Assembly (NCBI GenBank): GCA_048270185.1
Contig: JBLWTJ010000004.1
Location: forward strand, 100,605-164,604
Origin: Bacteriovoracaceae bacterium
GTDB taxonomy: Bacteria > Bdellovibrionota > Bacteriovoracia > Bacteriovoracales > Bacteriovoracaceae
Length of the DNA: 64,000 nucleotides
Direction: 5' to 3'
Positions within the stretch are counted from its first letter, which is position 1. Each line of letters opens with the position of its first letter. The notes beneath the pieces were generated by a model. That model did no database searches and had not been told where the DNA came from. It worked only from the letters and a program-made list of their open reading frames with translations. The translations under genes and the position numbers were made by a program. Of this stretch, positions 1 to 64,000 are shown piece by piece.

Positions 1-1
1 G

Positions 2-3000
2 ATTAATTAATGCTTGAATATTTTGACGATCTGGTGCAGTTGGGCTCAGTGTCAAATATCTTTGAAATTTATCAATCGCCAAATTAGGCTGACCAAGTTC
101 TTTATATAGAAATCCCATCATCTTATTAAGCTCTGGATCCGTTGAATTGAGCTGATTAGCGCGCTGAAAGAACTGTAGAGACGGAACAAACTCACGCGTC
201 TGAAAAGTCAATTTACCCATCGAGAAAATAGCATCAAAATAGCGTTTATTGATCTGTATTGCCTTAGAGAGATTTGTCTTAGCTTCATTTACTTTCTTCG
301 CACGTAAATAAATTTCTCCTAAAATATAATAACCATACTCTGAACTAGGATGGAGTTTAATTTCAGCTTGGGCCATCTTCTCAGCTTCTTTGAAATTCCC
401 CTGTTGGAAGAAGATCTTCGAACGGTAATAATTAATACGAGGATAAGTCGGAAGCCTCTCTTCGAGAATATTGATATGTTTAACGGCCGCATTGAAGTTT
501 TTAAGGTGAATATAAGTGATGATTAACTTCTCACGTACAAGAAGGTTTCCAGGCTCGTAAACGAGAAGTTTAATAGCGTTCTCGACTAATTCTTTATAAT
601 TTCTTTCAATCTCAGATACTTCAACTAAGTATGAATAAAGAGCACCATCTTTCTTGTTAAGGCGATCAAGTACTTCCTTCATCTCGCGGTAAGCTTCAAA
701 ATTTTGATCTCGATAATAAAATACTGCAATCTGCCCATAGAGTTTTGGATTTTCTTTATGCTCTAATAATTCTTTTCTAAGATATCCTATGGCAGTTGAA
801 ACACCATCTGTTTCATAGAGAACCTTACTATTTAGAATTTTATAATCAATATTTGACGGATTTAAATTAATCGCATCATTTAAAAAGATCTTAGTTTGCT
901 TAAGTTTCTTATTCTTAAATGCAATCTGGGCCATTTCATAGAATGGGATATCACTTAGAGGATTAACTCTAGCTGCTGCTTTAAACTTATCAAAGGCCAT
1001 TTTATCATTAGAAATTAGACGATAGTAAAGTCCTAGTAGCATATGGAATTCATAGGTCTCACGAAACACTTCACTGGTAGAAAGTGCAGATAAAAGTCTT
1101 TTCGCTTCATCTTTTTTAAATGACTTTATATTTGCATTAATTAGAGCGTAGTTTACACGTGGATTTACAGGATGAAGTGCTCTAAGTTTTGTTAAAGTCT
1201 TAATGGCAAAGTCAAAGTACCCTCTTTTTACTTGAAGCTCTGAAAGGTAGAGCTTGGCATCGATACTTGTTTCATCTAAAGAAACCGCCCTTAAAGCGAG
1301 CTCGAATGCGCGATCCCAATTAAGAAGCGCTACTTCTTCTTTTGATTGCCTAATAAGGACTTTAATTTTACTTGTTGAAATAACCTTTTGAGTTAGATCA
1401 CTACCGGCAACATCTAAGGTCGCTAGAGTATCTCTTAAAGACTCATCATCATAAATCTTCAAAGATTGTTGGAATAACTTCGTGGCACCTTGAATATCTT
1501 TTTCATAGGCTTTGATGAATCCCATAAATTTGAGACCTTGAGAGAATACGTAAGGTGAACCACCTCCATATTTGGCCACTAAAATAGATGCAACCTTCTT
1601 CAATAGATCCATCTTCTCTAGTTCTAATAATAATTCGCCGTAAACAATCATGAATCGGAAATCATTTTGAAACTTTGATTTATTCTCATTGATTAAACTA
1701 AGTGCATCAGCACTTCTTTCGTTTAGAAGTAAATACTCAACCATAGCATCAATTGACTCAACTGATCGAAGCTTTGTTTGATTTAATTTTTCATAAACTA
1801 TTTTAGCTTTTTCTAATTCACCAGCTTTTAATAAGAATTTCAAGTAAACGGAAAAAAGCTTTATTGAGGGTTTATTTGATTTTAAATAATTATATCTCTC
1901 AATTGTGAAGATTGCTGTTTGATACTTTCTAAAATATCCATAAAACTGAGCTGCACCAATAACAACATCAATATCTGAAAGTAGTTTACTTTGCTCAATT
2001 CGAAGAAGTTTAGAGATAACCTGACCGGCCTTGTAGCGGTCTTGAGTATCAATTAGTAAATCACTGTAGACATGGATTAATTTATTAACGGCCGGGTTTC
2101 CAGAAAATTTATATTGTAGAGACTGATAAAACTTACCAGCAGCTGCAACTCTACCAGCATAGGTATCGAGTTGGAAGAGCTTAAGACCTTCAGCATAGGC
2201 AACTTGGGCCTTCTGGGGTGCCGCAATTTCAGTAGCAACGGGAAATTCAATTTTCGGTACTAGGACTGTTTCAATTTCTTTCTTTTCTTCAGGTAGTAAG
2301 AAAATTATAGCAACAACTAAAAAGAGAGCTATCGTTAAGTTTCTTTTTTTATTTTGTGCTACTTTCTTAGGCTTCTTTAACTTCTCAACTTTCTTAGGTT
2401 TCTTCTTAAGACTTCTTTCCTGCTGTCTAATAGCGACCTCTAAATCAGAATAGTCCTCAATTTTAGAAGGCAGCTCTTCTTTTTTTAGATCGGCAAGGTT
2501 AAACAAGGCCGTAGCAGCATCTTCTTCAACAATCTCTTCAGCTATCTCTGGCTCTTTTTCTTCTTTCTTATCGCCATCTTCACTTTCTTCTTCATCCTCT
2601 TCATCAACACCAAGCTCTTGAGCTAAGTTATTAACGACGACGGTCTTTTCAATTTCATCTGTTTCAACTGGTTTCTTAAGATTTGAGACATTCACAACAA
2701 CTGTTTTCTCAACACCTGCTTCTTCCTCTTGCTCCTGCTCTAACTCTTTCTTTGCTTTAAACTTCTCCTGGATCTCATCGTAATCAATAGCAATGTCTTG
2801 ATCTTTAGAGAATTTAAATTCATTAAAGGCCGTCTTCTCTTCACCAATTAAAGTGTGATGTTTTTGCTCACTGTCCGTAACAGCATATTTAACTTCTTTC
2901 GTTTCTTCTTTTACTTTATCTTCAAAAGTTTCTTCTACCTTTGAGAACAATGTTTTTAGTTCTGGAATATTACTAATGGGTGCCCAATCTCCTGTTGGAA

Positions 3001-3118
3001 ATTTCTGAAAAAGACAGGCTTCATCTATAGCATTCTTCTGCCCTAGCTCGATTAATTCTGAAAATATAAAAGGGCCCAAAACCTTATTAGACTTGGTTTT
3101 GACACGAAACTTTATCAT
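2..3118 (-). CDS. Large membrane-anchored TPR protein with N-terminal GYF_2/DUF4339-like domain (3' end runs off the window)
   Basis: Absent from the ORF track because the stop lies outside the window. Segments translated by hand in one frame from the ATG at 3118: MIKFRVKTKSNKVLGPFIFSELIELGQKNAIDEACLFQKFPTGDWAPISNIPEL (GYF_2-like GPF..EL...W.P...IPEL), an acidic linker, a TM segment LTIALFLVVAIIFLL, helical TPR-like repeats, and ...PDRQNIQALIN at the window edge. Confidence 0.8.
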   Translation of the reverse strand, partial: MIKFRVKTKSNKVLGPFIFSELIELGQKNAIDEACLFQKFPTGDWAPISNIPELKTLFSKVEETFEDKVKEETKEVKYAVTDSEQKHHTLIGEEKTAFNEFKFSKDQDIAIDYDEIQEKFKAKKELEQEQEEEAGVEKTVVVNVSNLKKPVETDEIEKTVVVNNLAQELGVDEEDEEESEDGDKKEEKEPEIAEEIVEEDAATALFNLADLKKEELPSKIEDYSDLEVAIRQQERSLKKKPKKVEKLKKPKKVAQNKKRNLTIALFLVVAIIFLLPEEKKEIETVLVPKIEFPVATEIAAPQKAQVAYAEGLKLFQLDTYAGRVAAAGKFYQSLQYKFSGNPAVNKLIHVYSDLLIDTQDRYKAGQVISKLLRIEQSKLLSDIDVVIGAAQFYGYFRKYQTAIFTIERYNYLKSNKPSIKLFSVYLKFLLKAGELEKAKIVYEKLNQTKLRSVESIDAMVEYLLLNERSADALSLINENKSKFQNDFRFMIVYGELLLELEKMDLLKKVASILVAKYGGGSPYVFSQGLKFMGFIKAYEKDIQGATKLFQQSLKIYDDESLRDTLATLDVAGSDLTQKVISTSKIKVLIRQSKEEVALLNWDRAFELALRAVSLDETSIDAKLYLSELQVKRGYFDFAIKTLTKLRALHPVNPRVNYALINANIKSFKKDEAKRLLSALSTSEVFRETYEFHMLLGLYYRLISNDKMAFDKFKAAARVNPLSDIPFYEMAQIAFKNKKLKQTKIFLNDAINLNPSNIDYKILNSKVLYETDGVSTAIGYLRKELLEHKENPKLYGQIAVFYYRDQNFEAYREMKEVLDRLNKKDGALYSYLVEVSEIERNYKELVENAIKLLVYEPGNLLVREKLIITYIHLKNFNAAVKHINILEERLPTYPRINYYRSKIFFQQGNFKEAEKMAQAEIKLHPSSEYGYYILGEIYLRAKKVNEAKTNLSKAIQINKRYFDAIFSMGKLTFQTREFVPSLQFFQRANQLNSTDPELNKMMGFLYKELGQPNLAIDKFQRYLTLSPTAPDRQNIQALIN

Positions 3119-3164
3119 AGCTCTATTATCTTAAGTAATTGAAATTAAATCAAACTACTTGAAT

Positions 3165-4139
3165 TTATGGAGCTTTTTGCACTTTGCCGAAAAGATTTTG
3201 ACGATAAGCGAGCGTAATAATCAACAATACCGCTGAAAGTAGTTGTAAATTAGTCAGATAACTCATGTGTAAGTAAACAACATGCCCGATTAGAAATAAA
3301 TAGAAGACATGGACAATACTCAATAACTTGGCAATCAATAATGAATGTTCACTTCGATATGAATAGATTAGTAAATATACGATTAAGAATAATTGATAAA
3401 AACTATCCATACCAAATACAGGTAAGAATATAATTGCACTGGCAAGACAAATCGGCATGAGTTGAATTGACTGATAACGGTAATCAATCTTATTGAATGA
3501 GAAAATAAGTTGTAAAATTAAAAACAGTAAGAAGAAATACGGCCCTAATTCAATATTTAAGTTCATGAGTCTCTGAAGAACAGAAAGACAAAAAATATAC
3601 TGAAGAATAGATAAGTATGGTGATGACTTTTCCTTAGGAGATAACAAAGTTGTTGTTAAAACCAGAAGCACTTCAAAGAATAAATTACCAAGTTCTTGGC
3701 CCTGAAATTCCTTAACAAAGAAATATATAACGGCAATAACAATCCATGAAATATTATAGAATAAACTGTGTTGGCTCTTCTTATCAGTGTCAAAGAAACA
3801 AAATACTCCTAGTAGTAAAATGATATCAGTGACTCCGGTGAAATTCCAAATATTAAAAAGAGAAAACCAAAGTAGTGTAAAAGCTTTAAATAGGGACCTG
3901 AGATTACCTCCACTATTTAAAAAATAAAGGGAAAAGGCTACAGAGCATACAGCAAAGTAGCTTCGATCAATTGAAGAGAAAATAAAGTCTTCGTATAGAA
4001 CATAAAATGTCGTTAGAAATGTAAATGCAAGAACCGAGTTTACTTGCTTTCGATTTAACTTTGAAACCTTACCAATTACCTGATCGACAAAGTACATAAG
4101 AGGATAAAGCATTAGAAGGTAGTAGAAGTTAAGCTGCAT
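3165..4139 (-). CDS. Polytopic membrane protein, putative highly diverged NuoN-like paralog
   Basis: Intact ORF, almost entirely hydrophobic. GGAGG RBS before the ATG at 4139 (track start 4145). Seventh gene of the cassette mirroring nuoA-H-J-K-L-M-N; the NuoN assignment is positional only. Confidence 0.6.
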   Translation of the reverse strand: MQLNFYYLLMLYPLMYFVDQVIGKVSKLNRKQVNSVLAFTFLTTFYVLYEDFIFSSIDRSYFAVCSVAFSLYFLNSGGNLRSLFKAFTLLWFSLFNIWNFTGVTDIILLLGVFCFFDTDKKSQHSLFYNISWIVIAVIYFFVKEFQGQELGNLFFEVLLVLTTTLLSPKEKSSPYLSILQYIFCLSVLQRLMNLNIELGPYFFLLFLILQLIFSFNKIDYRYQSIQLMPICLASAIIFLPVFGMDSFYQLFLIVYLLIYSYRSEHSLLIAKLLSIVHVFYLFLIGHVVYLHMSYLTNLQLLSAVLLIITLAYRQNLFGKVQKAP

Positions 4140-4968
4140 GAACAACCTCCACTTTCTTAGTGCTCAATAACGAATAGGCCGTCAGAAGCACTATTAATGG
4201 TAGTAGTGTTGCTTGTCCTGTAAAAAAAGAAACAGACAGAACAATTGTAAACATAACTATATTCGAGACTAAAACAAAGAATGACGAGTCAGAATAAAGA
4301 GTTATTAACTCGGCCAGCCCTAGTAAACACAAGCAAGTTAATGTAACGGCTACAGAAGAGTTTGGATTTAGAACAAGAACCGCAAAACTAAGAATATTCA
4401 AAGAGCTTACTAAATTCTGTTTAAAATATAGATATATAAGCAATAACGCGACAAAAGGGATAATGATTTGTAATGAATAATCAAAAGTTGCTGAAAAATT
4501 GATAAGGGAAATATACTTTATTAAGAAGAGAGTGAGAAAAATACTATTCTTCTTTGATAAAGAAATCATAACAAATGAAGTCATCACAATAATAAAATAA
4601 ATTAGTTCAACATTTTCTTTAAATACAAGGAGTGCTATTAGATTTAATGCAACAAATCCTAAAAACTTAATATTATTTAGTTTCGCAATTGAAAAGAAGG
4701 ATACTGCAAAAATTAAATATGAAGGTATATTTTGTGAGGCAAACGCCAAGAGTATAAGTGGGATTGAAAAAATTAAATCTATATTCGATTGCTTTCTTGT
4801 TACAAACAAAGCCAACAAAGAACCTACAACACTAATTATATCAAACTTAAAGCTCAATGCTAATTGTGTAAAAGGTGTATAAAAGATTCGATCACTGATA
4901 AAAAATAAACCAATAAAACATGTAATAAAAGTTACAAGATATATTATGGCCTCACGACGTAATTTCAT
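4129..4968 (-). CDS. Polytopic membrane protein, putative highly diverged NuoM-like paralog
   Basis: 279-aa hydrophobic ORF overlapping both neighbours. Sixth gene of the cassette; the assignment is positional only. Confidence 0.6.
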   Translation of the reverse strand: MKLRREAIIYLVTFITCFIGLFFISDRIFYTPFTQLALSFKFDIISVVGSLLALFVTRKQSNIDLIFSIPLILLAFASQNIPSYLIFAVSFFSIAKLNNIKFLGFVALNLIALLVFKENVELIYFIIVMTSFVMISLSKKNSIFLTLFLIKYISLINFSATFDYSLQIIIPFVALLLIYLYFKQNLVSSLNILSFAVLVLNPNSSVAVTLTCLCLLGLAELITLYSDSSFFVLVSNIVMFTIVLSVSFFTGQATLLPLIVLLTAYSLLSTKKVEVVHAA

Positions 4969-6254
4969 GCCACCACCTTAAATATAATAACCAAAAAGTA
5001 GATTGCAATAACGATGAGACTAAACGCTCTAATCGTACGATATGAAAGAGAAAACATTGGTACTGCTATCGTACTCGAGCCAGAAGTCTCTTGCCTAGAA
5101 CTAATTGGATAAGAACTAAATATCGTCTCTAAATAGCTAACTCTCTTTTGATTTCCTAGGTTTAATTTTGTTGATAACCCAATTAGCAACTGATCAAAAT
5201 TGAATACAAGTCCAATATAAATAAGAGCAATCAGTAAATATGTTAAAAGAGAATATCCTACTGAACTATTATCAACTTCAAATAAAAAAGTAGAAAAGTA
5301 GAATAAACCAACACCAACAAATGATTTGAGTAGTAGACTATAAAGTAGCTCATACCATTGAAGATTAATCTTCTTCTCCACTAATGAATCGAATTCTAAA
5401 AGCAGAATTAGAAACCCCGCAATTGTTGAAAATATAATTAAAGCAATATTCTGAACTGAGTAAGATAAAGTAAATAGTCCCAGTAGAGCAATATTAGAAA
5501 ATAATGAAACCGGTAAGTACTTTCTTAATATATCAACTTCTCTATTCATTAATTCTATTGATTTAATAAAGGATTTTGTAAAATAGTAAAAGGCGATATA
5601 GGCCATTAACATATTCTCGAGATTCAAGAGAACACAAACAAGAGAAGTTAAGAGAAATACCAGCTTGAAAATGTTCTTCTTATTAACAATGAGAAAAGAC
5701 AATAGAAACACTAAAAAGATAAGGAATACATTTAATGTTTGTGAAATATGTTGAATATCAGTCGTAAGAAGAAGTGAAAGAATAAGCCCATCAACAATAG
5801 CAAATTCTTCATTTGTAGAAACTAAAGTTGAAAAAATTAAATAAGCACAGAATAAATATTTAAATGAAGCTGTTTTATCAACAAGTGTTAGAAATGCGAT
5901 TATTGCAATTTTAAGAATAGGAAGAGTTCGATCTTTTATTCCATTGAAGTTAAAAAAGATACAACTGCTGAATCCAATAATCTTTAAGTTTTGCTCTATT
6001 GGTAATAATAAAATACCGTATGGCAGTAGCTCTACAATCGTACGTTTTGACTGTTCTAATATAATAAAAGAAAAAATAAACGGAAGGATTAAGTTAATAA
6101 ACCCTATTTCGATATTAGCAAGGTAAAAGCTCCCATTTAGCAATAATGGAAATAAAGCGATAAACAGTCGCGTCCAATTATTTAACTTATCTTTGTAATG
6201 AAATAATACAAGTGTCGCAAAAAATAATAGAGTTAAAATAACTTGTACTATCAT
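4965..6254 (-). CDS. Polytopic membrane protein, putative highly diverged NuoL-like paralog
   Basis: 429 aa, the largest ORF of the cassette. The C-terminus has FNFDQLL (cf. NuoL YFMDDLY), a ~55-aa polar/amphipathic stretch and a single terminal TM, matching the NuoL lateral-helix architecture. Confidence 0.65.
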   Translation of the reverse strand: MIVQVILTLLFFATLVLFHYKDKLNNWTRLFIALFPLLLNGSFYLANIEIGFINLILPFIFSFIILEQSKRTIVELLPYGILLLPIEQNLKIIGFSSCIFFNFNGIKDRTLPILKIAIIAFLTLVDKTASFKYLFCAYLIFSTLVSTNEEFAIVDGLILSLLLTTDIQHISQTLNVFLIFLVFLLSFLIVNKKNIFKLVFLLTSLVCVLLNLENMLMAYIAFYYFTKSFIKSIELMNREVDILRKYLPVSLFSNIALLGLFTLSYSVQNIALIIFSTIAGFLILLLEFDSLVEKKINLQWYELLYSLLLKSFVGVGLFYFSTFLFEVDNSSVGYSLLTYLLIALIYIGLVFNFDQLLIGLSTKLNLGNQKRVSYLETIFSSYPISSRQETSGSSTIAVPMFSLSYRTIRAFSLIVIAIYFLVIIFKVVA

Positions 6255-6511
6255 TTTAGCCCCTGTCTAACACGAAATTCTTTATAAATTGAATTAATCA
6301 TTAATAAAATTGGTGCCACATATATAATTAACATAACTCCATCATTTAATGAGATTGATTCCTGTACTCTTAAATCAATCAAAAGTAGAAGAATAGTTAC
6401 TACAGTAAATAATGAAAATATCTTCTTTGAAAATCTTGTCGTAAAAAGATAAACACCAAGATTAATAACAAATAATGTTGAAAGTAATGTAAATGTGTCG
6501 ATATTATGCAT
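6251..6511 (-). CDS. Small 3-TM protein, diverged NuoK-like paralog
   Basis: NIDTFTLLSTLFVINLGVYLFTTR / LNDGVMLIIYV...KEFRVRQ align by eye with this window's NuoK (TLSSYLLVSFFLFLAGIAVMVARK / NIDGNIMSLFI...RFFQVKD). The ATG at 6511 is better spaced from the AAGGGG RBS than the track start at 6517. Confidence 0.65.
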   Translation of the reverse strand: MHNIDTFTLLSTLFVINLGVYLFTTRFSKKIFSLFTVVTILLLLIDLRVQESISLNDGVMLIIYVAPILLMINSIYKEFRVRQGLK

Positions 6512-6950
6512 TCTCATCCCCTTCTAAGTTTACAAGTGAGATGAATGCTAGAAAGATTAAAATTACACTAAACTTAAGTACGACGGCCATATCAACATAC
6601 GTATCAACATTGAAGTTCGTAACCAAATCAATCAAACCATTCTTTGATTTTAAGTGATAAATATCTATCGACAGTACTCCAACTGTTATCATCGTAAACA
6701 ATATATAAGGGATATAACTAAATCTCTTATAACTCACTTCTGTCGTAGGGTAACAATATTCAATGATACTAAGTAAGAATATAATGATTAAGAGAAATGT
6801 AATTAAGAAATAAAGTAGAACAATTGAAGAGAATCCAAACATACTAAGTAGTAAACCAACAATCGCAACAGGATACAGAATCATTGTATATTTCTTACGA
6901 GCAAATGCTGCCAAAATGAATAGAGTTATAATGATTAAATTAAAAAACAC
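6504..6950 (-). CDS. Membrane protein, diverged NuoJ-like paralog
   Basis: 148 aa with ~5 TM. The C-terminal YVDMAVVLKFSVILIFLAFISLV resembles NuoJ HVLAFEISSILLLGALVGAAVI. Confidence 0.65.
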   Translation of the reverse strand: MFFNLIIITLFILAAFARKKYTMILYPVAIVGLLLSMFGFSSIVLLYFLITFLLIIIFLLSIIEYCYPTTEVSYKRFSYIPYILFTMITVGVLSIDIYHLKSKNGLIDLVTNFNVDTYVDMAVVLKFSVILIFLAFISLVNLEGDENA

Positions 6951-7776
6951 TACTAACCTTTAATATGCACATAATTATTATAACGAGCAAACTAAAGACA
7001 GCTCTTCTCTTAGAGTTCTTAGTTATCGTTGTATAATCTCTTAATGGTTGAAACTTAATATATATATTACTTAAAACTATCAATATCGTTTGAATAAAGA
7101 ATACAAAAGCTGATATTGAAAAAAGAAATAGTACGCTGGTATTAAACTTGTCTTTAAATACGACAGCAAGATCACTACGAACAAATGTTAAAGCTAAAAA
7201 GAAAAGTACTAATAAGCTTTGAAATAATAATCTAATATAAGAGCACTGAATCTTAACGTAACTTTTATCTGTGTATTGACTACCAGTTCTAATCATCTCA
7301 AGTTCTGTTGCATAGAACAAAAGAAGAAGAGGTAGTTCAAATGCTAGTCTTATTAAAAATGAATTAGTCTGTAGTAACTTATATGTTAATACCATTGCTG
7401 TAATAATTATGAGCTGACAAATAGTTATTTGAGCTTGCTCAAGAACTTCGTGTCTTATTATAGATAAACGAAATCTGAAGACACCTAAGAACACTACAGA
7501 TATTAAAACTATTGAAAACAAGGCCAATAGAAAACTTATCTCATTTGTAATAATAAAATTGATCGATAAAATCTGACCTAAAATTAGGAAGAAGATTAAT
7601 GTAATGAAAGAGTTGAAACTTAAAGCATCAACAGAACTAACACCATTAGATGCTAATAAGTATTTCTTTAAACTTAAAACAGGTGCAAACTCTTTCGCAT
7701 TAACGAATGAGCCAATTAGTTGAATAAGAATGAACCACAGTGGAAGTGCTAAAATGAGCTCCAAAACATGCCTCAA
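6940..7776 (-). CDS. Membrane protein, diverged NuoH-like paralog
   Basis: DALSFN / EISFLLALFSIVLISVVFLG / QAQITICQL correspond in order to NuoH DRFMFN / NIGVFYLLGVSSLVGVGIFLG / ASQIISYEV. Confidence 0.65.
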   Translation of the reverse strand: MRHVLELILALPLWFILIQLIGSFVNAKEFAPVLSLKKYLLASNGVSSVDALSFNSFITLIFFLILGQILSINFIITNEISFLLALFSIVLISVVFLGVFRFRLSIIRHEVLEQAQITICQLIIITAMVLTYKLLQTNSFLIRLAFELPLLLLFYATELEMIRTGSQYTDKSYVKIQCSYIRLLFQSLLVLFFLALTFVRSDLAVVFKDKFNTSVLFLFSISAFVFFIQTILIVLSNIYIKFQPLRDYTTITKNSKRRAVFSLLVIIIMCILKVSSVF

Positions 7777-8076
7777 TTACAAAATTAGTATTAGTAAAAT
7801 TGTAACAAAGCCTGCCAGTATTGAATACGCTTCTTTATAAAAATCTAAGGTTCCTGTACCAACAATTATGACCGTCATCATTGAGATAACAGAGAAGACA
7901 ATGACAAGTTTGAAAATACCTCTAATAGATTTAAGGTCATTCTTAACTAGTTTACTTTCATTATGGATCTTCTTAAATGGAGATAGAACAATTTTGGGTT
8001 TAAAAAATAAGGGGTAGCCTAAAACTACCCCTAGTATTAATGAAATGATAATTGAAGTCAGTAGTACTAATTCCAT
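7777..8076 (-). CDS. Small 3-TM protein, diverged NuoA-like paralog
   Basis: 99 aa with TM1 - loop (KPKIVLSPF, cf. NuoA RP...KLTPYECG) - TM2 - TM3. Starts 1 bp after the nuoN stop. Confidence 0.65.
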   Translation of the reverse strand: MELVLLTSIIISLILGVVLGYPLFFKPKIVLSPFKKIHNESKLVKNDLKSIRGIFKLVIVFSVISMMTVIIVGTGTLDFYKEAYSILAGFVTILLILIL

Positions 8077-8077
8077 A

Positions 8078-9553
8078 CTACTTAATTAAGAGCAGAGCTC
8101 CGTTAGCTGCAGTTAATAACTTCTGCCAGAAGATACCAAGAACAATTACTGGCACAGTGTATGCAGCGATGATTAACTGATTAACAAAACCAAAACCAGA
8201 GATCTTCTCATCAGACTCAGAGTCTTTAAACACCATTACTCTTACAACTTTCATGTAGTAGTAAAGTGAGATTACTGAGTTAAGAGCAGTAATAACTGCT
8301 AACACATAGTATTTCTTATCAATGATTGCCGCTAGAATATTAAATTTAGCAACAAATCCCGCAAGCGGTGGAAGACCGGCCAAAGAGAACATTGTGATTG
8401 CCATTGTAATCGCCATTGCAGGGTGTTTTTTAATTAGTCCAGCAAAGCGATCGATATGATCATTACCGTAGTGATCTTGAACAAATGAAGCAACATAGAA
8501 AGCGACAAGAGTCATGAAAAGGTATGTTACAGCATAGAAAAGAATTGCAGTTGTACCACTTTGTCCAAGAACAATTGCACCTAACATCATAACACCTGCG
8601 TGAGAGATACCAGAGAAAGCAAGCATTCTCTTAATTGATCTTTGACCAATTGCTGAAACGTTACCGACAGTCATTGTAAGTGCTGCAACAAACATTAGAA
8701 GAACGATCCATGAGTGTTTAAGAGCACCAACATCGCCACCAAAGAAGACCTGAGTAATTCTTGCAAAAGCAACAATCCCAGCAAACTTCGGAACAAGTGA
8801 GAAGAAAGCTGTTACAGGTAGTGGTGAACCTTCATAAACATCTGGTGACCACATATGAAATGGTACACATGCTATCTTATATCCAATACCTACGAAAAAC
8901 AGTAGGAATGAAGGGATTAGAATTGCTGTTTGTTCAGTTGAAAGCTTCGCCATAAGAGGAATCATTTCAGAGAAGTTAATCGTCCCTATTGTTCCAAAAA
9001 TGTGACTCATACCAAAAAGCATCATCCCGGCAGTAACACCACCGTAAAGAGCATACTTAAGACCAGCTTCAGTTGATCTCTCATCGTTCTTCTTAAGAGC
9101 TGCCATAGCGTATGACAGAATAGAAAGAGTTTCGATACCGATATAGAAGATCAGCATGTTGTTAGCAGAAGCTAGTAACATACCACCAACTAAGATACCA
9201 AGAGCAAGAATACTAAATTCTGCTTTTGTTCCTTCGTATAGATCTTTAGAAACCTTTGATAAGTAGATCGCACCGGCAGTACTTAAAATCATTACAATTT
9301 TAGCAAAACCTGAGAAATGATCCATTACTACTGATTTAGTAAAGATATGCGTCGCTTCTACACCTAGGCCCTTAACTTGATAAATCAGAGCACATAGGAG
9401 TCCAAGCATTGCACCCCAGTATAACATTCCCTTCGAGCTACCCTTCTCATCATTTCCGTAAGTAGCTTCGATGAGGATTAGAGCCCCCATCGTGAAGCAT
9501 ACTAAAAGCTCCGGAATATAATGTGCGATACTCGCTAAATAATTTAAAGCCAT
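8078..9553 (-). CDS. nuoN: NADH-quinone oxidoreductase subunit N
   Basis: Motifs EAGLKY, GIGYKIACVPFHMWSPDVYEGSP, IKRMLAFSGISHAG, SLAGLPPLAGFVAKF. Confidence 0.96.
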   Translation of the reverse strand: MALNYLASIAHYIPELLVCFTMGALILIEATYGNDEKGSSKGMLYWGAMLGLLCALIYQVKGLGVEATHIFTKSVVMDHFSGFAKIVMILSTAGAIYLSKVSKDLYEGTKAEFSILALGILVGGMLLASANNMLIFYIGIETLSILSYAMAALKKNDERSTEAGLKYALYGGVTAGMMLFGMSHIFGTIGTINFSEMIPLMAKLSTEQTAILIPSFLLFFVGIGYKIACVPFHMWSPDVYEGSPLPVTAFFSLVPKFAGIVAFARITQVFFGGDVGALKHSWIVLLMFVAALTMTVGNVSAIGQRSIKRMLAFSGISHAGVMMLGAIVLGQSGTTAILFYAVTYLFMTLVAFYVASFVQDHYGNDHIDRFAGLIKKHPAMAITMAITMFSLAGLPPLAGFVAKFNILAAIIDKKYYVLAVITALNSVISLYYYMKVVRVMVFKDSESDEKISGFGFVNQLIIAAYTVPVIVLGIFWQKLLTAANGALLLIK

Positions 9554-9568
9554 CTCTTCACCTATTGA

Positions 9569-11101
9569 CTAGAAAGTCGCTAATAATGAAACTAGTTGTC
9601 CTACAGAAGCCTTCATCATGTCTAGTAATGGAGTTGGGTAAATACCAAACACGATTACGGCCACACATAGTGGGAGCATGTAGAAGATTTCTCTAGCATT
9701 CATATCTGTATATGATTTGTTTTCTTCAATAACTTCACCAAAGAACATTCTCTTGAACATCCATAGTAGGTAAGCAGCACCAAGAAGAAGACCAATAACT
9801 GCAAGTACAGTAATTGTTGTAAATCTGTTGTAGATCCCTAGGAAAATTAGAGCTTCTGAGATGAAACCTGAAAGACCTGGAAGACCCATTGATGCAAACA
9901 TCGCGATAATGAAAACAATCGAGTACTTTGGAAGTTGTGTATAAAGACCACCAAAACCTTTTGTTCCATCTGGTCTGATAATCCATCTGTGGTGTGATCT
10001 TTCATAAAGAATACCAATAAGAAGGAACATCATTGCAGTTGAAGTACCGTGGTTGAACATCTGAAGAACAGCACCGTTCATACCTTGTACAGTCATTGCA
10101 GCAAGACCTAGCATTACAAACCCCATGTGAGATACAGAAGAGTATGCAACTAACTTTTTAACGTCTGTTTGTGCCATTGCACAGAATGCACCGTAAATTA
10201 CGTTAATTAAACCTAACCATGCGATTGCGTCAGCAAAGTAAACTGAAGCTGATGGGAAGATTGGGAATGCAATTCTTAGGAAACCATAAGTACCCATCTT
10301 AAGTAGTACACCGGCAAGGATAACTGAGATCGCTGTTGGTGCCTGAACGTGTGCGTGTGGTAGCCATGTGTGGAATGGAAATACCGGAACTTTAATTGCG
10401 AAACCGATGAAAAGTGCTACGAAGAATACTTTTGCAAATGGAAGCGCCATTCCGAATAAGTTAACTGTTTCGTTTACAAACTTACCACCTGAAAGTGCTA
10501 AGATATTGAATGAGTCAACTCCTTGACCAGTTACGAAGTATAGAGCAACCATACCAACTAGCATTAGGATTGAACCAAAGAAAGTATATAAGAAGAATTT
10601 AACAGCTGCGTATTCTCTGTTTTCACCACCCCAAATACCAATTAGGAAGAACATTGGGATTAGCATTACTTCCCAGTAAACATAGAAAAGGAAGAAGTCT
10701 AATGAAAGAAAAACACCAAATACAGTCGACTGAAGCATTAGTAGTAATGCGAAGTAACCTTTAACTTGCTTTTTTACTGTCCATGAAGAAAGAATACAGA
10801 TTGCAAAAAGCAGTGAAGTTAAAAGGACCATTGGTAATGAAATACCGTCAATACCTAAGTGGTAGAAGATATTAAATTGTGAAATCCAAGCTTTCTTAAT
10901 AGTAAACATTTCCTGCATACCTGGGACAGAAGTGTCGAATTTTAAGTATAGACACCCTGTTAAAACCATAGTGATCACAGTATTGATTAATGACCATACT
11001 CTGATCGCAGTTTCTTTGGCCTTAGGTAGTAAAAGTACCCCAAGAACACCAATCATAGGCATCCACAGAATCCAACTTAATAGATTAGAATGTGCGCTCA
11101 C
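9569..11101 (-). CDS. nuoM: NADH-quinone oxidoreductase subunit M
   Basis: Motifs LGIDGISL, WEVMLIPMFFLIGIWGG, FAIKVPVFPFHTWLPHAHVQAPT, KKLVAYSSVSHMG. GTG start with an AAGGAG RBS. Confidence 0.97.
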   Translation of the reverse strand: MSAHSNLLSWILWMPMIGVLGVLLLPKAKETAIRVWSLINTVITMVLTGCLYLKFDTSVPGMQEMFTIKKAWISQFNIFYHLGIDGISLPMVLLTSLLFAICILSSWTVKKQVKGYFALLLMLQSTVFGVFLSLDFFLFYVYWEVMLIPMFFLIGIWGGENREYAAVKFFLYTFFGSILMLVGMVALYFVTGQGVDSFNILALSGGKFVNETVNLFGMALPFAKVFFVALFIGFAIKVPVFPFHTWLPHAHVQAPTAISVILAGVLLKMGTYGFLRIAFPIFPSASVYFADAIAWLGLINVIYGAFCAMAQTDVKKLVAYSSVSHMGFVMLGLAAMTVQGMNGAVLQMFNHGTSTAMMFLLIGILYERSHHRWIIRPDGTKGFGGLYTQLPKYSIVFIIAMFASMGLPGLSGFISEALIFLGIYNRFTTITVLAVIGLLLGAAYLLWMFKRMFFGEVIEENKSYTDMNAREIFYMLPLCVAVIVFGIYPTPLLDMMKASVGQLVSLLATF

Positions 11102-11119
11102 TGTAACTCCTTAATTCGC

Positions 11120-13303
11120 TTATAAAGCTAAAATATAACCTAATAGTACTAAAATAATCATAACAATATAGAACTGGATCTTACCGTTTTGGATCGTTCT
11201 TAAGATAACGTTAAAGAAACGTACACTTGCTCCAGTTCCATCAACCATAATTGTATCGACAAATAAATTATCGAACCAAGCTGATACTCTCATAACGAAC
11301 TTCGTTACACCGGCCCAACCATCGATTGCAAATCTGTCATAGACACCCATATCAAACTTAGCAAGAAGGTTGTTAAACGGTAGAAGTCCTTTTTGAATGA
11401 AACCTTTAATATAAAGATCATCCATAAAGTATTTATTTTGAAGAACTCTGTAGTAACGATTAAAAGCATTAACCCAGAACCCAGGATTCCATTTACCCCA
11501 TAGGTACATCATCATCGCAATGAATACACCAGAGAATGCAATCACAATCGACATACCAGCACCAATATAGTGAACTTGGTGTACATGGTGTGCTTCTTCT
11601 TCAGAAAGGCCATATGTTGAGTCATACTTTGACTTTGTGAAAGTACCTTTTTCACGAGCATCAATTTGCCCTAGTTCTTCACGTTTATAGTTTTCAAATT
11701 GACCTTTCTTTGGTTTTTGTACAAGAGTTTGGAACCACTCATACTTTCCATTAGTCTTATCAGCTACTTTTACGAAACCTTGACCAGTTAAAGATCCTGA
11801 GAACCATACACCAAGTGTAAAAACTGCAAGAATTAGAAGAGGTACGTTTCTGTTCCATGAAAGTTTTTCTTCATGACAGTGATCGTAAACTTCTTTATCT
11901 CTTGGCTTCCCGTGGAAAGCTAAGAACATCATACGACACATATAGAATGCAGTAAGAAGTGCACCAGCAAATCCAAGTACAGCTGGAGCAATCATAACTG
12001 GTGAGTGCATTGCTTCAATTAAGGCATCACCTAGAATTCTATCTTTAGATACGAATCCAGAGAAGAATGGGATACCAGCAATAGCAAGAGTACAACACCA
12101 CATTGCAAACCAAGTGAATTTCATTTTATGTCTAAGACCACCCATTCTTGGCATCTCTTGTACGTGAGCATGCGTGTGGTGATCATGTAATGAGTGAATA
12201 ACTGAACCTGCTGCTAGGAATAGACATGCCTTGAAAACAGCGTGTGTAATTAGGTGCATGAAAGCAGCATTATAAGATCCAACACCAATACCTAGAACCA
12301 TGTATCCTAGTTGAGAAATTGTTGAAAATGCTAGAACCGCTTTGAAGTCTGTTTGAACTAGAGCGATTGTTGCAGCACCGAAGGCAGTGATACCACCGAT
12401 ATAAGCAACAACTGTTAGAAGTCCACCAGCATCAAGTAGTGGGTAAATTCTTAGTGAAAGATAAACACCGGCCGCAACCATTGTTGCTGCGTGGATTAGG
12501 GCCGAACATGGAGTTGGACCATTCATGGCATCTGGTAGCCAAACGTTTAATGGGAACTGAGCTGATTTTCCAATTGTTCCCATGAAGATACAGAAACCAG
12601 CAAAAGTAGCTAGTGGAATACCAATAACAGCTTTACCTACTAAACCACCTGCATCGATTGCATTATAAAGATCAACGAAGCTTACAGAACCAACAACCGT
12701 CCAAAGAGCAACAATACCTAGTAAGAAGAAAACATCCCCTACTCTTGTTGTCATGAAGGCCTTAACGTTAGCTGCACCAGCAACTTCTTTCTCGTAGTAG
12801 TGACCAATTAGTGAGTATGAACAGAATCCCATGATCTCCCAGAAGATAAATACTGAAAGTAAGTTATCTGATAGTGCAAGACCAAGCATTGCTGAAGTAA
12901 AGAGTGACATATAAGTGAAGAAACGTCCGTTACGTCCGTAATTCATGTCATCTTTCATATAGTAAGTTGAGAAGATGTGGATCAGAGTAGCAACGGCCGT
13001 AACCATCATTACTAAGATTGCAGTCATGTTATCGATGTAAATACCCATCTTAACTGCGAACTCTTGACCTCCACCGTTTAGATCAAACCAAGTGAATACT
13101 TTGTGAATGTGATAATTAGCTGCATACGTCCCGAAAACGAAGTCGCTAAAAATTCTCCATGCATAAACTGTAGAACCTGCAATTGCCGCACAACTTAACG
13201 TTACCGCTGTTCTCGTAAAACGTGACGCGATAAATGCGTTAATAACGAAAGCAAAGAATGGCAGTAAAACAATTGGAGCAATACTTGATATCGTATAATC
13301 CAT
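11120..13303 (-). CDS. nuoL: NADH-quinone oxidoreductase subunit L
   Basis: Motifs FWEIMGFCSYSLIG, GKSAQFPLNVWLPDAMNGPTPCSALIHAATMV, STISQLGYM, THAVFKACLFL. Confidence 0.97.
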   Translation of the reverse strand: MDYTISSIAPIVLLPFFAFVINAFIASRFTRTAVTLSCAAIAGSTVYAWRIFSDFVFGTYAANYHIHKVFTWFDLNGGGQEFAVKMGIYIDNMTAILVMMVTAVATLIHIFSTYYMKDDMNYGRNGRFFTYMSLFTSAMLGLALSDNLLSVFIFWEIMGFCSYSLIGHYYEKEVAGAANVKAFMTTRVGDVFFLLGIVALWTVVGSVSFVDLYNAIDAGGLVGKAVIGIPLATFAGFCIFMGTIGKSAQFPLNVWLPDAMNGPTPCSALIHAATMVAAGVYLSLRIYPLLDAGGLLTVVAYIGGITAFGAATIALVQTDFKAVLAFSTISQLGYMVLGIGVGSYNAAFMHLITHAVFKACLFLAAGSVIHSLHDHHTHAHVQEMPRMGGLRHKMKFTWFAMWCCTLAIAGIPFFSGFVSKDRILGDALIEAMHSPVMIAPAVLGFAGALLTAFYMCRMMFLAFHGKPRDKEVYDHCHEEKLSWNRNVPLLILAVFTLGVWFSGSLTGQGFVKVADKTNGKYEWFQTLVQKPKKGQFENYKREELGQIDAREKGTFTKSKYDSTYGLSEEEAHHVHQVHYIGAGMSIVIAFSGVFIAMMMYLWGKWNPGFWVNAFNRYYRVLQNKYFMDDLYIKGFIQKGLLPFNNLLAKFDMGVYDRFAIDGWAGVTKFVMRVSAWFDNLFVDTIMVDGTGASVRFFNVILRTIQNGKIQFYIVMIILVLLGYILAL

Positions 13304-13325
13304 TTTCTTTCCTTATATAATTAAA

Positions 13326-13631
13326 TTAACTCTGTAATTCAGTTGCATCATCAATGTGAATCGAATCTTTAACTTGAAAGAATCTAATCACAATGGCTAA
13401 ACCTACGGCCGCTTCAGCTGCGGCAATAATAATAATGAATAGTGACATAATATTTCCGTCAATATTCTGATTAACAAATCTTGTATAAGCAGCAAAGTTT
13501 AGAGCTGCTGCGTTTAAGATAAGTTCAACCCCTAAAAGGATCGCAATAATATTTTTTCTCGCCACCATAACTGCAATACCAGCTAGGAATAAGAAGAAAG
13601 ATACTAAAAGGTAAGAAGATAAAGTGATCAT
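13326..13631 (-). CDS. nuoK: NADH-quinone oxidoreductase subunit K
   Basis: Motifs GVELILNAA and AAAEAAVGLAI. Confidence 0.97.
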   Translation of the reverse strand: MITLSSYLLVSFFLFLAGIAVMVARKNIIAILLGVELILNAAALNFAAYTRFVNQNIDGNIMSLFIIIIAAAEAAVGLAIVIRFFQVKDSIHIDDATELQS

Positions 13632-14161
13632 TTATTTATTCTCCTTGGTCTAGAAATTACGGCTGCACCAACAAGTGCTCCAAGAAGAAGAATCGAAGAG
13701 ATCTCAAATGCAAGAACATGGTCAGTAATTAGCTTCACACCAATTTCCTCTATCGTCGATTGCATATCTTCTAATTGTACGTGTTTTTGAATTTTTAAGA
13801 TTGGAGCGAGAAGCTTCATTAGAATAAAACTCATAATCAGCATCATGATCGCTGCGATTGTATAAGTTTTTGTTGTTCCCATCGCTGCAACTTTCTTAAT
13901 ACCAAACTTGTTATAAGCTTGCTCGATTCCACCAGTTAACATGATGGCAAAAAGCATTAGGATAACAACACCACCAGCGTAAACAACTAATTGAGCTGCC
14001 GCTAAGAAGTCTGCACCTAAAGTTGCATATAAACCGGCCACTCCAAAAAGAGTAAGTAGCAGATAAATACATGAGTGCATTAAGTTTTTCGACACAGCTA
14101 CTAGGAATGCTCCTATAACTGTTGCCGCTGCTGAAAGTAAAAACATTGTGTTAATAAACAT
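13628..14161 (-). CDS. nuoJ: NADH-quinone oxidoreductase subunit J
   Basis: Motifs QLVVYAGGVVILMLFAIML and AFEISSILLLGALVGA. Confidence 0.96.
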   Translation of the reverse strand: MFINTMFLLSAAATVIGAFLVAVSKNLMHSCIYLLLTLFGVAGLYATLGADFLAAAQLVVYAGGVVILMLFAIMLTGGIEQAYNKFGIKKVAAMGTTKTYTIAAIMMLIMSFILMKLLAPILKIQKHVQLEDMQSTIEEIGVKLITDHVLAFEISSILLLGALVGAAVISRPRRINK

Positions 14162-14179
14162 TTCAAATATCCTTAAAGA

Positions 14180-15388
14180 TTAGTGTCCGCCCGCACCTGC
14201 AGAAGCATGTGCGATAACATTTCCTAGTACTGACCAAATTGACTTAGTATCAAATACGTAAAGCCATACAGCACATCCAATTAAATTAAATAGTGCAATA
14301 GGAGTTAAGTACTTCCAACAAAGAACCATTAATGAGTCAACTCTCATTCTTGGAAGTGTCCACCTAATCCAAATAACTACATAATAAAGAAGTAGTGTCT
14401 TTGTAAGGAAAGATCCTAATTGTAGGAAGTTTCCAATTTGTTTTCCAATCATAGGGTGAGCAGATGGAATTAGCTTTGTAACAAATTCACCTGTTCCAAG
14501 TCCGAAAGGAACTTGATATCCACCTAGGAATAAAGCAGCACAAACACCACAAACAACAAATACTTCAATATATTCTGCAAGAGCGAAGAAACCAAACTTC
14601 ATTCCTGTATATTCTGTGTGGTAACCAGAAACTAGTTCCGACTCAGCTTCAGGAAGGTCAAATGGTGCTCTGTTTGTTTCAGCAAGTGCTCCAATAAATA
14701 GAACGAAGAAACCAATGAAAGCAAATGGGTTGTGAAGAACAAACCACTGGTGAGGTAGACCACCTTGAGCTTCTGTAATTGTTTTAAATGAAAGAGAACC
14801 CGTCATGATTACAATTGCAAGAATTGATAATGTTACAGGAACTTCATAAGAGATAATCTGAGATGCACCCCTCATACCACCAAGCATTGACCACTTAGAG
14901 TTTGAAGCATAACCACCTAGGAAAATTCCTACACCTACTAATGATGAAACACCTAGTAAGTAGAAAACACCAATATTAAGGTGAGTAAGAGTAAATCCAC
15001 TTGAGAAAGGTACGACAGCAATTGACATGAACACACCACCAAGCGCTAAGAAAGGCGCAAGGTTAAACATGAATCTGTCCGCTTGTCTTGGTACAACGTC
15101 TTCCTTAAGAATCATCTTCACACCATCAGCTAGGAATTGAAGAAGTCCATAAGGTCCAACTCTGTTTGGTCCCTGTCTCATCTGTAGGTCGGCAGATATT
15201 TTTCTTTCTGCGTACGTACCTAAACCACCAACTGCAGAAAGAGCACCAATGATGATTAATGAGAAAACTAAGAAGATTAAAAAAGTAACGATACCTGTTG
15301 CATCAGTGCCTAATAAATTCGACAGTGCATCCACTGCCATTGAAAAGCCTGGTGCTTGTGATAAATACGATACAATCGTTGAGTTCAT
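14180..15388 (-). CDS. nuoH: NADH-quinone oxidoreductase subunit H
   Basis: Motifs ERKISADLQMRQGPNRVGPYGLLQFLADGVK, AETNRAPFDLPEAESELVSGYHTEY, WIRWTLPRMRVD. Confidence 0.98.
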   Translation of the reverse strand: MNSTIVSYLSQAPGFSMAVDALSNLLGTDATGIVTFLIFLVFSLIIIGALSAVGGLGTYAERKISADLQMRQGPNRVGPYGLLQFLADGVKMILKEDVVPRQADRFMFNLAPFLALGGVFMSIAVVPFSSGFTLTHLNIGVFYLLGVSSLVGVGIFLGGYASNSKWSMLGGMRGASQIISYEVPVTLSILAIVIMTGSLSFKTITEAQGGLPHQWFVLHNPFAFIGFFVLFIGALAETNRAPFDLPEAESELVSGYHTEYTGMKFGFFALAEYIEVFVVCGVCAALFLGGYQVPFGLGTGEFVTKLIPSAHPMIGKQIGNFLQLGSFLTKTLLLYYVVIWIRWTLPRMRVDSLMVLCWKYLTPIALFNLIGCAVWLYVFDTKSIWSVLGNVIAHASAGAGGH

Positions 15389-15804
15389 TATTTATCCTTT
15401 CCATTTGTATTTGGTTGGAAACTTTTAACCCAATCAAGGTCACCTTTTTTCCAGCAATAAACTAAACCTAAACTAAGAATGATGATGAACATTAGAAGTG
15501 ATCCAAGAACTGCACCACCCTGTCCCATTTCGACAAATCTTCTGTAAACACTTGCCACAGGGAACATTAAAGCACCTTCAACATCAAAGATTAAAAATAC
15601 AAGAGCAATAACGTAGAAACGTACGTTAAAGTTAGACCATGCTGTACCAGTTGGCTCTTCACCACACTCGTAAGGAGTGAGTTTAAGTTCAGTTGGATTA
15701 TTTGGTCTAATAAAACTACCAATAAATAACGTACCAACAAAAGCAACCGCTGCTACAACCAATAAAATTAATACCGGCATATAGACGTCAAAGTTTTGCG
15801 ACAT
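15388..15804 (-). CDS. nuoA: NADH-quinone oxidoreductase subunit A
   Basis: Motifs KLTPYECGEEP, FYVIALVFLIFDVE, WKKGDLDW. Confidence 0.98.
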   Translation of the reverse strand: MSQNFDVYMPVLILLVVAAVAFVGTLFIGSFIRPNNPTELKLTPYECGEEPTGTAWSNFNVRFYVIALVFLIFDVEGALMFPVASVYRRFVEMGQGGAVLGSLLMFIIILSLGLVYCWKKGDLDWVKSFQPNTNGKDK

Positions 15805-15970
15805 CGATTTCTCTCCATGTATAAGTAAAGTAAGTTCCCAAATATTACACGATTACTAGCACTTTGGAAATAAATTGGCCCTCTTTTTTTGTGTAATATC
15901 TTCTATTTAGTAACGCATGGGCCAATGCATAAATTCTTTTTTTGAAAAGTTAATTGTGTTAAAAAACATC

Positions 15971-18900
15971 ATGGATTTATTTACACCACTGCGCACAAAA
16001 CTAAACACATGGCTAGACTCAAGGCAACACGACCTTACCATCGACGGTATAAATAGGGAGCACTGGGCATTTATCAAGTTTTTATTTGAGCGAGATAACT
16101 CGCAAAACCAACTATCGAATTTGTTGATTTTTGAAAATTATGATCAAGCAGAGCAGTTTTATGAAATCCTCAAATCCAGCTTCTCGAAAACAAAACTTGT
16201 TTTCTACCCTGGACTAGATGCGTCACCATATTCTGGTATGTATGCGTCAGAAAGTGCACAACTTGCCCGACACGCAGCACTAGAAAGGATAACTCAACTA
16301 AATAATGAAACAGTTAACAAAAATATATTTGTCGTAACTTCCATCGACTCGTTGGCACTAAAAGTTCCGCCATCAAAATTTTTTACAGAAACTCGCTTCA
16401 AGATTTCAGAGTCAGATATAATTTCTCCTGATGAGCTTGCTGGAAAATTAGTTCAGCTTGGCTATTCTTCTTCATTCACTGTTGAGGAACAAGCAACCTT
16501 TTCTAAAAAAGGTGAAATCTTTGATATCTATCCTGTTGGTCATCATCCTATACGTATTCATTATTTTGATGAAATGATTGAAGAAATTTATGAAATCGAC
16601 AAAGAAACTTTAAAAACAATTAAGGCCAATAAAATTGAAAGCCTTACCATCGCGCCAGGTCCGACAATTTTCTGTGCTTCTGAATATGCCAATAATTTAA
16701 GAAATCATCTGCCACGACCAAGGGCCAATCAAAGAGATTTACTCGAAGCTAGAAATGATATTTTCTCCAAACTTTCAAGTGGAATGCTTTTTGAAAATTA
16801 TCCAGTTTATACACCTCTATTTTTTAAAGAAGATGAAGCTCAAACTCTCTTTGATTATATTGATGATAAATGGAGTATCACAATTTTTGATCGTGATAAT
16901 ACTGAGGATAACCTATCTAACTACTTTGATGAACTTGTCAGTGAATTTGAAGATTGTGAAGAACTTATTCCTGAACCAAAATATTTCTATGACTTATCAA
17001 CATTAGATAAGCTTAAAGAAAAGCCAATTCTTAATCTTAACCACTTAAATATAAGTGCTAATCTCGATCACGATGCATCGATAGTTGATTTGAACCTAAG
17101 ACCATTCAAAGGATATATTTCAAATTTTGATATCAATTACCATATTAAAAAAGAATTTCTATCAGGACTCTTTAAACATATTCAAACTGAATTTAAGTAT
17201 TCAGGAAAGATCATTTTCACTACTCAAAATGAAAACTCTAAGAAAGAAATTGATCACCTTATTGAGACATTTGAAGTTGATGGTGAAATTAAAAAAAGAA
17301 TTGAATTCATACCTTTTAAACTAAGTGAAGGATTCTACTACCCAAGTGACAAACTTCTCATCGTTTCAGATAGTGATCTTTTTTCAATTAGACGTGATAA
17401 GGCCAAGGTTTCAAAAATCCACGACTATGACCTTTTTGCAGAACAGTTAGCTTCCCTAAAAGAAGGCGACTACGTCATTCACTCAAAACATGGAATTGGA
17501 AAATATCTTGGTCTTGAGGCAATGGATATTGGTGGTTCAAAAACAGATTACTTAGTCATTCTTTATAAAGGTAACGATAAAGTCTTCGTACCTATTTATA
17601 AGATGAATCTCATACAAAAGCATGCAGGCAGTGAGACGACTGTTGCAGTTGATAGTTTAAGAACAAATAAATTCTCGGCCTTAACTGCAAGAGCAAGAGA
17701 GTCTGTAAAGAAGTTAGCTTTTGACCTATTAAAGCTACAAGCAGAAAGAGCATCCACACCGGCCTTTGCATTCTCACCTCCAGATCACGACTATAAAGAG
17801 TTTGAATTATCATTTCCATTTAATGAAACTCCAGATCAAAAGAATGCCATTGATTCAGTTATTGATAAGATGCAATCGACTGCGGCCATGGACTTCTTAG
17901 TATGTGGAGATGTTGGTTTCGGGAAAACTGAAGTTGCGATGCGTGCTGCATTTAAAGCTGTCCTTGATGGTAAGCAAGTTGCAGTTCTCGTTCCTACAAC
18001 AGTTCTTGCTCTTCAACATTTTAATAGTTTTGTTAAACGCTTTGAGAAATTTCCTGTTCGTCTTGATTACCTCTCACGTTTTAAATCAGGAAAAGAGGAA
18101 AAAGAAACAAAAGAGAAACTTGAAAAAGGTGAAATTGATATTATCGTCGGTACACATAAACTCCTAGGAAAGACGATTAAGTTTAAAGATCTAGGTCTTG
18201 TTGTTGTTGATGAAGAACAACGCTTTGGTGTTGCTCATAAGAATAAACTTAAGCTTTTAAAATCATCCGTGGATTTTTTAACTTTAACTGCGACACCTAT
18301 TCCAAGAACCCTTCAACTTTCATTCTTAGGTTTAAAGGATCTTGCTCTAATTAAGACAGCTCCACCAAGAAGACAAAGTATTAAAACATATGTCATCAAA
18401 GAAGATGATCACACTATTCAAGCGGCCATTAACCGTGAACTTAAACGTGGAGGACAAGTTTTCATTGTTCATAATCGCGTTCAAGATATTGAAGAATATA
18501 CTGCTTATATTCGCGAGCTGGCTCCAGAGGCAAAGATTGTCTACGCCCACGGACAGCTACCAGAGAAAGAATTAGAATCAAGAATTTCGGCATTCTACAA
18601 TGGAGCTTACCAAATTCTAATTTCCACGACGATCATTGAATCAGGAATAGATATACCAAACGCTAACACGATGATTGTCGATCGTGCTGATCGCTACGGT
18701 TTGGCCCAACTTCACCAATTACGCGGGCGTATTGGACGTTCAGACAAGAAAGCATACTGTTACTTCGTGGTTCCAGGAAATCGAAATATTTCTGAAATCG
18801 CGGCCAAGAGGCTCAAGGCCCTCCAAACATATGCGGACATGGGAAGCGGTTTTCAGATTGCAAATTGTGACCTTGAAATTCGTGGTGCAGGAGATATATT

Positions 18901-19462
18901 AGGGGCCCATCAATCAGGGCATATTGAGGCCATTGGGCTTGAACTTTATATGGAGCTTTTAACGGAGGCCATTCAGGAGCTTCGTGGTGAAAAGAAAGTT
19001 CTTTCAAAAGATATTGAGATCAACACGCCATTTGCAGCCTTTATTCCAGCACATTTTATTAGTGAATCAAGTGAGCGTTTAAAATATTACAAGCAATTAT
19101 CAAACTCAAAATCGATTGAAGATATCACAGCACTTAAAGAGACGATCTTTGATATTTACGGCCCTGGTCCGGATGAGTTCAATCAGCTTATCGCAATTCT
19201 TGAAGCACGTTCATATCTTATGCCTTGTGGTGTACGTTCAGCAAAGTTAATTGATAACACCATCATTTTTCAATTTGATGAGAATATGATGAGTAAGAAT
19301 GAGGAGCTTCGAAATAATATCCTTAATAACTTCCTTACAATGACAAGAAAGTATCGTTTCACCCCAGATTACAAACTAATCTACACGCATAAGACGACGA
19401 TATCTCCGAGTTCTTTAGTCGAGTTCTGTCAGGAAATTGCGGAAAAAATAGTTCCATCTTAG
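15971..19462 (+). CDS. mfd: Transcription-repair coupling factor
   Basis: RID region (GDYVIHSKHGIGKYLG), CGDVGFGKTEVAMRAAF, DEEQRFGV, TATPIPRTL, QLRGRIGRS, TRG motif DLEIRGAGDILG. The start may be 15917 (track) or 15971. Confidence 0.97.
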   Translation: MDLFTPLRTKLNTWLDSRQHDLTIDGINREHWAFIKFLFERDNSQNQLSNLLIFENYDQAEQFYEILKSSFSKTKLVFYPGLDASPYSGMYASESAQLARHAALERITQLNNETVNKNIFVVTSIDSLALKVPPSKFFTETRFKISESDIISPDELAGKLVQLGYSSSFTVEEQATFSKKGEIFDIYPVGHHPIRIHYFDEMIEEIYEIDKETLKTIKANKIESLTIAPGPTIFCASEYANNLRNHLPRPRANQRDLLEARNDIFSKLSSGMLFENYPVYTPLFFKEDEAQTLFDYIDDKWSITIFDRDNTEDNLSNYFDELVSEFEDCEELIPEPKYFYDLSTLDKLKEKPILNLNHLNISANLDHDASIVDLNLRPFKGYISNFDINYHIKKEFLSGLFKHIQTEFKYSGKIIFTTQNENSKKEIDHLIETFEVDGEIKKRIEFIPFKLSEGFYYPSDKLLIVSDSDLFSIRRDKAKVSKIHDYDLFAEQLASLKEGDYVIHSKHGIGKYLGLEAMDIGGSKTDYLVILYKGNDKVFVPIYKMNLIQKHAGSETTVAVDSLRTNKFSALTARARESVKKLAFDLLKLQAERASTPAFAFSPPDHDYKEFELSFPFNETPDQKNAIDSVIDKMQSTAAMDFLVCGDVGFGKTEVAMRAAFKAVLDGKQVAVLVPTTVLALQHFNSFVKRFEKFPVRLDYLSRFKSGKEEKETKEKLEKGEIDIIVGTHKLLGKTIKFKDLGLVVVDEEQRFGVAHKNKLKLLKSSVDFLTLTATPIPRTLQLSFLGLKDLALIKTAPPRRQSIKTYVIKEDDHTIQAAINRELKRGGQVFIVHNRVQDIEEYTAYIRELAPEAKIVYAHGQLPEKELESRISAFYNGAYQILISTTIIESGIDIPNANTMIVDRADRYGLAQLHQLRGRIGRSDKKAYCYFVVPGNRNISEIAAKRLKALQTYADMGSGFQIANCDLEIRGAGDILGAHQSGHIEAIGLELYMELLTEAIQELRGEKKVLSKDIEINTPFAAFIPAHFISESSERLKYYKQLSNSKSIEDITALKETIFDIYGPGPDEFNQLIAILEARSYLMPCGVRSAKLIDNTIIFQFDENMMSKNEELRNNILNNFLTMTRKYRFTPDYKLIYTHKTTISPSSLVEFCQEIAEKIVPS

Positions 19463-19545
19463 TGAAATTTATAAGTTTTCTATAAATTTTGGTACAATAT
19501 TCTAAAGTGAGAATTAAATTTCAATAATTTGAAAAGGATATAATT

Positions 19546-20352
19546 ATGTACGCTAAACTCATTTTAGTCTTACTAGTTGCCCTAGCAACACAAGCAGCGC
19601 CTAAAAAAATCGTTGCAACAGTTAATGGTACCAATATTACGAAGGACGAGTTGGATCAAGCCTACCTTCTTAATAAGTACGTTGTGACTAATGATCCAGT
19701 AACAATGAAAACAGTACTAACTGATCTTATTAATAAAAAACTTGGTATTGCTAAAGCAGAAAAGAACAAGCTCGCTAGCGACCCAGTTGTAAAAAGTAAA
19801 CTTGATGAAGTTCTCTTCAATGCTCAAGTATCAAAAGATCTTGAAGGTGAATTTAAAAAGATTAAAGTAACGGATTCAGACGTTCAAAAATTTTACAATG
19901 AATTTCCAGAGTATCGTACAGCTCATATCTTACTGAGAATGAGAGTTGCACCATCTCAAAATGAAGTTGAAGCTGCACAAAAGAAGATTTTTGAAATTCA
20001 TTCACAACTAGAAAAAGAGCCAAATAAATTTGCCGAACTTGCTGATAAGTACTCTCAATCACCAAATGCTCACACAGGTGGAGATGTTGGTTACCAAGCA
20101 GCATTTTTCATGGCACCAGAGTATTTTGCTGCTGTTAAGGGTCAAAAAGCTGGGCATATAACTCGTCCCGTTAGAACTCAACTTGGTTGGCATGTCATCA
20201 AAGTACTAGGTGTAAAGAAGTTTGATGAAATCAATATGGGCGCCTACAAGAAGTTTGTTTACGACAGAAAACGTGATCAAATAATTGATAAGTATTTTGA
20301 GAACTTACGCAAGAGCGCAAAGATCAAAATTCTTGATAAGAATCTACAGTAA
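19546..20352 (+). CDS. Exported parvulin-type peptidyl-prolyl cis-trans isomerase (PpiC/PrsA-like)
   Basis: Signal peptide, VATVNG, AHIL, FAELADKYS, GGDVG, PVRTQLGWHVIK. Confidence 0.92.
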   Translation: MYAKLILVLLVALATQAAPKKIVATVNGTNITKDELDQAYLLNKYVVTNDPVTMKTVLTDLINKKLGIAKAEKNKLASDPVVKSKLDEVLFNAQVSKDLEGEFKKIKVTDSDVQKFYNEFPEYRTAHILLRMRVAPSQNEVEAAQKKIFEIHSQLEKEPNKFAELADKYSQSPNAHTGGDVGYQAAFFMAPEYFAAVKGQKAGHITRPVRTQLGWHVIKVLGVKKFDEINMGAYKKFVYDRKRDQIIDKYFENLRKSAKIKILDKNLQ

Positions 20353-20442
20353 AAAAGCTCAAATAATTTGCACAAGCCTTGTGGGCGCGATAAATTATTG
20401 TTCACTATAAACTATAGCTAGAACGATAATTTAGAGGTGTTC

Positions 20443-21354
20443 ATGAGGCTTTTTCTATTTGCGGCCATTTTAATTTCAACAATTTCAATTCAGGCCAAAT
20501 TACTAGATAAAATCAATGCTGTTGTTGATGAGCATATCATCACAAACTCAATGGTTTCTCGAGTGAAGAAATCTCTCCCTATTCGTCAAAATATTTCTCC
20601 TTTCATTTACAAGAAAGATCTTAAATACACTGAAAAGGAAATTTCAGAGTTATTCATTAGAAAATATATTATCCGAGCAACACTTGCTGAACAAGGTTAT
20701 GTCATTTCAGATGAAACTGTTGAAAAAGAAATTAAAAGAAAAGAGCAACGTCTAGGTCTAAGCCGAAAAGATCTAATCGCTTTTCTAAAAAAGAATAACA
20801 CAAACTTTGAAGAGTTCTTTGAGCTTAACAAAGAGGCCATCGAATTTAATCATTTCAACTCTGTTGTTATCATCCCTTTGATTTCAGTCAGTGAACAAGA
20901 AATTAAAAATGAATTCTTTAAAGAGAATCTAAATAATAAGACTGTTTCATATCGCTATACACTTGTGGATTTTTCAATCGATAGTGCAAAAGTTCCTAAG
21001 AGCAAGTATAAGCATTTTAAAGCGGCCCTAGAATCATTTCAAAAAGGTGGACCTCTACCAAGTCAATATTCTTCAATTGAAACATCAACTCTTGGGGATA
21101 TCACAGCTGATGGACTAACAAAGCAACTCCAACAACTTCTTAACAAAACACAAGAAGGTGAATTTACACAACCTATTGAGATGATGGGTGCGACACATAG
21201 TTTCTTTGTTAAAACGAGAGATGTTGTTGAATCGACTTTATTTCAAAATTCAAAGAATCAAATACGTGCAAAACTTTATGAAGAAAAAGCTAAGGAAGTT
21301 ACGCAAATGTGGTTTGAGCGTGAAAAGCAAAATCACTACGTAAAAATGTACTAA
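20443..21354 (+). CDS. surA: SurA N-terminal-domain chaperone
   Basis: Signal peptide and LLDKINAVVDEHIIT (SurA_N-like), with a degenerate parvulin C-terminus. Directly upstream of pdxA, as in the conserved surA-pdxA arrangement. AGAGG RBS before ATG 20443. Confidence 0.75.
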   Translation: MRLFLFAAILISTISIQAKLLDKINAVVDEHIITNSMVSRVKKSLPIRQNISPFIYKKDLKYTEKEISELFIRKYIIRATLAEQGYVISDETVEKEIKRKEQRLGLSRKDLIAFLKKNNTNFEEFFELNKEAIEFNHFNSVVIIPLISVSEQEIKNEFFKENLNNKTVSYRYTLVDFSIDSAKVPKSKYKHFKAALESFQKGGPLPSQYSSIETSTLGDITADGLTKQLQQLLNKTQEGEFTQPIEMMGATHSFFVKTRDVVESTLFQNSKNQIRAKLYEEKAKEVTQMWFEREKQNHYVKMY

Positions 21355-22202
21355 TGATTTATGTTACGGCCGGACACGAAAGAGGAATAGGACTCGAGGT
21401 TTTCTTAAAAGCCTACGGACTTCTTTCATCTGGCCAACAATCTAAGTTTCATCTTTTTGTCGGTGAAGAGTTTGAGAAACTACTTCCACAAAATCTAAAA
21501 TACACACTTGTTAAAAAGCCATATTCACATAATGCCCTTGAGCAAGCCTGTGATATTTGTAAGACTGACGATATTCTCGTCACTATGCCAACGACCAAAG
21601 ATGAACTTTTCTTCGAAGACAAGAAGGTTTCGGGCCATACTGAGTATTTTAGAAAGCGCTACGATAATGATAATATCGTTATGTTCTTCAAATCTTATGA
21701 GGCCAATGTTCTGCTCATAACGGATCACATTCCTCTTAAAGAAGTTCCCCTAAGAATAAATGCTGAACTTATTCACGATAAAGTTAAGATTTGTGTGGAT
21801 AATTATACAAAATACTTTGGTGAACTTTCTCAAATCATTATAAGTGGTATTAATCCACACGCCGGGGAAGGTGGCATATTAGGTAGTGAAGAAAGTGTCA
21901 TTACAGAGGCCATTGAAAATTTAAAAGTTAAGCAAGATGTAAGTGGTCCTCTACCGGCAGATGGCCTATTCTTAAATAATAGTTTCAGACATGATCACCT
22001 CTATGTCTATATGTACCATGATCAAGGACTTGCTCCATTTAAGACATTATTCAAGTCAAAAGGGGCCAATATAACTTTTGGTCTTCCCTTTTTAAGAATT
22101 AGTGTTGATCACGGGACGGCCTTTGATCTATATGGTAAAGATTGTGCAAATTACATGGGTGCTTTCTATGTTTTAAAGATGGCCCTAAAAACTCATAGGT
22201 AA
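21354..22202 (+). CDS. pdxA: 4-hydroxythreonine-4-phosphate dehydrogenase PdxA family
   Basis: Motifs [46 protein letters not shown]. Confidence 0.93.
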
Positions 22203-22206
22203 AACC

Positions 22207-25014
22207 ATGAATGATGAAATTAAAATTGTAAAAGCTCGTGTCCATAATCTTAAAGACGTCACAATTAATATTCCAAAGAATAAACTAACTGTTATTACTG
22301 GACCTTCTGGCTCAGGGAAAAGTTCACTTGCATTTGACACTGTTTATGCCGAAGGACAAAGACGTTATATTGAATCTCTATCTTCTTATGCAAGACAGTT
22401 TCTAGGACAACAACAAGCTCCTGATGTTGAATCAATAACAGGTCTATCTCCTGCTATTGCTATTGATCAAAAAACAACTAATAAGAATCCTCGCTCAACT
22501 GTTGGAACTATTACTGAAGTTTATGATTATATGCGTGTTCTCTATGCGCGAGTTGGAGATCTCTATGACCCTAATAACGGAGAGAAAGTTGTAAGCTATA
22601 CTCCAGGACAGATCACACGTGATCTTATGACTTTGCCAGAAAAGACTAAACTACATATTACAGTTGAAATTACAGACGAGACAAAGAAGGCCCTTGAGCA
22701 ACAAATGGCCAAGTATCTCTCAATGGGATTCTCTCGCTTTATTGTTAATGATGAGATCATGCTACTTGATTCTAGTGAAATCAAATCACTTAAGGCCGAA
22801 GATGAAATCCTTGTTGTAATTGATCGTATCTTAGTAAAACCAGATATTGAAAAGAGACTTACTGATTCAGTTGAACTAGGTTTAAAACTTGGACAAGGTA
22901 TTATCCACGTTATGATCAATGATGATTTTCATACTTATTCTGAAATCAACATGTCTCATGTAACTGGAGAAGTTTTTCCAGACCTTGAGCCACGATTATT
23001 TTCTTTTAACTCACCAGTTGGTGCCTGTGGAAAATGTAATGGCCTTGGCGAATCGAAAGAATTTGTTCTTAGTGAGCTTATTTTTGATGATTCACTTCCA
23101 ATTCTTAAAGGAGCCATCCCTCTTCTTACAAAAAAGAATAACTTTCTCTACAAAATGGTTGAGTGCATGCTCACTGAAGAGGGCTTTGATATTAAGAAAC
23201 CAATGAACACAATGCCTAAGAAGTGTTTCAAAATTCTGACAGAAGGTGGAGATAAGATCTATACTTATAAGTTTAAATCTGAAAACTCAAACTTTGAATT
23301 CTCTAAACCTTTCCCAGGATTAATAAACTGGCTGAATAAGAAATACATGGAATCGACAAGTGAGCGCGTAAGAAGTGAACTTGAAAAGAGCATGAAGGTA
23401 CAAAAATGTTCTGACTGTGGTGGTAAAAGATTAAATGAGATTGCCCTTAGTACAAAGGTCGGTAATAAGAATATTATTGAACTATGTGATATCCCCCTAA
23501 GTGAGACATATGATTTCTTCGATAATTTAAAACTTGAAGGTATCAAGGAAAAGATTGGCGCTAAGCTCCTCGTAGAGATAACTTCTCGACTCAAGTTCCT
23601 AAATGATGTCGGTCTTGATTACTTAACACTAAACCGCTCTGCTAGAACTTTAAGTGGTGGTGAATCACAACGTATAAGGCTTGCGACTCAAATTGGTTCC
23701 GCACTCTCAGGAGTCCTCTATGTTTTAGATGAACCAAGTATTGGACTTCATCAAAGAGATAATGTTCGCCTGATCAAGACTTTAAAAGAGCTTAGAGATC
23801 TTGGAAATACAGTCTTAGTTGTTGAACACGATGAAGATACGATGAAGGCCAGCGACTATATTATTGATATGGGCCCAGGTGCCGGTGTACATGGTGGAGA
23901 AATCGTTGCTCATGCTATTTCAAAAGATTTTTTAAAGAAAAAATCACTAACAGCTGATTACTTGAATCATAAAGTAACGATCCCTGTACCAAAAGAGAGA
24001 AGAAAACTTACTAAAACAATTAAGTTAAAAGGTGCCGAACATAATAACTTAAAGAAAGTTAATGTCGAATTTCCTCTAGGTGGACTAGTGTGTATCTCAG
24101 GTGTTTCTGGCTCAGGTAAATCTACACTTATTCATGAAGTATTAATACCTGCAGTTAAGACTGGATTAACTAGAATAAACAAGTCAATCTACGACAAAGC
24201 AAACTACCAATCAATTACTGGTGTTAGTGATATTAAAACTGTCATTGAGTTAGACCAGTCTCCAATTGGCAGAACACCACACTCAAACCCTGCAACTTAT
24301 TCAGGACTCTTTGATGATGTCAGAAAATTATTTGCAGCTACAAACGAATCACAAATAAGAGGTTACAAACCTGGTCGCTTTAGCTTCAACGTAAAAGGTG
24401 GCCGCTGTGAAGAATGTGAAGGTAATGGTGTTCAAAAAATTGAGATGCACTTTCTACCTGATGTCTATGTGACATGCAATGAGTGTAACGGACGTCGATA
24501 TAATAACGAAACTCTTTCAGTTCTTTATAAAGGAAAATCTGTTGCCGATATTCTCGAGATGACGATTGAAGAAGGTTATGAATTCTTTAAAAATCATAAA
24601 CGACTAGGTCGAATTCTTAAAACCATGAATGATGTCGGACTTGGTTATATGACACTAGGGCAACCGGCAACAACTCTATCTGGCGGAGAGGCCCAAAGAC
24701 TTAAGCTTGCCAGAGAACTTGCTAAGTCAACAAAGGGACACACCCTCTATGTACTTGATGAGCCCACGACTGGATTACACTTTGAAGATATAAAAGTATT
24801 AATGAAAGCAATTAATGATCTCGTGGAAAGTGATAATTCTGTTTTAATCATTGAACATAATCTCGATGTACTAAAAGTCGCTGATCATATAATTGACCTC
24901 GGTCCAGAAGGTGGACATCGTGGAGGAACAATTGTTGCTGCAGGAACACCTGAAGAAGTAGCTAAAGTTAAAGCTTCTCACACTGGACAATTTTTAAAAG
25001 CGGTACTTAAGTAA
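22207..25014 (+). CDS. uvrA: Excinuclease ABC subunit A
   Basis: Motif [20 protein letters not shown], two ABC cassettes ([28 protein letters not shown]) and zinc fingers. Confidence 0.98.
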
Positions 25015-25745
25015 TGGAAGAATTTTACAATTTAAAAGATAAGAACTTAATCAAAGAAGACTATTGTATTGCTGAGACTGAAAAGGTCGTTTGCAAAGCA
25101 CTACGTTCAAACCATAAAGTCGAAAAAGTTCTAGCAACTCAAGAGTTCTATGATGCAAATAAGGAATTAATCGATACAAATAGTGATGAAGTCTTTATTC
25201 GTACGAAAGATGAAATGCAAGAAATTACAGGGTTCAAACTACATCATGGAATTCTTGCAAAGGTTCATACAACAGGCCTTAAGAAGATTGAAGAATTAGG
25301 TAATAAAATCTTAATCTTTAATGGTGTCACTTCACCGGAGAATGTTGGAACTATGACTCGAGCGGCAATGGCCTTTGGCTTTGATTCGATTATCTATGAT
25401 GCAAAGAGTGCCTCTCCTTATCTTAGACGATGTATTCGAGTTTCTATGGGAAATGCTTTTGAAGCGAATGTTTGTAAGTCAGAAAATCTAACAAGTGATA
25501 TAACTAAGCTACAAGAATTAGGCTATAACGTCTGTGCAACGGCCAATGAAGAAGGTGCCATTTCAATTGCTGATTACAAGTATCCTGAAAAAATTTGTAT
25601 TGTCATTGGTAATGAAGGTAATGGAATGGATCGAGAAGTAATTGAAGCTTGTGATAAGAAATTGTTTATTCCCATAACTAATTATGTTGCACACCTTAAT
25701 GCTGCCAGTGCTGCATCAATTTTTCTTTACCATTCTATCTTTTAA
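25014..25745 (+). CDS. TrmH/SpoU-family RNA methyltransferase
   Basis: SPOUT motifs PENVGTMTRAA, IGNEGNG, IPI...HLNAASA. Confidence 0.92.
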   Translation: MEEFYNLKDKNLIKEDYCIAETEKVVCKALRSNHKVEKVLATQEFYDANKELIDTNSDEVFIRTKDEMQEITGFKLHHGILAKVHTTGLKKIEELGNKILIFNGVTSPENVGTMTRAAMAFGFDSIIYDAKSASPYLRRCIRVSMGNAFEANVCKSENLTSDITKLQELGYNVCATANEEGAISIADYKYPEKICIVIGNEGNGMDREVIEACDKKLFIPITNYVAHLNAASAASIFLYHSIF

Positions 25746-25849
25746 TTTAGATTTATTTAAACTGACATAAATGAGCTACACCTATAACTTAGGCCTATCA
25801 GCTCTACACCACACACCGATAGAGATTGATTAATTTCGTTTTCCGTCAT

Positions 25850-25884
25850 AAAAAAGGCCTCCGAATTTTGGAGGCCTTTCTTTT
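25850..25884. terminator. Bidirectional intrinsic terminator between the convergent TrmH gene and ribH
   Basis: AAAAAAGGCCTCC-GAATTTT-GGAGGCCTTTCTTTT: 10-bp stem flanked by A and T tracts. Confidence 0.9.
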
Positions 25885-25902
25885 ATCTAAATGTATTTTT
25901 AA

Positions 25903-26370
25903 TTATTCAATTGTTTTAAGAAGAGTTGCCATTTCAATTGCTGACATTGCTGCTTCCCAACCTTTATTCCCTGCTTTTGTTCCTGCTCTTTCAATTGCTT
26001 GTTCAATTGAATCAACTGTAAGCACTCCAAAGGCAACTGGTACACCTGTCTCAAGAGAAACTCTTGCTACACCTTTTGCAACTTCACCAGATACATAGTC
26101 AAAGTGTGGAGTTGACCCACGAATAACTGCACCAAGAGTGATGATCCCATCATACTTTTTCGTTGCTGCAAGTCTTTGCGCTACTAATGGAATTTCAAAT
26201 GCGCCTGGAACCCAAGCAATATCCATATCTTCTACATCACCATCATGTCTTTTAATACAATCAACAGCACCACCTAATAACTTGCTTGTGATAAGCTCGT
26301 TAAAACGTCCTGCAACGATTGCAAATTTCTTTCCAGATGCATTTAAGTTACCTTCTAGATTTCTAGGCAT
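25903..26370 (-). CDS. ribH: 6,7-dimethyl-8-ribityllumazine synthase
   Basis: Motifs [38 protein letters not shown]. Confidence 0.98.
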
Positions 26371-27010
26371 GTGTTTCTCCTAATTGTGTTGCACTCTCAC
26401 CAAGTGCATCCTTTCTATATTTGATTAAGTCTTTAATTGTTATAAATTTAAGATTGTGCTTTTTTGCGATTTCGCTAAGCTCATCTGCTTTTGCCATTGT
26501 TCCATCTTCGCTCATAATTTCACAAATCACACCTGAAGGGTGGCAACCTGCAATTCGAGCAAGATCAACTGCTGCTTCAGTATGACCATCTCTTTCTAAT
26601 ACTCCACCATCTTTTGCAATTAGTGGAAAGATATGTCCTGGTCTCATGAAGCTATCTGGAGTTGAATCAGCATTTGTTAGAAGAGATACAGTTAAGGCGC
26701 GATCAGCACATGAAATTCCTGTCCCACCATTTGCGGCATCAATTGAAACCGTAAAAGCTGTGTGATGAACAGAATCATTTTGAGCAACCATTAAAGGTAG
26801 TTCCAGCTCTAGTGCTCTCTTCTTTGTAATAGGTGTACAGATAAGTCCACGTCCAACTGTGGCCATAAAGTTGATTGCCTCAGGTGTAATGCGATCAGCT
26901 GCCATAACAAAGTCACCTTCATTCTCGCGATCTTCATCATCAATTACAATCACCATCTTACCAAGGCGAATATCTTCAATTGCATCTTCAATTTTATCAA
27001 AATTAATCAT
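26363..27010 (-). CDS. ribB: 3,4-dihydroxy-2-butanone-4-phosphate synthase (stand-alone, no RibA domain)
   Basis: Motifs [38 protein letters not shown]. The ORF ends at 215 aa. Confidence 0.96.
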
Positions 27011-27653
27011 TTAAAAACGACTCCAAACTCGACGTTGTGTCTGTATTACTACGTCTAGCACCATTAAAAAGCAAGTTTTCAATATATTTTCCAAGGATAT
27101 CCACTTCAATATTTACAAGGCTTTGAACACTTCGATTGCGAAGAACTGTATTTTGCCAAGTATGCGGAATTATAGAAAGCTGAAATGAACAATCGGCTTT
27201 AAAAACATCACTTACAGTTAGTGATATCCCATCGATCGTGACAGAGCCTTCTTTGACAATATATTTCATTTGCTTTGAACTAACTTTTACAGTGACAAGA
27301 TAGTTCTGCCCCATATTTCTTATTTGAGTAATCTGTCCAACGTCATTAACGTGACCTTGAACGATATGGCCTCCAAGTCGATCACTTGCTCTTAGTGCAA
27401 GTTCAAGATTAACTTCATCGCCCTGGCGAAGACTACCAAGTGTCGTCTTCTCAATTGTAGTGTGGACGGCCTGGACAACAAATGTTGAATCCGTTAACTT
27501 TACTGCCGTCTGACATGCGCCATTTATCGAAACTGAATCATCGATTGCTATTTCAGGAAGAAGCTCTTTTGATTGAACTTCAATAAGTTTCCCTTCAGCA
27601 TTTGAGCTGACGCGAACAACTTTACCAATTTCTTTTACTAAACCTGTAAACAT
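27003..27653 (-). CDS. ribE: Riboflavin synthase alpha chain
   Basis: MFTGLV N-terminus, [34 protein letters not shown]. Confidence 0.97.
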
Positions 27654-28781
27654 CTAATTTCCAATTTCAAACATGGCCTGTTGACCAATATTTCTAACAA
27701 CAACATTTTCAAAGTTAAGAGCATCACTCATTTGAGAAAGCTCTTCATTGAAGTAACTAATGCCATTTCCAAGAATCTTTGGAGCGACAAATATTGTCAT
27801 CTTATCTGCTAATTTATTTTTTAGAATTGTTGAGGCCAGCATTCCACCACCTTCAACAAGGATTGATTGAATACCAATGGCCTTAAGCTGTGCCAATGCA
27901 TCCTCAATAATCACTTCACCCTTATCTGCTTTTGCAAAAACAATTCGAATTCTCTTGTCTGTAAAGAACTTTACAACATCGTCGGCCGCTGCTTGATAGT
28001 CAGCACCAGTTGTAACAATAACAGTCTTATGAGTATGTTCGTCATTAAAGATTTTAGATAGTGGATCCATCTTTGAAATTGATCCCATAACAATTCGATA
28101 AGGAACCTTACCGCTGTCATCAAGTCCAAAACGAATATTTAAACTTGGATCATCATTATTGAGAGTTTTTCTTCCAACCATGACACCGTCATATTTCTTG
28201 CGATAAGCGTGAACCATCATGCGTGCATTTTCATCAGTTATCCACTTAGAATCACCACTCATTGTTGATAATTTACCATCTAGAGTTTGGGCCAGCTTTA
28301 AGTGAATATATGGAAGCTTTGACTTCATGGTTTTAAAAAAGATTTCATTAAGTGCTTTTGCTTCTTCTTCTAAAATCCCTACTTTACATTCAATTCCAGC
28401 AGCTTCTAAAATCTTAATTCCATTTCCTGCAACTTCAGGATTTGGATCAAGACAGGCCACAACAACACGGCTAAAGCCAGCTTTTAAAAGTGCATTTGTA
28501 CATGGAGGAGTTCTCTTATTTGTGTGACAACATGGCTCAAGCGTTACATAGATTGTTGCGCCCTTAATTTCTGCTTGTTGCCCTTCAGAAACATTTGAAA
28601 TTGCCGCAGGTTCTGCATGCGGGCCACCGGCCTTAATATGCCAGCCCTTCCCGAGAATAATTCCATCCTTAACAATGACTGCACCAACCATAGGGTTTGG
28701 TGATGTCGTTCCCTCACCTTTTTGTGCGAGATCGAGGGCCATTCTCATATATGCTAAATCACGTAATTCCTGCTTTTCCAT
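27654..28781 (-). CDS. ribD: Bifunctional diaminohydroxyphosphoribosylaminopyrimidine deaminase/reductase
   Basis: Motifs PNPMVGAVIV, HAE, YVTLEPCCH, TPPC, TLDGK, SKWIT, ILVEGG. Confidence 0.97.
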   Translation of the reverse strand: MEKQELRDLAYMRMALDLAQKGEGTTSPNPMVGAVIVKDGIILGKGWHIKAGGPHAEPAAISNVSEGQQAEIKGATIYVTLEPCCHTNKRTPPCTNALLKAGFSRVVVACLDPNPEVAGNGIKILEAAGIECKVGILEEEAKALNEIFFKTMKSKLPYIHLKLAQTLDGKLSTMSGDSKWITDENARMMVHAYRKKYDGVMVGRKTLNNDDPSLNIRFGLDDSGKVPYRIVMGSISKMDPLSKIFNDEHTHKTVIVTTGADYQAAADDVVKFFTDKRIRIVFAKADKGEVIIEDALAQLKAIGIQSILVEGGGMLASTILKNKLADKMTIFVAPKILGNGISYFNEELSQMSDALNFENVVVRNIGQQAMFEIGN

Positions 28782-28986
28782 GTCCTTGAAATACCATAAA
28801 TCGAGGCCCCTTAAAAGCTACCGATTTGTATTTGGTACATCTTATATGCTCTATAGAGTATCTATAGACTATCGCCTCATCATGTTCATAATTTCAATCA
28901 CTTAGGCTTCTATCAAATATTTATACGGCTACTAAATAAATTTCACTTCCGGCCCTATCTCCTCAAAACTTCGCTATATTCTCATT

Positions 28987-30159
28987 ATGAACAAGTTAGT
29001 AATTCCATTCATTCTGGCCTTGGCCCTAGCATCTTGCTCAAAAGATGCGGCCCAAACTCTCGGTACTGTAGGTATCCAGGGTGACGATGTCACAAAGAAT
29101 GATGTGACGATTCTAACGACAAAGCTTTCAGACTTCTGCTCATTTGATAAAGAAGTCGAGTGTATCGATGGCCTTGTTTCAGTTATTACTTCCGACAAAG
29201 AGACAACATGTGCAGGTATTGCAATCACAGAGAACGAAGTACTTTTATCTAAAAACTGTAGCCTTGATTTAGACTTCAAAAAAATACAAACTCGTGCTGG
29301 GAAATTGATCGACATCGAAAGAGTCGAGACTTCTCTAATTAATGAGTTTGGTGATGAAGTTCTAAAACTAACTCTTACTAAAAATATTGATACACAATCA
29401 ACTATCTCACTTCCAGACTCTGAAGATAAAGTGATTAACCTCATTCACTTTAATGAAGCAGGTGAAGTTAAGTCACAAAAATGTGAACTAACATATGCCT
29501 CACTCGCATATGCTAATTCATTTAATAATGAATCCCAGCTTCTTAATATTAAAAACTGCAAAGGCGTGAAAGAAGGTTCACTTATAACTCAAGGTGAGCG
29601 TGCGATTGGTTTCCTAACTAAGAAGCATGCAGAGATTGAGCTATATGAGGGGATTAGTCTTGAGGGAGAACGAGTTAATAAAACAATACATGAAAAAATA
29701 ATTGATATAAGTTTCGCAATCGATACAGAAGACTCTATTTTTTTAGCATATCTAGCATTTGCATCACCTCTAAATGAAACACCTGATGTTATTGAAAATG
29801 TTTCTTATAACTCATTTGAATTTAGCTATATTTCTAAAATAAATTGTATTAAATCTATTTCTAACATCATTTTATCTGACAGTAATAATAGAATTGTTTT
29901 TGATAATTCACTGAATGAGCTTAACAATAATACTAAAATTTCTACTATTAATTTAAAGAATTACATTCCTAGAAATCGATTACATATCGATCACAATATC
30001 ATTATTAATATCCCAGAAAATTTTAATTACATAATGACAACTGAACAATTAAGCTCACTTAAGAAAATTAAAACGAGCTTCAATCGCAATAGTGATTATT
30101 ATAAAGTAAAATACGACAGTAGAATTATGAAATTTCATCAATTAAGGAAATGTAATTGA
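28987..30159 (+). CDS. Hypothetical lipoprotein with a degenerate trypsin-like motif
   Basis: Lipobox LALAS-C. CAGIAITENEVLLSKNC has the chymotrypsin C42-C58 spacing. The C-terminal third is AT-rich. Confidence 0.7.
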   Translation: MNKLVIPFILALALASCSKDAAQTLGTVGIQGDDVTKNDVTILTTKLSDFCSFDKEVECIDGLVSVITSDKETTCAGIAITENEVLLSKNCSLDLDFKKIQTRAGKLIDIERVETSLINEFGDEVLKLTLTKNIDTQSTISLPDSEDKVINLIHFNEAGEVKSQKCELTYASLAYANSFNNESQLLNIKNCKGVKEGSLITQGERAIGFLTKKHAEIELYEGISLEGERVNKTIHEKIIDISFAIDTEDSIFLAYLAFASPLNETPDVIENVSYNSFEFSYISKINCIKSISNIILSDSNNRIVFDNSLNELNNNTKISTINLKNYIPRNRLHIDHNIIINIPENFNYIMTTEQLSSLKKIKTSFNRNSDYYKVKYDSRIMKFHQLRKCN

Positions 30160-30179
30160 AAAGACGGCTTACGCCGCCC
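30159..30179 (-). terminator. Intrinsic terminator downstream of 30184..30609
   Basis: The minus strand reads GGGCGGC-GTAA-GCCGTCT-TTT (GNRA loop, G-U pairs, short U tract). Confidence 0.6.
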
Positions 30180-30183
30180 TCAA

Positions 30184-30609
30184 TTAAAAGTTGAAATCTT
30201 TAATCTTATAATTTTCAAATTTTACACTCTTCTTTAAATATAGCTCTAGAAACCTAGAATTAAATGTACCTCTTCTACTTTTAACATTTGATGATACACC
30301 GTTAACTTCTATTTGTTTATCATAATACTTATCTATTAAGTCGATTTTTTTAACACCTAATAATCTACTCTTCGTCTTGAGTAGCCATTGGTCATTTACT
30401 GCATCAAATTTGTAATCTCCGGTTTTCAAAGTAATTAAGTCATCACTCCATCCCCCACCGCCTAACGACGCCGTTAGATCTATAATGTTTAATTTTTTAG
30501 ACATTGGTAATGTATTTGAATTACCACCTGTTTCAGAGGCAAGATTTGGTAGAGTAAATTGTTGTCCAAAAATACTTATACAAAATAAAAAGCTTATTAT
30601 TAATTTCAT
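30184..30609 (-). CDS. Hypothetical secreted protein
   Basis: Signal peptide MKLIISFLFCISIFG. Lies 9 bp downstream of the HTH gene. Confidence 0.7.
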   Translation of the reverse strand: MKLIISFLFCISIFGQQFTLPNLASETGGNSNTLPMSKKLNIIDLTASLGGGGWSDDLITLKTGDYKFDAVNDQWLLKTKSRLLGVKKIDLIDKYYDKQIEVNGVSSNVKSRRGTFNSRFLELYLKKSVKFENYKIKDFNF

Positions 30610-30618
30610 AGTTATTCC

Positions 30619-31380
30619 TTATTTAATGTTACGAATTATATTTCCAATTAAAACTACATCATCACCCTGAAGCTCTGGCTTATTCATCAGTTTTCTTATC
30701 TGAAAGATATATTCATCTGTAAGTTCCGTAAATTGAGCACTAGCCTTCTTCAGATCCACTGATGCATACCAAGTATTCCTCATCGTATTAACTGGTGACC
30801 CTGTTTCGTTAATTTCATTACAAATATCTTCATGGATAAATGACAATATCTTATTAAGAGTAAAATCTGTAATTAATGCATTATCAGATGAAGCAAAAAA
30901 TCTACCGTCTTTATTACTTAGAACACCCTTTGCTGCTAACTTCATAAAAGTTGCATGCCCCTTACGTCCATACTCTTGTAAAACATAGTTTTCACTTAAT
31001 CCTGCTTTAGTTGTAGCTAACATCATCATTTTATAAGTAGCTGCATCATGGAAATACTTCTCTGTAGATTCATCAAGTTGTTGTAATTTACTACTTTCCA
31101 CAAAATGCCCAAACAAACTCTCATGCACCTCCGGAAAATAAGACCTAACAAACTCAGCAGTTTCTTGCTTAGTACAAAGTCCATTCAAAACCGTGACACA
31201 AATGTCGAGTCCAGGGTTTCGAACGTCTCCCATTTCGAGACGATGAAATGTCGATGGCGGTAGGCCAAGACGGCGAGCAATTTGATTACTGCTCAGGCGT
31301 TGGTGGGCCTTCTTGTATTTACGAATCTTGTCGCGCAAGACTTCGTTTACCGATGGCCTCTCCAGATAAATCTGCTCCAT
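30619..31380 (-). CDS. XRE-like HTH domain protein
   Basis: N-terminal LSSNQIARRLGLPPSTFHRLEMG (HTH_XRE pattern) and a strong GGAGGGAG RBS. Confidence 0.8.
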   Translation of the reverse strand: MEQIYLERPSVNEVLRDKIRKYKKAHQRLSSNQIARRLGLPPSTFHRLEMGDVRNPGLDICVTVLNGLCTKQETAEFVRSYFPEVHESLFGHFVESSKLQQLDESTEKYFHDAATYKMMMLATTKAGLSENYVLQEYGRKGHATFMKLAAKGVLSNKDGRFFASSDNALITDFTLNKILSFIHEDICNEINETGSPVNTMRNTWYASVDLKKASAQFTELTDEYIFQIRKLMNKPELQGDDVVLIGNIIRNIK

Positions 31381-31650
31381 TTATTTCTCCCTCCTAATTA
31401 CTTTCCCAGTCTATTTCTCTTACTTCTGGCCAGTGTTCTAAACAAGTGACTATGTAAATAAGATTAATAAAAATTATTGTTAAGTAGTTGATGAGACATA
31501 AATAAATTTTAAATAGTGAAAAAGCTCAGATTTTTCATAAATGGAATGAATTATTTCAATCTGGGATGAATAGCGTGAAATATATCCAAATGTATCGACG
31601 TACCTAATATCTATATAGCTGAAATCACGAAAGGGTTGCGCGTACTTTTT

Positions 31651-32379
31651 CTAGAGTCTTCCAAGTAAATCATAAATTTTAAGCTTTAAGACATTGAGCA
31701 CTCCTTCAATATAAACAGAAGGACCTATTTTAGATTCACCGTGTATACGGTCAAAGAGTGTGATTGGTGTTTCTTTGATAACTAAACCCTTTTTCCAAGC
31801 GCGGTAATTAAGCTCTAATTGAAAGATATATCCGGTCGAAATTACTCGTGATAAATCGATCTTCTCAAGAGCAGCTCGTGAAAAACATTTAAGCCCAGCA
31901 GTCGGATCTGTTAGTGGGATTTGTGTAACCAATTTTACATAAGAAGATGCACTATAAGAAATTAGCTTTCTAAATAGTGACCAATTCTTAATTCGAGTAC
32001 CATCAAGATAGCGAGAGCCAATAACGACATCACTAACTTGTGCTAATTCTAACATCGTTGCTAACGTCTTTGGATCATGTGTGAAATCACAATCCATTTC
32101 AAAGACATAATCAAAACCATGGTCGATGGCCCACAGGAAACCATCAAGGTACGCACTCCCAAGTCCACGCTTATCTTTTCTAACCATGAGGCTTAGGTCA
32201 CAAAACTTCGACTGCAACTCTTTTACAATGTCAGCAGTTCCATCAGGTGAATTATCATCCACGATTAAAATATTCACATCGGAATAGAGCGAGTAAACAA
32301 GCTCTATCATTTCCTTAACATTCAATGCTTCATTAAATGTAGGAATGATGATTAATGTTTTAGACCAAGGTAAATTCAA
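31651..32379 (-). CDS. Polyprenol-monophosphomannose synthase-like GT2 (Ppm1/DPM1-like), copy 1
   Basis: Motifs IIIPTFNE, VDDNSPDGT, GLGSAY, MDCDFTHDP, IGSRY, GYIFQLE, GESK. Confidence 0.9.
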   Translation of the reverse strand: MNLPWSKTLIIIPTFNEALNVKEMIELVYSLYSDVNILIVDDNSPDGTADIVKELQSKFCDLSLMVRKDKRGLGSAYLDGFLWAIDHGFDYVFEMDCDFTHDPKTLATMLELAQVSDVVIGSRYLDGTRIKNWSLFRKLISYSASSYVKLVTQIPLTDPTAGLKCFSRAALEKIDLSRVISTGYIFQLELNYRAWKKGLVIKETPITLFDRIHGESKIGPSVYIEGVLNVLKLKIYDLLGRL

Positions 32380-32630
32380 TGTAATTTCTTTCTAAATTCA
32401 ATAACCAGTTCTAATCCACAGGCCTTTGCATATTTATTCAATGTTGAAAGCTTTAGATCAAGGCGATTTTCAATTTTAGAAACATCCGGCTGATCAATAC
32501 CAACGAGGTCAGTTTGTTTTAGCCCGTAAGATTTACGTAAGGCCTTTAGATCAATGTCATAGTAATCGTTCTTTTTGATGGCCGTCTTGGCATATTCAAA
32601 GAACTCGAGGTCTAAGTTATCATAACTCAT
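32376..32630 (-). CDS. Small XRE HTH protein (HigA-antitoxin-like)
   Basis: LKALRKSYGLKQTDL...QPDVSKIENRLDLKLSTLNKYAKACGLEL, GGGAGA RBS, 4-bp overlap with the downstream GT2. Confidence 0.85.
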   Translation of the reverse strand: MSYDNLDLEFFEYAKTAIKKNDYYDIDLKALRKSYGLKQTDLVGIDQPDVSKIENRLDLKLSTLNKYAKACGLELVIEFRKKLH

Positions 32631-32705
32631 TTAAGTTTCTCCCTGTTTCATCCGTAAAACAGATATATGAAATATAATTATATCATGGGCCGTAAAATTT
32701 GCGAG

Positions 32706-32898
32706 TATTCATTATAATGCATACGCAAAAACTCTGATATTCATTTGGGTGCATATTGAAAAGTTCCAATCATTAAATATGCACTCGAGTGCATAAGCTT
32801 CAAATATATTTGCATGATATTCACTTCAAGGAATATTTTGTTAAAAACGCTTAAAAATATTCACTTCATGGCATATAATTCATTCACTTAACTGCATA
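32706..32898. repeat. Array of six 18-bp pseudo-palindromic boxes TAT(T/G)CA-N6-(T/G)G(C/A)ATA, four of them at an exact 40-bp period; putative operator array
   Basis: 32706 tattcattataatgcata; 32738 tattcatttgggtgcata; 32778 tatgcactcgagtgcata (perfect palindrome); 32818 tattcacttcaaggaata; 32858 tattcacttcatggcata; 32881 cattcacttaactgcata. Confidence 0.8.
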
Positions 32899-32915
32899 TT
32901 TAATTAAAAGAAGTA

Positions 32916-34103
32916 ATGATTATGATCCAAAATCACCGTTTTAAGATTTCTCTCCTTTTTTCAGGACTTATTGTCGCTATCCTAATGGTCCAATTTCACT
33001 ATGTTGCAAGAGAAACTGATTCAAGACTTTATACAAGATTCGTAAAGCAATTATCGACAAAACCGCTAGGTGAATTTGTTGCGCCGAGATGGGCCGGCAT
33101 GAGTACTTTTGCAGAAAAGGAAACTCCATTTGTACGTGATCACTTACCTGGCCAATATTTCTTACCAGTACTTCTAACTAAGATCGGTGTACCAGCGAGT
33201 CATGCTCACTATATTGTTAATACATTTGTAAGGCTTATTATCTTATATCTATTTTTTAAACTCACCCTGCTACTACTGCCATTGAATCAAGCAATCCTTG
33301 TTCCTCTTTGCGTACAGTTGATGCCAATTAACTTCACATATCAATTGAGATCAAATCATGAATATCCAATGCTCATGTTTTCGCTCATTGGAATTTGGGG
33401 ACTTACTTTCTTTAACAAAGATAGAAGAAAATCATATCTAATGATCGCACTTGCTGTTCTTGGATCTTACTATATTAAAGGTCTAGCGATGGTGCCTCTA
33501 ATTCCGCTTTTTTGGATCGCTATGATTATTCAAACAAAGAAAGACGAATGGCCAAAGCTAACCGTTATCTACACGGGGATTGTCTTACTTATTCCTTTAA
33601 CAAGTGTATTCTTTGAGTTCTATTTTAGATCTGTGACAGGTGTTCCATTCTTTAAAAAATATTTTGAAGTTCAAATTTATAAGAGATCAATTGAAGCATC
33701 TAGTTCTGCATTTAATATTATTAAGAAGTTTCAAAACTTCTGGTATTACTTTAGTAGAACGTTAAGTTACACGCTTCCATTCTCACTTGCTGGAATTATT
33801 TTTGCGATTAAGAATCGTACAAAACTAAAAGAGTTTGTTTCTACTCCAGTTGTTCAAGGACTGTTGCTTTTAACATTCATAAATGTTGCTTTCTTTTCAA
33901 TGTCTGATCGAACGGCAAGTCGATACATCTTTTCAAGCTACTATAGTTTTGCTGCTCTTTCGATCATAATGGTACTTAAGTATACAAAGCTATCAATCAA
34001 GAAGATCAATCTTGGTTATGTACTAGTATGTTTAGTTTTTGTAGGCTTATCTTTTGCGAGTATTTATACATCACAAGATAATGTTTTAAAGTATCCTAAC
34101 TAA
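32916..34103 (+). CDS. GT-C fold (ArnT/PMT-like) polytopic glycosyltransferase
   Basis: N-terminal TM followed by ETDSRLY (acidic loop), DHLPG, ~10 TMs, KG..MVP, and RY near the C-terminus. Flanked by polyprenol-P-sugar synthases. Confidence 0.7.
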   Translation: MIMIQNHRFKISLLFSGLIVAILMVQFHYVARETDSRLYTRFVKQLSTKPLGEFVAPRWAGMSTFAEKETPFVRDHLPGQYFLPVLLTKIGVPASHAHYIVNTFVRLIILYLFFKLTLLLLPLNQAILVPLCVQLMPINFTYQLRSNHEYPMLMFSLIGIWGLTFFNKDRRKSYLMIALAVLGSYYIKGLAMVPLIPLFWIAMIIQTKKDEWPKLTVIYTGIVLLIPLTSVFFEFYFRSVTGVPFFKKYFEVQIYKRSIEASSSAFNIIKKFQNFWYYFSRTLSYTLPFSLAGIIFAIKNRTKLKEFVSTPVVQGLLLLTFINVAFFSMSDRTASRYIFSSYYSFAALSIIMVLKYTKLSIKKINLGYVLVCLVFVGLSFASIYTSQDNVLKYPN

Positions 34104-34843
34104 GCGTTAAGGCGACCAAAAACTTTTAGAACTCGAAGCTTTAGAACATTAAATAAAGCTTCAAAGATAATTCCGCCCCCCATCTTTGATTGACCATCAC
34201 GTCTTTCATAGAAGATGATTGGAACTTCTTTTACTTTAAGTCCTGCGTCCCAAACTTTGTAATTAAGTTCGAGTTGGAAGATGTAACCACTAGAGATAAT
34301 CTTATTAAGGTTTAAAGTTTCAAGTGCTTTTCGTGTAAAACATTTAAAGCCACCCGTTGTATCGAGAACAGGAATTCCTGTAACAAAACGTGTATAGATT
34401 GAAGCGCAGTATGATAGAAGTAGTCTTCTAAATGGCCAATTGATAATTCTTATTCCATCGATATATCGAGAACCAATAACTAGATCATTTTCTTGAGCTG
34501 CTGCTAATAAATCTTTTACAGAGTCAGGATCGTGCGAGAAGTCGCAATCCATTTCAAAAACAAAATCATAGCCATTTTCAAGGGCCCACTTAAATCCAGT
34601 GATATAAGCAGTTCCAAGTCCTAACTTTCCAGTTCTTTCGATTATGTGAAGTTGATCGTTTGTTTCCATCTTGCGCTTAACAACATCCGCAGTTCCATCA
34701 GGTGAACCATCTTCAATAATGAGTAATGACACACTAGGATATTTTGTAAAAATCGTATCGATCATACGCTCGATATTATCGATTTCATTAAAAGTTGGGA
34801 TGATGATTAGGGTTTTTTGCCATGGTAGCGTTTCGATATTCAC
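34100..34843 (-). CDS. Polyprenol-monophosphomannose synthase-like GT2 (Ppm1/DPM1-like), copy 2
   Basis: Motifs IIIPTFNE, EDGSPDGT, KLGLGTAY, MDCDFSHDP, TGGFKCF, SSGYIFQLE, GQSKM. Confidence 0.92.
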   Translation of the reverse strand: MNIETLPWQKTLIIIPTFNEIDNIERMIDTIFTKYPSVSLLIIEDGSPDGTADVVKRKMETNDQLHIIERTGKLGLGTAYITGFKWALENGYDFVFEMDCDFSHDPDSVKDLLAAAQENDLVIGSRYIDGIRIINWPFRRLLLSYCASIYTRFVTGIPVLDTTGGFKCFTRKALETLNLNKIISSGYIFQLELNYKVWDAGLKVKEVPIIFYERRDGQSKMGGGIIFEALFNVLKLRVLKVFGRLNA

Positions 34844-34937
34844 ATTTACTCCTGATAGGCTAATAACTTAACGATTATTACACGGTTTTTCTATTGAAAT
34901 TATTCCACCTTTAGCTTCAATATGGCATAATCTAGCG

Positions 34938-35726
34938 ATGTCACTAGAATCAACAAATATATTCAATAACTTAAGTGTTATTATCTTATCTTCAAATAAC
35001 GAAGGCACAATCGAGCGCACGCTTGAAAGTGTAAAAGACTTTAAGAAGATAATTTTAATTGATGACTACAGTAGTGACGCAACTCTAGATATTGCAAAAC
35101 GATATGAAAACCTAGAGGTTGTACAAAATAAGTTTGAAGGATTTACGGCCCAAAGAAATTTTGGGCTATCTGTTTGTGAAAGTGAATGGTGTTTCTTCAT
35201 CGATTCAGACGAAGCCGTTACGGCCGAACTTATTGATCACCTCAAAAAGCTTGATGTAGAAAACAATATTGATTCGATAAGAGTTTATCGTACAGAATAT
35301 TTAGACGGAAAAGAAATTTCACATGGCCAAGGGCACTCTTCATATCAGAAGAGGATTCATCGCACTAAAAATGTTACTTACAAAGGTGAAGTTCATGAGT
35401 GGCCAGAGTTCAGTGGTCAAGATCGACTCATTCCAAAAGACTTTAGACTCCTTCACTACCCTGACCGTGATCTTCATTCAATTGTTACGAAAGTTCACAA
35501 GTACGCAAAGCTTAGAGGCGATATTTTAATAAATAAGAACAGTCGTACGAATATATTCAAAATTGTCCTACTTCTAAACTGGCATACATTTAGATTACTA
35601 CTTGCAAGTATCGGTACAGGCTGGCGTGGAAATATTGAAGTTATGATGAGTGTTGCTGAACGCCTAATCGCAAACCTCTATCTCTATGAAGATCAGAAAT
35701 TAAAGAAAGAAAAAAGAAATGATTAA
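34938..35726 (+). CDS. GT2 glycosyltransferase (WaaE/KdtX beta-glucosyltransferase-like)
   Basis: Motifs IDDYSSDAT, GFTAQRNFG, WCFFIDSDE, VHE, LLHY. Confidence 0.88.
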   Translation: MSLESTNIFNNLSVIILSSNNEGTIERTLESVKDFKKIILIDDYSSDATLDIAKRYENLEVVQNKFEGFTAQRNFGLSVCESEWCFFIDSDEAVTAELIDHLKKLDVENNIDSIRVYRTEYLDGKEISHGQGHSSYQKRIHRTKNVTYKGEVHEWPEFSGQDRLIPKDFRLLHYPDRDLHSIVTKVHKYAKLRGDILINKNSRTNIFKIVLLLNWHTFRLLLASIGTGWRGNIEVMMSVAERLIANLYLYEDQKLKKEKRND

Positions 35727-36939
35727 TTTAAAAGATTATATAAAGAACCCTATAGAACTTGAGTACTTCGAAGGTCTACTTTCTCAGTTAAATGAGAAAT
35801 CAGAGCAATTAACTATTGCGACAACAGAAAAAGACACAGGGGTTTATCCTACAGCCATTGCTCCAAGAGAGCTTATGAGACGTGAATTACCATTTCACTC
35901 ATATGAAGACATCAAACAACGATATTCAACGAAAGAAGTTGTCGACTGTACTCTTTGGCTTCGTAAAATGCACGGAGGACTTGGATCAAGTCTTGATCGT
36001 AGTGATTATTTAAAAAAATATGGAAGAACTACACCAGGTTCTAAATCTACAGATCTCTATATTGAAACAGAAGAATTTGGCGACATTTCACTAGCAGAAG
36101 CACAAATCATTCAAGCTTCAAAAAAAACAAGCTCTTTTAAAAGAGTGGTCCTACAGGACCTCGTTAATAATGATGTAAAACCAATTTTAGATAAGATGTG
36201 GGAAAAGCATTCAAATTTATTAAATGAAAATTTCTCACGCCTAGAATCAGTTATTCAACAAAAGCTTCCAACGATTAAAAATGGTGAGCTTACAGATGAA
36301 AGACTAGCTCCTGCTGGACATGGTTTCTTTGGTTATGAAGTCTTTAAAGGACCAAGGCCAGAGGGCGAAAACTTAATTGCGTGTATCGGAAATGGTGAAG
36401 ATTTAAGCTCAACTCCAGATCGTGCTATTGTGAACTGGATGCTGACTGAAAATATTCCTGTTGTGATGGTGACTACGACAAAAACCAAAAGAGATATGAA
36501 AGGTGGCCAAATTGCCCTTAAAGTCGAAGGAGACAAGACTTTCCTAACAATTGTCGAAAAGGCCCAAGCAGAGCAAGCAGGACAACTGGAGTATTTTGAA
36601 CATCTTGGTTTACGTGAAGATGATGAGGATGCGTTTTTTAATACGAATTTAGTTCTTATTAACTTTAATGCTGTTCAACATGCCGAGATTGCCCTGCCTG
36701 ATTTGATCAAGAATCAAAAAGGTGAATTTATGCAACTTGAGGGAGCTATGGGGTCTGTGCTTTTGAACTCGGATCGGCTTTCTAGAATAAAAAATAAGAA
36801 GTTAGTTCATATTTTAAATGTTAACAAGGAGAATCGTTTGAAGTTCTTTAACCCTATAAAGAATATCGACGACTTTGATCATATAAAAAAGAATCAGGAA
36901 GTTGATGAAGAAATTTTTCACTTGAAAAAAAATACATGA
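35719..36939 (+). CDS. UTP--glucose-1-phosphate uridylyltransferase, eukaryotic-type UDPGP family
   Basis: Motifs KMHGGLGSS, PAGHG, GNGEDL, TKTKRDMKGG, FFNTN, QLEGAMG, FFNPIK follow the eukaryotic UGPase motif order. Confidence 0.82.
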   Translation: MINLKDYIKNPIELEYFEGLLSQLNEKSEQLTIATTEKDTGVYPTAIAPRELMRRELPFHSYEDIKQRYSTKEVVDCTLWLRKMHGGLGSSLDRSDYLKKYGRTTPGSKSTDLYIETEEFGDISLAEAQIIQASKKTSSFKRVVLQDLVNNDVKPILDKMWEKHSNLLNENFSRLESVIQQKLPTIKNGELTDERLAPAGHGFFGYEVFKGPRPEGENLIACIGNGEDLSSTPDRAIVNWMLTENIPVVMVTTTKTKRDMKGGQIALKVEGDKTFLTIVEKAQAEQAGQLEYFEHLGLREDDEDAFFNTNLVLINFNAVQHAEIALPDLIKNQKGEFMQLEGAMGSVLLNSDRLSRIKNKKLVHILNVNKENRLKFFNPIKNIDDFDHIKKNQEVDEEIFHLKKNT

Positions 36940-37910
36940 GAAAGTTATTTAATATACTAAAGAAAAATATTCTTCTAATAAAACTCGTTTTCGTTTTAAC
37001 TATATTTTATTATATATTTTCAAAAGATTTAGTAGATCTCATTTTAGTAAAAAAAGGGCTCTCAAACCCCAAGCTTATTATCTTATTCTTAATGTTAACT
37101 TTTTTACAACAACTAGTTGGCTCTGCAAGAACTAAATCGCTACTATTCTTCAATAAAAGAAATGAGCTTAACTTATTTAAGATCAATAACATTACCTGGG
37201 CATCTACTTTTTTAAATTGCATTCTACCTACAAGTATTGCCGGAGAAGTATATAAAATTAAAATGATAATTAATAACAGCAAAAATGAAACAAAAGATAA
37301 TGTTGTATACACTTCAATCATTTCAAAAATTCTTACTATAATTGCACTAGTATTAATAACCATGCTTGCATCGTTTACTATCAATAAAGAAGTACTAAAA
37401 GATAATAACCTCTTATACTTGGTGATAATATTTTGTGGTTTTCTCTCATTAGCTTTCACATATCGTATTAAAATCTATAAAATCCTCATTCTTATTTATA
37501 AAAAGATGAACTTTCAAAAAGAATTCATAAATAATAGAGCTTTACATTTTCATAACTATTATAGCTTACTATTCCTCAAACCTAAATTAATTGTAAAACC
37601 TCTTATACACAGTACTATACTCCAACTACTAAATGTTCTTTCAATATTATTAATTGTATTCTTTACTAAAGAGATTACATTTGAATCACTTTTGAAACTT
37701 TCTCAAGTCATACCATTGGGAATCTTTGCTTCAATCATACCTATTTCTTATCAAGGACTAGGTACAGGAAACTATGCCTTCAATGAATTGTTCAAATTAG
37801 TAGGTATCGAAAATGGTTCAGATATTTTCACAATTTATTTTTCACTATCTTATATTTTTAATTTGCTGGGAATCATTCCCTTCACACTCTATACATTGAG
37901 AAGTAAATGA
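36936..37910 (+). CDS. Lysylphosphatidylglycerol-synthase TM domain / flippase-like membrane protein
   Basis: Motifs FLNCILPTSIAGEVYK and IPISYQGLG, ~8 TM. Confidence 0.8.
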   Translation: MRKLFNILKKNILLIKLVFVLTIFYYIFSKDLVDLILVKKGLSNPKLIILFLMLTFLQQLVGSARTKSLLFFNKRNELNLFKINNITWASTFLNCILPTSIAGEVYKIKMIINNSKNETKDNVVYTSIISKILTIIALVLITMLASFTINKEVLKDNNLLYLVIIFCGFLSLAFTYRIKIYKILILIYKKMNFQKEFINNRALHFHNYYSLLFLKPKLIVKPLIHSTILQLLNVLSILLIVFFTKEITFESLLKLSQVIPLGIFASIIPISYQGLGTGNYAFNELFKLVGIENGSDIFTIYFSLSYIFNLLGIIPFTLYTLRSK

Positions 37911-39316
37911 AATTATTGAATATAATTATACTTACTGTAGTTTCCTTAATAACTCTATACACATCTACGCTTTACTCCGGAAGCAAATTAATATTTATAG
38001 GCTTCTCAGTCATAATTAATTATTCTGTTCACTATGCCATAAGGAATAAACAAAATTTTTTCCATACTTTTCTATTCACATTTCTATGGCTTGGCTTTTG
38101 GTTTAAATTAGTTATTAGCTTAAATTTTTACAATGGAAAATTCTTTGATTATACCGGAGGATTTAATTACTCCCCTGAATCGTATGACCTCTTACTCACC
38201 TTAACTTCAATCGCAATAATAGGCTTTCTTGCCCCAATATACATTCTCAATGATAAGTATAAAGAATATCAAAACATAAAATCTTTAAAATCTAATATAT
38301 CTTTCTATTCGAAATATCGTATTCATACATGGATTCTATTCTCAACATTTGTTTTAATATACTCAGGTATAAATTATTATTTCGGTATTTACCAAAGAGG
38401 ACGCCCCCCTCAAACTGATTTACCAATATATATCTCTGGAATAATTCGATGGTTATTACTATTCGGAGGCGCAAGTATTGCCACCCTAATACTAAGATAT
38501 GAGTACCTAAGATATAAAATAATTAGCATTATTCCTTTTTTCCTACTTATTTTCGAAACCTATTCAAGTTCAATGTCCATACTAAGCCGTGGTATGATTT
38601 TTCCACTATTGAGCATTCTTTACGGCTGCATTGTATATGAAGAAAAAATGAGACAAAATGCAACAAGTATCAAGATAAAAGCGCTTGTTCTATCTATCGG
38701 AGTAATTTTATTTATATCTACACTAAAGTTTGTAAATTATAATAGAGCCGTTCTCTTCAATAAAGATAGAGGTGAAAATATCACAATACCACAAAACACT
38801 GGTACACGCTTTATAGGTATTGCCGTTACTAGATGGGTTGGGATTGAAGGACTTGCCGCAGTTATCGGAAAAAAAGAAGAATTAGGAAGTAGCTTACTAT
38901 CAAAGGCGCTCAATGAAAAGCCCACTCATGGAACATCATTCTATGATAGAGAGATTATTAACTCTATTTATAACGACAAAAGATTGTCTAATAACAACTT
39001 CATAACGATCCAAGGCATGATAAGTTTTCTTTATTATAGCGGCTCTAAAACCTTTCTCTTCTGTTTTTGTTTTTTAATAGGGTTAGTTTGTAGAGTTTTT
39101 GAATTAATCACTTTAAAAGCATCAAAAGGTAATCTGATATTCACCTCATTGATAGCATATGTACTTGCTTTCAGGGTCATACATTTTGGATATATTCCAT
39201 CGCAAAGCTATATGCTACTATCTGCAATCATATTCAATATTACGTTATTCTATTTAATAGAATCAGAATACCCTAAAAATTTAGTTAACTTCTTTAAGCG
39301 TAGTCAAAAGATTTAA
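37907..39316 (+). CDS. Polytopic membrane protein, probable Wzy-type polysaccharide polymerase
   Basis: ~11 TM with an LSRG motif followed by a large loop; located in the glycan cluster. The Wzy call is an inference. Confidence 0.55.
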   Translation: MKLLNIIILTVVSLITLYTSTLYSGSKLIFIGFSVIINYSVHYAIRNKQNFFHTFLFTFLWLGFWFKLVISLNFYNGKFFDYTGGFNYSPESYDLLLTLTSIAIIGFLAPIYILNDKYKEYQNIKSLKSNISFYSKYRIHTWILFSTFVLIYSGINYYFGIYQRGRPPQTDLPIYISGIIRWLLLFGGASIATLILRYEYLRYKIISIIPFFLLIFETYSSSMSILSRGMIFPLLSILYGCIVYEEKMRQNATSIKIKALVLSIGVILFISTLKFVNYNRAVLFNKDRGENITIPQNTGTRFIGIAVTRWVGIEGLAAVIGKKEELGSSLLSKALNEKPTHGTSFYDREIINSIYNDKRLSNNNFITIQGMISFLYYSGSKTFLFCFCFLIGLVCRVFELITLKASKGNLIFTSLIAYVLAFRVIHFGYIPSQSYMLLSAIIFNITLFYLIESEYPKNLVNFFKRSQKI

Positions 39317-40282
39317 CATTTCATCCTCATTCAAACGATGCGTATTATGAGAGTTATATTCACCGGCTTGGGTAATAACCTCTTCACCATCTTCAAAGAA
39401 ACGATCATAATTAAGGTCACGATTATCACTAATTATCTGATAATAATCACCAAGATCACGTGCCTTTACCATCTCTTCACGTGTAAGAAGAGTTTCGTAT
39501 AGCTTCTCACCATGACGAGTTCCGATAACTTTGACTTCAGTAGCAGGTGATTTTTTAAATCGTTTAATTGCATTTGCCAGGTTTTCAATTGTTGAAGCAG
39601 GTGATTTTTGAACGAAAATGTCTCCATTTTCACCGTTTTTAAATGCAAAAATTACTAACTCGACAGCATCTTCGAGTGACATCATAAAACGAGTCATATT
39701 TGGATCTGTTATTGTGATTGGCCTGCCATTTTCAATTTGTTCAATAAATAGTGGAATAACGGAACCACGAGAGGCCATAACATTTCCATAGCGTGTCCCA
39801 CAGATAATTGTCTCGTGTGTATCAGCAATACTACGTGCTTTTGCAACAAAAACTTTTTCCATAAGCGCCTTACTCATACCCATTGCGTTGATTGGATAAA
39901 CGGCCTTATCAGTACTTAAACAAATAACTTTCTTCACTCTACAATTAATTGCAGCATCAAGAACATTCTCCGTTCCAAAAATGTTCGTCTTAACAGCTTG
40001 AAGTGGATAAAACTCACATGAAGGAACTTGTTTAAGTGCAGCTGCATGAAAGACGTAATCCACACCATGCATTGCTGTTAGAACACTGTTATAATCCCTA
40101 ACATCTCCTATATAGAATTTAATTTTAGGATTATTATACTTCTTTCTCATATCATCTTGTTTCTTCTCATCACGAGAAAAGATTCTAATTTCAGAAAGTC
40201 CTGAATCTAAGAATCTGTCTAAGACTGCATTACCAAAAGAACCTGTACCACCTGTAATTAATAATTTTTTATTATCAAACAT
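39281..40282 (-). CDS. fnlA: UDP-GlcNAc 4,6-dehydratase/5-epimerase (FnlA/WbjB/CapE)
   Basis: Motifs TGGTGSFG, FSRDEKKQDDMR, HAAALKQVPSCEF, STDKAVYPINAMG, RYGNVMASRGSVIP, GTRHGEKLYE. Confidence 0.93.
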   Translation of the reverse strand: MFDNKKLLITGGTGSFGNAVLDRFLDSGLSEIRIFSRDEKKQDDMRKKYNNPKIKFYIGDVRDYNSVLTAMHGVDYVFHAAALKQVPSCEFYPLQAVKTNIFGTENVLDAAINCRVKKVICLSTDKAVYPINAMGMSKALMEKVFVAKARSIADTHETIICGTRYGNVMASRGSVIPLFIEQIENGRPITITDPNMTRFMMSLEDAVELVIFAFKNGENGDIFVQKSPASTIENLANAIKRFKKSPATEVKVIGTRHGEKLYETLLTREEMVKARDLGDYYQIISDNRDLNYDRFFEDGEEVITQAGEYNSHNTHRLNEDEMLNLLTTLKEVN

Positions 40283-40291
40283 ATATCCCTC

Positions 40292-41413
40292 TTATTTCTT
40301 CCAAACATTTCTATTGATGTAACCAGTGTAACTTTGAATAATTTTAACAACCTGGTAACTTACATTTTCATTTCGATAATCTTCAATATCACTATCGAAA
40401 CCTTCTGGGTTATTGATTGTAATATTGATTGAATTAATAACTGAATCTCGATCTAGATCTGACATAATTAATGTACCTGCATCCATTCCTTCAGGTCTTT
40501 CATGTGCTTGCCTGATTGTGATCGCAGGGAAATTCATTAGACATGATTCTTCAGTGATAGTTCCACTATCTGAAATTACACATTTCGCATTCTTTTGAAG
40601 TAAATTGTAATCAAGATATCCAAGTGGCTTCATGAACTCAATCAGTTCATTAAAATTTGAGCTTGTCTGTTTCTCTAACTTTTTTCTTGTACGAGGGTGA
40701 GTTGAGACAATAATTCTCTTCCCAAAGTGTTCCGCAATTCCATTTAAAGAATCAAGAAGAGCTGTAAAGTTCCCCTCATAATCAACATTTTCTTCTCTAT
40801 GTATACTAACTAAGAAGTAATCATTCTTAGCAAGTTTTAAATCATCAAGAATTTTTGAGTTATCAATATCTTGGCCAAAGAAGTTTAACACTTCTTTCAT
40901 CGGACTACCTGTCTTAACAATTAGCTCAGGTCTTACCCCTTCATTAATCAAGTATCTTCTTGAATGCTCTGAGTGAACCATATTAAGATCTGATAAATGA
41001 TCAACAATCTTTCTATTTAATTCTTCTGGAACACGTTGGTCAAAACAACGATTACCTGCTTCCATATGAAAAATTGGGATTTGTTTCTTCTTAATTGATA
41101 TGACTGAAAGACAACTATTAGTATCACCATAGAGTAATACTGCATCAGGCTTAACTTCATCCAATAACTCATCAGTTTTAATTAAGACTTCTGCAATTGT
41201 TTTAGTCGCATTCTCTTTTGCTGACTCTAAAAAGTAATCAGGCTTTCTAATTCTTAGATCACTAAAAAATACTTCGTTTAATTCATAGTCATAATTTTGT
41301 CCTGTATGAACTAATACATGTTCGAAATGATCATCACATAATGGAATTACACGACTTAGTTTAATAATTTCTGGTCTTGTGCCGACAATTGTCATTAACT
41401 TTAATTTCTTCAT
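40292..41413 (-). CDS. fnlC: UDP-2-acetamido-2,6-dideoxy-hexose 2-epimerase (FnlC/WbjD/QnlB family)
   Basis: Motifs GTRPEIIKLS, HTGQNYDYEL, HMEAGNRCFDQRVPEE, SDSGTITEE, AHERPEG. Confidence 0.85.
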   Translation of the reverse strand: MKKLKLMTIVGTRPEIIKLSRVIPLCDDHFEHVLVHTGQNYDYELNEVFFSDLRIRKPDYFLESAKENATKTIAEVLIKTDELLDEVKPDAVLLYGDTNSCLSVISIKKKQIPIFHMEAGNRCFDQRVPEELNRKIVDHLSDLNMVHSEHSRRYLINEGVRPELIVKTGSPMKEVLNFFGQDIDNSKILDDLKLAKNDYFLVSIHREENVDYEGNFTALLDSLNGIAEHFGKRIIVSTHPRTRKKLEKQTSSNFNELIEFMKPLGYLDYNLLQKNAKCVISDSGTITEESCLMNFPAITIRQAHERPEGMDAGTLIMSDLDRDSVINSINITINNPEGFDSDIEDYRNENVSYQVVKIIQSYTGYINRNVWKK

Positions 41414-42261
41414 TATCTTCCCATTTCTTTATAGAGAGTATGCATTTCTTTCACCAACTCTTCCCAAGATTCTGGAGTGTAACCAAACTCCTTTTGGAAA
41501 CGAGTAGAGTTTAAACTTCTATCAATTTCAAAGTCATCGTAAGGAATGATATTAATATCTTTCCCATAAACATCTGCAATTATTTTTAGAAGTTCGTATT
41601 TATTTATTGGATTGGACGAAACATGATACAGTCCTGATACATCACCCTTCATAAATTTAGGTAAGATAATCGTATCAATTATTCTTGCAAGCGAGTTTGT
41701 TGGAAACCCAGAATAAATTGCTTTTGTGAACCCTTTACATTCATTTTCTTGCGAAAGAAACCAGTCAACGAGAGAAACGTTTGAATTAATTTCGTGACCA
41801 ATAATTGAAGTTCTTATTGTTAATGTATGATCATACGCTACTTCACCTAAGTATTTTGATAGGCCATAGAGATCACGGCTATCAGCAATTGATTCTTCTG
41901 TATAATTACCTTCTGAACCAGTAAAAACACAATCAGTACTGAAATGAATCATTTTTGCATTAAATTTAGAACAAATAGAAGCTAGGCGATGAGGCCAGAG
42001 CGCATTTGTGAAAATTGAAATTTCGTTATCTTTCGATTCTTTTAATTGCTTTATAATTCCAACACAATTTAAAACTAAATCAGGTTTAAATTCAGAAAAG
42101 ACTGCTTCTACTGACTCAGAATTTTCAACATCAATTCCTGACTTAACAGCAGGGTGCCACGAGTCACTACGAGCTAAACCTAGTACTTTAAAGTTTTTCG
42201 AAAAATAGCGAAAAAGAGATTGTCCCAACATTCCATTGGCACCAATGATTAAAATTTTCAT
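41413..42261 (-). CDS. RmlD-like NDP-4-keto-6-deoxyhexose reductase (QnlA/WbvR-like)
   Basis: Motifs GANGMLG, NCVGIIKQ, HFSTDCVF, YGLSKYLGE, RTSIIGHE, IDRSL. Confidence 0.85.
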   Translation of the reverse strand: MKILIIGANGMLGQSLFRYFSKNFKVLGLARSDSWHPAVKSGIDVENSESVEAVFSEFKPDLVLNCVGIIKQLKESKDNEISIFTNALWPHRLASICSKFNAKMIHFSTDCVFTGSEGNYTEESIADSRDLYGLSKYLGEVAYDHTLTIRTSIIGHEINSNVSLVDWFLSQENECKGFTKAIYSGFPTNSLARIIDTIILPKFMKGDVSGLYHVSSNPINKYELLKIIADVYGKDINIIPYDDFEIDRSLNSTRFQKEFGYTPESWEELVKEMHTLYKEMGR

Positions 42262-42292
42262 AGAATGATACTACAAAGGATAGTTCGCTTAT

Positions 42293-43483
42293 TCAACTAT
42301 TTACAAGGCTTTTAAGTAGTTCTTCTACTCTTGAAATAACCTTTTTCTCACTGAAGAACTTCTCATAGGACTGATATGCATTAACACCCATCTTCTGACG
42401 ATCTTTAGTAGATAAGTTAACCATTTCATCAATACGCTTAGCAAGTGCGTCAACACTTTCAGCTGGAGCAACTAAGCCAACACTGAGCTCTTCAATTAAG
42501 TTAGCTCCAGCTCCGTTTAATGATGCTAAAATTGGCTTTTTCGCCATAAGATAAGATTGAACCTTTGAAGGTACTACTAAAGAAAAAGCTGGATCATTCT
42601 TTAAAACAACTGCAAGTGCATCTGACTTCTCGAAAAGATAGGTCATATCTCCTGCAGGCTTTCGACCATAAAACCTTAGAAATTCATTATTTTTATATTT
42701 ATTCTCTAAGTTTTCTTTTTCTCTTCCATCACCAACAATAGCGAGGTGAATTATATTATTATTAAGTTTACTCACTGCTTCAATAAGTGTTTCTAATTTT
42801 TGTGCTACACCAATATTTCCTGCAAATGTAACAACAAACTTATCACTTGGTATTTCGTCCACCCACAGTGGCCTGGTACTAGACTTTTCTTCCTTTGCCC
42901 AGTTTGGAATCCATTCAATTCGACCTCTATAATTATGCTTTTCTAGGTTAGTTCTAAAATCATTTGATTGAATTAGAATCAAATCCGTATTTCTATATAT
43001 CCAACTAACGATTGAGCCTAAAAACTTGCCTAGTATTCCATTCGGATTTCTATTCGTGATTGCAAAAAAACTTTCAGGCCATAAGTCCTGTAACCAAATA
43101 ACTAGTTTGGCTCCTCTCAACTTTGCAAAAAATATTGCAGGGATTGCAGTAAAAATAGGTGAAGTTGCAAAAACAAAGGCAATATCAGATTTTTTTAATC
43201 TAAGAATTGAAAAAGATGCACATAAAATCGAAGTTATATAATTTAGAGCTAATCTTAAAAATCCTACTTTTCGTAGTACGATAGGATATCGAAGAATAGT
43301 AACATTATTAACTATCTCTCTATAAGGACCTTTAAAACTATATCCTTCATATAAGCAATTTTTAGAGTAGTTTGGTAATCCTGTTAAAACTTCAACTTCA
43401 TTATTTAGAGCAAGAAACTCTGCTAATTCATTTATTAAAAACGATTCTGGCTTATAAACGTATGTAAATATTGAAATTTTCAT
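42293..43483 (-). CDS. GT4 glycosyltransferase (WbuB-like 6-deoxy-L-HexNAc transferase)
   Basis: Motifs LTGLPNY, QDLWPES, FAGNIGVAQ, PSKVQSY. Probable start MKISIF at 43483 (track 43498). Confidence 0.88.
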   Translation of the reverse strand: MKISIFTYVYKPESFLINELAEFLALNNEVEVLTGLPNYSKNCLYEGYSFKGPYREIVNNVTILRYPIVLRKVGFLRLALNYITSILCASFSILRLKKSDIAFVFATSPIFTAIPAIFFAKLRGAKLVIWLQDLWPESFFAITNRNPNGILGKFLGSIVSWIYRNTDLILIQSNDFRTNLEKHNYRGRIEWIPNWAKEEKSSTRPLWVDEIPSDKFVVTFAGNIGVAQKLETLIEAVSKLNNNIIHLAIVGDGREKENLENKYKNNEFLRFYGRKPAGDMTYLFEKSDALAVVLKNDPAFSLVVPSKVQSYLMAKKPILASLNGAGANLIEELSVGLVAPAESVDALAKRIDEMVNLSTKDRQKMGVNAYQSYEKFFSEKKVISRVEELLKSLVNS

Positions 43484-43527
43484 GAATATCAGTGACAACC
43501 AAAACTAGATAATTTACGATTCTAGAT

Positions 43528-44415
43528 ATGATTTTATATGCTCCCAACATTAATTCAGGCGGTGGACTTGTCTTATTAAATACAGTAATTGAAGACGAAG
43601 TATTTGGCAAAGTTTCATCACTCTTTATTGACTCTAGGTGTCCAATTAAGGAAGAGTTCAAGGGTATAGACATAATTAAATTTGAACCAAATATACTATC
43701 AAGACTCAAAGCTGAATTAGTACTTAAAAAAATAGCCAAAAAATCAAACGAAGATATAGTTTGCTTCGGAAACTTACCTCCAATTTTTAAACACCAAAAT
43801 AAAACAAAAGTTTTTTTACAAAACGCATATTTACTAAAAAATATTCCTCTGCCTACTAAGCTTAAACTTAAATTGAGAACAATTTACGAGAGGTTTATTC
43901 TCTATTTCTTTAGTGTTAATGTTGATGAATTTATGGTGCAAACAAATTGGATGAAAGAATCTTTAGAGAAATTTTGTGATATAAATATTTCAATCACTCC
44001 GATTCTTCCTAAATTTCCATTATTCAATGAAGACAAAAATTTAAAAAGAAAATTCGATCTACTCGCAATTACTGGATCAGAAGAACATAAAAACCTTGAT
44101 TTACTTCTTTCATTGTTAGAAAACTATAAATCTAAAGTTAACGTTTGCATCGTCTGCCCTGAAGCAATACAAATCAATAACAAAAACATAAATCTAACTC
44201 AGTTTACGGGGTTATCTAGAGAAGAAATTTTTGAAGTATATCAATCATCTAAATATCTTATGACGCTTTCAAAATTTGAATCTTTTTGCTTACCTATTTT
44301 TGAAGCATCACATTTTGGAACAAAAAACATAGTTCTAAACGAATTCTTCATAGATGATAAATCAAAAATATATAAAAGAATTCAACACGAAAATATAAAC
44401 AGTAAATTATTTTAG
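43528..44415 (+). CDS. Glycosyltransferase (GT4-like)
   Basis: Motifs NINSGGG, HKNLD, ESFCLPIFEA. Confidence 0.75.
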   Translation: MILYAPNINSGGGLVLLNTVIEDEVFGKVSSLFIDSRCPIKEEFKGIDIIKFEPNILSRLKAELVLKKIAKKSNEDIVCFGNLPPIFKHQNKTKVFLQNAYLLKNIPLPTKLKLKLRTIYERFILYFFSVNVDEFMVQTNWMKESLEKFCDINISITPILPKFPLFNEDKNLKRKFDLLAITGSEEHKNLDLLLSLLENYKSKVNVCIVCPEAIQINNKNINLTQFTGLSREEIFEVYQSSKYLMTLSKFESFCLPIFEASHFGTKNIVLNEFFIDDKSKIYKRIQHENINSKLF

Positions 44416-45152
44416 TTTTTTCTTGTACCTACAATAAAAGCTTGTGTACCGCCTTCCCAAGCTAAAGGAACGACCCCCAAAGACTTACTCCATTCAAAAC
44501 TATCACAATATACATTCTCTTGAAGGAATTTTTCATCTATTGTCCAAACATGCTCATCAGTTTGATTATTAGGTGTAATTGGTAGTCCATTAAGAGGGTG
44601 CAATTCTTCCCACGGACACTGAATAACAATATATTTTTTACTATATGATTTTGCTTCTTCAACAAAAGCTTTTGGATCAGGCACATGCTCTATTACATTA
44701 CTAGTATAAACAAGATCGACTTTTTTAGATTTATCAAAAGCCTCGACCGGTATGAATCTACCGTACTTAACAATTGCTTTTCTAACTGCTAATTCACTCA
44801 AGTCAGACAGAAAAATTTTTGCTTTTTGAAAAAAAATTTTGAGGAAAACACATGAATCACCTGTCGCACAACCTAAATCAAGAACGGATTCTATATTATC
44901 AAACTTCCTATGATCAACATTTGCAAAAAAGCCCGCTGTGAAATATTGAGTCTGCTCTCCACCGCCAACTTTATTCCAATCATACTTAAATCTGAAATCC
45001 CAATATTCCTGACTATTAGATTGATATAGAGTTCTCCCTATCAATGATACAACCCTAGCAAGAAAATATACATATGTTTTCTTAATTGTAATTAGAAGCC
45101 CTTGCTCCTTGTAGATATAGAGCCCTCGTTTAATAATATTTTTATTTATCAT
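44412..45152 (-). CDS. Class I SAM-dependent methyltransferase
   Basis: Motifs VLDLGCATG and SNVIEHVPDP. Confidence 0.85.
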   Translation of the reverse strand: MINKNIIKRGLYIYKEQGLLITIKKTYVYFLARVVSLIGRTLYQSNSQEYWDFRFKYDWNKVGGGEQTQYFTAGFFANVDHRKFDNIESVLDLGCATGDSCVFLKIFFQKAKIFLSDLSELAVRKAIVKYGRFIPVEAFDKSKKVDLVYTSNVIEHVPDPKAFVEEAKSYSKKYIVIQCPWEELHPLNGLPITPNNQTDEHVWTIDEKFLQENVYCDSFEWSKSLGVVPLAWEGGTQAFIVGTRKN

Positions 45153-46263
45153 ATTTACTCTCTAGATAATCGAATGTTTTAACACTTGCAAATCCATCCC
45201 CATAAGGATTTTTATTCTTTGAAAATGAATTATAGTAGTCAAGATCATCAATTAATTTAACAACTTCATTGATAATTAGCTCTGTGTTGGATCCAACTAG
45301 TTTAGAAACACCTTCCTCAATTCCTTCAGGTCTTTCTGTATTTTCACGCATTACAAGAATTGGTTTTTCAAAATAAGGCCCTTCTTCTTGAACTCCTCCC
45401 GAATCAGTCATAATTAAATATGACATATACATCAGCCAAGAAAAATCAATATAGTCTAATGGTTCATATAAATGTATATTACTTAATGGCCCTAAGCTTG
45501 AATGAATATATTCTCTAACATTGGGATTCAGGTGAACAGGTATAACAAATTCGATATCCTTCCTATTCTTAGCTATTTTTTTAATTGCATTACAAATATT
45601 AACGAGAGGCTGACCATGATTCTCTCTTCGATGAACTGTCACAAGAGCTATTTTCTTATTAAAATCTATCTCTTTATATTTTTCAAGCAGAGTGATATTT
45701 AATTGTCCGCTTTTAATTTTATCAATTGTTTTTCTTAAAGTATCAATACTCGTATTACCCGTAACAACAACATTATTAGTAATACCCTCTGTAAGTAAAT
45801 TGGATTTACTTTGTTCTGTAGGAGGAAATAAATATTTTGCAATAGGAGTCACAAGCCTTCTATTACCTTCCTCTGGAAATGGCGAATACATATCACCTGT
45901 CCTAAGCCCTGCTTCAATATGTACAACATCAATTTTTTGATAAAAAGCTGCAAGAGCACATGTGAATGTTGAAGTTGTATCGCCCTGTACAAAAACTAAT
46001 TCTGGTTGAAAATCATTCAGTACTGTTTCAATTTTAGAAAGTAAATTACTTGTTAAAGAAGAAAGTGTCTGATTCTCCCTCATAATATCAAGAGAATAGT
46101 CTACTTTAATTTGAAAAAATTCTAAAAAAGGAATAATCATATCGCGATGCTGACCAGTTATACAAACCTTTACATCATGACCTCTTTTCAGACCTTCTTC
46201 TATTAGTGGAGCCATCTTTATGGCTTCGGGACGAGTACCAAAACAAAATAATATCTTTTTCAT
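45142..46263 (-). CDS. wecB: UDP-N-acetylglucosamine 2-epimerase (non-hydrolysing)
   Basis: Motifs FGTRPEAIKMAP, TGQHR, VQGDTT, HIEAGLRT, SPFPEE, TDSGGVQEE, NPYGDG. Confidence 0.95.
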   Translation of the reverse strand: MKKILFCFGTRPEAIKMAPLIEEGLKRGHDVKVCITGQHRDMIIPFLEFFQIKVDYSLDIMRENQTLSSLTSNLLSKIETVLNDFQPELVFVQGDTTSTFTCALAAFYQKIDVVHIEAGLRTGDMYSPFPEEGNRRLVTPIAKYLFPPTEQSKSNLLTEGITNNVVVTGNTSIDTLRKTIDKIKSGQLNITLLEKYKEIDFNKKIALVTVHRRENHGQPLVNICNAIKKIAKNRKDIEFVIPVHLNPNVREYIHSSLGPLSNIHLYEPLDYIDFSWLMYMSYLIMTDSGGVQEEGPYFEKPILVMRENTERPEGIEEGVSKLVGSNTELIINEVVKLIDDLDYYNSFSKNKNPYGDGFASVKTFDYLESKYDK

Positions 46264-46317
46264 AAAACAATATTAACTAAACAAACTATCATTTAACAAG
46301 CAAGATATTATTATTAA

Positions 46318-47529
46318 CTAAAAACTAATCAACTCCATAACTTGTTTTTCAATATCAATACCATTATTTAGTCTAATAGTAGTATTATTTAATATTTTTA
46401 AAATTGTACCCTTAATATCTGATACATCTTTTACGCTTGAAGTATAATGTCCGTTTTCTTTCAATAAATTTTCCAACTCAAAACTATTCAATAATCCTAG
46501 AATTGGCTTATTAACATTCAAATAATCATATGTCTTATAAGGAATTGTTGTATTACTTCTATTATCTGCATGCTGAATTAATATATTTACATCTGCGTTC
46601 GCTGCAAAATTCACTGCTTCCTCTCTAGGCACCAAGGGTAGATTTTTAAAATAGCTACGTTTTAAATAATCTTTCTTATTATCAAGATATATGTCTCCTA
46701 GATTTATAACTTCTATTGAATTTTTATCTATCTTTTGTTCTACAATAAGTTCATCTAAGGCTCTCAAAAATGTATCCATGTTGCGAGTCGTATACAACGT
46801 ACCAAGATGTAAGAAAACTGTTTTATCGCTAATGTTTATATCGAATGTATTAAACTTTTTAGAACCAGGATATATTGCTAATATATTTCTGCTCTTACCA
46901 TGTCTAGCCTCAGCTTGTTCAGCTGCGACTTTTGTAACAAATACTACCTTTTCACATAATATAATCATTAATTTTTCTAATAGCATCTGAAATTTAACAC
47001 TTCTGGAATTACGCCCTATTGATTCCCCTACAAGGGGATCCTGTAATTCACTTACAACAGGCTTTAAAGCTATTTTTCCAGCAAGCAATCCTGCGAGATG
47101 TGCAGACGCAGGTCCACCTGTTGTTAAAACAAAGCGGTAATTTCCAATCACTAAAGCATAGATAGTTGCAACAAAGCAAGCAGGAGTCCATGACCAGCGT
47201 CCTCCACCAACCCCTTTAAGAACTACCATTTGAAGTAAGTCTACAAATATACCGAATGCAAATACGATAGGCAACCAGAAATAATTGAATCTTGAGAAAT
47301 CGTTATTTTGGATCGCTTCATTTCTCTCTTCACGAAAATCTCTTAATGAAAAACTCGGAACTCTTATATGTTTTACATTATCTTTTTTAATTTTTTTAGC
47401 TGTTATAGTCGAAATTAATGTCACTTTTTTGTTATTCTTTATTAGTGCATCAACCTTATCGTCAACCCATTCTGCAGGACAACACCCTTGTCTGCTAGCA
47501 AAATAAGTAACCAATAATACATTATCCAT
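46318..47529 (-). CDS. Glycosyltransferase (GT-B fold, GT4-like)
   Basis: Motifs TTGGPASAH, HLGTLY, IPYKTYDYL..KPIL. Confidence 0.72.
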   Translation of the reverse strand: MDNVLLVTYFASRQGCCPAEWVDDKVDALIKNNKKVTLISTITAKKIKKDNVKHIRVPSFSLRDFREERNEAIQNNDFSRFNYFWLPIVFAFGIFVDLLQMVVLKGVGGGRWSWTPACFVATIYALVIGNYRFVLTTGGPASAHLAGLLAGKIALKPVVSELQDPLVGESIGRNSRSVKFQMLLEKLMIILCEKVVFVTKVAAEQAEARHGKSRNILAIYPGSKKFNTFDINISDKTVFLHLGTLYTTRNMDTFLRALDELIVEQKIDKNSIEVINLGDIYLDNKKDYLKRSYFKNLPLVPREEAVNFAANADVNILIQHADNRSNTTIPYKTYDYLNVNKPILGLLNSFELENLLKENGHYTSSVKDVSDIKGTILKILNNTTIRLNNGIDIEKQVMELISF

Positions 47530-48961
47530 TCTTCATCCTATCTTTGATGTTTGTTAATATATTTACTACTATTTTAAATCTTAAAATAATCAAGGCGCAA
47601 CCAAACAAAACTCCTCCCAAGATAATTTTCAAGGCAAGTAAAAACATACTATCAGCACTTATATCTCTTATTACTGTATACATTATTACTGAACTAACAA
47701 AACCTTTTGAAACTTCTAATATTGTTGTCAAATCTAGTCTGAAATATTTTTTTCCAATCATAAAATAAAGAATAGATAAAAGTAATTGTGTCATTAATAC
47801 TGCAATTACAGCGCCCAATGATTTATATATATAAATAGAATAGCTTCCAATGGTAACCATCAACGAGAACACAATAATATTACTCTTTATAAGCAACGAT
47901 TCTTTGTGTTTTGCAAAAATAATTTGCATACCCCAAAAATTATTAAAAGCAAAAATAACACAAACTAATGCAAGGTACTTAAGTAAAACTATTGAAAACT
48001 CATATTCTTTACCAACAAATAAGTTTATAATATCGCCTGAAACAGATAACAAGCCAAAACTCACAGCAAAGGAAAGTGTTGTTAAAATAATAAAACTACT
48101 CGATAATTGCTTCATTGAACTTTCAATATTCCTATAGCTTCTAGGTAATAGAACTACTGTCATAGGAACAATGCAATAATAACTTATCCAAAAGAAACGC
48201 ATTGCCACAGAGTAAAAACCCTGATCTTTAAAGTACCCCATCTTCCCTAAAAAGAGAGATGGAAAGCTTAATATTGTTGATGAAAGTAAATTTAAAAAAA
48301 ATATAGTGAGTAAAGTCTTTATTAATTTAAGATTGAAGCTTCTGTAAAGGCTATCAAATTTAATAAAAATCTTATATTTCAAGGATGCTCTAATTGTTGC
48401 TGTTAAAAAAAACATCACTTCTGAAATAATGTAACCATATAAGTATGCATATAAGTCAGACTCATTAACAACAAATAGACGTAAGTATCCAATAAGAATA
48501 AATTTTGAGATTATTCTTATTGCGGCCAAATATGTATAATCCTCCAATCCATCTAGAACCCATACATTATTTAAAAATGATAATAATATAAGAATCCCTG
48601 ATATCCAAAACAGATAATTATCAAACTCACCTAATAGAGGTAAAACAACTGAAACATATAGAATAAACCCTAATAAAGACAACTGTATTCTTAAAGTAAA
48701 GAGTGTTGATAAACTTTTCTTCAGAGAATCACTATTGTATTTAGACTTAGCAACTTCTCGAATTCCATACTCCACAGTCCCCAATGTGCATAATGAAGTT
48801 ACATATGTTACAGTTGCGATCACATAATCAAATTTCCCCAAATTTTCTGGCCCTAAGACTTTTGCAACATAAGGAAAAACTAGAAGAGATAATCCCATCT
48901 CTCCGAATGAAACTAAAGTTCTTACAATATAGTTAAACTTAAGACTTCTTTCTTGAGCCAT
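47522..48961 (-). CDS. wzx: Oligosaccharide flippase (Wzx)
   Basis: N-terminal LKFNY..., FPYVAKVLGPENLG, YGIREVA, GLEDY, ~12-14 TM. Confidence 0.88.
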   Translation of the reverse strand: MAQERSLKFNYIVRTLVSFGEMGLSLLVFPYVAKVLGPENLGKFDYVIATVTYVTSLCTLGTVEYGIREVAKSKYNSDSLKKSLSTLFTLRIQLSLLGFILYVSVVLPLLGEFDNYLFWISGILILLSFLNNVWVLDGLEDYTYLAAIRIISKFILIGYLRLFVVNESDLYAYLYGYIISEVMFFLTATIRASLKYKIFIKFDSLYRSFNLKLIKTLLTIFFLNLLSSTILSFPSLFLGKMGYFKDQGFYSVAMRFFWISYYCIVPMTVVLLPRSYRNIESSMKQLSSSFIILTTLSFAVSFGLLSVSGDIINLFVGKEYEFSIVLLKYLALVCVIFAFNNFWGMQIIFAKHKESLLIKSNIIVFSLMVTIGSYSIYIYKSLGAVIAVLMTQLLLSILYFMIGKKYFRLDLTTILEVSKGFVSSVIMYTVIRDISADSMFLLALKIILGGVLFGCALIILRFKIVVNILTNIKDRMKNG

Positions 48962-50139
48962 CAGGCTTCCTTCAGGTATTCTTCTGTGTGACGAATATAA
49001 TGATGAAGATTACATACATCTATATAAGCCCTTTCAGATATTTCTATCAGAGTTTCTCTTGAAGAATTCTTTATTGATAATAATATTTTTGCCAATTGAA
49101 TAAAATTCTCTTGCTCAAATGAAAATCCATTATTTTCATTTCGAATTACTTCTTTCATTCCACCAATATTTGAAACAACAACAGTTTTCTTGGCGGCCAT
49201 CCCTTCGAGCATACTTAAAGAAGTTGCCTCTTCAACACCATCACGAATTACTGAAGGAATTACAACAATATCTGATAAATCATAATATAGTGAAACATCA
49301 TCGTAGTTAACACTACCTAAAAAACTTATATATTTGTTTAAATCAAGACTATCACAGAGGTTCTTCAAATTAGCCATTTCTGGACCATCCCCCATGATTA
49401 ACATATGAAAGCTACTTACTTCCTTGCCGAGTTCATTCATGGCCCTTAAAGCAATATCAACACCATTCTTTCTTACTAAACGACGGGGAATTAAAATTAC
49501 GAATTTTTCGTTACCGATCGATAGTCTATTTTTAACTTCAACTATCTTATTTTCTGGCGTATTATTGAATATTTCAGGATTTATAGCATTTTTTAGAATT
49601 CGAATATTTCCACTATAGTTGAATTCTGATATGATATAATTTTGGATGCTAGTATCAACAGTTATAATACTAGAAGCAACCTTTAATGCTTCCTCCTCAT
49701 AGACCAAACCATATTCAATAACCTTTCTAGACTCTTTTTCATTATAGTTTCCATAATTGACAGATTCTTTTGCTAGGTAGCCATGTAATGTCATAACTAT
49801 TTTACAATCTGTATTAGCTTTTGAAATCGCAACAGCTGCTACAGGGTCTTGCGCGTAAGCAATATCCAACCTTATATCATTATCAGTAATCAGGTTTGAA
49901 AGAAACTTACGATGAGTTTCTAATGTCCACTTATAACAATAAGCTTTGGCAAATCCAAACTTATTTAACACTGCGAAGAATATTCGAATAGTATAAAAAT
50001 ACAAAGTTTTTTTTGGGAAGAAATTAAATACTTTATGTCCCTTTGACTCTAGTCCCTTCTTGAGCAGTTTTTGATGTATATGCTTACCGCCAACATTAAT
50101 TAGGTCAGAATCATCTAAAGATACAATCCCAATATTCAT
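48961..50139 (-). CDS. GT4 glycosyltransferase
   Basis: Motifs MTLHG, RRLVRKNG, GDGPE, EATSLSMLEGMA, SNIGG. Confidence 0.9.
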   Translation of the reverse strand: MNIGIVSLDDSDLINVGGKHIHQKLLKKGLESKGHKVFNFFPKKTLYFYTIRIFFAVLNKFGFAKAYCYKWTLETHRKFLSNLITDNDIRLDIAYAQDPVAAVAISKANTDCKIVMTLHGYLAKESVNYGNYNEKESRKVIEYGLVYEEEALKVASSIITVDTSIQNYIISEFNYSGNIRILKNAINPEIFNNTPENKIVEVKNRLSIGNEKFVILIPRRLVRKNGVDIALRAMNELGKEVSSFHMLIMGDGPEMANLKNLCDSLDLNKYISFLGSVNYDDVSLYYDLSDIVVIPSVIRDGVEEATSLSMLEGMAAKKTVVVSNIGGMKEVIRNENNGFSFEQENFIQLAKILLSIKNSSRETLIEISERAYIDVCNLHHYIRHTEEYLKEA

Positions 50140-50828
50140 ATACTTAATTCCTCTTTTCTAATATGATAAATATACTTTAATTTATATTTTTTAAAGCCTG
50201 AGCTCTCATAAAGCGAACATGCTGCAACATTATCCAATTGTGTTGTAACAAATATTTTTTTAATATCAAGTGAGAATAAGTAATACAACGTTTGATGTAG
50301 TACTTTTCTCCCTAGTCCCTTCCCTCTCACCTTAATATCTGTTGCGACTATATCAATATTAGCAGTGCACCCTTCAATCCTTGATAAAATCAAGGAAATT
50401 ATTTCGTCTTGTTCAGATATACTAGATATATAAAACTCATTACTATGCTCAAAAGCTTTTTCTATCCACCTTCTATACATGCTATCAACATCTTCATCTC
50501 TAAATAAGCCCAATCGCCTAAATCTAGAATATAGACTTGATTGAATCGCAAGATCATATAGTTTTTCGTTGATAGGCCTTACTGGATGATAAATTTCAAC
50601 ATTAATCGAGTTAGGTTTCAATTTAAGACAATGGGGCTCAATACTATATGTAATCTTTTTATCAACCAAGAACTTTTCCAATTCTGGAGCTAGTCTATCT
50701 GAAAAAAAGTATATTATAGAATCTGGTTCCAAAGCAGCCTTATCGTATTTTCTTAACTCTTCATATGAACCACTAAATTCATAAATACTTTGCTTAAAAA
50801 AACTTGAATCCCAGACCCTCTTTTGCAT
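50136..50828 (-). CDS. GNAT acetyltransferase, WecD/RffC-like (dTDP-fucosamine acetyltransferase)
   Basis: Motifs WDSSFF, YSRF, MYRRWIE, RGKGLG, VTTQLDN.AA..LYE..GF. Probable start 50828 after a GAGGG RBS (track 50855). Confidence 0.82.
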   Translation of the reverse strand: MQKRVWDSSFFKQSIYEFSGSYEELRKYDKAALEPDSIIYFFSDRLAPELEKFLVDKKITYSIEPHCLKLKPNSINVEIYHPVRPINEKLYDLAIQSSLYSRFRRLGLFRDEDVDSMYRRWIEKAFEHSNEFYISSISEQDEIISLILSRIEGCTANIDIVATDIKVRGKGLGRKVLHQTLYYLFSLDIKKIFVTTQLDNVAACSLYESSGFKKYKLKYIYHIRKEELSI

Positions 50829-50918
50829 ATTGAAAGCACCCTCTTTATAGAACATTTAAGTATCAAATTATACAAGACTTGCTATACAAAAACCAAATAA
50901 TTATGTGATAATACTTAG

Positions 50919-51815
50919 ATGAATCCAAACATAACTATAGCATTTTATGGAATTATTCCAAATGAGATTGAGAAGTCATTGTATATGGTTTATTCGAAAA
51001 TTAAGCCAATCTTAGATTATCATGAGAACTCGAAAATTATAGGTGTAATTGAAAAAGGGCAAAATAAAGAAGTGATTGAAGCTATCTTTAAAGGTATCAC
51101 TCTTTATGAATTCGACAAAGATTGTATTGACGCTCAAACTTTTTTATACAAAAGAGTAGACTTAAATCAAGTATATACTGCTAGTTCACTTAAAGCTTTA
51201 ATTACAAACTTAAACTCTACTTATAATGAACAACCACTCATCCTAATTAATTGGTCAGATAAGCCATTCTTAACTCCAACGTGGGATAGTTCATTACCAA
51301 GTGAATATATATATCTACCCTATACTAAACATATAGATGAAAAATATAACTTTAGCTGGATGTACAGTAATCAAAAAAATTTATATTTTCTGAAAGACTT
51401 TTATGATTATCTATTGAACACATGTAAAAACGGTGGAAAAGTTCAATCTTTTATAGATAGAGAAGAATGGCCTATGGCTATACCAAGTCCAAATCTATTT
51501 AAATCTACAATTAAAAAGTTGAACCGTTTTATATTCAGAACAATATATAATTTTGCTAATTTTATTAAGCCTATAGTGCCCTACTCTTTTAATTCAAAAC
51601 TTATTGGTCTAACACAAAAATCCTATAAATATATGACTACACCGAGTATTACTGGTGAAAATTCAACATATATGAATCAGGTTTTATGTTTTAAACTAAG
51701 CCCAGAATTGATCACGTATTCTCACATATTTAAAATTTTTTTATTTGAATCAAATAAAAGAAAAGATATTAAATTTTTACTAGATGATGATTTTAAAAAC
51801 TATGGTGAACACTGA
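50919..51815 (+). CDS. Hypothetical protein
   Basis: 298-aa ORF, first of four coupled genes; no motif recognised. Confidence 0.7.
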   Translation: MNPNITIAFYGIIPNEIEKSLYMVYSKIKPILDYHENSKIIGVIEKGQNKEVIEAIFKGITLYEFDKDCIDAQTFLYKRVDLNQVYTASSLKALITNLNSTYNEQPLILINWSDKPFLTPTWDSSLPSEYIYLPYTKHIDEKYNFSWMYSNQKNLYFLKDFYDYLLNTCKNGGKVQSFIDREEWPMAIPSPNLFKSTIKKLNRFIFRTIYNFANFIKPIVPYSFNSKLIGLTQKSYKYMTTPSITGENSTYMNQVLCFKLSPELITYSHIFKIFLFESNKRKDIKFLLDDDFKNYGEH

Positions 51816-52618
51816 TGAAACGTCCTAGAAAACCAGATGCAAAAGTTCATTTAAAAAGATTTATAAAACATCTTGAGTTAAAGGAACACTTCACATTTAT
51901 ACGTTTCAGTGATGGGGAAAATGAAATTCTTAAAAATAACTACTTAGAAATTAATGGAGGAATAACTAAATTCAGAGGTAGAACGTTTAAAAACACTTTC
52001 CCAAAATTTGATGCTAAAAAATTTGATCCGCGCATACATCAAGATCTACGTTCAGACTTACTAAATTCTGCAATGCACTCCGAAGTAAACTATTACAAAG
52101 GCATTCTTACTTCGCACAATGATTCAATTAAAGAACGTGAAATGATGATTCGCTTCAATGGAGGTTTTGATGGTTTTTTAACATTCACTGACTTATTTTT
52201 AAATTCGAATTATCAATCTTACACTCATAACATAGTTCCGTTATTATCCTCATTTAAAAGTATTTATGTAATTGCCAATTTCAGAGCTAAGCCAGTTGGT
52301 TTCCTAAAAAATTCAAAACACATTCAAGTTAGTGACAATTTTTTCGCAAATTACTCTGAAATAAAACAACGCATACTTGAAAATCTATTATGTATCGAGC
52401 CAAATTCCATAATACTTTCTTCGGCATCTTCTTTAACAAACATAATTGGTTATGAACTACGTAGAGTAAGAAAAGATGTTACATTTATCGATGTTGGTAC
52501 TACACTCAATGAATACCTATCTCTTGAGTCACAAACAAGAGAATATTTAGAAATGAACAACTGTAATTTAAAAACACTAAAATATCGCTTTTCAAAAAGG
52601 TATAATATCAAATGGTAA
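51815..52618 (+). CDS. GT-D fold (DUF1792-like) putative glycosyltransferase
   Basis: FTFIRFSDGE (cf. RFGDGE) and a C-terminal FIDVGT (cf. IDIGH). Confidence 0.65.
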   Translation: MKRPRKPDAKVHLKRFIKHLELKEHFTFIRFSDGENEILKNNYLEINGGITKFRGRTFKNTFPKFDAKKFDPRIHQDLRSDLLNSAMHSEVNYYKGILTSHNDSIKEREMMIRFNGGFDGFLTFTDLFLNSNYQSYTHNIVPLLSSFKSIYVIANFRAKPVGFLKNSKHIQVSDNFFANYSEIKQRILENLLCIEPNSIILSSASSLTNIIGYELRRVRKDVTFIDVGTTLNEYLSLESQTREYLEMNNCNLKTLKYRFSKRYNIKW

Positions 52619-53370
52619 GCAAACTAACAGTAACCACTAGTCTCCCAGCAATGGGGCCATTTTTAATCAACGAATTAGCTAAAAATAATTCATTAGAACT
52701 AGTTATAATTCAAAAAACGAAACATAATATTAATTGGAGATCAATTTTAATAGAAATTATACCAAGTATAATACAAAAGTCTTACTACATATTTAAAACT
52801 AAAAACCTTAAGGTTTTTATTAAAAATAAGTATAAAGTTATTGATGAATTAGCTTTAACTTATAATTTTGATACTATCTATACTATAAATATCAACAAAG
52901 ATGAAAAGGTTAAAAAAAAAATAGAGAGTATTAAATCAAAGTATATACTTGTTTTAGGTGGAAGGATATTAAAAAAGCACTTAATCGAATCAACAGATTC
53001 AATGTGGATAAACGGACACGGGGGGATATTACCAGAGTTCAGAGGTTTGTGTTCTGAGTACTGGGCACTCAAGACAGGTAATCCAAATAAAATTGGATCT
53101 ACTATCCATGAGTTAACAGAAAAAATTGATAACGGCAGGATAATAAGCATTAAAGATATTAGATTCAATAAATTACTACCACTATTCGTTATTGAAGCAA
53201 TAAACCATTACAATTTAATTATTAATTACCTTTATACTGCAAAGTTATTAATCAACTCTACTTACAAAACCACTCTTTTCAATCAAAATAATTCAAACTA
53301 CTATTCAAGTCCAAGACTATACGCTTTAACTCGCTATCTTCCTGCTTTTTTAATAAGGTTCATTAAATGA
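52612..53370 (+). CDS. Formyltransferase-domain protein (sugar N-formyltransferase-like)
   Basis: Motifs INGHGGILPEFRG, YWAL, GSTIH, IDNGRII. Confidence 0.82.
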   Translation: MVSKLTVTTSLPAMGPFLINELAKNNSLELVIIQKTKHNINWRSILIEIIPSIIQKSYYIFKTKNLKVFIKNKYKVIDELALTYNFDTIYTININKDEKVKKKIESIKSKYILVLGGRILKKHLIESTDSMWINGHGGILPEFRGLCSEYWALKTGNPNKIGSTIHELTEKIDNGRIISIKDIRFNKLLPLFVIEAINHYNLIINYLYTAKLLINSTYKTTLFNQNNSNYYSSPRLYALTRYLPAFLIRFIK

Positions 53371-54911
53371 AAATACAAATAGGGCTCCATTATTCTTTAA
53401 AAGATAAATATTACACATCATTTTTACAACAAGAACTTATTCCTCATACATTCATAGATTCAATTGACGAAGCTATTAAGCTTGATATCCGAATACTATA
53501 CTGGCCTGTAGATTTTAATTTAGAAAAATATAGCAACAAACAGTTAATCATTTTTACAGACAACTACTGTTTCAAAAATATCTTTCCAAACATTATTGCA
53601 ACCAATTCCAAATCAGAATATTTTGAATACGAAAATAAATCAAATAGCTTCAAAACAAAGTTTTTGATAGATAGAAACTTATTACAAATTTTCTCCGAAG
53701 AACAATATGGGTGTTCAATAAATGAAGACCATAAATACATAAAAAACTCAGGTGTTATAAAGAAAAAAGTAAATAATCTTACTATTATTTCATTTCCCTG
53801 GAAATTGAATAGTGAACATATTGGCTCAAACAGTAAATATAGACCATTCTATTCAAAATTTACTAATAAGTTTTACTGTGAAATTGGCCCTACGATTGAC
53901 TACTCTAATCTTAGAAGGTTTTTATTACACCTTTTAATAAAAGAAGCCGAAACATATTCTATTAAAATAAGAAAAATTCGAATTGAAAAAAAGAACCTAT
54001 TTGCAGTTAGAATTGATGCTGATGGATTTTCATCAAGTAGTTTTAATACAACATTAAGTACATCTAAATTTACGAATACTCCATTCCATTGGTTTATTGA
54101 CATCTACAGTTGGTGTAAACACAGTGGTATTTCAAGGATTAAAATCCTTAAGCAAAATAAACAAAATGTCGAAATTCATAGTTATAGGCATATGACCTAT
54201 AAGAACTATCTCAATAATTTTATAAATATTCTAACAGCAAAAATAATACTTAGAAGATATAAAGTATTTGCAAAAGCAATTGTGAGTCCCTTTGGTTTTT
54301 ATACGAATAATTACCAGAACGTAATAAAAAAATTAGGATTTAAATATTCTTCAGAATTTGGTTTCAACGTTCTCGATAAACCAACATATCCATACAATAA
54401 CCTTAAATATCCATTACAGATACCAACAAACAACGCTAGCTTAACTACTTTAAAACTTTCGGGATTCACAAAAGAGGAAGCATTCGATCATCTCGAAAAG
54501 AGTACACTAGAGTTAATAGATACAAATAGAATTGCAATTTTATATGAGCACCCTATATTTGGAATTGAAAAGTATCCTGAAGAATATAAAGACTTGATTA
54601 ATAAAATAAAACAATTTGCTGATATAACTTCATTAGAGAATTATGCGAATACTTATCAAACAATTATTTCAAAACTTTACAATTATGATGAAAATATTCT
54701 AATGGATGATATAGAAGATTTAAAAGAGAATGATAGAATACCATATGAAAATATATCCGATCAAACAATACTAGACTTATCTAATAGAAGACAAGAATAT
54801 AATAGAAGCTTTAAAAAAGAGTATGAATCACCGTTTTATAAATGGTTTTTTATCTGGTATTGCAAAAGCCTAATATTATCTTTTATAGGTTGTCTAAGAA
54901 AAGAAAATTGA
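53367..54911 (+). CDS. Polysaccharide deacetylase-like (NodB/CE4-fold) domain protein
   Basis: Motifs VRIDAD, EIHSYRH, SPFG, GFKYSSE, YEHP in the C-terminal half. Confidence 0.6.
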   Translation: MKIQIGLHYSLKDKYYTSFLQQELIPHTFIDSIDEAIKLDIRILYWPVDFNLEKYSNKQLIIFTDNYCFKNIFPNIIATNSKSEYFEYENKSNSFKTKFLIDRNLLQIFSEEQYGCSINEDHKYIKNSGVIKKKVNNLTIISFPWKLNSEHIGSNSKYRPFYSKFTNKFYCEIGPTIDYSNLRRFLLHLLIKEAETYSIKIRKIRIEKKNLFAVRIDADGFSSSSFNTTLSTSKFTNTPFHWFIDIYSWCKHSGISRIKILKQNKQNVEIHSYRHMTYKNYLNNFINILTAKIILRRYKVFAKAIVSPFGFYTNNYQNVIKKLGFKYSSEFGFNVLDKPTYPYNNLKYPLQIPTNNASLTTLKLSGFTKEEAFDHLEKSTLELIDTNRIAILYEHPIFGIEKYPEEYKDLINKIKQFADITSLENYANTYQTIISKLYNYDENILMDDIEDLKENDRIPYENISDQTILDLSNRRQEYNRSFKKEYESPFYKWFFIWYCKSLILSFIGCLRKEN

Positions 54912-54915
54912 GCTT

Positions 54916-55845
54916 TTAGTATTTATCAAGATAAAACTTGATCGCCCTATCGAGACCATCACTAAGTTCAATCTGATGCTTCCATCCAAGTGAATTCACT
55001 CTAGAAACATCTAGTAACTTTTTCATTGTACCATCTGGCTTAGACGTATCAAAAGTGAGCTCCCCCTTGAAACCTAACTTACCTGCTATCATTGCAGCTA
55101 GTTCACCTATCTCAATATCGACACCTGTACCAACATTTATTAGAGATGGCACTTCTTCTTTGAATTTCATAATATGAATACATGCAGATGCCATGTCATC
55201 AACATGAAGAAATTCTCTTCTCGGTTTCCCTGTACCCCAAATTTTAAACTCAGTATCATTATTATCGATTGCTTTTTTCATTCTTGCAATTAGACCAGGA
55301 ATAACGTGTGAATTCTCAATATGAAAGTTATCATTTTCTCCGTAAAGATTCGTTGGCATCACTGAAGTGTAATTCAATCCATATTGATCTTTAAATGCCT
55401 CAGCTGTTTTGAGACCAGCAATCTTAGCTATTGCATAAGGTTCATTTGTTGATTCAAGAGGTCCTGTTAATAAATACTCTTCTCTTATTGGTTGTGGACA
55501 ATTTTTGGGGTAGATACAAGAACTTCCTAAAAAGAGTAATCTTTCTACATTTGTCTTAAAACATGCGTTGAAAACATTTTGTTGAATTGTTAGATTTTCA
55601 AAAATAAAATCGGCTCGATAAGTATTATTTGCGTGAATCCCACCAACTTTCGCAGCAGCTAAAAAAACATATTTGGGCTTATTTAACTGAAAGTATTCTA
55701 AAGTATCAGATTGCAATAGTAGATCTACCTCTTCTCTTACTGGCCTTAAAATATTTTCGAAACCCTGCCTCTCTAACTCTCTTACTAAGGCTGACCCTAC
55801 CAACCCTCTTGAACCTAATACTAAAATAACATCTGACTTATTCAT
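54916..55845 (-). CDS. fcl: GDP-L-fucose synthase
   Basis: Motifs [60 protein letters not shown]. Confidence 0.97.
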
Positions 55846-56953
55846 GATAATTTAAAACCTTATGACCACCGTCCTTCAAATACTTATCTTTTTCAAAAAT
55901 AGTTAAATCAGAAGTCATCATATCATCAATTAATGAATTTAAGTTGTGTTTTGGTTTCCAATTTAATTTCTCATGAGCCTTAGTAGGATCACCTAAAAGT
56001 AAATCTACCTCTGTTGGTCTAAAATATCTTTCATCAATGCCAATCACTACTTTACCAATCTCTACTTGATACTTTGGATTATTACATTTCTTAACTTTAG
56101 CTACTTCATTCACTCCCGAACCTGAGAACTCTAACTCAATACCAACAAACATAAAGGCTTTTATAATAAAATCACGAATAGAAGTTGTTACACCAGTAGC
56201 AATAACAAAGTCTTCAGGGGTTTTCTGCTGTAACATCAGCCACATTGCTTCCACGTAATCCTTAGCATGGCCCCAGTCTCTTTTTGAATCAAGATTTCCC
56301 ATATAAACTTTATCTTGTAACCCTAAAGCAATACGAGAGACAGCTCTAGTAATTTTTCTTGTTACAAAAGTTTCTCCTCTTAACGGTGATTCATGATTGA
56401 ATAAAATTCCGTTACAAGCGTAAAGGCCATATGCTTCTCTATAATTTACTGTAATCCAGTAGGCGTACATTTTTGCACATGCATAAGGTGATCGAGGATA
56501 AAAAGGAGTAGTTTCTTTTTGAGGTGTTTCTTGGACTAATCCATATAACTCACTAGTAGATGCTTGATAAATTTTTGTCTTCTTCTCCATCCCTAGAATC
56601 CTGATCGCTTCTAGTAATCTTAAAGTACCAATACCATCAACATTTGCAGTATATTCAGGCGTATCAAAAGATACACGCACATGACTCATTGCTCCCAAGT
56701 TATAAATCTCATCAGGCTGTACTTCCTGTATGATTCTTATCAAATTCGAAGTATCCGATAAGTCACCAAAGTGCAGCTTTAGGTTTACATTATTCTCATG
56801 TGGATCTTGATATAAATGATCAATCCTATCAGTATTAAATAATGACGAACGTCTTTTAATTCCATGTACCTCATAACCTTTAGACAATAAAAGCTCTGCG
56901 AGATAAGCACCATCTTGCCCAGTTACTCCAGTTATCAATGCAACTTTATTCAT
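55838..56953 (-). CDS. gmd: GDP-mannose 4,6-dehydratase
   Basis: Motifs [58 protein letters not shown]. Confidence 0.98.
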
Positions 56954-57082
56954 TAAATATCCTTATTAATTTGATTTTATTTTTACCAATCCTTATACAA
57001 AAGAGCAAAATCAGTTATAATAATATACTTTAAAATTATAGATCTTGTAATTGTATTAAGATATTTAAGCTTTGGAAATTCA

Positions 57083-57967
57083 ATGAGTTCAGAAATTTAT
57101 ATTGTGTCAGAAATACTAGGAGGCTTGGGTAACCAAATGTTTCAATATGCATGTGGACTTGCATATTCCAAGAAAATTAACGCAAAGCACTTAATCGATT
57201 ATAGTGCATTTGATAAATATGAATTAAGAAATTATCAGTTAGATAGTTTTAATATAACAAGTCCTCGTATTGAATCAGACAATTTAGATGTCTTTCAAAG
57301 GGGCCCTGTAAAAAGTATCTCTAAATTTATTCATAAGGCAATAAGGAAGATTACAGGTAAGCAATTTGATTATAATAATATACTATTTGAGGATTGGCCT
57401 AACTTTAGAAATTTGCCTCTAAAACGTAAATGTTACTATTTAAAAGGCTACTGGCAATCTGAAGATTATTTTAAAGAGATTAGAGATCAACTCTTAATTG
57501 AATTTTCACTAAAGGTAACTTTAAATACTAATAATTTGAATATGCTTAATACGATTAAAAGTGATTCTGATTCTGTCTCACTCCACATAAGAAGAGGTGA
57601 CTATGTTACAGGACCAGTCGATAACTCATTAGATCTTTCATACTATCACAATGCAATTGATCTAATAAAAAACAGAGTTACTAACCCAACGTTCTATATT
57701 TTTTCAGATGATCCAACCTGGGTACAAGAAAATCTAAAACTAGAGAATGCACACTACATCGACTTCAACAAAGGTAACGAAGGATTCTTCGATATTGAAT
57801 TGATGAAAAATTGTAAACATAACATTACTGCAAATAGCTCATTTTCATGGTGGGGATCTTGGCTAAATGAAAATCCAAATAAGATAGTAATAATGCCGAA
57901 AGTTTGGCTACCTGGAGAAACAATTAGTCCAAATATTATTTATTATAAAGATGTAATTAAACTTTGA
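57083..57967 (+). CDS. Alpha-1,2-fucosyltransferase (GT11)
   Basis: Motifs GGLGNQMFQYA, GYWQSE.YF, LHIRRGDY, FSDD, ANSSFSWWG. Confidence 0.93.
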   Translation: MSSEIYIVSEILGGLGNQMFQYACGLAYSKKINAKHLIDYSAFDKYELRNYQLDSFNITSPRIESDNLDVFQRGPVKSISKFIHKAIRKITGKQFDYNNILFEDWPNFRNLPLKRKCYYLKGYWQSEDYFKEIRDQLLIEFSLKVTLNTNNLNMLNTIKSDSDSVSLHIRRGDYVTGPVDNSLDLSYYHNAIDLIKNRVTNPTFYIFSDDPTWVQENLKLENAHYIDFNKGNEGFFDIELMKNCKHNITANSSFSWWGSWLNENPNKIVIMPKVWLPGETISPNIIYYKDVIKL

Positions 57968-57970
57968 TAA

Positions 57971-59068
57971 CTATTTTATTATATTACTAATTATGTACAG
58001 AACTTCTGATTCATTCATAGAAAAATAAATAGGTAGCCTAAGAATTTCTTTTTCGAATCGTAAAGCATTTCTACATGATTTCCCTGCATTATAATAAGGA
58101 CTACTTTCTAAAGACAAATAATGGAAAGAAGCGGAAATCCCCTTCTCTGTAAGTTCATTTATTAATTCACTTCTCTTGTTTGAATCAATCGTAACGTAAA
58201 ACAAATGCCCGTTATAAACTTTTCCATCTTCTATTTCAGGTAACTGAAACAGAGCTTCATTTGAAAGTTCAATATAATATCTGTTCCAAATATCTTTTCT
58301 CTTTGCAGTAATCAAATCTAATTTTTCGATCTGACCCCAGAGATAAGCAGCATTCAATTCGGAAAGTAAGTAAGATGCTCCAACATCAACACATTCGTAT
58401 TTTTGAACGTCACCTCTTTTAAATGCAGCTCTATTTGTCCCTTTTTCCCAAATGATTTCAGATCGATCATAAAATTTTGAGTTGTTAACGACAAGCATTC
58501 CACCTTCACCACTACTTATATTTTTTGTTTCATGAAATGAGAATGTTGCAAAATCACCAAAGCTACCTAAAGCTTTTCCTTTATAATATGAATCAATAGC
58601 CTGAGCAGCATCTTCAATTAATACGAGATTATACTCTTTACAAATTTCTAGAATTTCATCCATATCACACGCATATCCTGCATAATGGACAATACAAATT
58701 GCACGCGTATTTTTTGTTATCTTACTTCTAATTGATTTTGGACATATATTAGGATTATTATCTTTTGAATCTGCAAAAACAACTTTTCCTCCATGAAGAG
58801 TATAAGCATTAGCTGTTGATACAAATGTGAAAGCCGGCACAATTACCTCATCTCCTGGCTTTAAATCTAATAGTACAGCAGACATTTCAAGCGCATCTGT
58901 ACATGATGTTGTAAGTAAACACTTACCAAATCCATATTTTTCTTGAAAAAAGTTAACGCATTTTTTTGAATAATAACCATTACCCGATAGATGTGCACGA
59001 TCGATGGCATCTTTAATATATTCTAACTCATTCCCAACTACTGTTGATTTGTTAAATGGAATTTTCAC
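57971..59068 (-). CDS. rffA: dTDP-4-amino-4,6-dideoxygalactose transaminase
   Basis: Motifs [43 protein letters not shown] (WecE/RffA signature). Confidence 0.92.
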
Positions 59069-59940
59069 TTATTTGCTCTCGAAATTAATAACTTTAAATA
59101 TTCACCATAGCTTGATTTTTCTTGTAACTTAAATTGCTTTTCCAATCCATCTTTATTGAGCCATCCATTATTAAATGATATTTCCTCGAGACAAGCAATT
59201 TTAAGACCTTGAACATCTTCGATCATATGAACATATTGTGATGCTTTAATTAAAGATTCGTGAGTTCCCATATCAATCCAGCTAAAGCCACGACCAAGAG
59301 GTTGGAGTTTTAATTTTCCACGTTTCATATACTCTACATTGATATCAGTGATCTCTAACTCACCTCGATGTGAAGGAGATAAATTTTTCGCTATAGAGAC
59401 AACTTCATTATCATAAAAATACAAACCGGTCACTGCATAATTCGATTTTGGAGATGACGGTTTTTCTTCAATAGATAATACTTCAAAATTCTTATCGAAT
59501 TCAACAACTCCAAATCTTTCTGGGTCCTTTACAGGATAACCGTAAATCACACCACCATCAGTTATGTTACTAGCTGCTCTCAGAGTATTAGCAAAACCTT
59601 GACCATAAAAAATATTATCACCAAGAATTAAAGAAACTGAAGAGTCACCAATGAATTCTTCACCAAGGATAAATGCTTCGGCAATACCTTTAGGCTCATC
59701 TTGAACTTTATATTCAATCTCAATACCAAACTGACTACCATCACCTAATAATCCTTTTATTAAAGGAATATCACGAGGAGTTGAAATAATTAAGATCTCT
59801 CGAATGCCCGCTAACATAAGAACCGATAGAGGATAATAAATCATCGGTTTATCATAAACAGATAACAGCTGCTTGCTTACACCTAGAGTAACAGGGTGAA
59901 GTCTTGTTCCATTACCACCAGCTAATACAATTCCTTTCAT
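59065..59940 (-). CDS. rfbA: Glucose-1-phosphate thymidylyltransferase
   Basis: Motifs [50 protein letters not shown]. Confidence 0.97.
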
Positions 59941-59949
59941 TTCTTACCT

Positions 59950-60960
59950 TTAATTATATTTTTTAATATACCAATCAATTGTTTTAATAATACCAGAATC
60001 AAAATTTTCTTCAGCCTTCCATCCTAAATCATTTTCTATTTTGGAAGCATCAATGGCATATCTTCTATCATGACCATGTCTATCTTCAACATAAGAAATT
60101 AAGTCTGAATAACTTCCACTTTTCAATGGAAGTTTATCATCAAGGATTCGACATATTGTGTCTGCAATCTGATTATTTGTACGTTCGTTCTTACCGCCAA
60201 TATTATATGTTTCACCAGCGAGTCCTTGATGAAAAGCTTTAAGAATACCTATACAGTGGTCTGAAACGTATAACCAATCTCTAATATTTTTTCCATCACC
60301 ATATATAGGTATTTTATTTCCAGCTAGTGCATTTCTAATAATGGTAGGTATTAATTTCTCGTCATGTTGTTTAGGGCCATAATTATTTGAACAATTTGTC
60401 GTAATAACATTTAGGCCATATGTATGAAAGTATGATCTTACTAGCATATCTGAAGATGCCTTACTTGCAGAATAAGGAGAATTTGGTGCATATGGAGTTG
60501 TCTCTGTAAAAAGACCTTCTTCTCCAAGGGTACCGTAAACTTCATCAGTAGAAATATGTATAAATCTTGAATTTGAGAATTCATTCTTATATTTAAACGG
60601 AGAATCTTGCCAAAAATTTCTAGCAACATCTAATAAAATGAAAGTACCATTTACATTTGTCTTAACAAAAGCTTCAGGGCCACTAATTGAATTATCAACA
60701 TGAGATTCTGCTGCAAAGTTTATCACATCAGTTATTTTATACTTTAGGAATATATTACTCACAGTGTCACGACAAGATATATCACCTTTTTCAAAAATAT
60801 AATTAGGGTGGTTTAGTACTTCTTCTAAGTTATCTTCATTACCTGCATATGTAAGAAGATCAAAATTAATGATGTTATACTCTGGATATTTCTCTAAAAT
60901 GTGAACAATAAAGTTAGAGCCTATAAATCCAGCTCCCCCTGTAATTAATATATTACGCAT
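59950..60960 (-). CDS. rfbB: dTDP-glucose 4,6-dehydratase
   Basis: Motifs TGGAGFIGSN, LTYAGN, FAAESHVD, STDEVYG, PNSPYSASKA, CSNNYGP, GHDRRYA. Confidence 0.97.
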   Translation of the reverse strand: MRNILITGGAGFIGSNFIVHILEKYPEYNIINFDLLTYAGNEDNLEEVLNHPNYIFEKGDISCRDTVSNIFLKYKITDVINFAAESHVDNSISGPEAFVKTNVNGTFILLDVARNFWQDSPFKYKNEFSNSRFIHISTDEVYGTLGEEGLFTETTPYAPNSPYSASKASSDMLVRSYFHTYGLNVITTNCSNNYGPKQHDEKLIPTIIRNALAGNKIPIYGDGKNIRDWLYVSDHCIGILKAFHQGLAGETYNIGGKNERTNNQIADTICRILDDKLPLKSGSYSDLISYVEDRHGHDRRYAIDASKIENDLGWKAEENFDSGIIKTIDWYIKKYN

Positions 60961-61052
60961 ATGATACCTATACTCTAATAGTAAGTAATATTAATATAAA
61001 AGTAACATTAGATAATTGTTAGTTATATAAAATATTGTTATAAATATTTATT

Positions 61053-62114
61053 ATGATTATAACATCAATTTTATATTTAATCGCATCATTTGTTATCACA
61101 TATATAACAATACCAATTTTAATCAAATTTGCTGAATCGACTCAACTATATGCACAAGCAAATCACCGTACTAGCCACAAAACACCTGTACCTTCATTAG
61201 GTGGAATTGCATTGTTTATGGGGATATGCTTCTCAAGCTTATTCTTTACACCAAATGAAAGTTTCTCAAGTATTCAGTATTTGTTAGTGACTCAGTTTAT
61301 CATTTTTTTCCTAGGTTTGAAGGATGATATATTCGTACTTTCAGCTAGAAAAAAACTACTCGTTCAGATAATTTGTGCACAAATCATTATTTTCTATTCT
61401 GGTGTCAAGATAGATGACTTTTACAATGTATTAGGTATTGGCTCCTTAAGTGAGGTCGAAGCCAATATTTTTACTACACTTACTTTCGTAGGATTAATTA
61501 ATGCCTTCAACCTAATAGACGGTATCAATTGGCTTGCAGGATTGATATCAATCTCATCTTGTCTTTTTCTAGCCTCTTGGTTTGGTATTAATGGGTTTAA
61601 AGTAGAATCAGGTATAACACTATCTTTAATAGGTTCTTTACTAGCTTTCTTAAAATTTAATAAGACTCCAGCAAAAATATTCATGGGTGATACTGGTTCA
61701 CTATTAATAGGTCTAACTATTTCATATCTATTAATAAGGTTCATTAATCTCAATCACAAAGAAGTAAATTTAGCTTTCTCCTTTAGGTCAGCTCCTTCGA
61801 TTGCAATTGCTGTCGTATTCATTCCACTTCTCGATACACTTAGAGTGATGTTTTTGCGAATTATGAAGAGACAAAGTCCCTTCACACCTGATCAGAATCA
61901 TTTACACCATATCCTACTGAAAAGGGGATTAAGTCATATTCAAGCTGCTCTTGTTTTATTTGCAATTAATTGTGGGTGTATTATTGCTGCAATAATACTG
62001 AATCAAATTACAGGTAAGATTATTATTCCAGCAATGTTTATCGTTCTATATACATTTTTCAATCTTATAACTTTCAATCGAATGAGTAAGAAGTATTTGA
62101 ATGTAACAATATAG
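61053..62114 (+). CDS. wecA: Undecaprenyl-phosphate GlcNAc-1-P transferase (WecA/MraY family)
   Basis: Motifs HKTPVPSLGG, GLKDD, NAFNLIDGI, PAKIFMGDTGS, DQNHLHH. Confidence 0.85.
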   Translation: MIITSILYLIASFVITYITIPILIKFAESTQLYAQANHRTSHKTPVPSLGGIALFMGICFSSLFFTPNESFSSIQYLLVTQFIIFFLGLKDDIFVLSARKKLLVQIICAQIIIFYSGVKIDDFYNVLGIGSLSEVEANIFTTLTFVGLINAFNLIDGINWLAGLISISSCLFLASWFGINGFKVESGITLSLIGSLLAFLKFNKTPAKIFMGDTGSLLIGLTISYLLIRFINLNHKEVNLAFSFRSAPSIAIAVVFIPLLDTLRVMFLRIMKRQSPFTPDQNHLHHILLKRGLSHIQAALVLFAINCGCIIAAIILNQITGKIIIPAMFIVLYTFFNLITFNRMSKKYLNVTI

Positions 62115-62201
62115 ACTTTTTACTTTATTAATAGCTATACTTCATTAAATTTTAAAATATATCATCATGGAAATTAAAATTTACAATAGAGAGAATTTAT
62201 A

Positions 62202-62975
62202 ATGAAAAAAATAATACTAAAACTTGATAGAATATTAAACACAAGCCTTGCAATTTCTCCAATTCAAATAATTTTGAGAATAGTCAATATTCCGTTATTT
62301 ATTAAAAATCTTATTAGCTATTCATTGAATAATAATACCAAACAATTTAAAATTTCATTTACTAGTCTGTACCCTATTTTATCAGACAGAACTATGCAAG
62401 CAGGGTCGACAAAAGGACATTATTTCCTTCAAGACCTGTATTATGCTCAATTACTATATAATGAAAAACCAAATAAACACTATGATGTTGGTTCGAGAGT
62501 TGATGGCTTTGTATCAAATGTAGCAAGCTTTAGAGAAATTAACTTTATAGATATCAGACCACTAGATGTAGATATAAAGAATATTAACTTTATACAAGGA
62601 TCGATTACAGAACTTCCTTTTCAAGATAATTCCCTTGAAAGTGTTTCTTCTCTACACGTTATAGAACATATAGGTCTAGGGCGATACGGTGATCCACTAA
62701 ACCCTAACGGTTATCTAGATGCTGCAAAAGAGCTATCACGTGTACTAGCAAAAGGTGGAAAATTATATTTGAGTACTCCATGTGGAAAAGAACAATTATA
62801 CTTTGATGCTCATCGTGTATTTGACCCTAAAACTATCGTGAATGCATTCTCTGAACTAACGCTGAAGTCATACTCATTAATTGATGACAATGGTTCTAAA
62901 ATAATTCAAGACAACGATTTTTCTATAACAAATAATTGTGAATTTGGATGTGGGCTTTTCATATTTCAAAAGTAA
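62202..62975 (+). CDS. DUF268-like SAM-dependent methyltransferase
   Basis: Motifs HYFLQDL, DVGSRVDGFV, SLHVIEHIGLGRYGDP, FDAHRVF. Confidence 0.8.
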   Translation: MKKIILKLDRILNTSLAISPIQIILRIVNIPLFIKNLISYSLNNNTKQFKISFTSLYPILSDRTMQAGSTKGHYFLQDLYYAQLLYNEKPNKHYDVGSRVDGFVSNVASFREINFIDIRPLDVDIKNINFIQGSITELPFQDNSLESVSSLHVIEHIGLGRYGDPLNPNGYLDAAKELSRVLAKGGKLYLSTPCGKEQLYFDAHRVFDPKTIVNAFSELTLKSYSLIDDNGSKIIQDNDFSITNNCEFGCGLFIFQK

Positions 62976-62996
62976 TTGTTTTATATGATTAAATTT

Positions 62997-63701
62997 CTAG
63001 CCATGTAATTTAATCTTATATAAAAATATCTTATAGTTAGTTTTTACAATCCACCACGGCTCCAGACACACAAATGGCGCACCAGGCGGAGACCAAACTC
63101 CAAGTAGCTCACTATCATAAGCCATTGTAAGATCACACCCAAGCATAACCTGATTAAGCTCATAATCATTTATAAATACATATGCGTCATCTTCAAATGT
63201 CTTTTTATCAACAGTAAATACTTCACTACTGAGTTGGTAAGTTTTGTTACGATCGATAACGCCGTCTTTCAACTTGTAACATTCCTTGTTTTTAAGCCTT
63301 ATCTCAATTGGCAGCTCATCAATATTAAAAGCTGGATGGCCACCAATCATAAAAGGGAAATCAGCAAAGACTTTGTATTCAATTTCTAATGAGGCATCAA
63401 AGATTCTATAGACAACTTGAAGCTCATTAGCTAACTCAAAAATAAGTTCATGCTCTGACTTTTTTAAGAGCTTAAACTCACTATCACGAGCATAGCCGTG
63501 TTTAATAATATCATTGTCTTTAATATACTCATTTGTTTCATAACCAATTCGCGGAAATAAATGAGGAGCGGATCTTCCCCACCATCTAGGATCGGCCTGC
63601 CAGAGGTATTCTTTATTCTTTGTTTTTGAAAAGAGACTTTTGAGTTCAGCACCAAGAGTTGATACTTGAATACGAAGTTGGTTGTTTTCTAAAGTGTACA
63701 T
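62997..63701 (-). CDS. Aldose 1-epimerase family protein (LacX-like)
   Basis: Motifs GAELKS, EYLWQ, APHLFP, HGYAR, GGHPAF, FVCLEPW. Confidence 0.88.
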   Translation of the reverse strand: MYTLENNQLRIQVSTLGAELKSLFSKTKNKEYLWQADPRWWGRSAPHLFPRIGYETNEYIKDNDIIKHGYARDSEFKLLKKSEHELIFELANELQVVYRIFDASLEIEYKVFADFPFMIGGHPAFNIDELPIEIRLKNKECYKLKDGVIDRNKTYQLSSEVFTVDKKTFEDDAYVFINDYELNQVMLGCDLTMAYDSELLGVWSPPGAPFVCLEPWWIVKTNYKIFLYKIKLHG

Positions 63702-63823
63702 TTGGAAATTTTAGCTTATGTGAGATAGAAATTCTATCTGCAAAGCACCCTCCCTCCCTCGCATCGTGCTCGGTCGTACAGGGTTGTTCGGCTTCATTTA
63801 GCATATTACTAAATGCCGCCTTC

Positions 63824-63850
63824 AAAAAAAAAGGCTCCCAAAAGGAGCCT
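63824..63850 (-). terminator. Intrinsic terminator downstream of atpE
   Basis: The minus strand reads AGGCTCC-TTTTG-GGAGCCT followed by a run of T. Confidence 0.9.
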
Positions 63851-63879
63851 CTCATTAAAATCAAATTTTGATTTTCGAA

Positions 63880-63999
63880 TTAACCAGCAAGGAATACTGA
63901 GATAAGTACGAAAATTACAAGTGATTCCATAAGTGCAAGACCAAGGATCATTGGTGTTTGAATCTTGTCAGCAGCAGATGGGTGTCTTGCGATAGCTTC
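63880..63999 (-). CDS. atpE: ATP synthase F0 subunit c, 3' part (5' end outside the window)
   Basis: Hand translation EAIARHPSAADKIQTPMILGLALMESLVIFVLISVFLAG*, showing the AR(H/N/Q)P loop and the conserved Glu. Confidence 0.93.
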   Translation of the reverse strand, partial: EAIARHPSAADKIQTPMILGLALMESLVIFVLISVFLAG

Positions 64000-64000
64000 T

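Follow-up and report, generated by a model that had tools for sequence, protein, structure and literature searches.

The window analysed here, a stretch of 64,000 nucleotides from the genome of a predatory marine Bacteriovoracaceae bacterium, carries seven hydrophobic open reading frames (o1 to o7; positions 3165-8076, minus strand) directly after nuoN, the last gene of a nuoA-H-J-K-L-M-N set belonging to a working complex I (Table 1). The ATG of o1 (8076-8074) follows the nuoN TAG (8080-8078) after a gap of 1 nt, and neighbouring ORFs among the seven either adjoin or share 4-17 nt. These coordinates, together with GRAVY values of 0.8-1.3, bear out a preliminary description of the locus, which had reported seven adjoining or overlapping hydrophobic ORFs 1 nt past the nuoN stop. 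The same description had seen in their number and sizes an echo of A-H-J-K-L-M-N, and the size ranks of the two series do agree (Spearman 0.96, a value reached by 7 of 5040 orderings in what is an after-the-fact test). By a crude count, o1-o4 have 3, 8, 4 and 3 predicted transmembrane (TM) segments, and NuoA, NuoH, NuoJ and NuoK have 3, 7, 5 and 3. The last three ORFs reach 59-66% of the length of the upstream L, M and N subunits; o5 has 429 aa, against 727 aa in the upstream NuoL and 626-675 aa in the recognisable second sets described below. Two start codons probably need adjustment: o2 would comprise 274 aa from the ATG used in congeners, and o7 324 aa from the ATG at 4139, two codons in. 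The G+C content is 26-34% in o1-o7 versus 35-42% in nuoL-N.

As had been anticipated, standard annotation assigns these proteins to no family: searches of Pfam and NCBIfam returned no family at E<=1 for o2-o7 and chance-level matches only for o1, and o5-o7 contain no Pfam signal of PF00361. The upstream set, which is 88-96% identical among close congeners, is the sole recognisable nuoA-H-J-K-L-M-N set in the genome. In the family's loci that were examined, a GYF_2/TPR gene follows either nuoN or the second set.

Table 1. Features of the locus, in window coordinates
Feature	Position	Strand	Description
nuoA-H-J-K-L-M-N, working complex I	8078-15804	minus	ORFs; context
8-bp hairpin	8060-8082	minus	encloses nuoN stop and o1 start codons
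GC-rich hairpin and T-run, intrinsic-terminator-like	8010-8032	minus	o1 codons 15-26, 44 nt past o1 start
o1	7777-8076	minus	99 aa, 3 predicted TM; positional counterpart of second-set NuoA
o2	6940-7776	minus	278 aa, 8 predicted TM; NuoH-derived
o3	6504-6950	minus	148 aa, 4 predicted TM; positional counterpart of NuoJ (position and size)
o4	6251-6517	minus	88 aa, 3 predicted TM; positional counterpart of NuoK (position and size)
o5	4965-6254	minus	429 aa; positional counterpart of NuoL (position only)
o6	4129-4968	minus	279 aa; positional counterpart of NuoM (position only)
o7	3165-4145	minus	326 aa; positional counterpart of NuoN (position only)
GYF_2/TPR protein gene	2-3118	minus	Pfam; closes the locus, extends past the window edge

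A second nuo set in related genera

We compared 31 other genera of the Bacteriovoracaceae (family by source names) in the slot bounded by nuoN and the TPR gene. In five it holds a recognisable second nuoA-H-J-K-L-M-N set, detectable by BLAST and phmmer, with the coupling residues largely kept; in one (G052) it holds an intermediate set of which H, K and N alone are recognisable; fifteen genera have degenerate ORFs, twelve of them with seven unrecognisable ORFs of intermediate size and three with reduced sets or sets cut by a contig end. The slot is empty in the remaining ten, and the second set is dispensable in these genera, which keep the upstream operon without it. The check set beforehand, for relatives with two better-conserved tandem arms, has thus yielded five genera, one intermediate and a graded series, along which ORF sizes shrink from intact to degenerate. 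The second set of G046 is 26% (A), 36% (H), 31% (J), 31% (K), 43% (L), 37% (M) and 25% (N) identical to the window's own subunits, and in a phmmer network every link between second-set and canonical proteins is class-specific (position 1 with NuoA, 2 with NuoH, 3 with NuoJ, 4 with NuoK, and 5-7 with L/M/N).

The loss of coupling residues that had been noted in the copies is likewise graded. In G046 and G045 both NuoK Glu residues, the NuoA Asp/Glu pair and, in L/M/N, the Glu of TM5 and the Lys of TM7/TM12 are all present, as are 24-25 of the 30 charged positions that are invariant in NuoH; G056 has part of these coupling residues; G052 has 7 of the 30 charged NuoH positions left and has lost both NuoK Glu residues. 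Intact tandem nuo pairs also occur in other families (G166, G027, G112 and G197). The relic and upstream sets are ancient paralogues that several families of the phylum carry in tandem; of the two lineages, that of the relic lies nearer to standard NuoH. Of the ancient duplication of the whole membrane arm that had been proposed, the second arm stands, but its origin as a copy of the adjacent genes does not.

Sequence links of individual ORFs

The o2 family aligns with second-set NuoH by hhalign at 95.1% (E 3.3e-8, 145 columns), and none of the 48 other cells in the 7x7 control matrix exceeds 3.5%. The same family scores 84.8% against standard-type NuoH and 6.4% against the upstream type. NuoH-like proteins of second sets (E 2e-5 and 3e-4, Z=1e4) headed the matches of an HMM built from the 12 genus members of o2, with five further position-2 proteins next, and both these matches and iterative recruitment with o2 gathered position-2 proteins only. 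The signal comes from the other Halobacteriovorax subclade; the window's clade by itself scores 0.1% against NuoH and 76.6% (E 2e-5) against that subclade. For o1, NuoA is the best cell of its row (3.5%), and the eight best non-members of the second-set NuoA-like HMM are all position-1 proteins, six of them from Halobacteriovorax (best E 0.045; weak rank evidence). Position-4 proteins make up five of the eight best non-member matches of the NuoK-like HMM. The best cell for o3 is non-significant (1.8-2.0%); an o7 profile searched against 1.84 billion representatives found 10 proteins, all from Bacteriovoracaceae, and scored 1.8% against NuoN-like second-set proteins once enlarged. Profile comparison of o3, o5, o6 and o7 with the Nuo classes thus gave no significant link or rank enrichment. 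Since syntenic orthologues of o3, o5 and o6 in the two genus subclades are themselves beyond hhalign detection (2.9%, 18% and 0.2%), a missing signal is to be expected for these three. AF2 models were unusable (pLDDT 47 for o2 and 48 for o5).

A significant sequence link to complex I is confined to o2 and the NuoCD relic described below, with rank enrichment for o1 and o4, and we infer the homology of o1 and o3-o7 to Nuo subunits mainly from position. The M-like and N-like calls had been presented as positional only, and the L-like call is of the same kind. None of the eight motifs that had been matched by eye recurs exactly in its canonical neighbour (the closest versions have 1-4 mismatches, and several lie out of colinear order), although QYTD in o2 does fall on the H-x-E-Y-S/T stretch of NuoH in the significant profile alignment; such matches are not evidence.

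Conservation and selection in Halobacteriovorax

Each of the 11 Halobacteriovorax genomes with a contig covering the locus has the seven ORFs intact and in the same order, and o1 orthologues are present in 12. The 77 orthologous ORFs of these 11 congeners contain no stop and no frameshift at protein identities down to 23-33%, and ORF lengths and hydrophobicity are conserved in 12 further genera. Because dS is saturated in more distant pairs, dN/dS (NG86) is usable for close species pairs only, where it is 0.01-0.19 (o1 0.03-0.19, o2 0.04-0.08, o3 0.01-0.04, o4 0.02-0.05, o5 0.05-0.12, o6 0.07-0.11, o7 0.02-0.04); the same pairs give 0.00-0.05 for nuoL/M/N and 0.02-0.05 for the TPR gene. Values so far below 1, in ORFs intact among congeners, exclude plain decay, the reading by which the preliminary description would have been refuted. 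Across the genus each protein has 0-4 invariant residues, none of them charged, and an Asp or Glu is kept at the end of o4 TM2 in all 11 members. This near-absent invariance fits a scaffold and equally fits very weak constraint.

A relic of the peripheral arm

Where the second membrane set is intact, the genome also encodes a second NuoD, scoring 330-378 bits. Across 111 family genomes this score grades down (281, 268, 263 ... 169), falling to 72-64 bits in one subclade of Halobacteriovorax and, in the clade of the window, to 16-24 bits, and the peripheral locus forms a series from B-CD-E-F-G-I through B-CD-I and B-like/CD to CD alone. The window's genome (G000) retains, on another contig, an intact 505-aa ORF with sub-threshold 30-kDa and 49-kDa Pfam matches in the right order, a tblastn match to intact NuoCD (E 6e-10) and a dN/dS of 0.08-0.10. 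It has no NuoF, and its one NuoB and one standard NuoD both lie in a B-C-D-I cluster on a contig other than the window's. Along these series the peripheral arm of the second complex decays in parallel with its membrane arm.

Hairpins at the nuoN/o1 junction

The terminator-like hairpin within o1 has a stem of 10 pairs, 5 of them G-C, whose letters are changed on both sides in two congeners. A strict scan found it in 12 of 12 Halobacteriovorax genomes, 3 of 14 other degenerate sets, none of 6 intact or intermediate sets and none of 178 starts of other genes. Its place directly upstream would argue for low expression of o1-o7. The 8-bp hairpin, to which we ascribe a putative role at the junction, was seen when the window and the five congeners closest to it were folded (MFE).

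Discussion

We consider it likely (probability about 0.8) that o1-o7 are a relic, still under selection, of a second complex I which related genera possess in intact form. The seven would be its membrane-arm genes A, H, J, K, L, M and N, in order. In the lineage leading to Halobacteriovorax this complex would have been stripped stepwise. The NADH module (NuoE, F and G) would have gone first, followed by the Fe-S subunits (NuoB and NuoI) and, with them, the charged residues that serve coupling in the membrane subunits. The earlier interpretation as a membrane-arm module is supported and essentially right; what it took for a module represents only one half, the membrane half, of an entire second complex, whose peripheral genes have decayed too, leaving the NuoCD relic.

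That the seven proteins are instead accessory or assembly subunits of the working upstream complex, with no separate relic complex, is unlikely. They lie on the same strand 1 nt past nuoN, any expression would be read-through of the same transcript, and the locus adjoins the upstream set in every genome having it; against this, ten genera have the upstream set without the seven, the ancestral proteins belonged to a complete complex that had B-CD-E-F-G-I genes of its own, and an unlinked NuoCD relic survives with them. An unrelated membrane system, such as a permease or glycan-export cluster with seven genes of similar size by chance, is very improbable. The absence of a family match for o2-o7 and of a profile link for six of the seven would suit it, but the o2-NuoH link, the recognisable sets in the same slot of five genera and the half-recognisable set of G052 would not, and o3, o5 and o6 escape hhalign even among orthologues.

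Mrp-type antiporters share ancestry with the membrane arm of complex I and have seven membrane-protein genes per operon. The existence of such redox-free relatives, purifying selection on o1-o7 and the acidic residue of o4 could all speak for a module that still translocates ions with changed residues and no redox input, as an Mrp-like cation/proton antiporter or a leak channel. We regard this as doubtful: the Lys/Glu chain is eroded already in the intermediate genus, none of the charged residues is constant throughout the genus, the PF00361 signal is gone, and o5-o7 are probably too short for a 14-helix antiporter fold. The sizes of MrpA-G misfit o1-o7, the relic's ancestry is a nuo set, and Pfam and NCBIfam gave no match to the antiporter-like family or the Mrp subunit families. 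Also improbable is a dying cluster without protein function, its frames open from recent decay or from anti-polarity translation for downstream genes. It would explain the absent invariant functional residues, the shrinking sizes, the loss of the block in ten genera, the low G+C content and the hairpin upstream. Anti-polarity selection would, however, leave amino-acid changes free, whereas dN/dS is low in all seven ORFs and in the unlinked NuoCD relic, 77 frames have stayed open despite extreme divergence, and lengths and hydrophobicity persist over 12 further genera.

The relic of a second complex I shares with the membrane arm of complex I (NDH-1) its gene number, order and size ranks, its positional orthology with recognisable second sets, the o2-NuoH homology, the TM counts of o1-o4 and a surviving NuoCD. 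It differs in being past Pfam-level recognition, in its lost coupling residues and shortened L/M/N counterparts, in evolving several times faster than the working set, and in lacking its own NuoB, I, E, F and G, and so an electron path. Marine actinomycetes (Salinispora, Streptomyces and Kocuria) are described as having extra nuoAHJKLMN-only operons, termed marine adaptation genes, beside a complete complex I (PMC6676996); in the part of that report available to us these are ordinary annotatable nuo genes, thought to be proton pumps, a proposal that would favour ion translocation here as well. The relic is likewise a second membrane-arm-only gene set in a marine bacterium with a complete complex I, but it is too degenerate to annotate and descends from a second complex that was once complete. 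In Bdellovibrionota, the strains of one study are reported to carry a nuoAHJKLMN cluster at a shared chromosomal position, and the predatory strains a further nuo cluster that in Peredibacter was read as horizontally acquired (PMC13147790); the accessible portion of that study describes neither a degenerate set nor a relic NuoCD. As in pseudoenzymes, dead paralogues that serve as scaffolds or regulators, catalytic residues and cofactor sites are lost and purifying selection persists, but here a whole multi-subunit membrane complex of eight proteins is concerned rather than one protein. A limited literature search found no complex I case of a whole-complex pseudoenzyme.

Eight relic proteins would thus be left in this genome, seven shortened membrane proteins and the 505-aa NuoCD relic, all encoded by open genes under protein-level purifying selection. 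They may be produced at a low level by read-through of the terminator-like hairpin right behind the working nuo operon, translation of o1, begun 1 nt after the nuoN stop, letting RNA polymerase pass; we give such an attenuator roughly even odds. Since it has neither an FMN nor an Fe-S subunit, and since none of its membrane charges is conserved, the relic would be unable to move electrons and very probably does not pump. There is about an even chance that its proteins assemble into a catalytically dead, complex-I-shaped membrane scaffold.

Seven hydrophobic ORFs follow the working nuo genes

The working nuoA-H-J-K-L-M-N genes of the window are followed on the same strand by seven ORFs, here called o1 to o7, whose positions are collected in the table. 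The o1 ATG opens 1 nt past the nuoN stop codon, neighboring ORFs abut or overlap by 4-17 nt, and a 46-nt gap separates o7 from a gene encoding a GYF_2/TPR protein. The predicted products, of 99, 278, 148, 88, 429, 279 and 326 aa, are very hydrophobic (GRAVY 0.8-1.3), and their DNA has a G+C content of 26-34% versus 35-42% in the nuo genes.

Positions of the features discussed (G000, genome of the window; C, contig; L, locus)
Feature	Location	Strand	Description
nuoA	window 15388-15804	-	head of upstream nuo set
nuoN	window 8078-9553	-	last of nuoA, H, J, K, L, M, N
mfd	window, upstream of nuo set	opposite	
o1-o7	window 3165-8076	-	seven ORFs
Hairpin in o1	window 8032-8010	-	10 bp, G+C-rich, then a T-run; codons 15-26 of o1
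GYF_2/TPR gene	window 2-3118	-	follows o7
B-C-D-I cluster, G000	C3, about 199.9-202.7 kb (L145:3868-6664)		
NuoCD relic, G000	C1:680572-682086		505 aa
Predicted lipoprotein gene, G000	C1:682105-683565 (L144:6106-7566)	-	directly upstream of NuoCD relic
PilZ+GYF_2 gene, G000	L144:7673-9259	-	beside lipoprotein gene and NuoCD relic
NuoB-like relic, G006	L136:10261-10671		
NuoB-like ORF, G041	L137:10148-10672		
nuoB...N operon, G063	L120, C6:35000-54999		standard type

In Pfam and NCBIfam, o2-o7 matched no family at E<=1, and the matches of o1 were at chance level. All seven miss the curated thresholds of PF00507, PF00146, PF00499, PF00420 and PF00361, families that are matched by recognizable second nuo sets elsewhere, and no Pfam or NCBIfam match pointed to an Mrp antiporter operon (MrpA/D antiporter-like domains; MrpE, MrpF and MrpG families). 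The size ranks of o1-o7 track the order A-H-J-K-L-M-N except for one adjacent swap, which by hand count is equaled by 7 of 5040 orderings. The preliminary description had taken the ORFs for a cryptic second complex I membrane arm and listed motifs matched by eye; none of the eight was found exactly in the neighboring canonical protein.

AF2 models of o5 and o2, built on 7-row alignments restricted to Halobacteriovorax to avoid circularity, reached pLDDT values of 48 and 47. A complex prediction for o3 plus o4 scored 0.31 against a mark of 0.32, with controls at 0.00, which favors neither binding nor its absence. The top ESM Atlas match of o5 was a cluster automatically named NADH:quinone oxidoreductase/Mrp subunit, at 0.80, a score that a third of shuffled proteins equal, so that the match is no more than a lead. 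Among 5.8 billion clusters, the only homologues of o5 were those named Halobacteriovorax, which places the organism of the window in that genus.

The ORFs are conserved under purifying selection

Five congeners have all seven ORFs, colinear with those of the window and likewise flanked by nuoN and the TPR gene, at 36-79% identity; in the same genomes NuoN and NuoM are 88-96% identical and the TPR protein 77%. Five further congeners (G006, G005, G001, G003 and G007) carry the same seven-gene block at near-equal lengths and only 23-33% identity. The view of the locus is incomplete in two congeners: in one the contig stops past the second ORF, and the other, an incomplete genome, gave no nuoN match.

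No stop codon interrupts any o1-o7 orthologue in 11 congeners. Between close species pairs, dN/dS (NG86) is 0.03-0.19 for o1, 0.04-0.08 for o2, 0.01-0.04 for o3, 0.02-0.05 for o4, 0.05-0.12 for o5, 0.07-0.11 for o6 and 0.02-0.04 for o7; the corresponding ranges are 0.02-0.05 for the TPR gene and 0.00-0.05 for nuoL, nuoM and nuoN. Since these values of 0.01-0.19 are far from 1, plain decay of the seven genes is excluded, and the earlier view that they are intact holds. The number of residues invariant across the genus is nonetheless 0-4 per protein, and none is charged.

For the same genome pairs, dS was 0.05-0.42 in nuoL, nuoM and nuoN versus 0.16-2.3 in the relic and TPR genes, that is, 2-10 times lower. 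Strong constraint on codon usage or recombination in the nuo genes could account for the low values, and the difference between nuo and relic genes would fit unequal expression.

Contents of the nuoN-TPR slot form a graded series

We compared the nuoN neighborhood in one genome from each of the 31 other genera of the family. A recognizable second nuo set occupies the slot in five of them (G046, G045, G056, G067 and G020), so that better-conserved tandem arms, which the preliminary description had proposed to look for in relatives, do exist. In G046 the second-set proteins measure 121, 349, 172, 98, 675, 493 and 460 aa and are 26% (A), 36% (H), 31% (J), 31% (K), 43% (L), 37% (M) and 25% (N) identical to the subunits encoded in the window. 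G052 is intermediate, with only H-, K- and N-like genes recognizable and J marginal. Twelve genera have seven unrecognizable hydrophobic ORFs of intermediate sizes, such as the 113, 329, 156, 81, 493, 316 and 356 aa of G041; three have reduced or cut blocks, and in the remaining 10 the slot is empty, the TPR gene lying 7-172 bp past nuoN. In slot, gene number and size ranks, o1-o7 match the recognizable sets and that of G052. The NuoL-like gene of the G020 second set (contig C8, L086; genome 66% complete) is split into three ORFs of 343, 133 and 179 aa, through either early decay or an assembly error.

When all proteins were compared with one another by phmmer, second-set proteins were linked only to canonical proteins of their own class, except for cross-links within the paralogous L/M/N group. 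Pairwise and HMM searches from canonical Nuo proteins did not reach the degenerate sets, iterated HMMs recruited none of their proteins, and hhalign with the 7-row alignments gave at most 1.3% against canonical and second-set profiles. Whole-sequence HMM scores were confounded across classes by target length. Later profiles contained 12 Halobacteriovorax sequences per position. The o2 HMM matched the NuoH-like proteins of G046 (E 2e-5, Z=1e4) and G052 (3e-4), and its next five matches were also position-2 proteins, the products of the second ORF in the slot. By hhalign, o2 aligned with NuoH-like second-set proteins at 95.1% (E 3.3e-8, 145 colinear columns), while none of the 48 remaining cells in the 7x7 matrix exceeded 3.5%. 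Iteration from the NuoH-like second-set proteins recruited position-2 proteins only, including those of G041, G050, G055, G066, G062 and one Halobacteriovorax subclade; likewise, the G041 position-3 protein joined the NuoJ-like group and the G016 position-7 protein the NuoN-like group. The o2-NuoH signal is carried by the subclade of G006 (96%) versus 0.1% for the window's clade alone, and the o2 proteins of the two align with each other at 76.6% (E 2e-5, 233 columns).

The homology originally proposed for all seven ORFs is thus borne out by profile comparison for o2, whereas o3, o5, o6 and o7 gave no significant link to their cognate subunits. For o1 and o4 there is rank enrichment only, toward NuoA (position-1 proteins fill the top eight ranks among the non-members matched by the NuoA-like HMM) and NuoK, respectively. 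A search of a 1.84-billion-protein library with the o7 profile returned 10 proteins, all of the same family, and the enlarged profile reached 1.8% against NuoN. Absence of a profile signal says little here, because syntenic orthologues from the two Halobacteriovorax subclades also fail to find each other by hhalign for o3 (2.9%), o5 (18%) and o6 (0.2%).

Coupling residues are lost along the series

Residues were checked at columns invariant in 21-22 canonical sequences, among them the coupling set: two Glu in NuoK, an Asp/Glu pair in NuoA, the loop carboxylates of NuoH and, in NuoL, NuoM and NuoN, a Glu in TM5 and Lys in TM7 and TM12. The second sets of G046 and G045 retain the residues listed for NuoK, NuoA and L/M/N, together with 24-25 of the 30 charged positions in NuoH. 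G056 retains the coupling residues in part. In G052, both NuoK Glu are gone and seven of the 30 charged NuoH positions are left. Halobacteriovorax o1-o7 lack the coupling residues, the 'PFDL-EAE' loop of NuoH being deleted in the o2 alignment.

A second peripheral arm has eroded in parallel

G000 has one recognizable membrane set and, on contig C3, a B-C-D-I cluster that contains its single NuoB and NuoI beside separate, recognizable NuoC and NuoD; NuoF was not found in this genome (95.9% complete). The working complex I therefore looks like the 11-subunit type, nuoAHJKLMN plus nuoB-C-D-I. Pfam matches the working NuoD as two separate segments (1-171 and 197-271), suggesting an insertion.

Where the second membrane set is intact, the genome also has a second NuoD, which scores 330-378 bits and in this family is fused as NuoCD. 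Across 111 family genomes, the score of this protein is 350-366 bits in G046, G045 and G067 and 281 in G052, then falls through 268, 263, 261, 244, 216, 204 and 193 to 169 in G041, reaching 72-64 in three Halobacteriovorax genomes and 16 in G004. The locus is reduced as well: nuoB-CD-E-F-G-I in G046; B-CD-I in G056, G052, G021 and G015; in G041, a B-like gene lacking each of the four cluster cysteines, CD, and an I-like ferredoxin; in G006, a B-like gene that retains the cysteines, a 69-bit CD and an ORF of 104 aa; and in G004 and G000, CD alone. Of the NuoB, C, D, I, E, F and G that would make up its Q- and N-modules, the second set of G000 thus keeps the NuoCD relic only. This ORF matches the 30-kDa and 49-kDa families below threshold (21.3 and 23.6 bits, respectively), in the order expected of NuoCD, and matches the G046 NuoCD by tblastn (E 6e-10). 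It is intact in all seven congeners examined, with dN/dS of 0.08-0.10 between close ones; the motifs of the NuoD quinone site are not preserved in its alignment.

The order of decay differs between lineages, for the NuoB-like relic of G006 keeps all four N2-site cysteines despite its badly eroded NuoCD, whereas that of G041 has lost all four though its NuoCD scores higher (167 bits). A Cys-rich predicted lipoprotein, encoded next to the NuoCD relic in G000, also adjoins the upstream side of nuoB in the intact G046 cluster. It has a lipobox and eight further invariant Cys, matches no Pfam family, and is 31% identical between G000 and G046, far above the conservation of the relics. We dropped it as a partner of the relic: it is present in 93 of the 111 family genomes, four without the relic among them, and absent from four that have it. 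GYF_2 proteins flank both relic loci, with PilZ at one and TPR at the other, which may be coincidence.

A conserved hairpin lies within o1

Under strict criteria, the initial 150 nt of each gene in each set were scanned for such a hairpin, which was found in the first gene of 12/12 Halobacteriovorax sets, in that of 3/14 other degenerate or reduced sets and 0/6 intact or intermediate sets, and at 0/178 other gene starts. Looser hairpins with U-runs occur in G041 and G015. In G003 and G007 the stem letters have changed on both sides with the hairpin kept. In the window's clade, a second small hairpin spans the nuoN stop and the o1 start codon. No Rfam family covers the hairpin region. In shape and conservation the o1 hairpin resembles an intrinsic terminator; it may terminate the working nuo operon and double as an attenuator, in which case ribosomes reinitiating on o1 would melt it and permit read-through into the relic genes.

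The two sets are old and distinct

The second-set NuoH of G046 shares 45-53% identity with a NuoH that 110 of the 121 genomes sampled from the phylum encode, and only 36-41% with the window type. Several other families carry both NuoH types on one contig, 7.4-11 kb apart, and Pfam annotation reveals a full tandem A-H-J-K-L-M-N pair in G166 and near-tandem pairs in G027 and G112; G155 and G040 have a single set beside mfd. Among PDB structures, cyanobacterial and chloroplast NdhA give the window-type NuoH its highest score (255 bits, versus about 204-216 for bacterial and mitochondrial NuoH), and mitochondrial and bacterial NuoH give the second-set NuoH its highest (233-221 bits). An unrooted ML tree from which the degenerate o2 was left out places the window type in one clade (SH-aLRT 100) on a long stem and the tandem second sets of the family in a separate clade (100); a neighbor-joining tree with o2, dominated by long branches, was set aside. 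By hhalign, the o2 profile reaches 95% with the second-set type, 85% with the standard type and 6% with the upstream type. Since o2 lies nearer to the former two, the relic is no recent copy of its neighbor.

G063, of the window's family, has a full nuoB...N operon of the standard type on another contig, and complex I gene sets in the family are therefore of as many as three kinds. In this genome the operon is followed by the lipoprotein gene described above and a 543-aa NuoCD-like ORF (181 bits), and the slot between nuoN and the TPR gene is empty.

Discussion

A 2026 comparative study of Peredibacter describes, in the Bdellovibrionota it covers, a nuoAHJKLMN cluster whose site is fixed, as well as a further nuo cluster (PMC13147790), and a Streptomyces paper reviews extra nuoAHJKLMN operons in marine actinomycetes (PMC6676996). 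In a 2025 HMM survey of complex I, incomplete clusters are termed 'Nuo-Partial'; the passages searched do not mention Bdellovibrio. A literature search for degenerate or pseudo complex I membrane arms returned nothing relevant; the supplementary files of these three papers may list the clusters.

Redox chemistry and pumping by the relic set are very unlikely, because it has no FMN or Fe-S subunit, its quinone-site motifs are lost, no membrane charge is invariant and the L, M and N counterparts are shortened. That eight genes at two loci are under selection points to a retained role that tolerates sequence change, a role that is not universal, as the set has been lost outright in 10 genera. Among such roles we favor a scaffold-like pseudo-complex, at roughly even odds. 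In the fuller form of this reading, to which we give a probability of about 0.4, a cofactor-free 'pseudo-complex I' of eight proteins, the seven shrunken membrane subunits and a NuoCD cap from the second locus, would still assemble into a complex-I-like body and serve a non-bioenergetic function, for example that of a scaffold in the membrane or of a partner to the working enzyme; a translation-sensitive terminator in the first gene would set its dosage.

Homology can be traced through a positional series in cases where profile methods do not reach even from one congener to another, and annotation is now possible genus-wide for seven 'hypothetical proteins' per genome and one NuoCD-like ORF. 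Complex I is among the best-studied energy converters, and the series bears on what its membrane scaffold can do without redox chemistry; it reveals which modules and residues become dispensable first and which later, and supplies natural 'mutants' for the coupling residues. Living intermediates of the dismantling are present in the family: intact second enzymes, forms that lack the NADH module, forms that lack the Fe-S subunits and coupling residues, a selected eight-gene relic, and complete loss. If the pseudo-complex reading is true, an entire machine of many subunits would have become a pseudo-complex, a rare event, and in the family as a whole complex I would be seen dismantled naturally and step by step, from 14 to 11 to 8 subunits to none.
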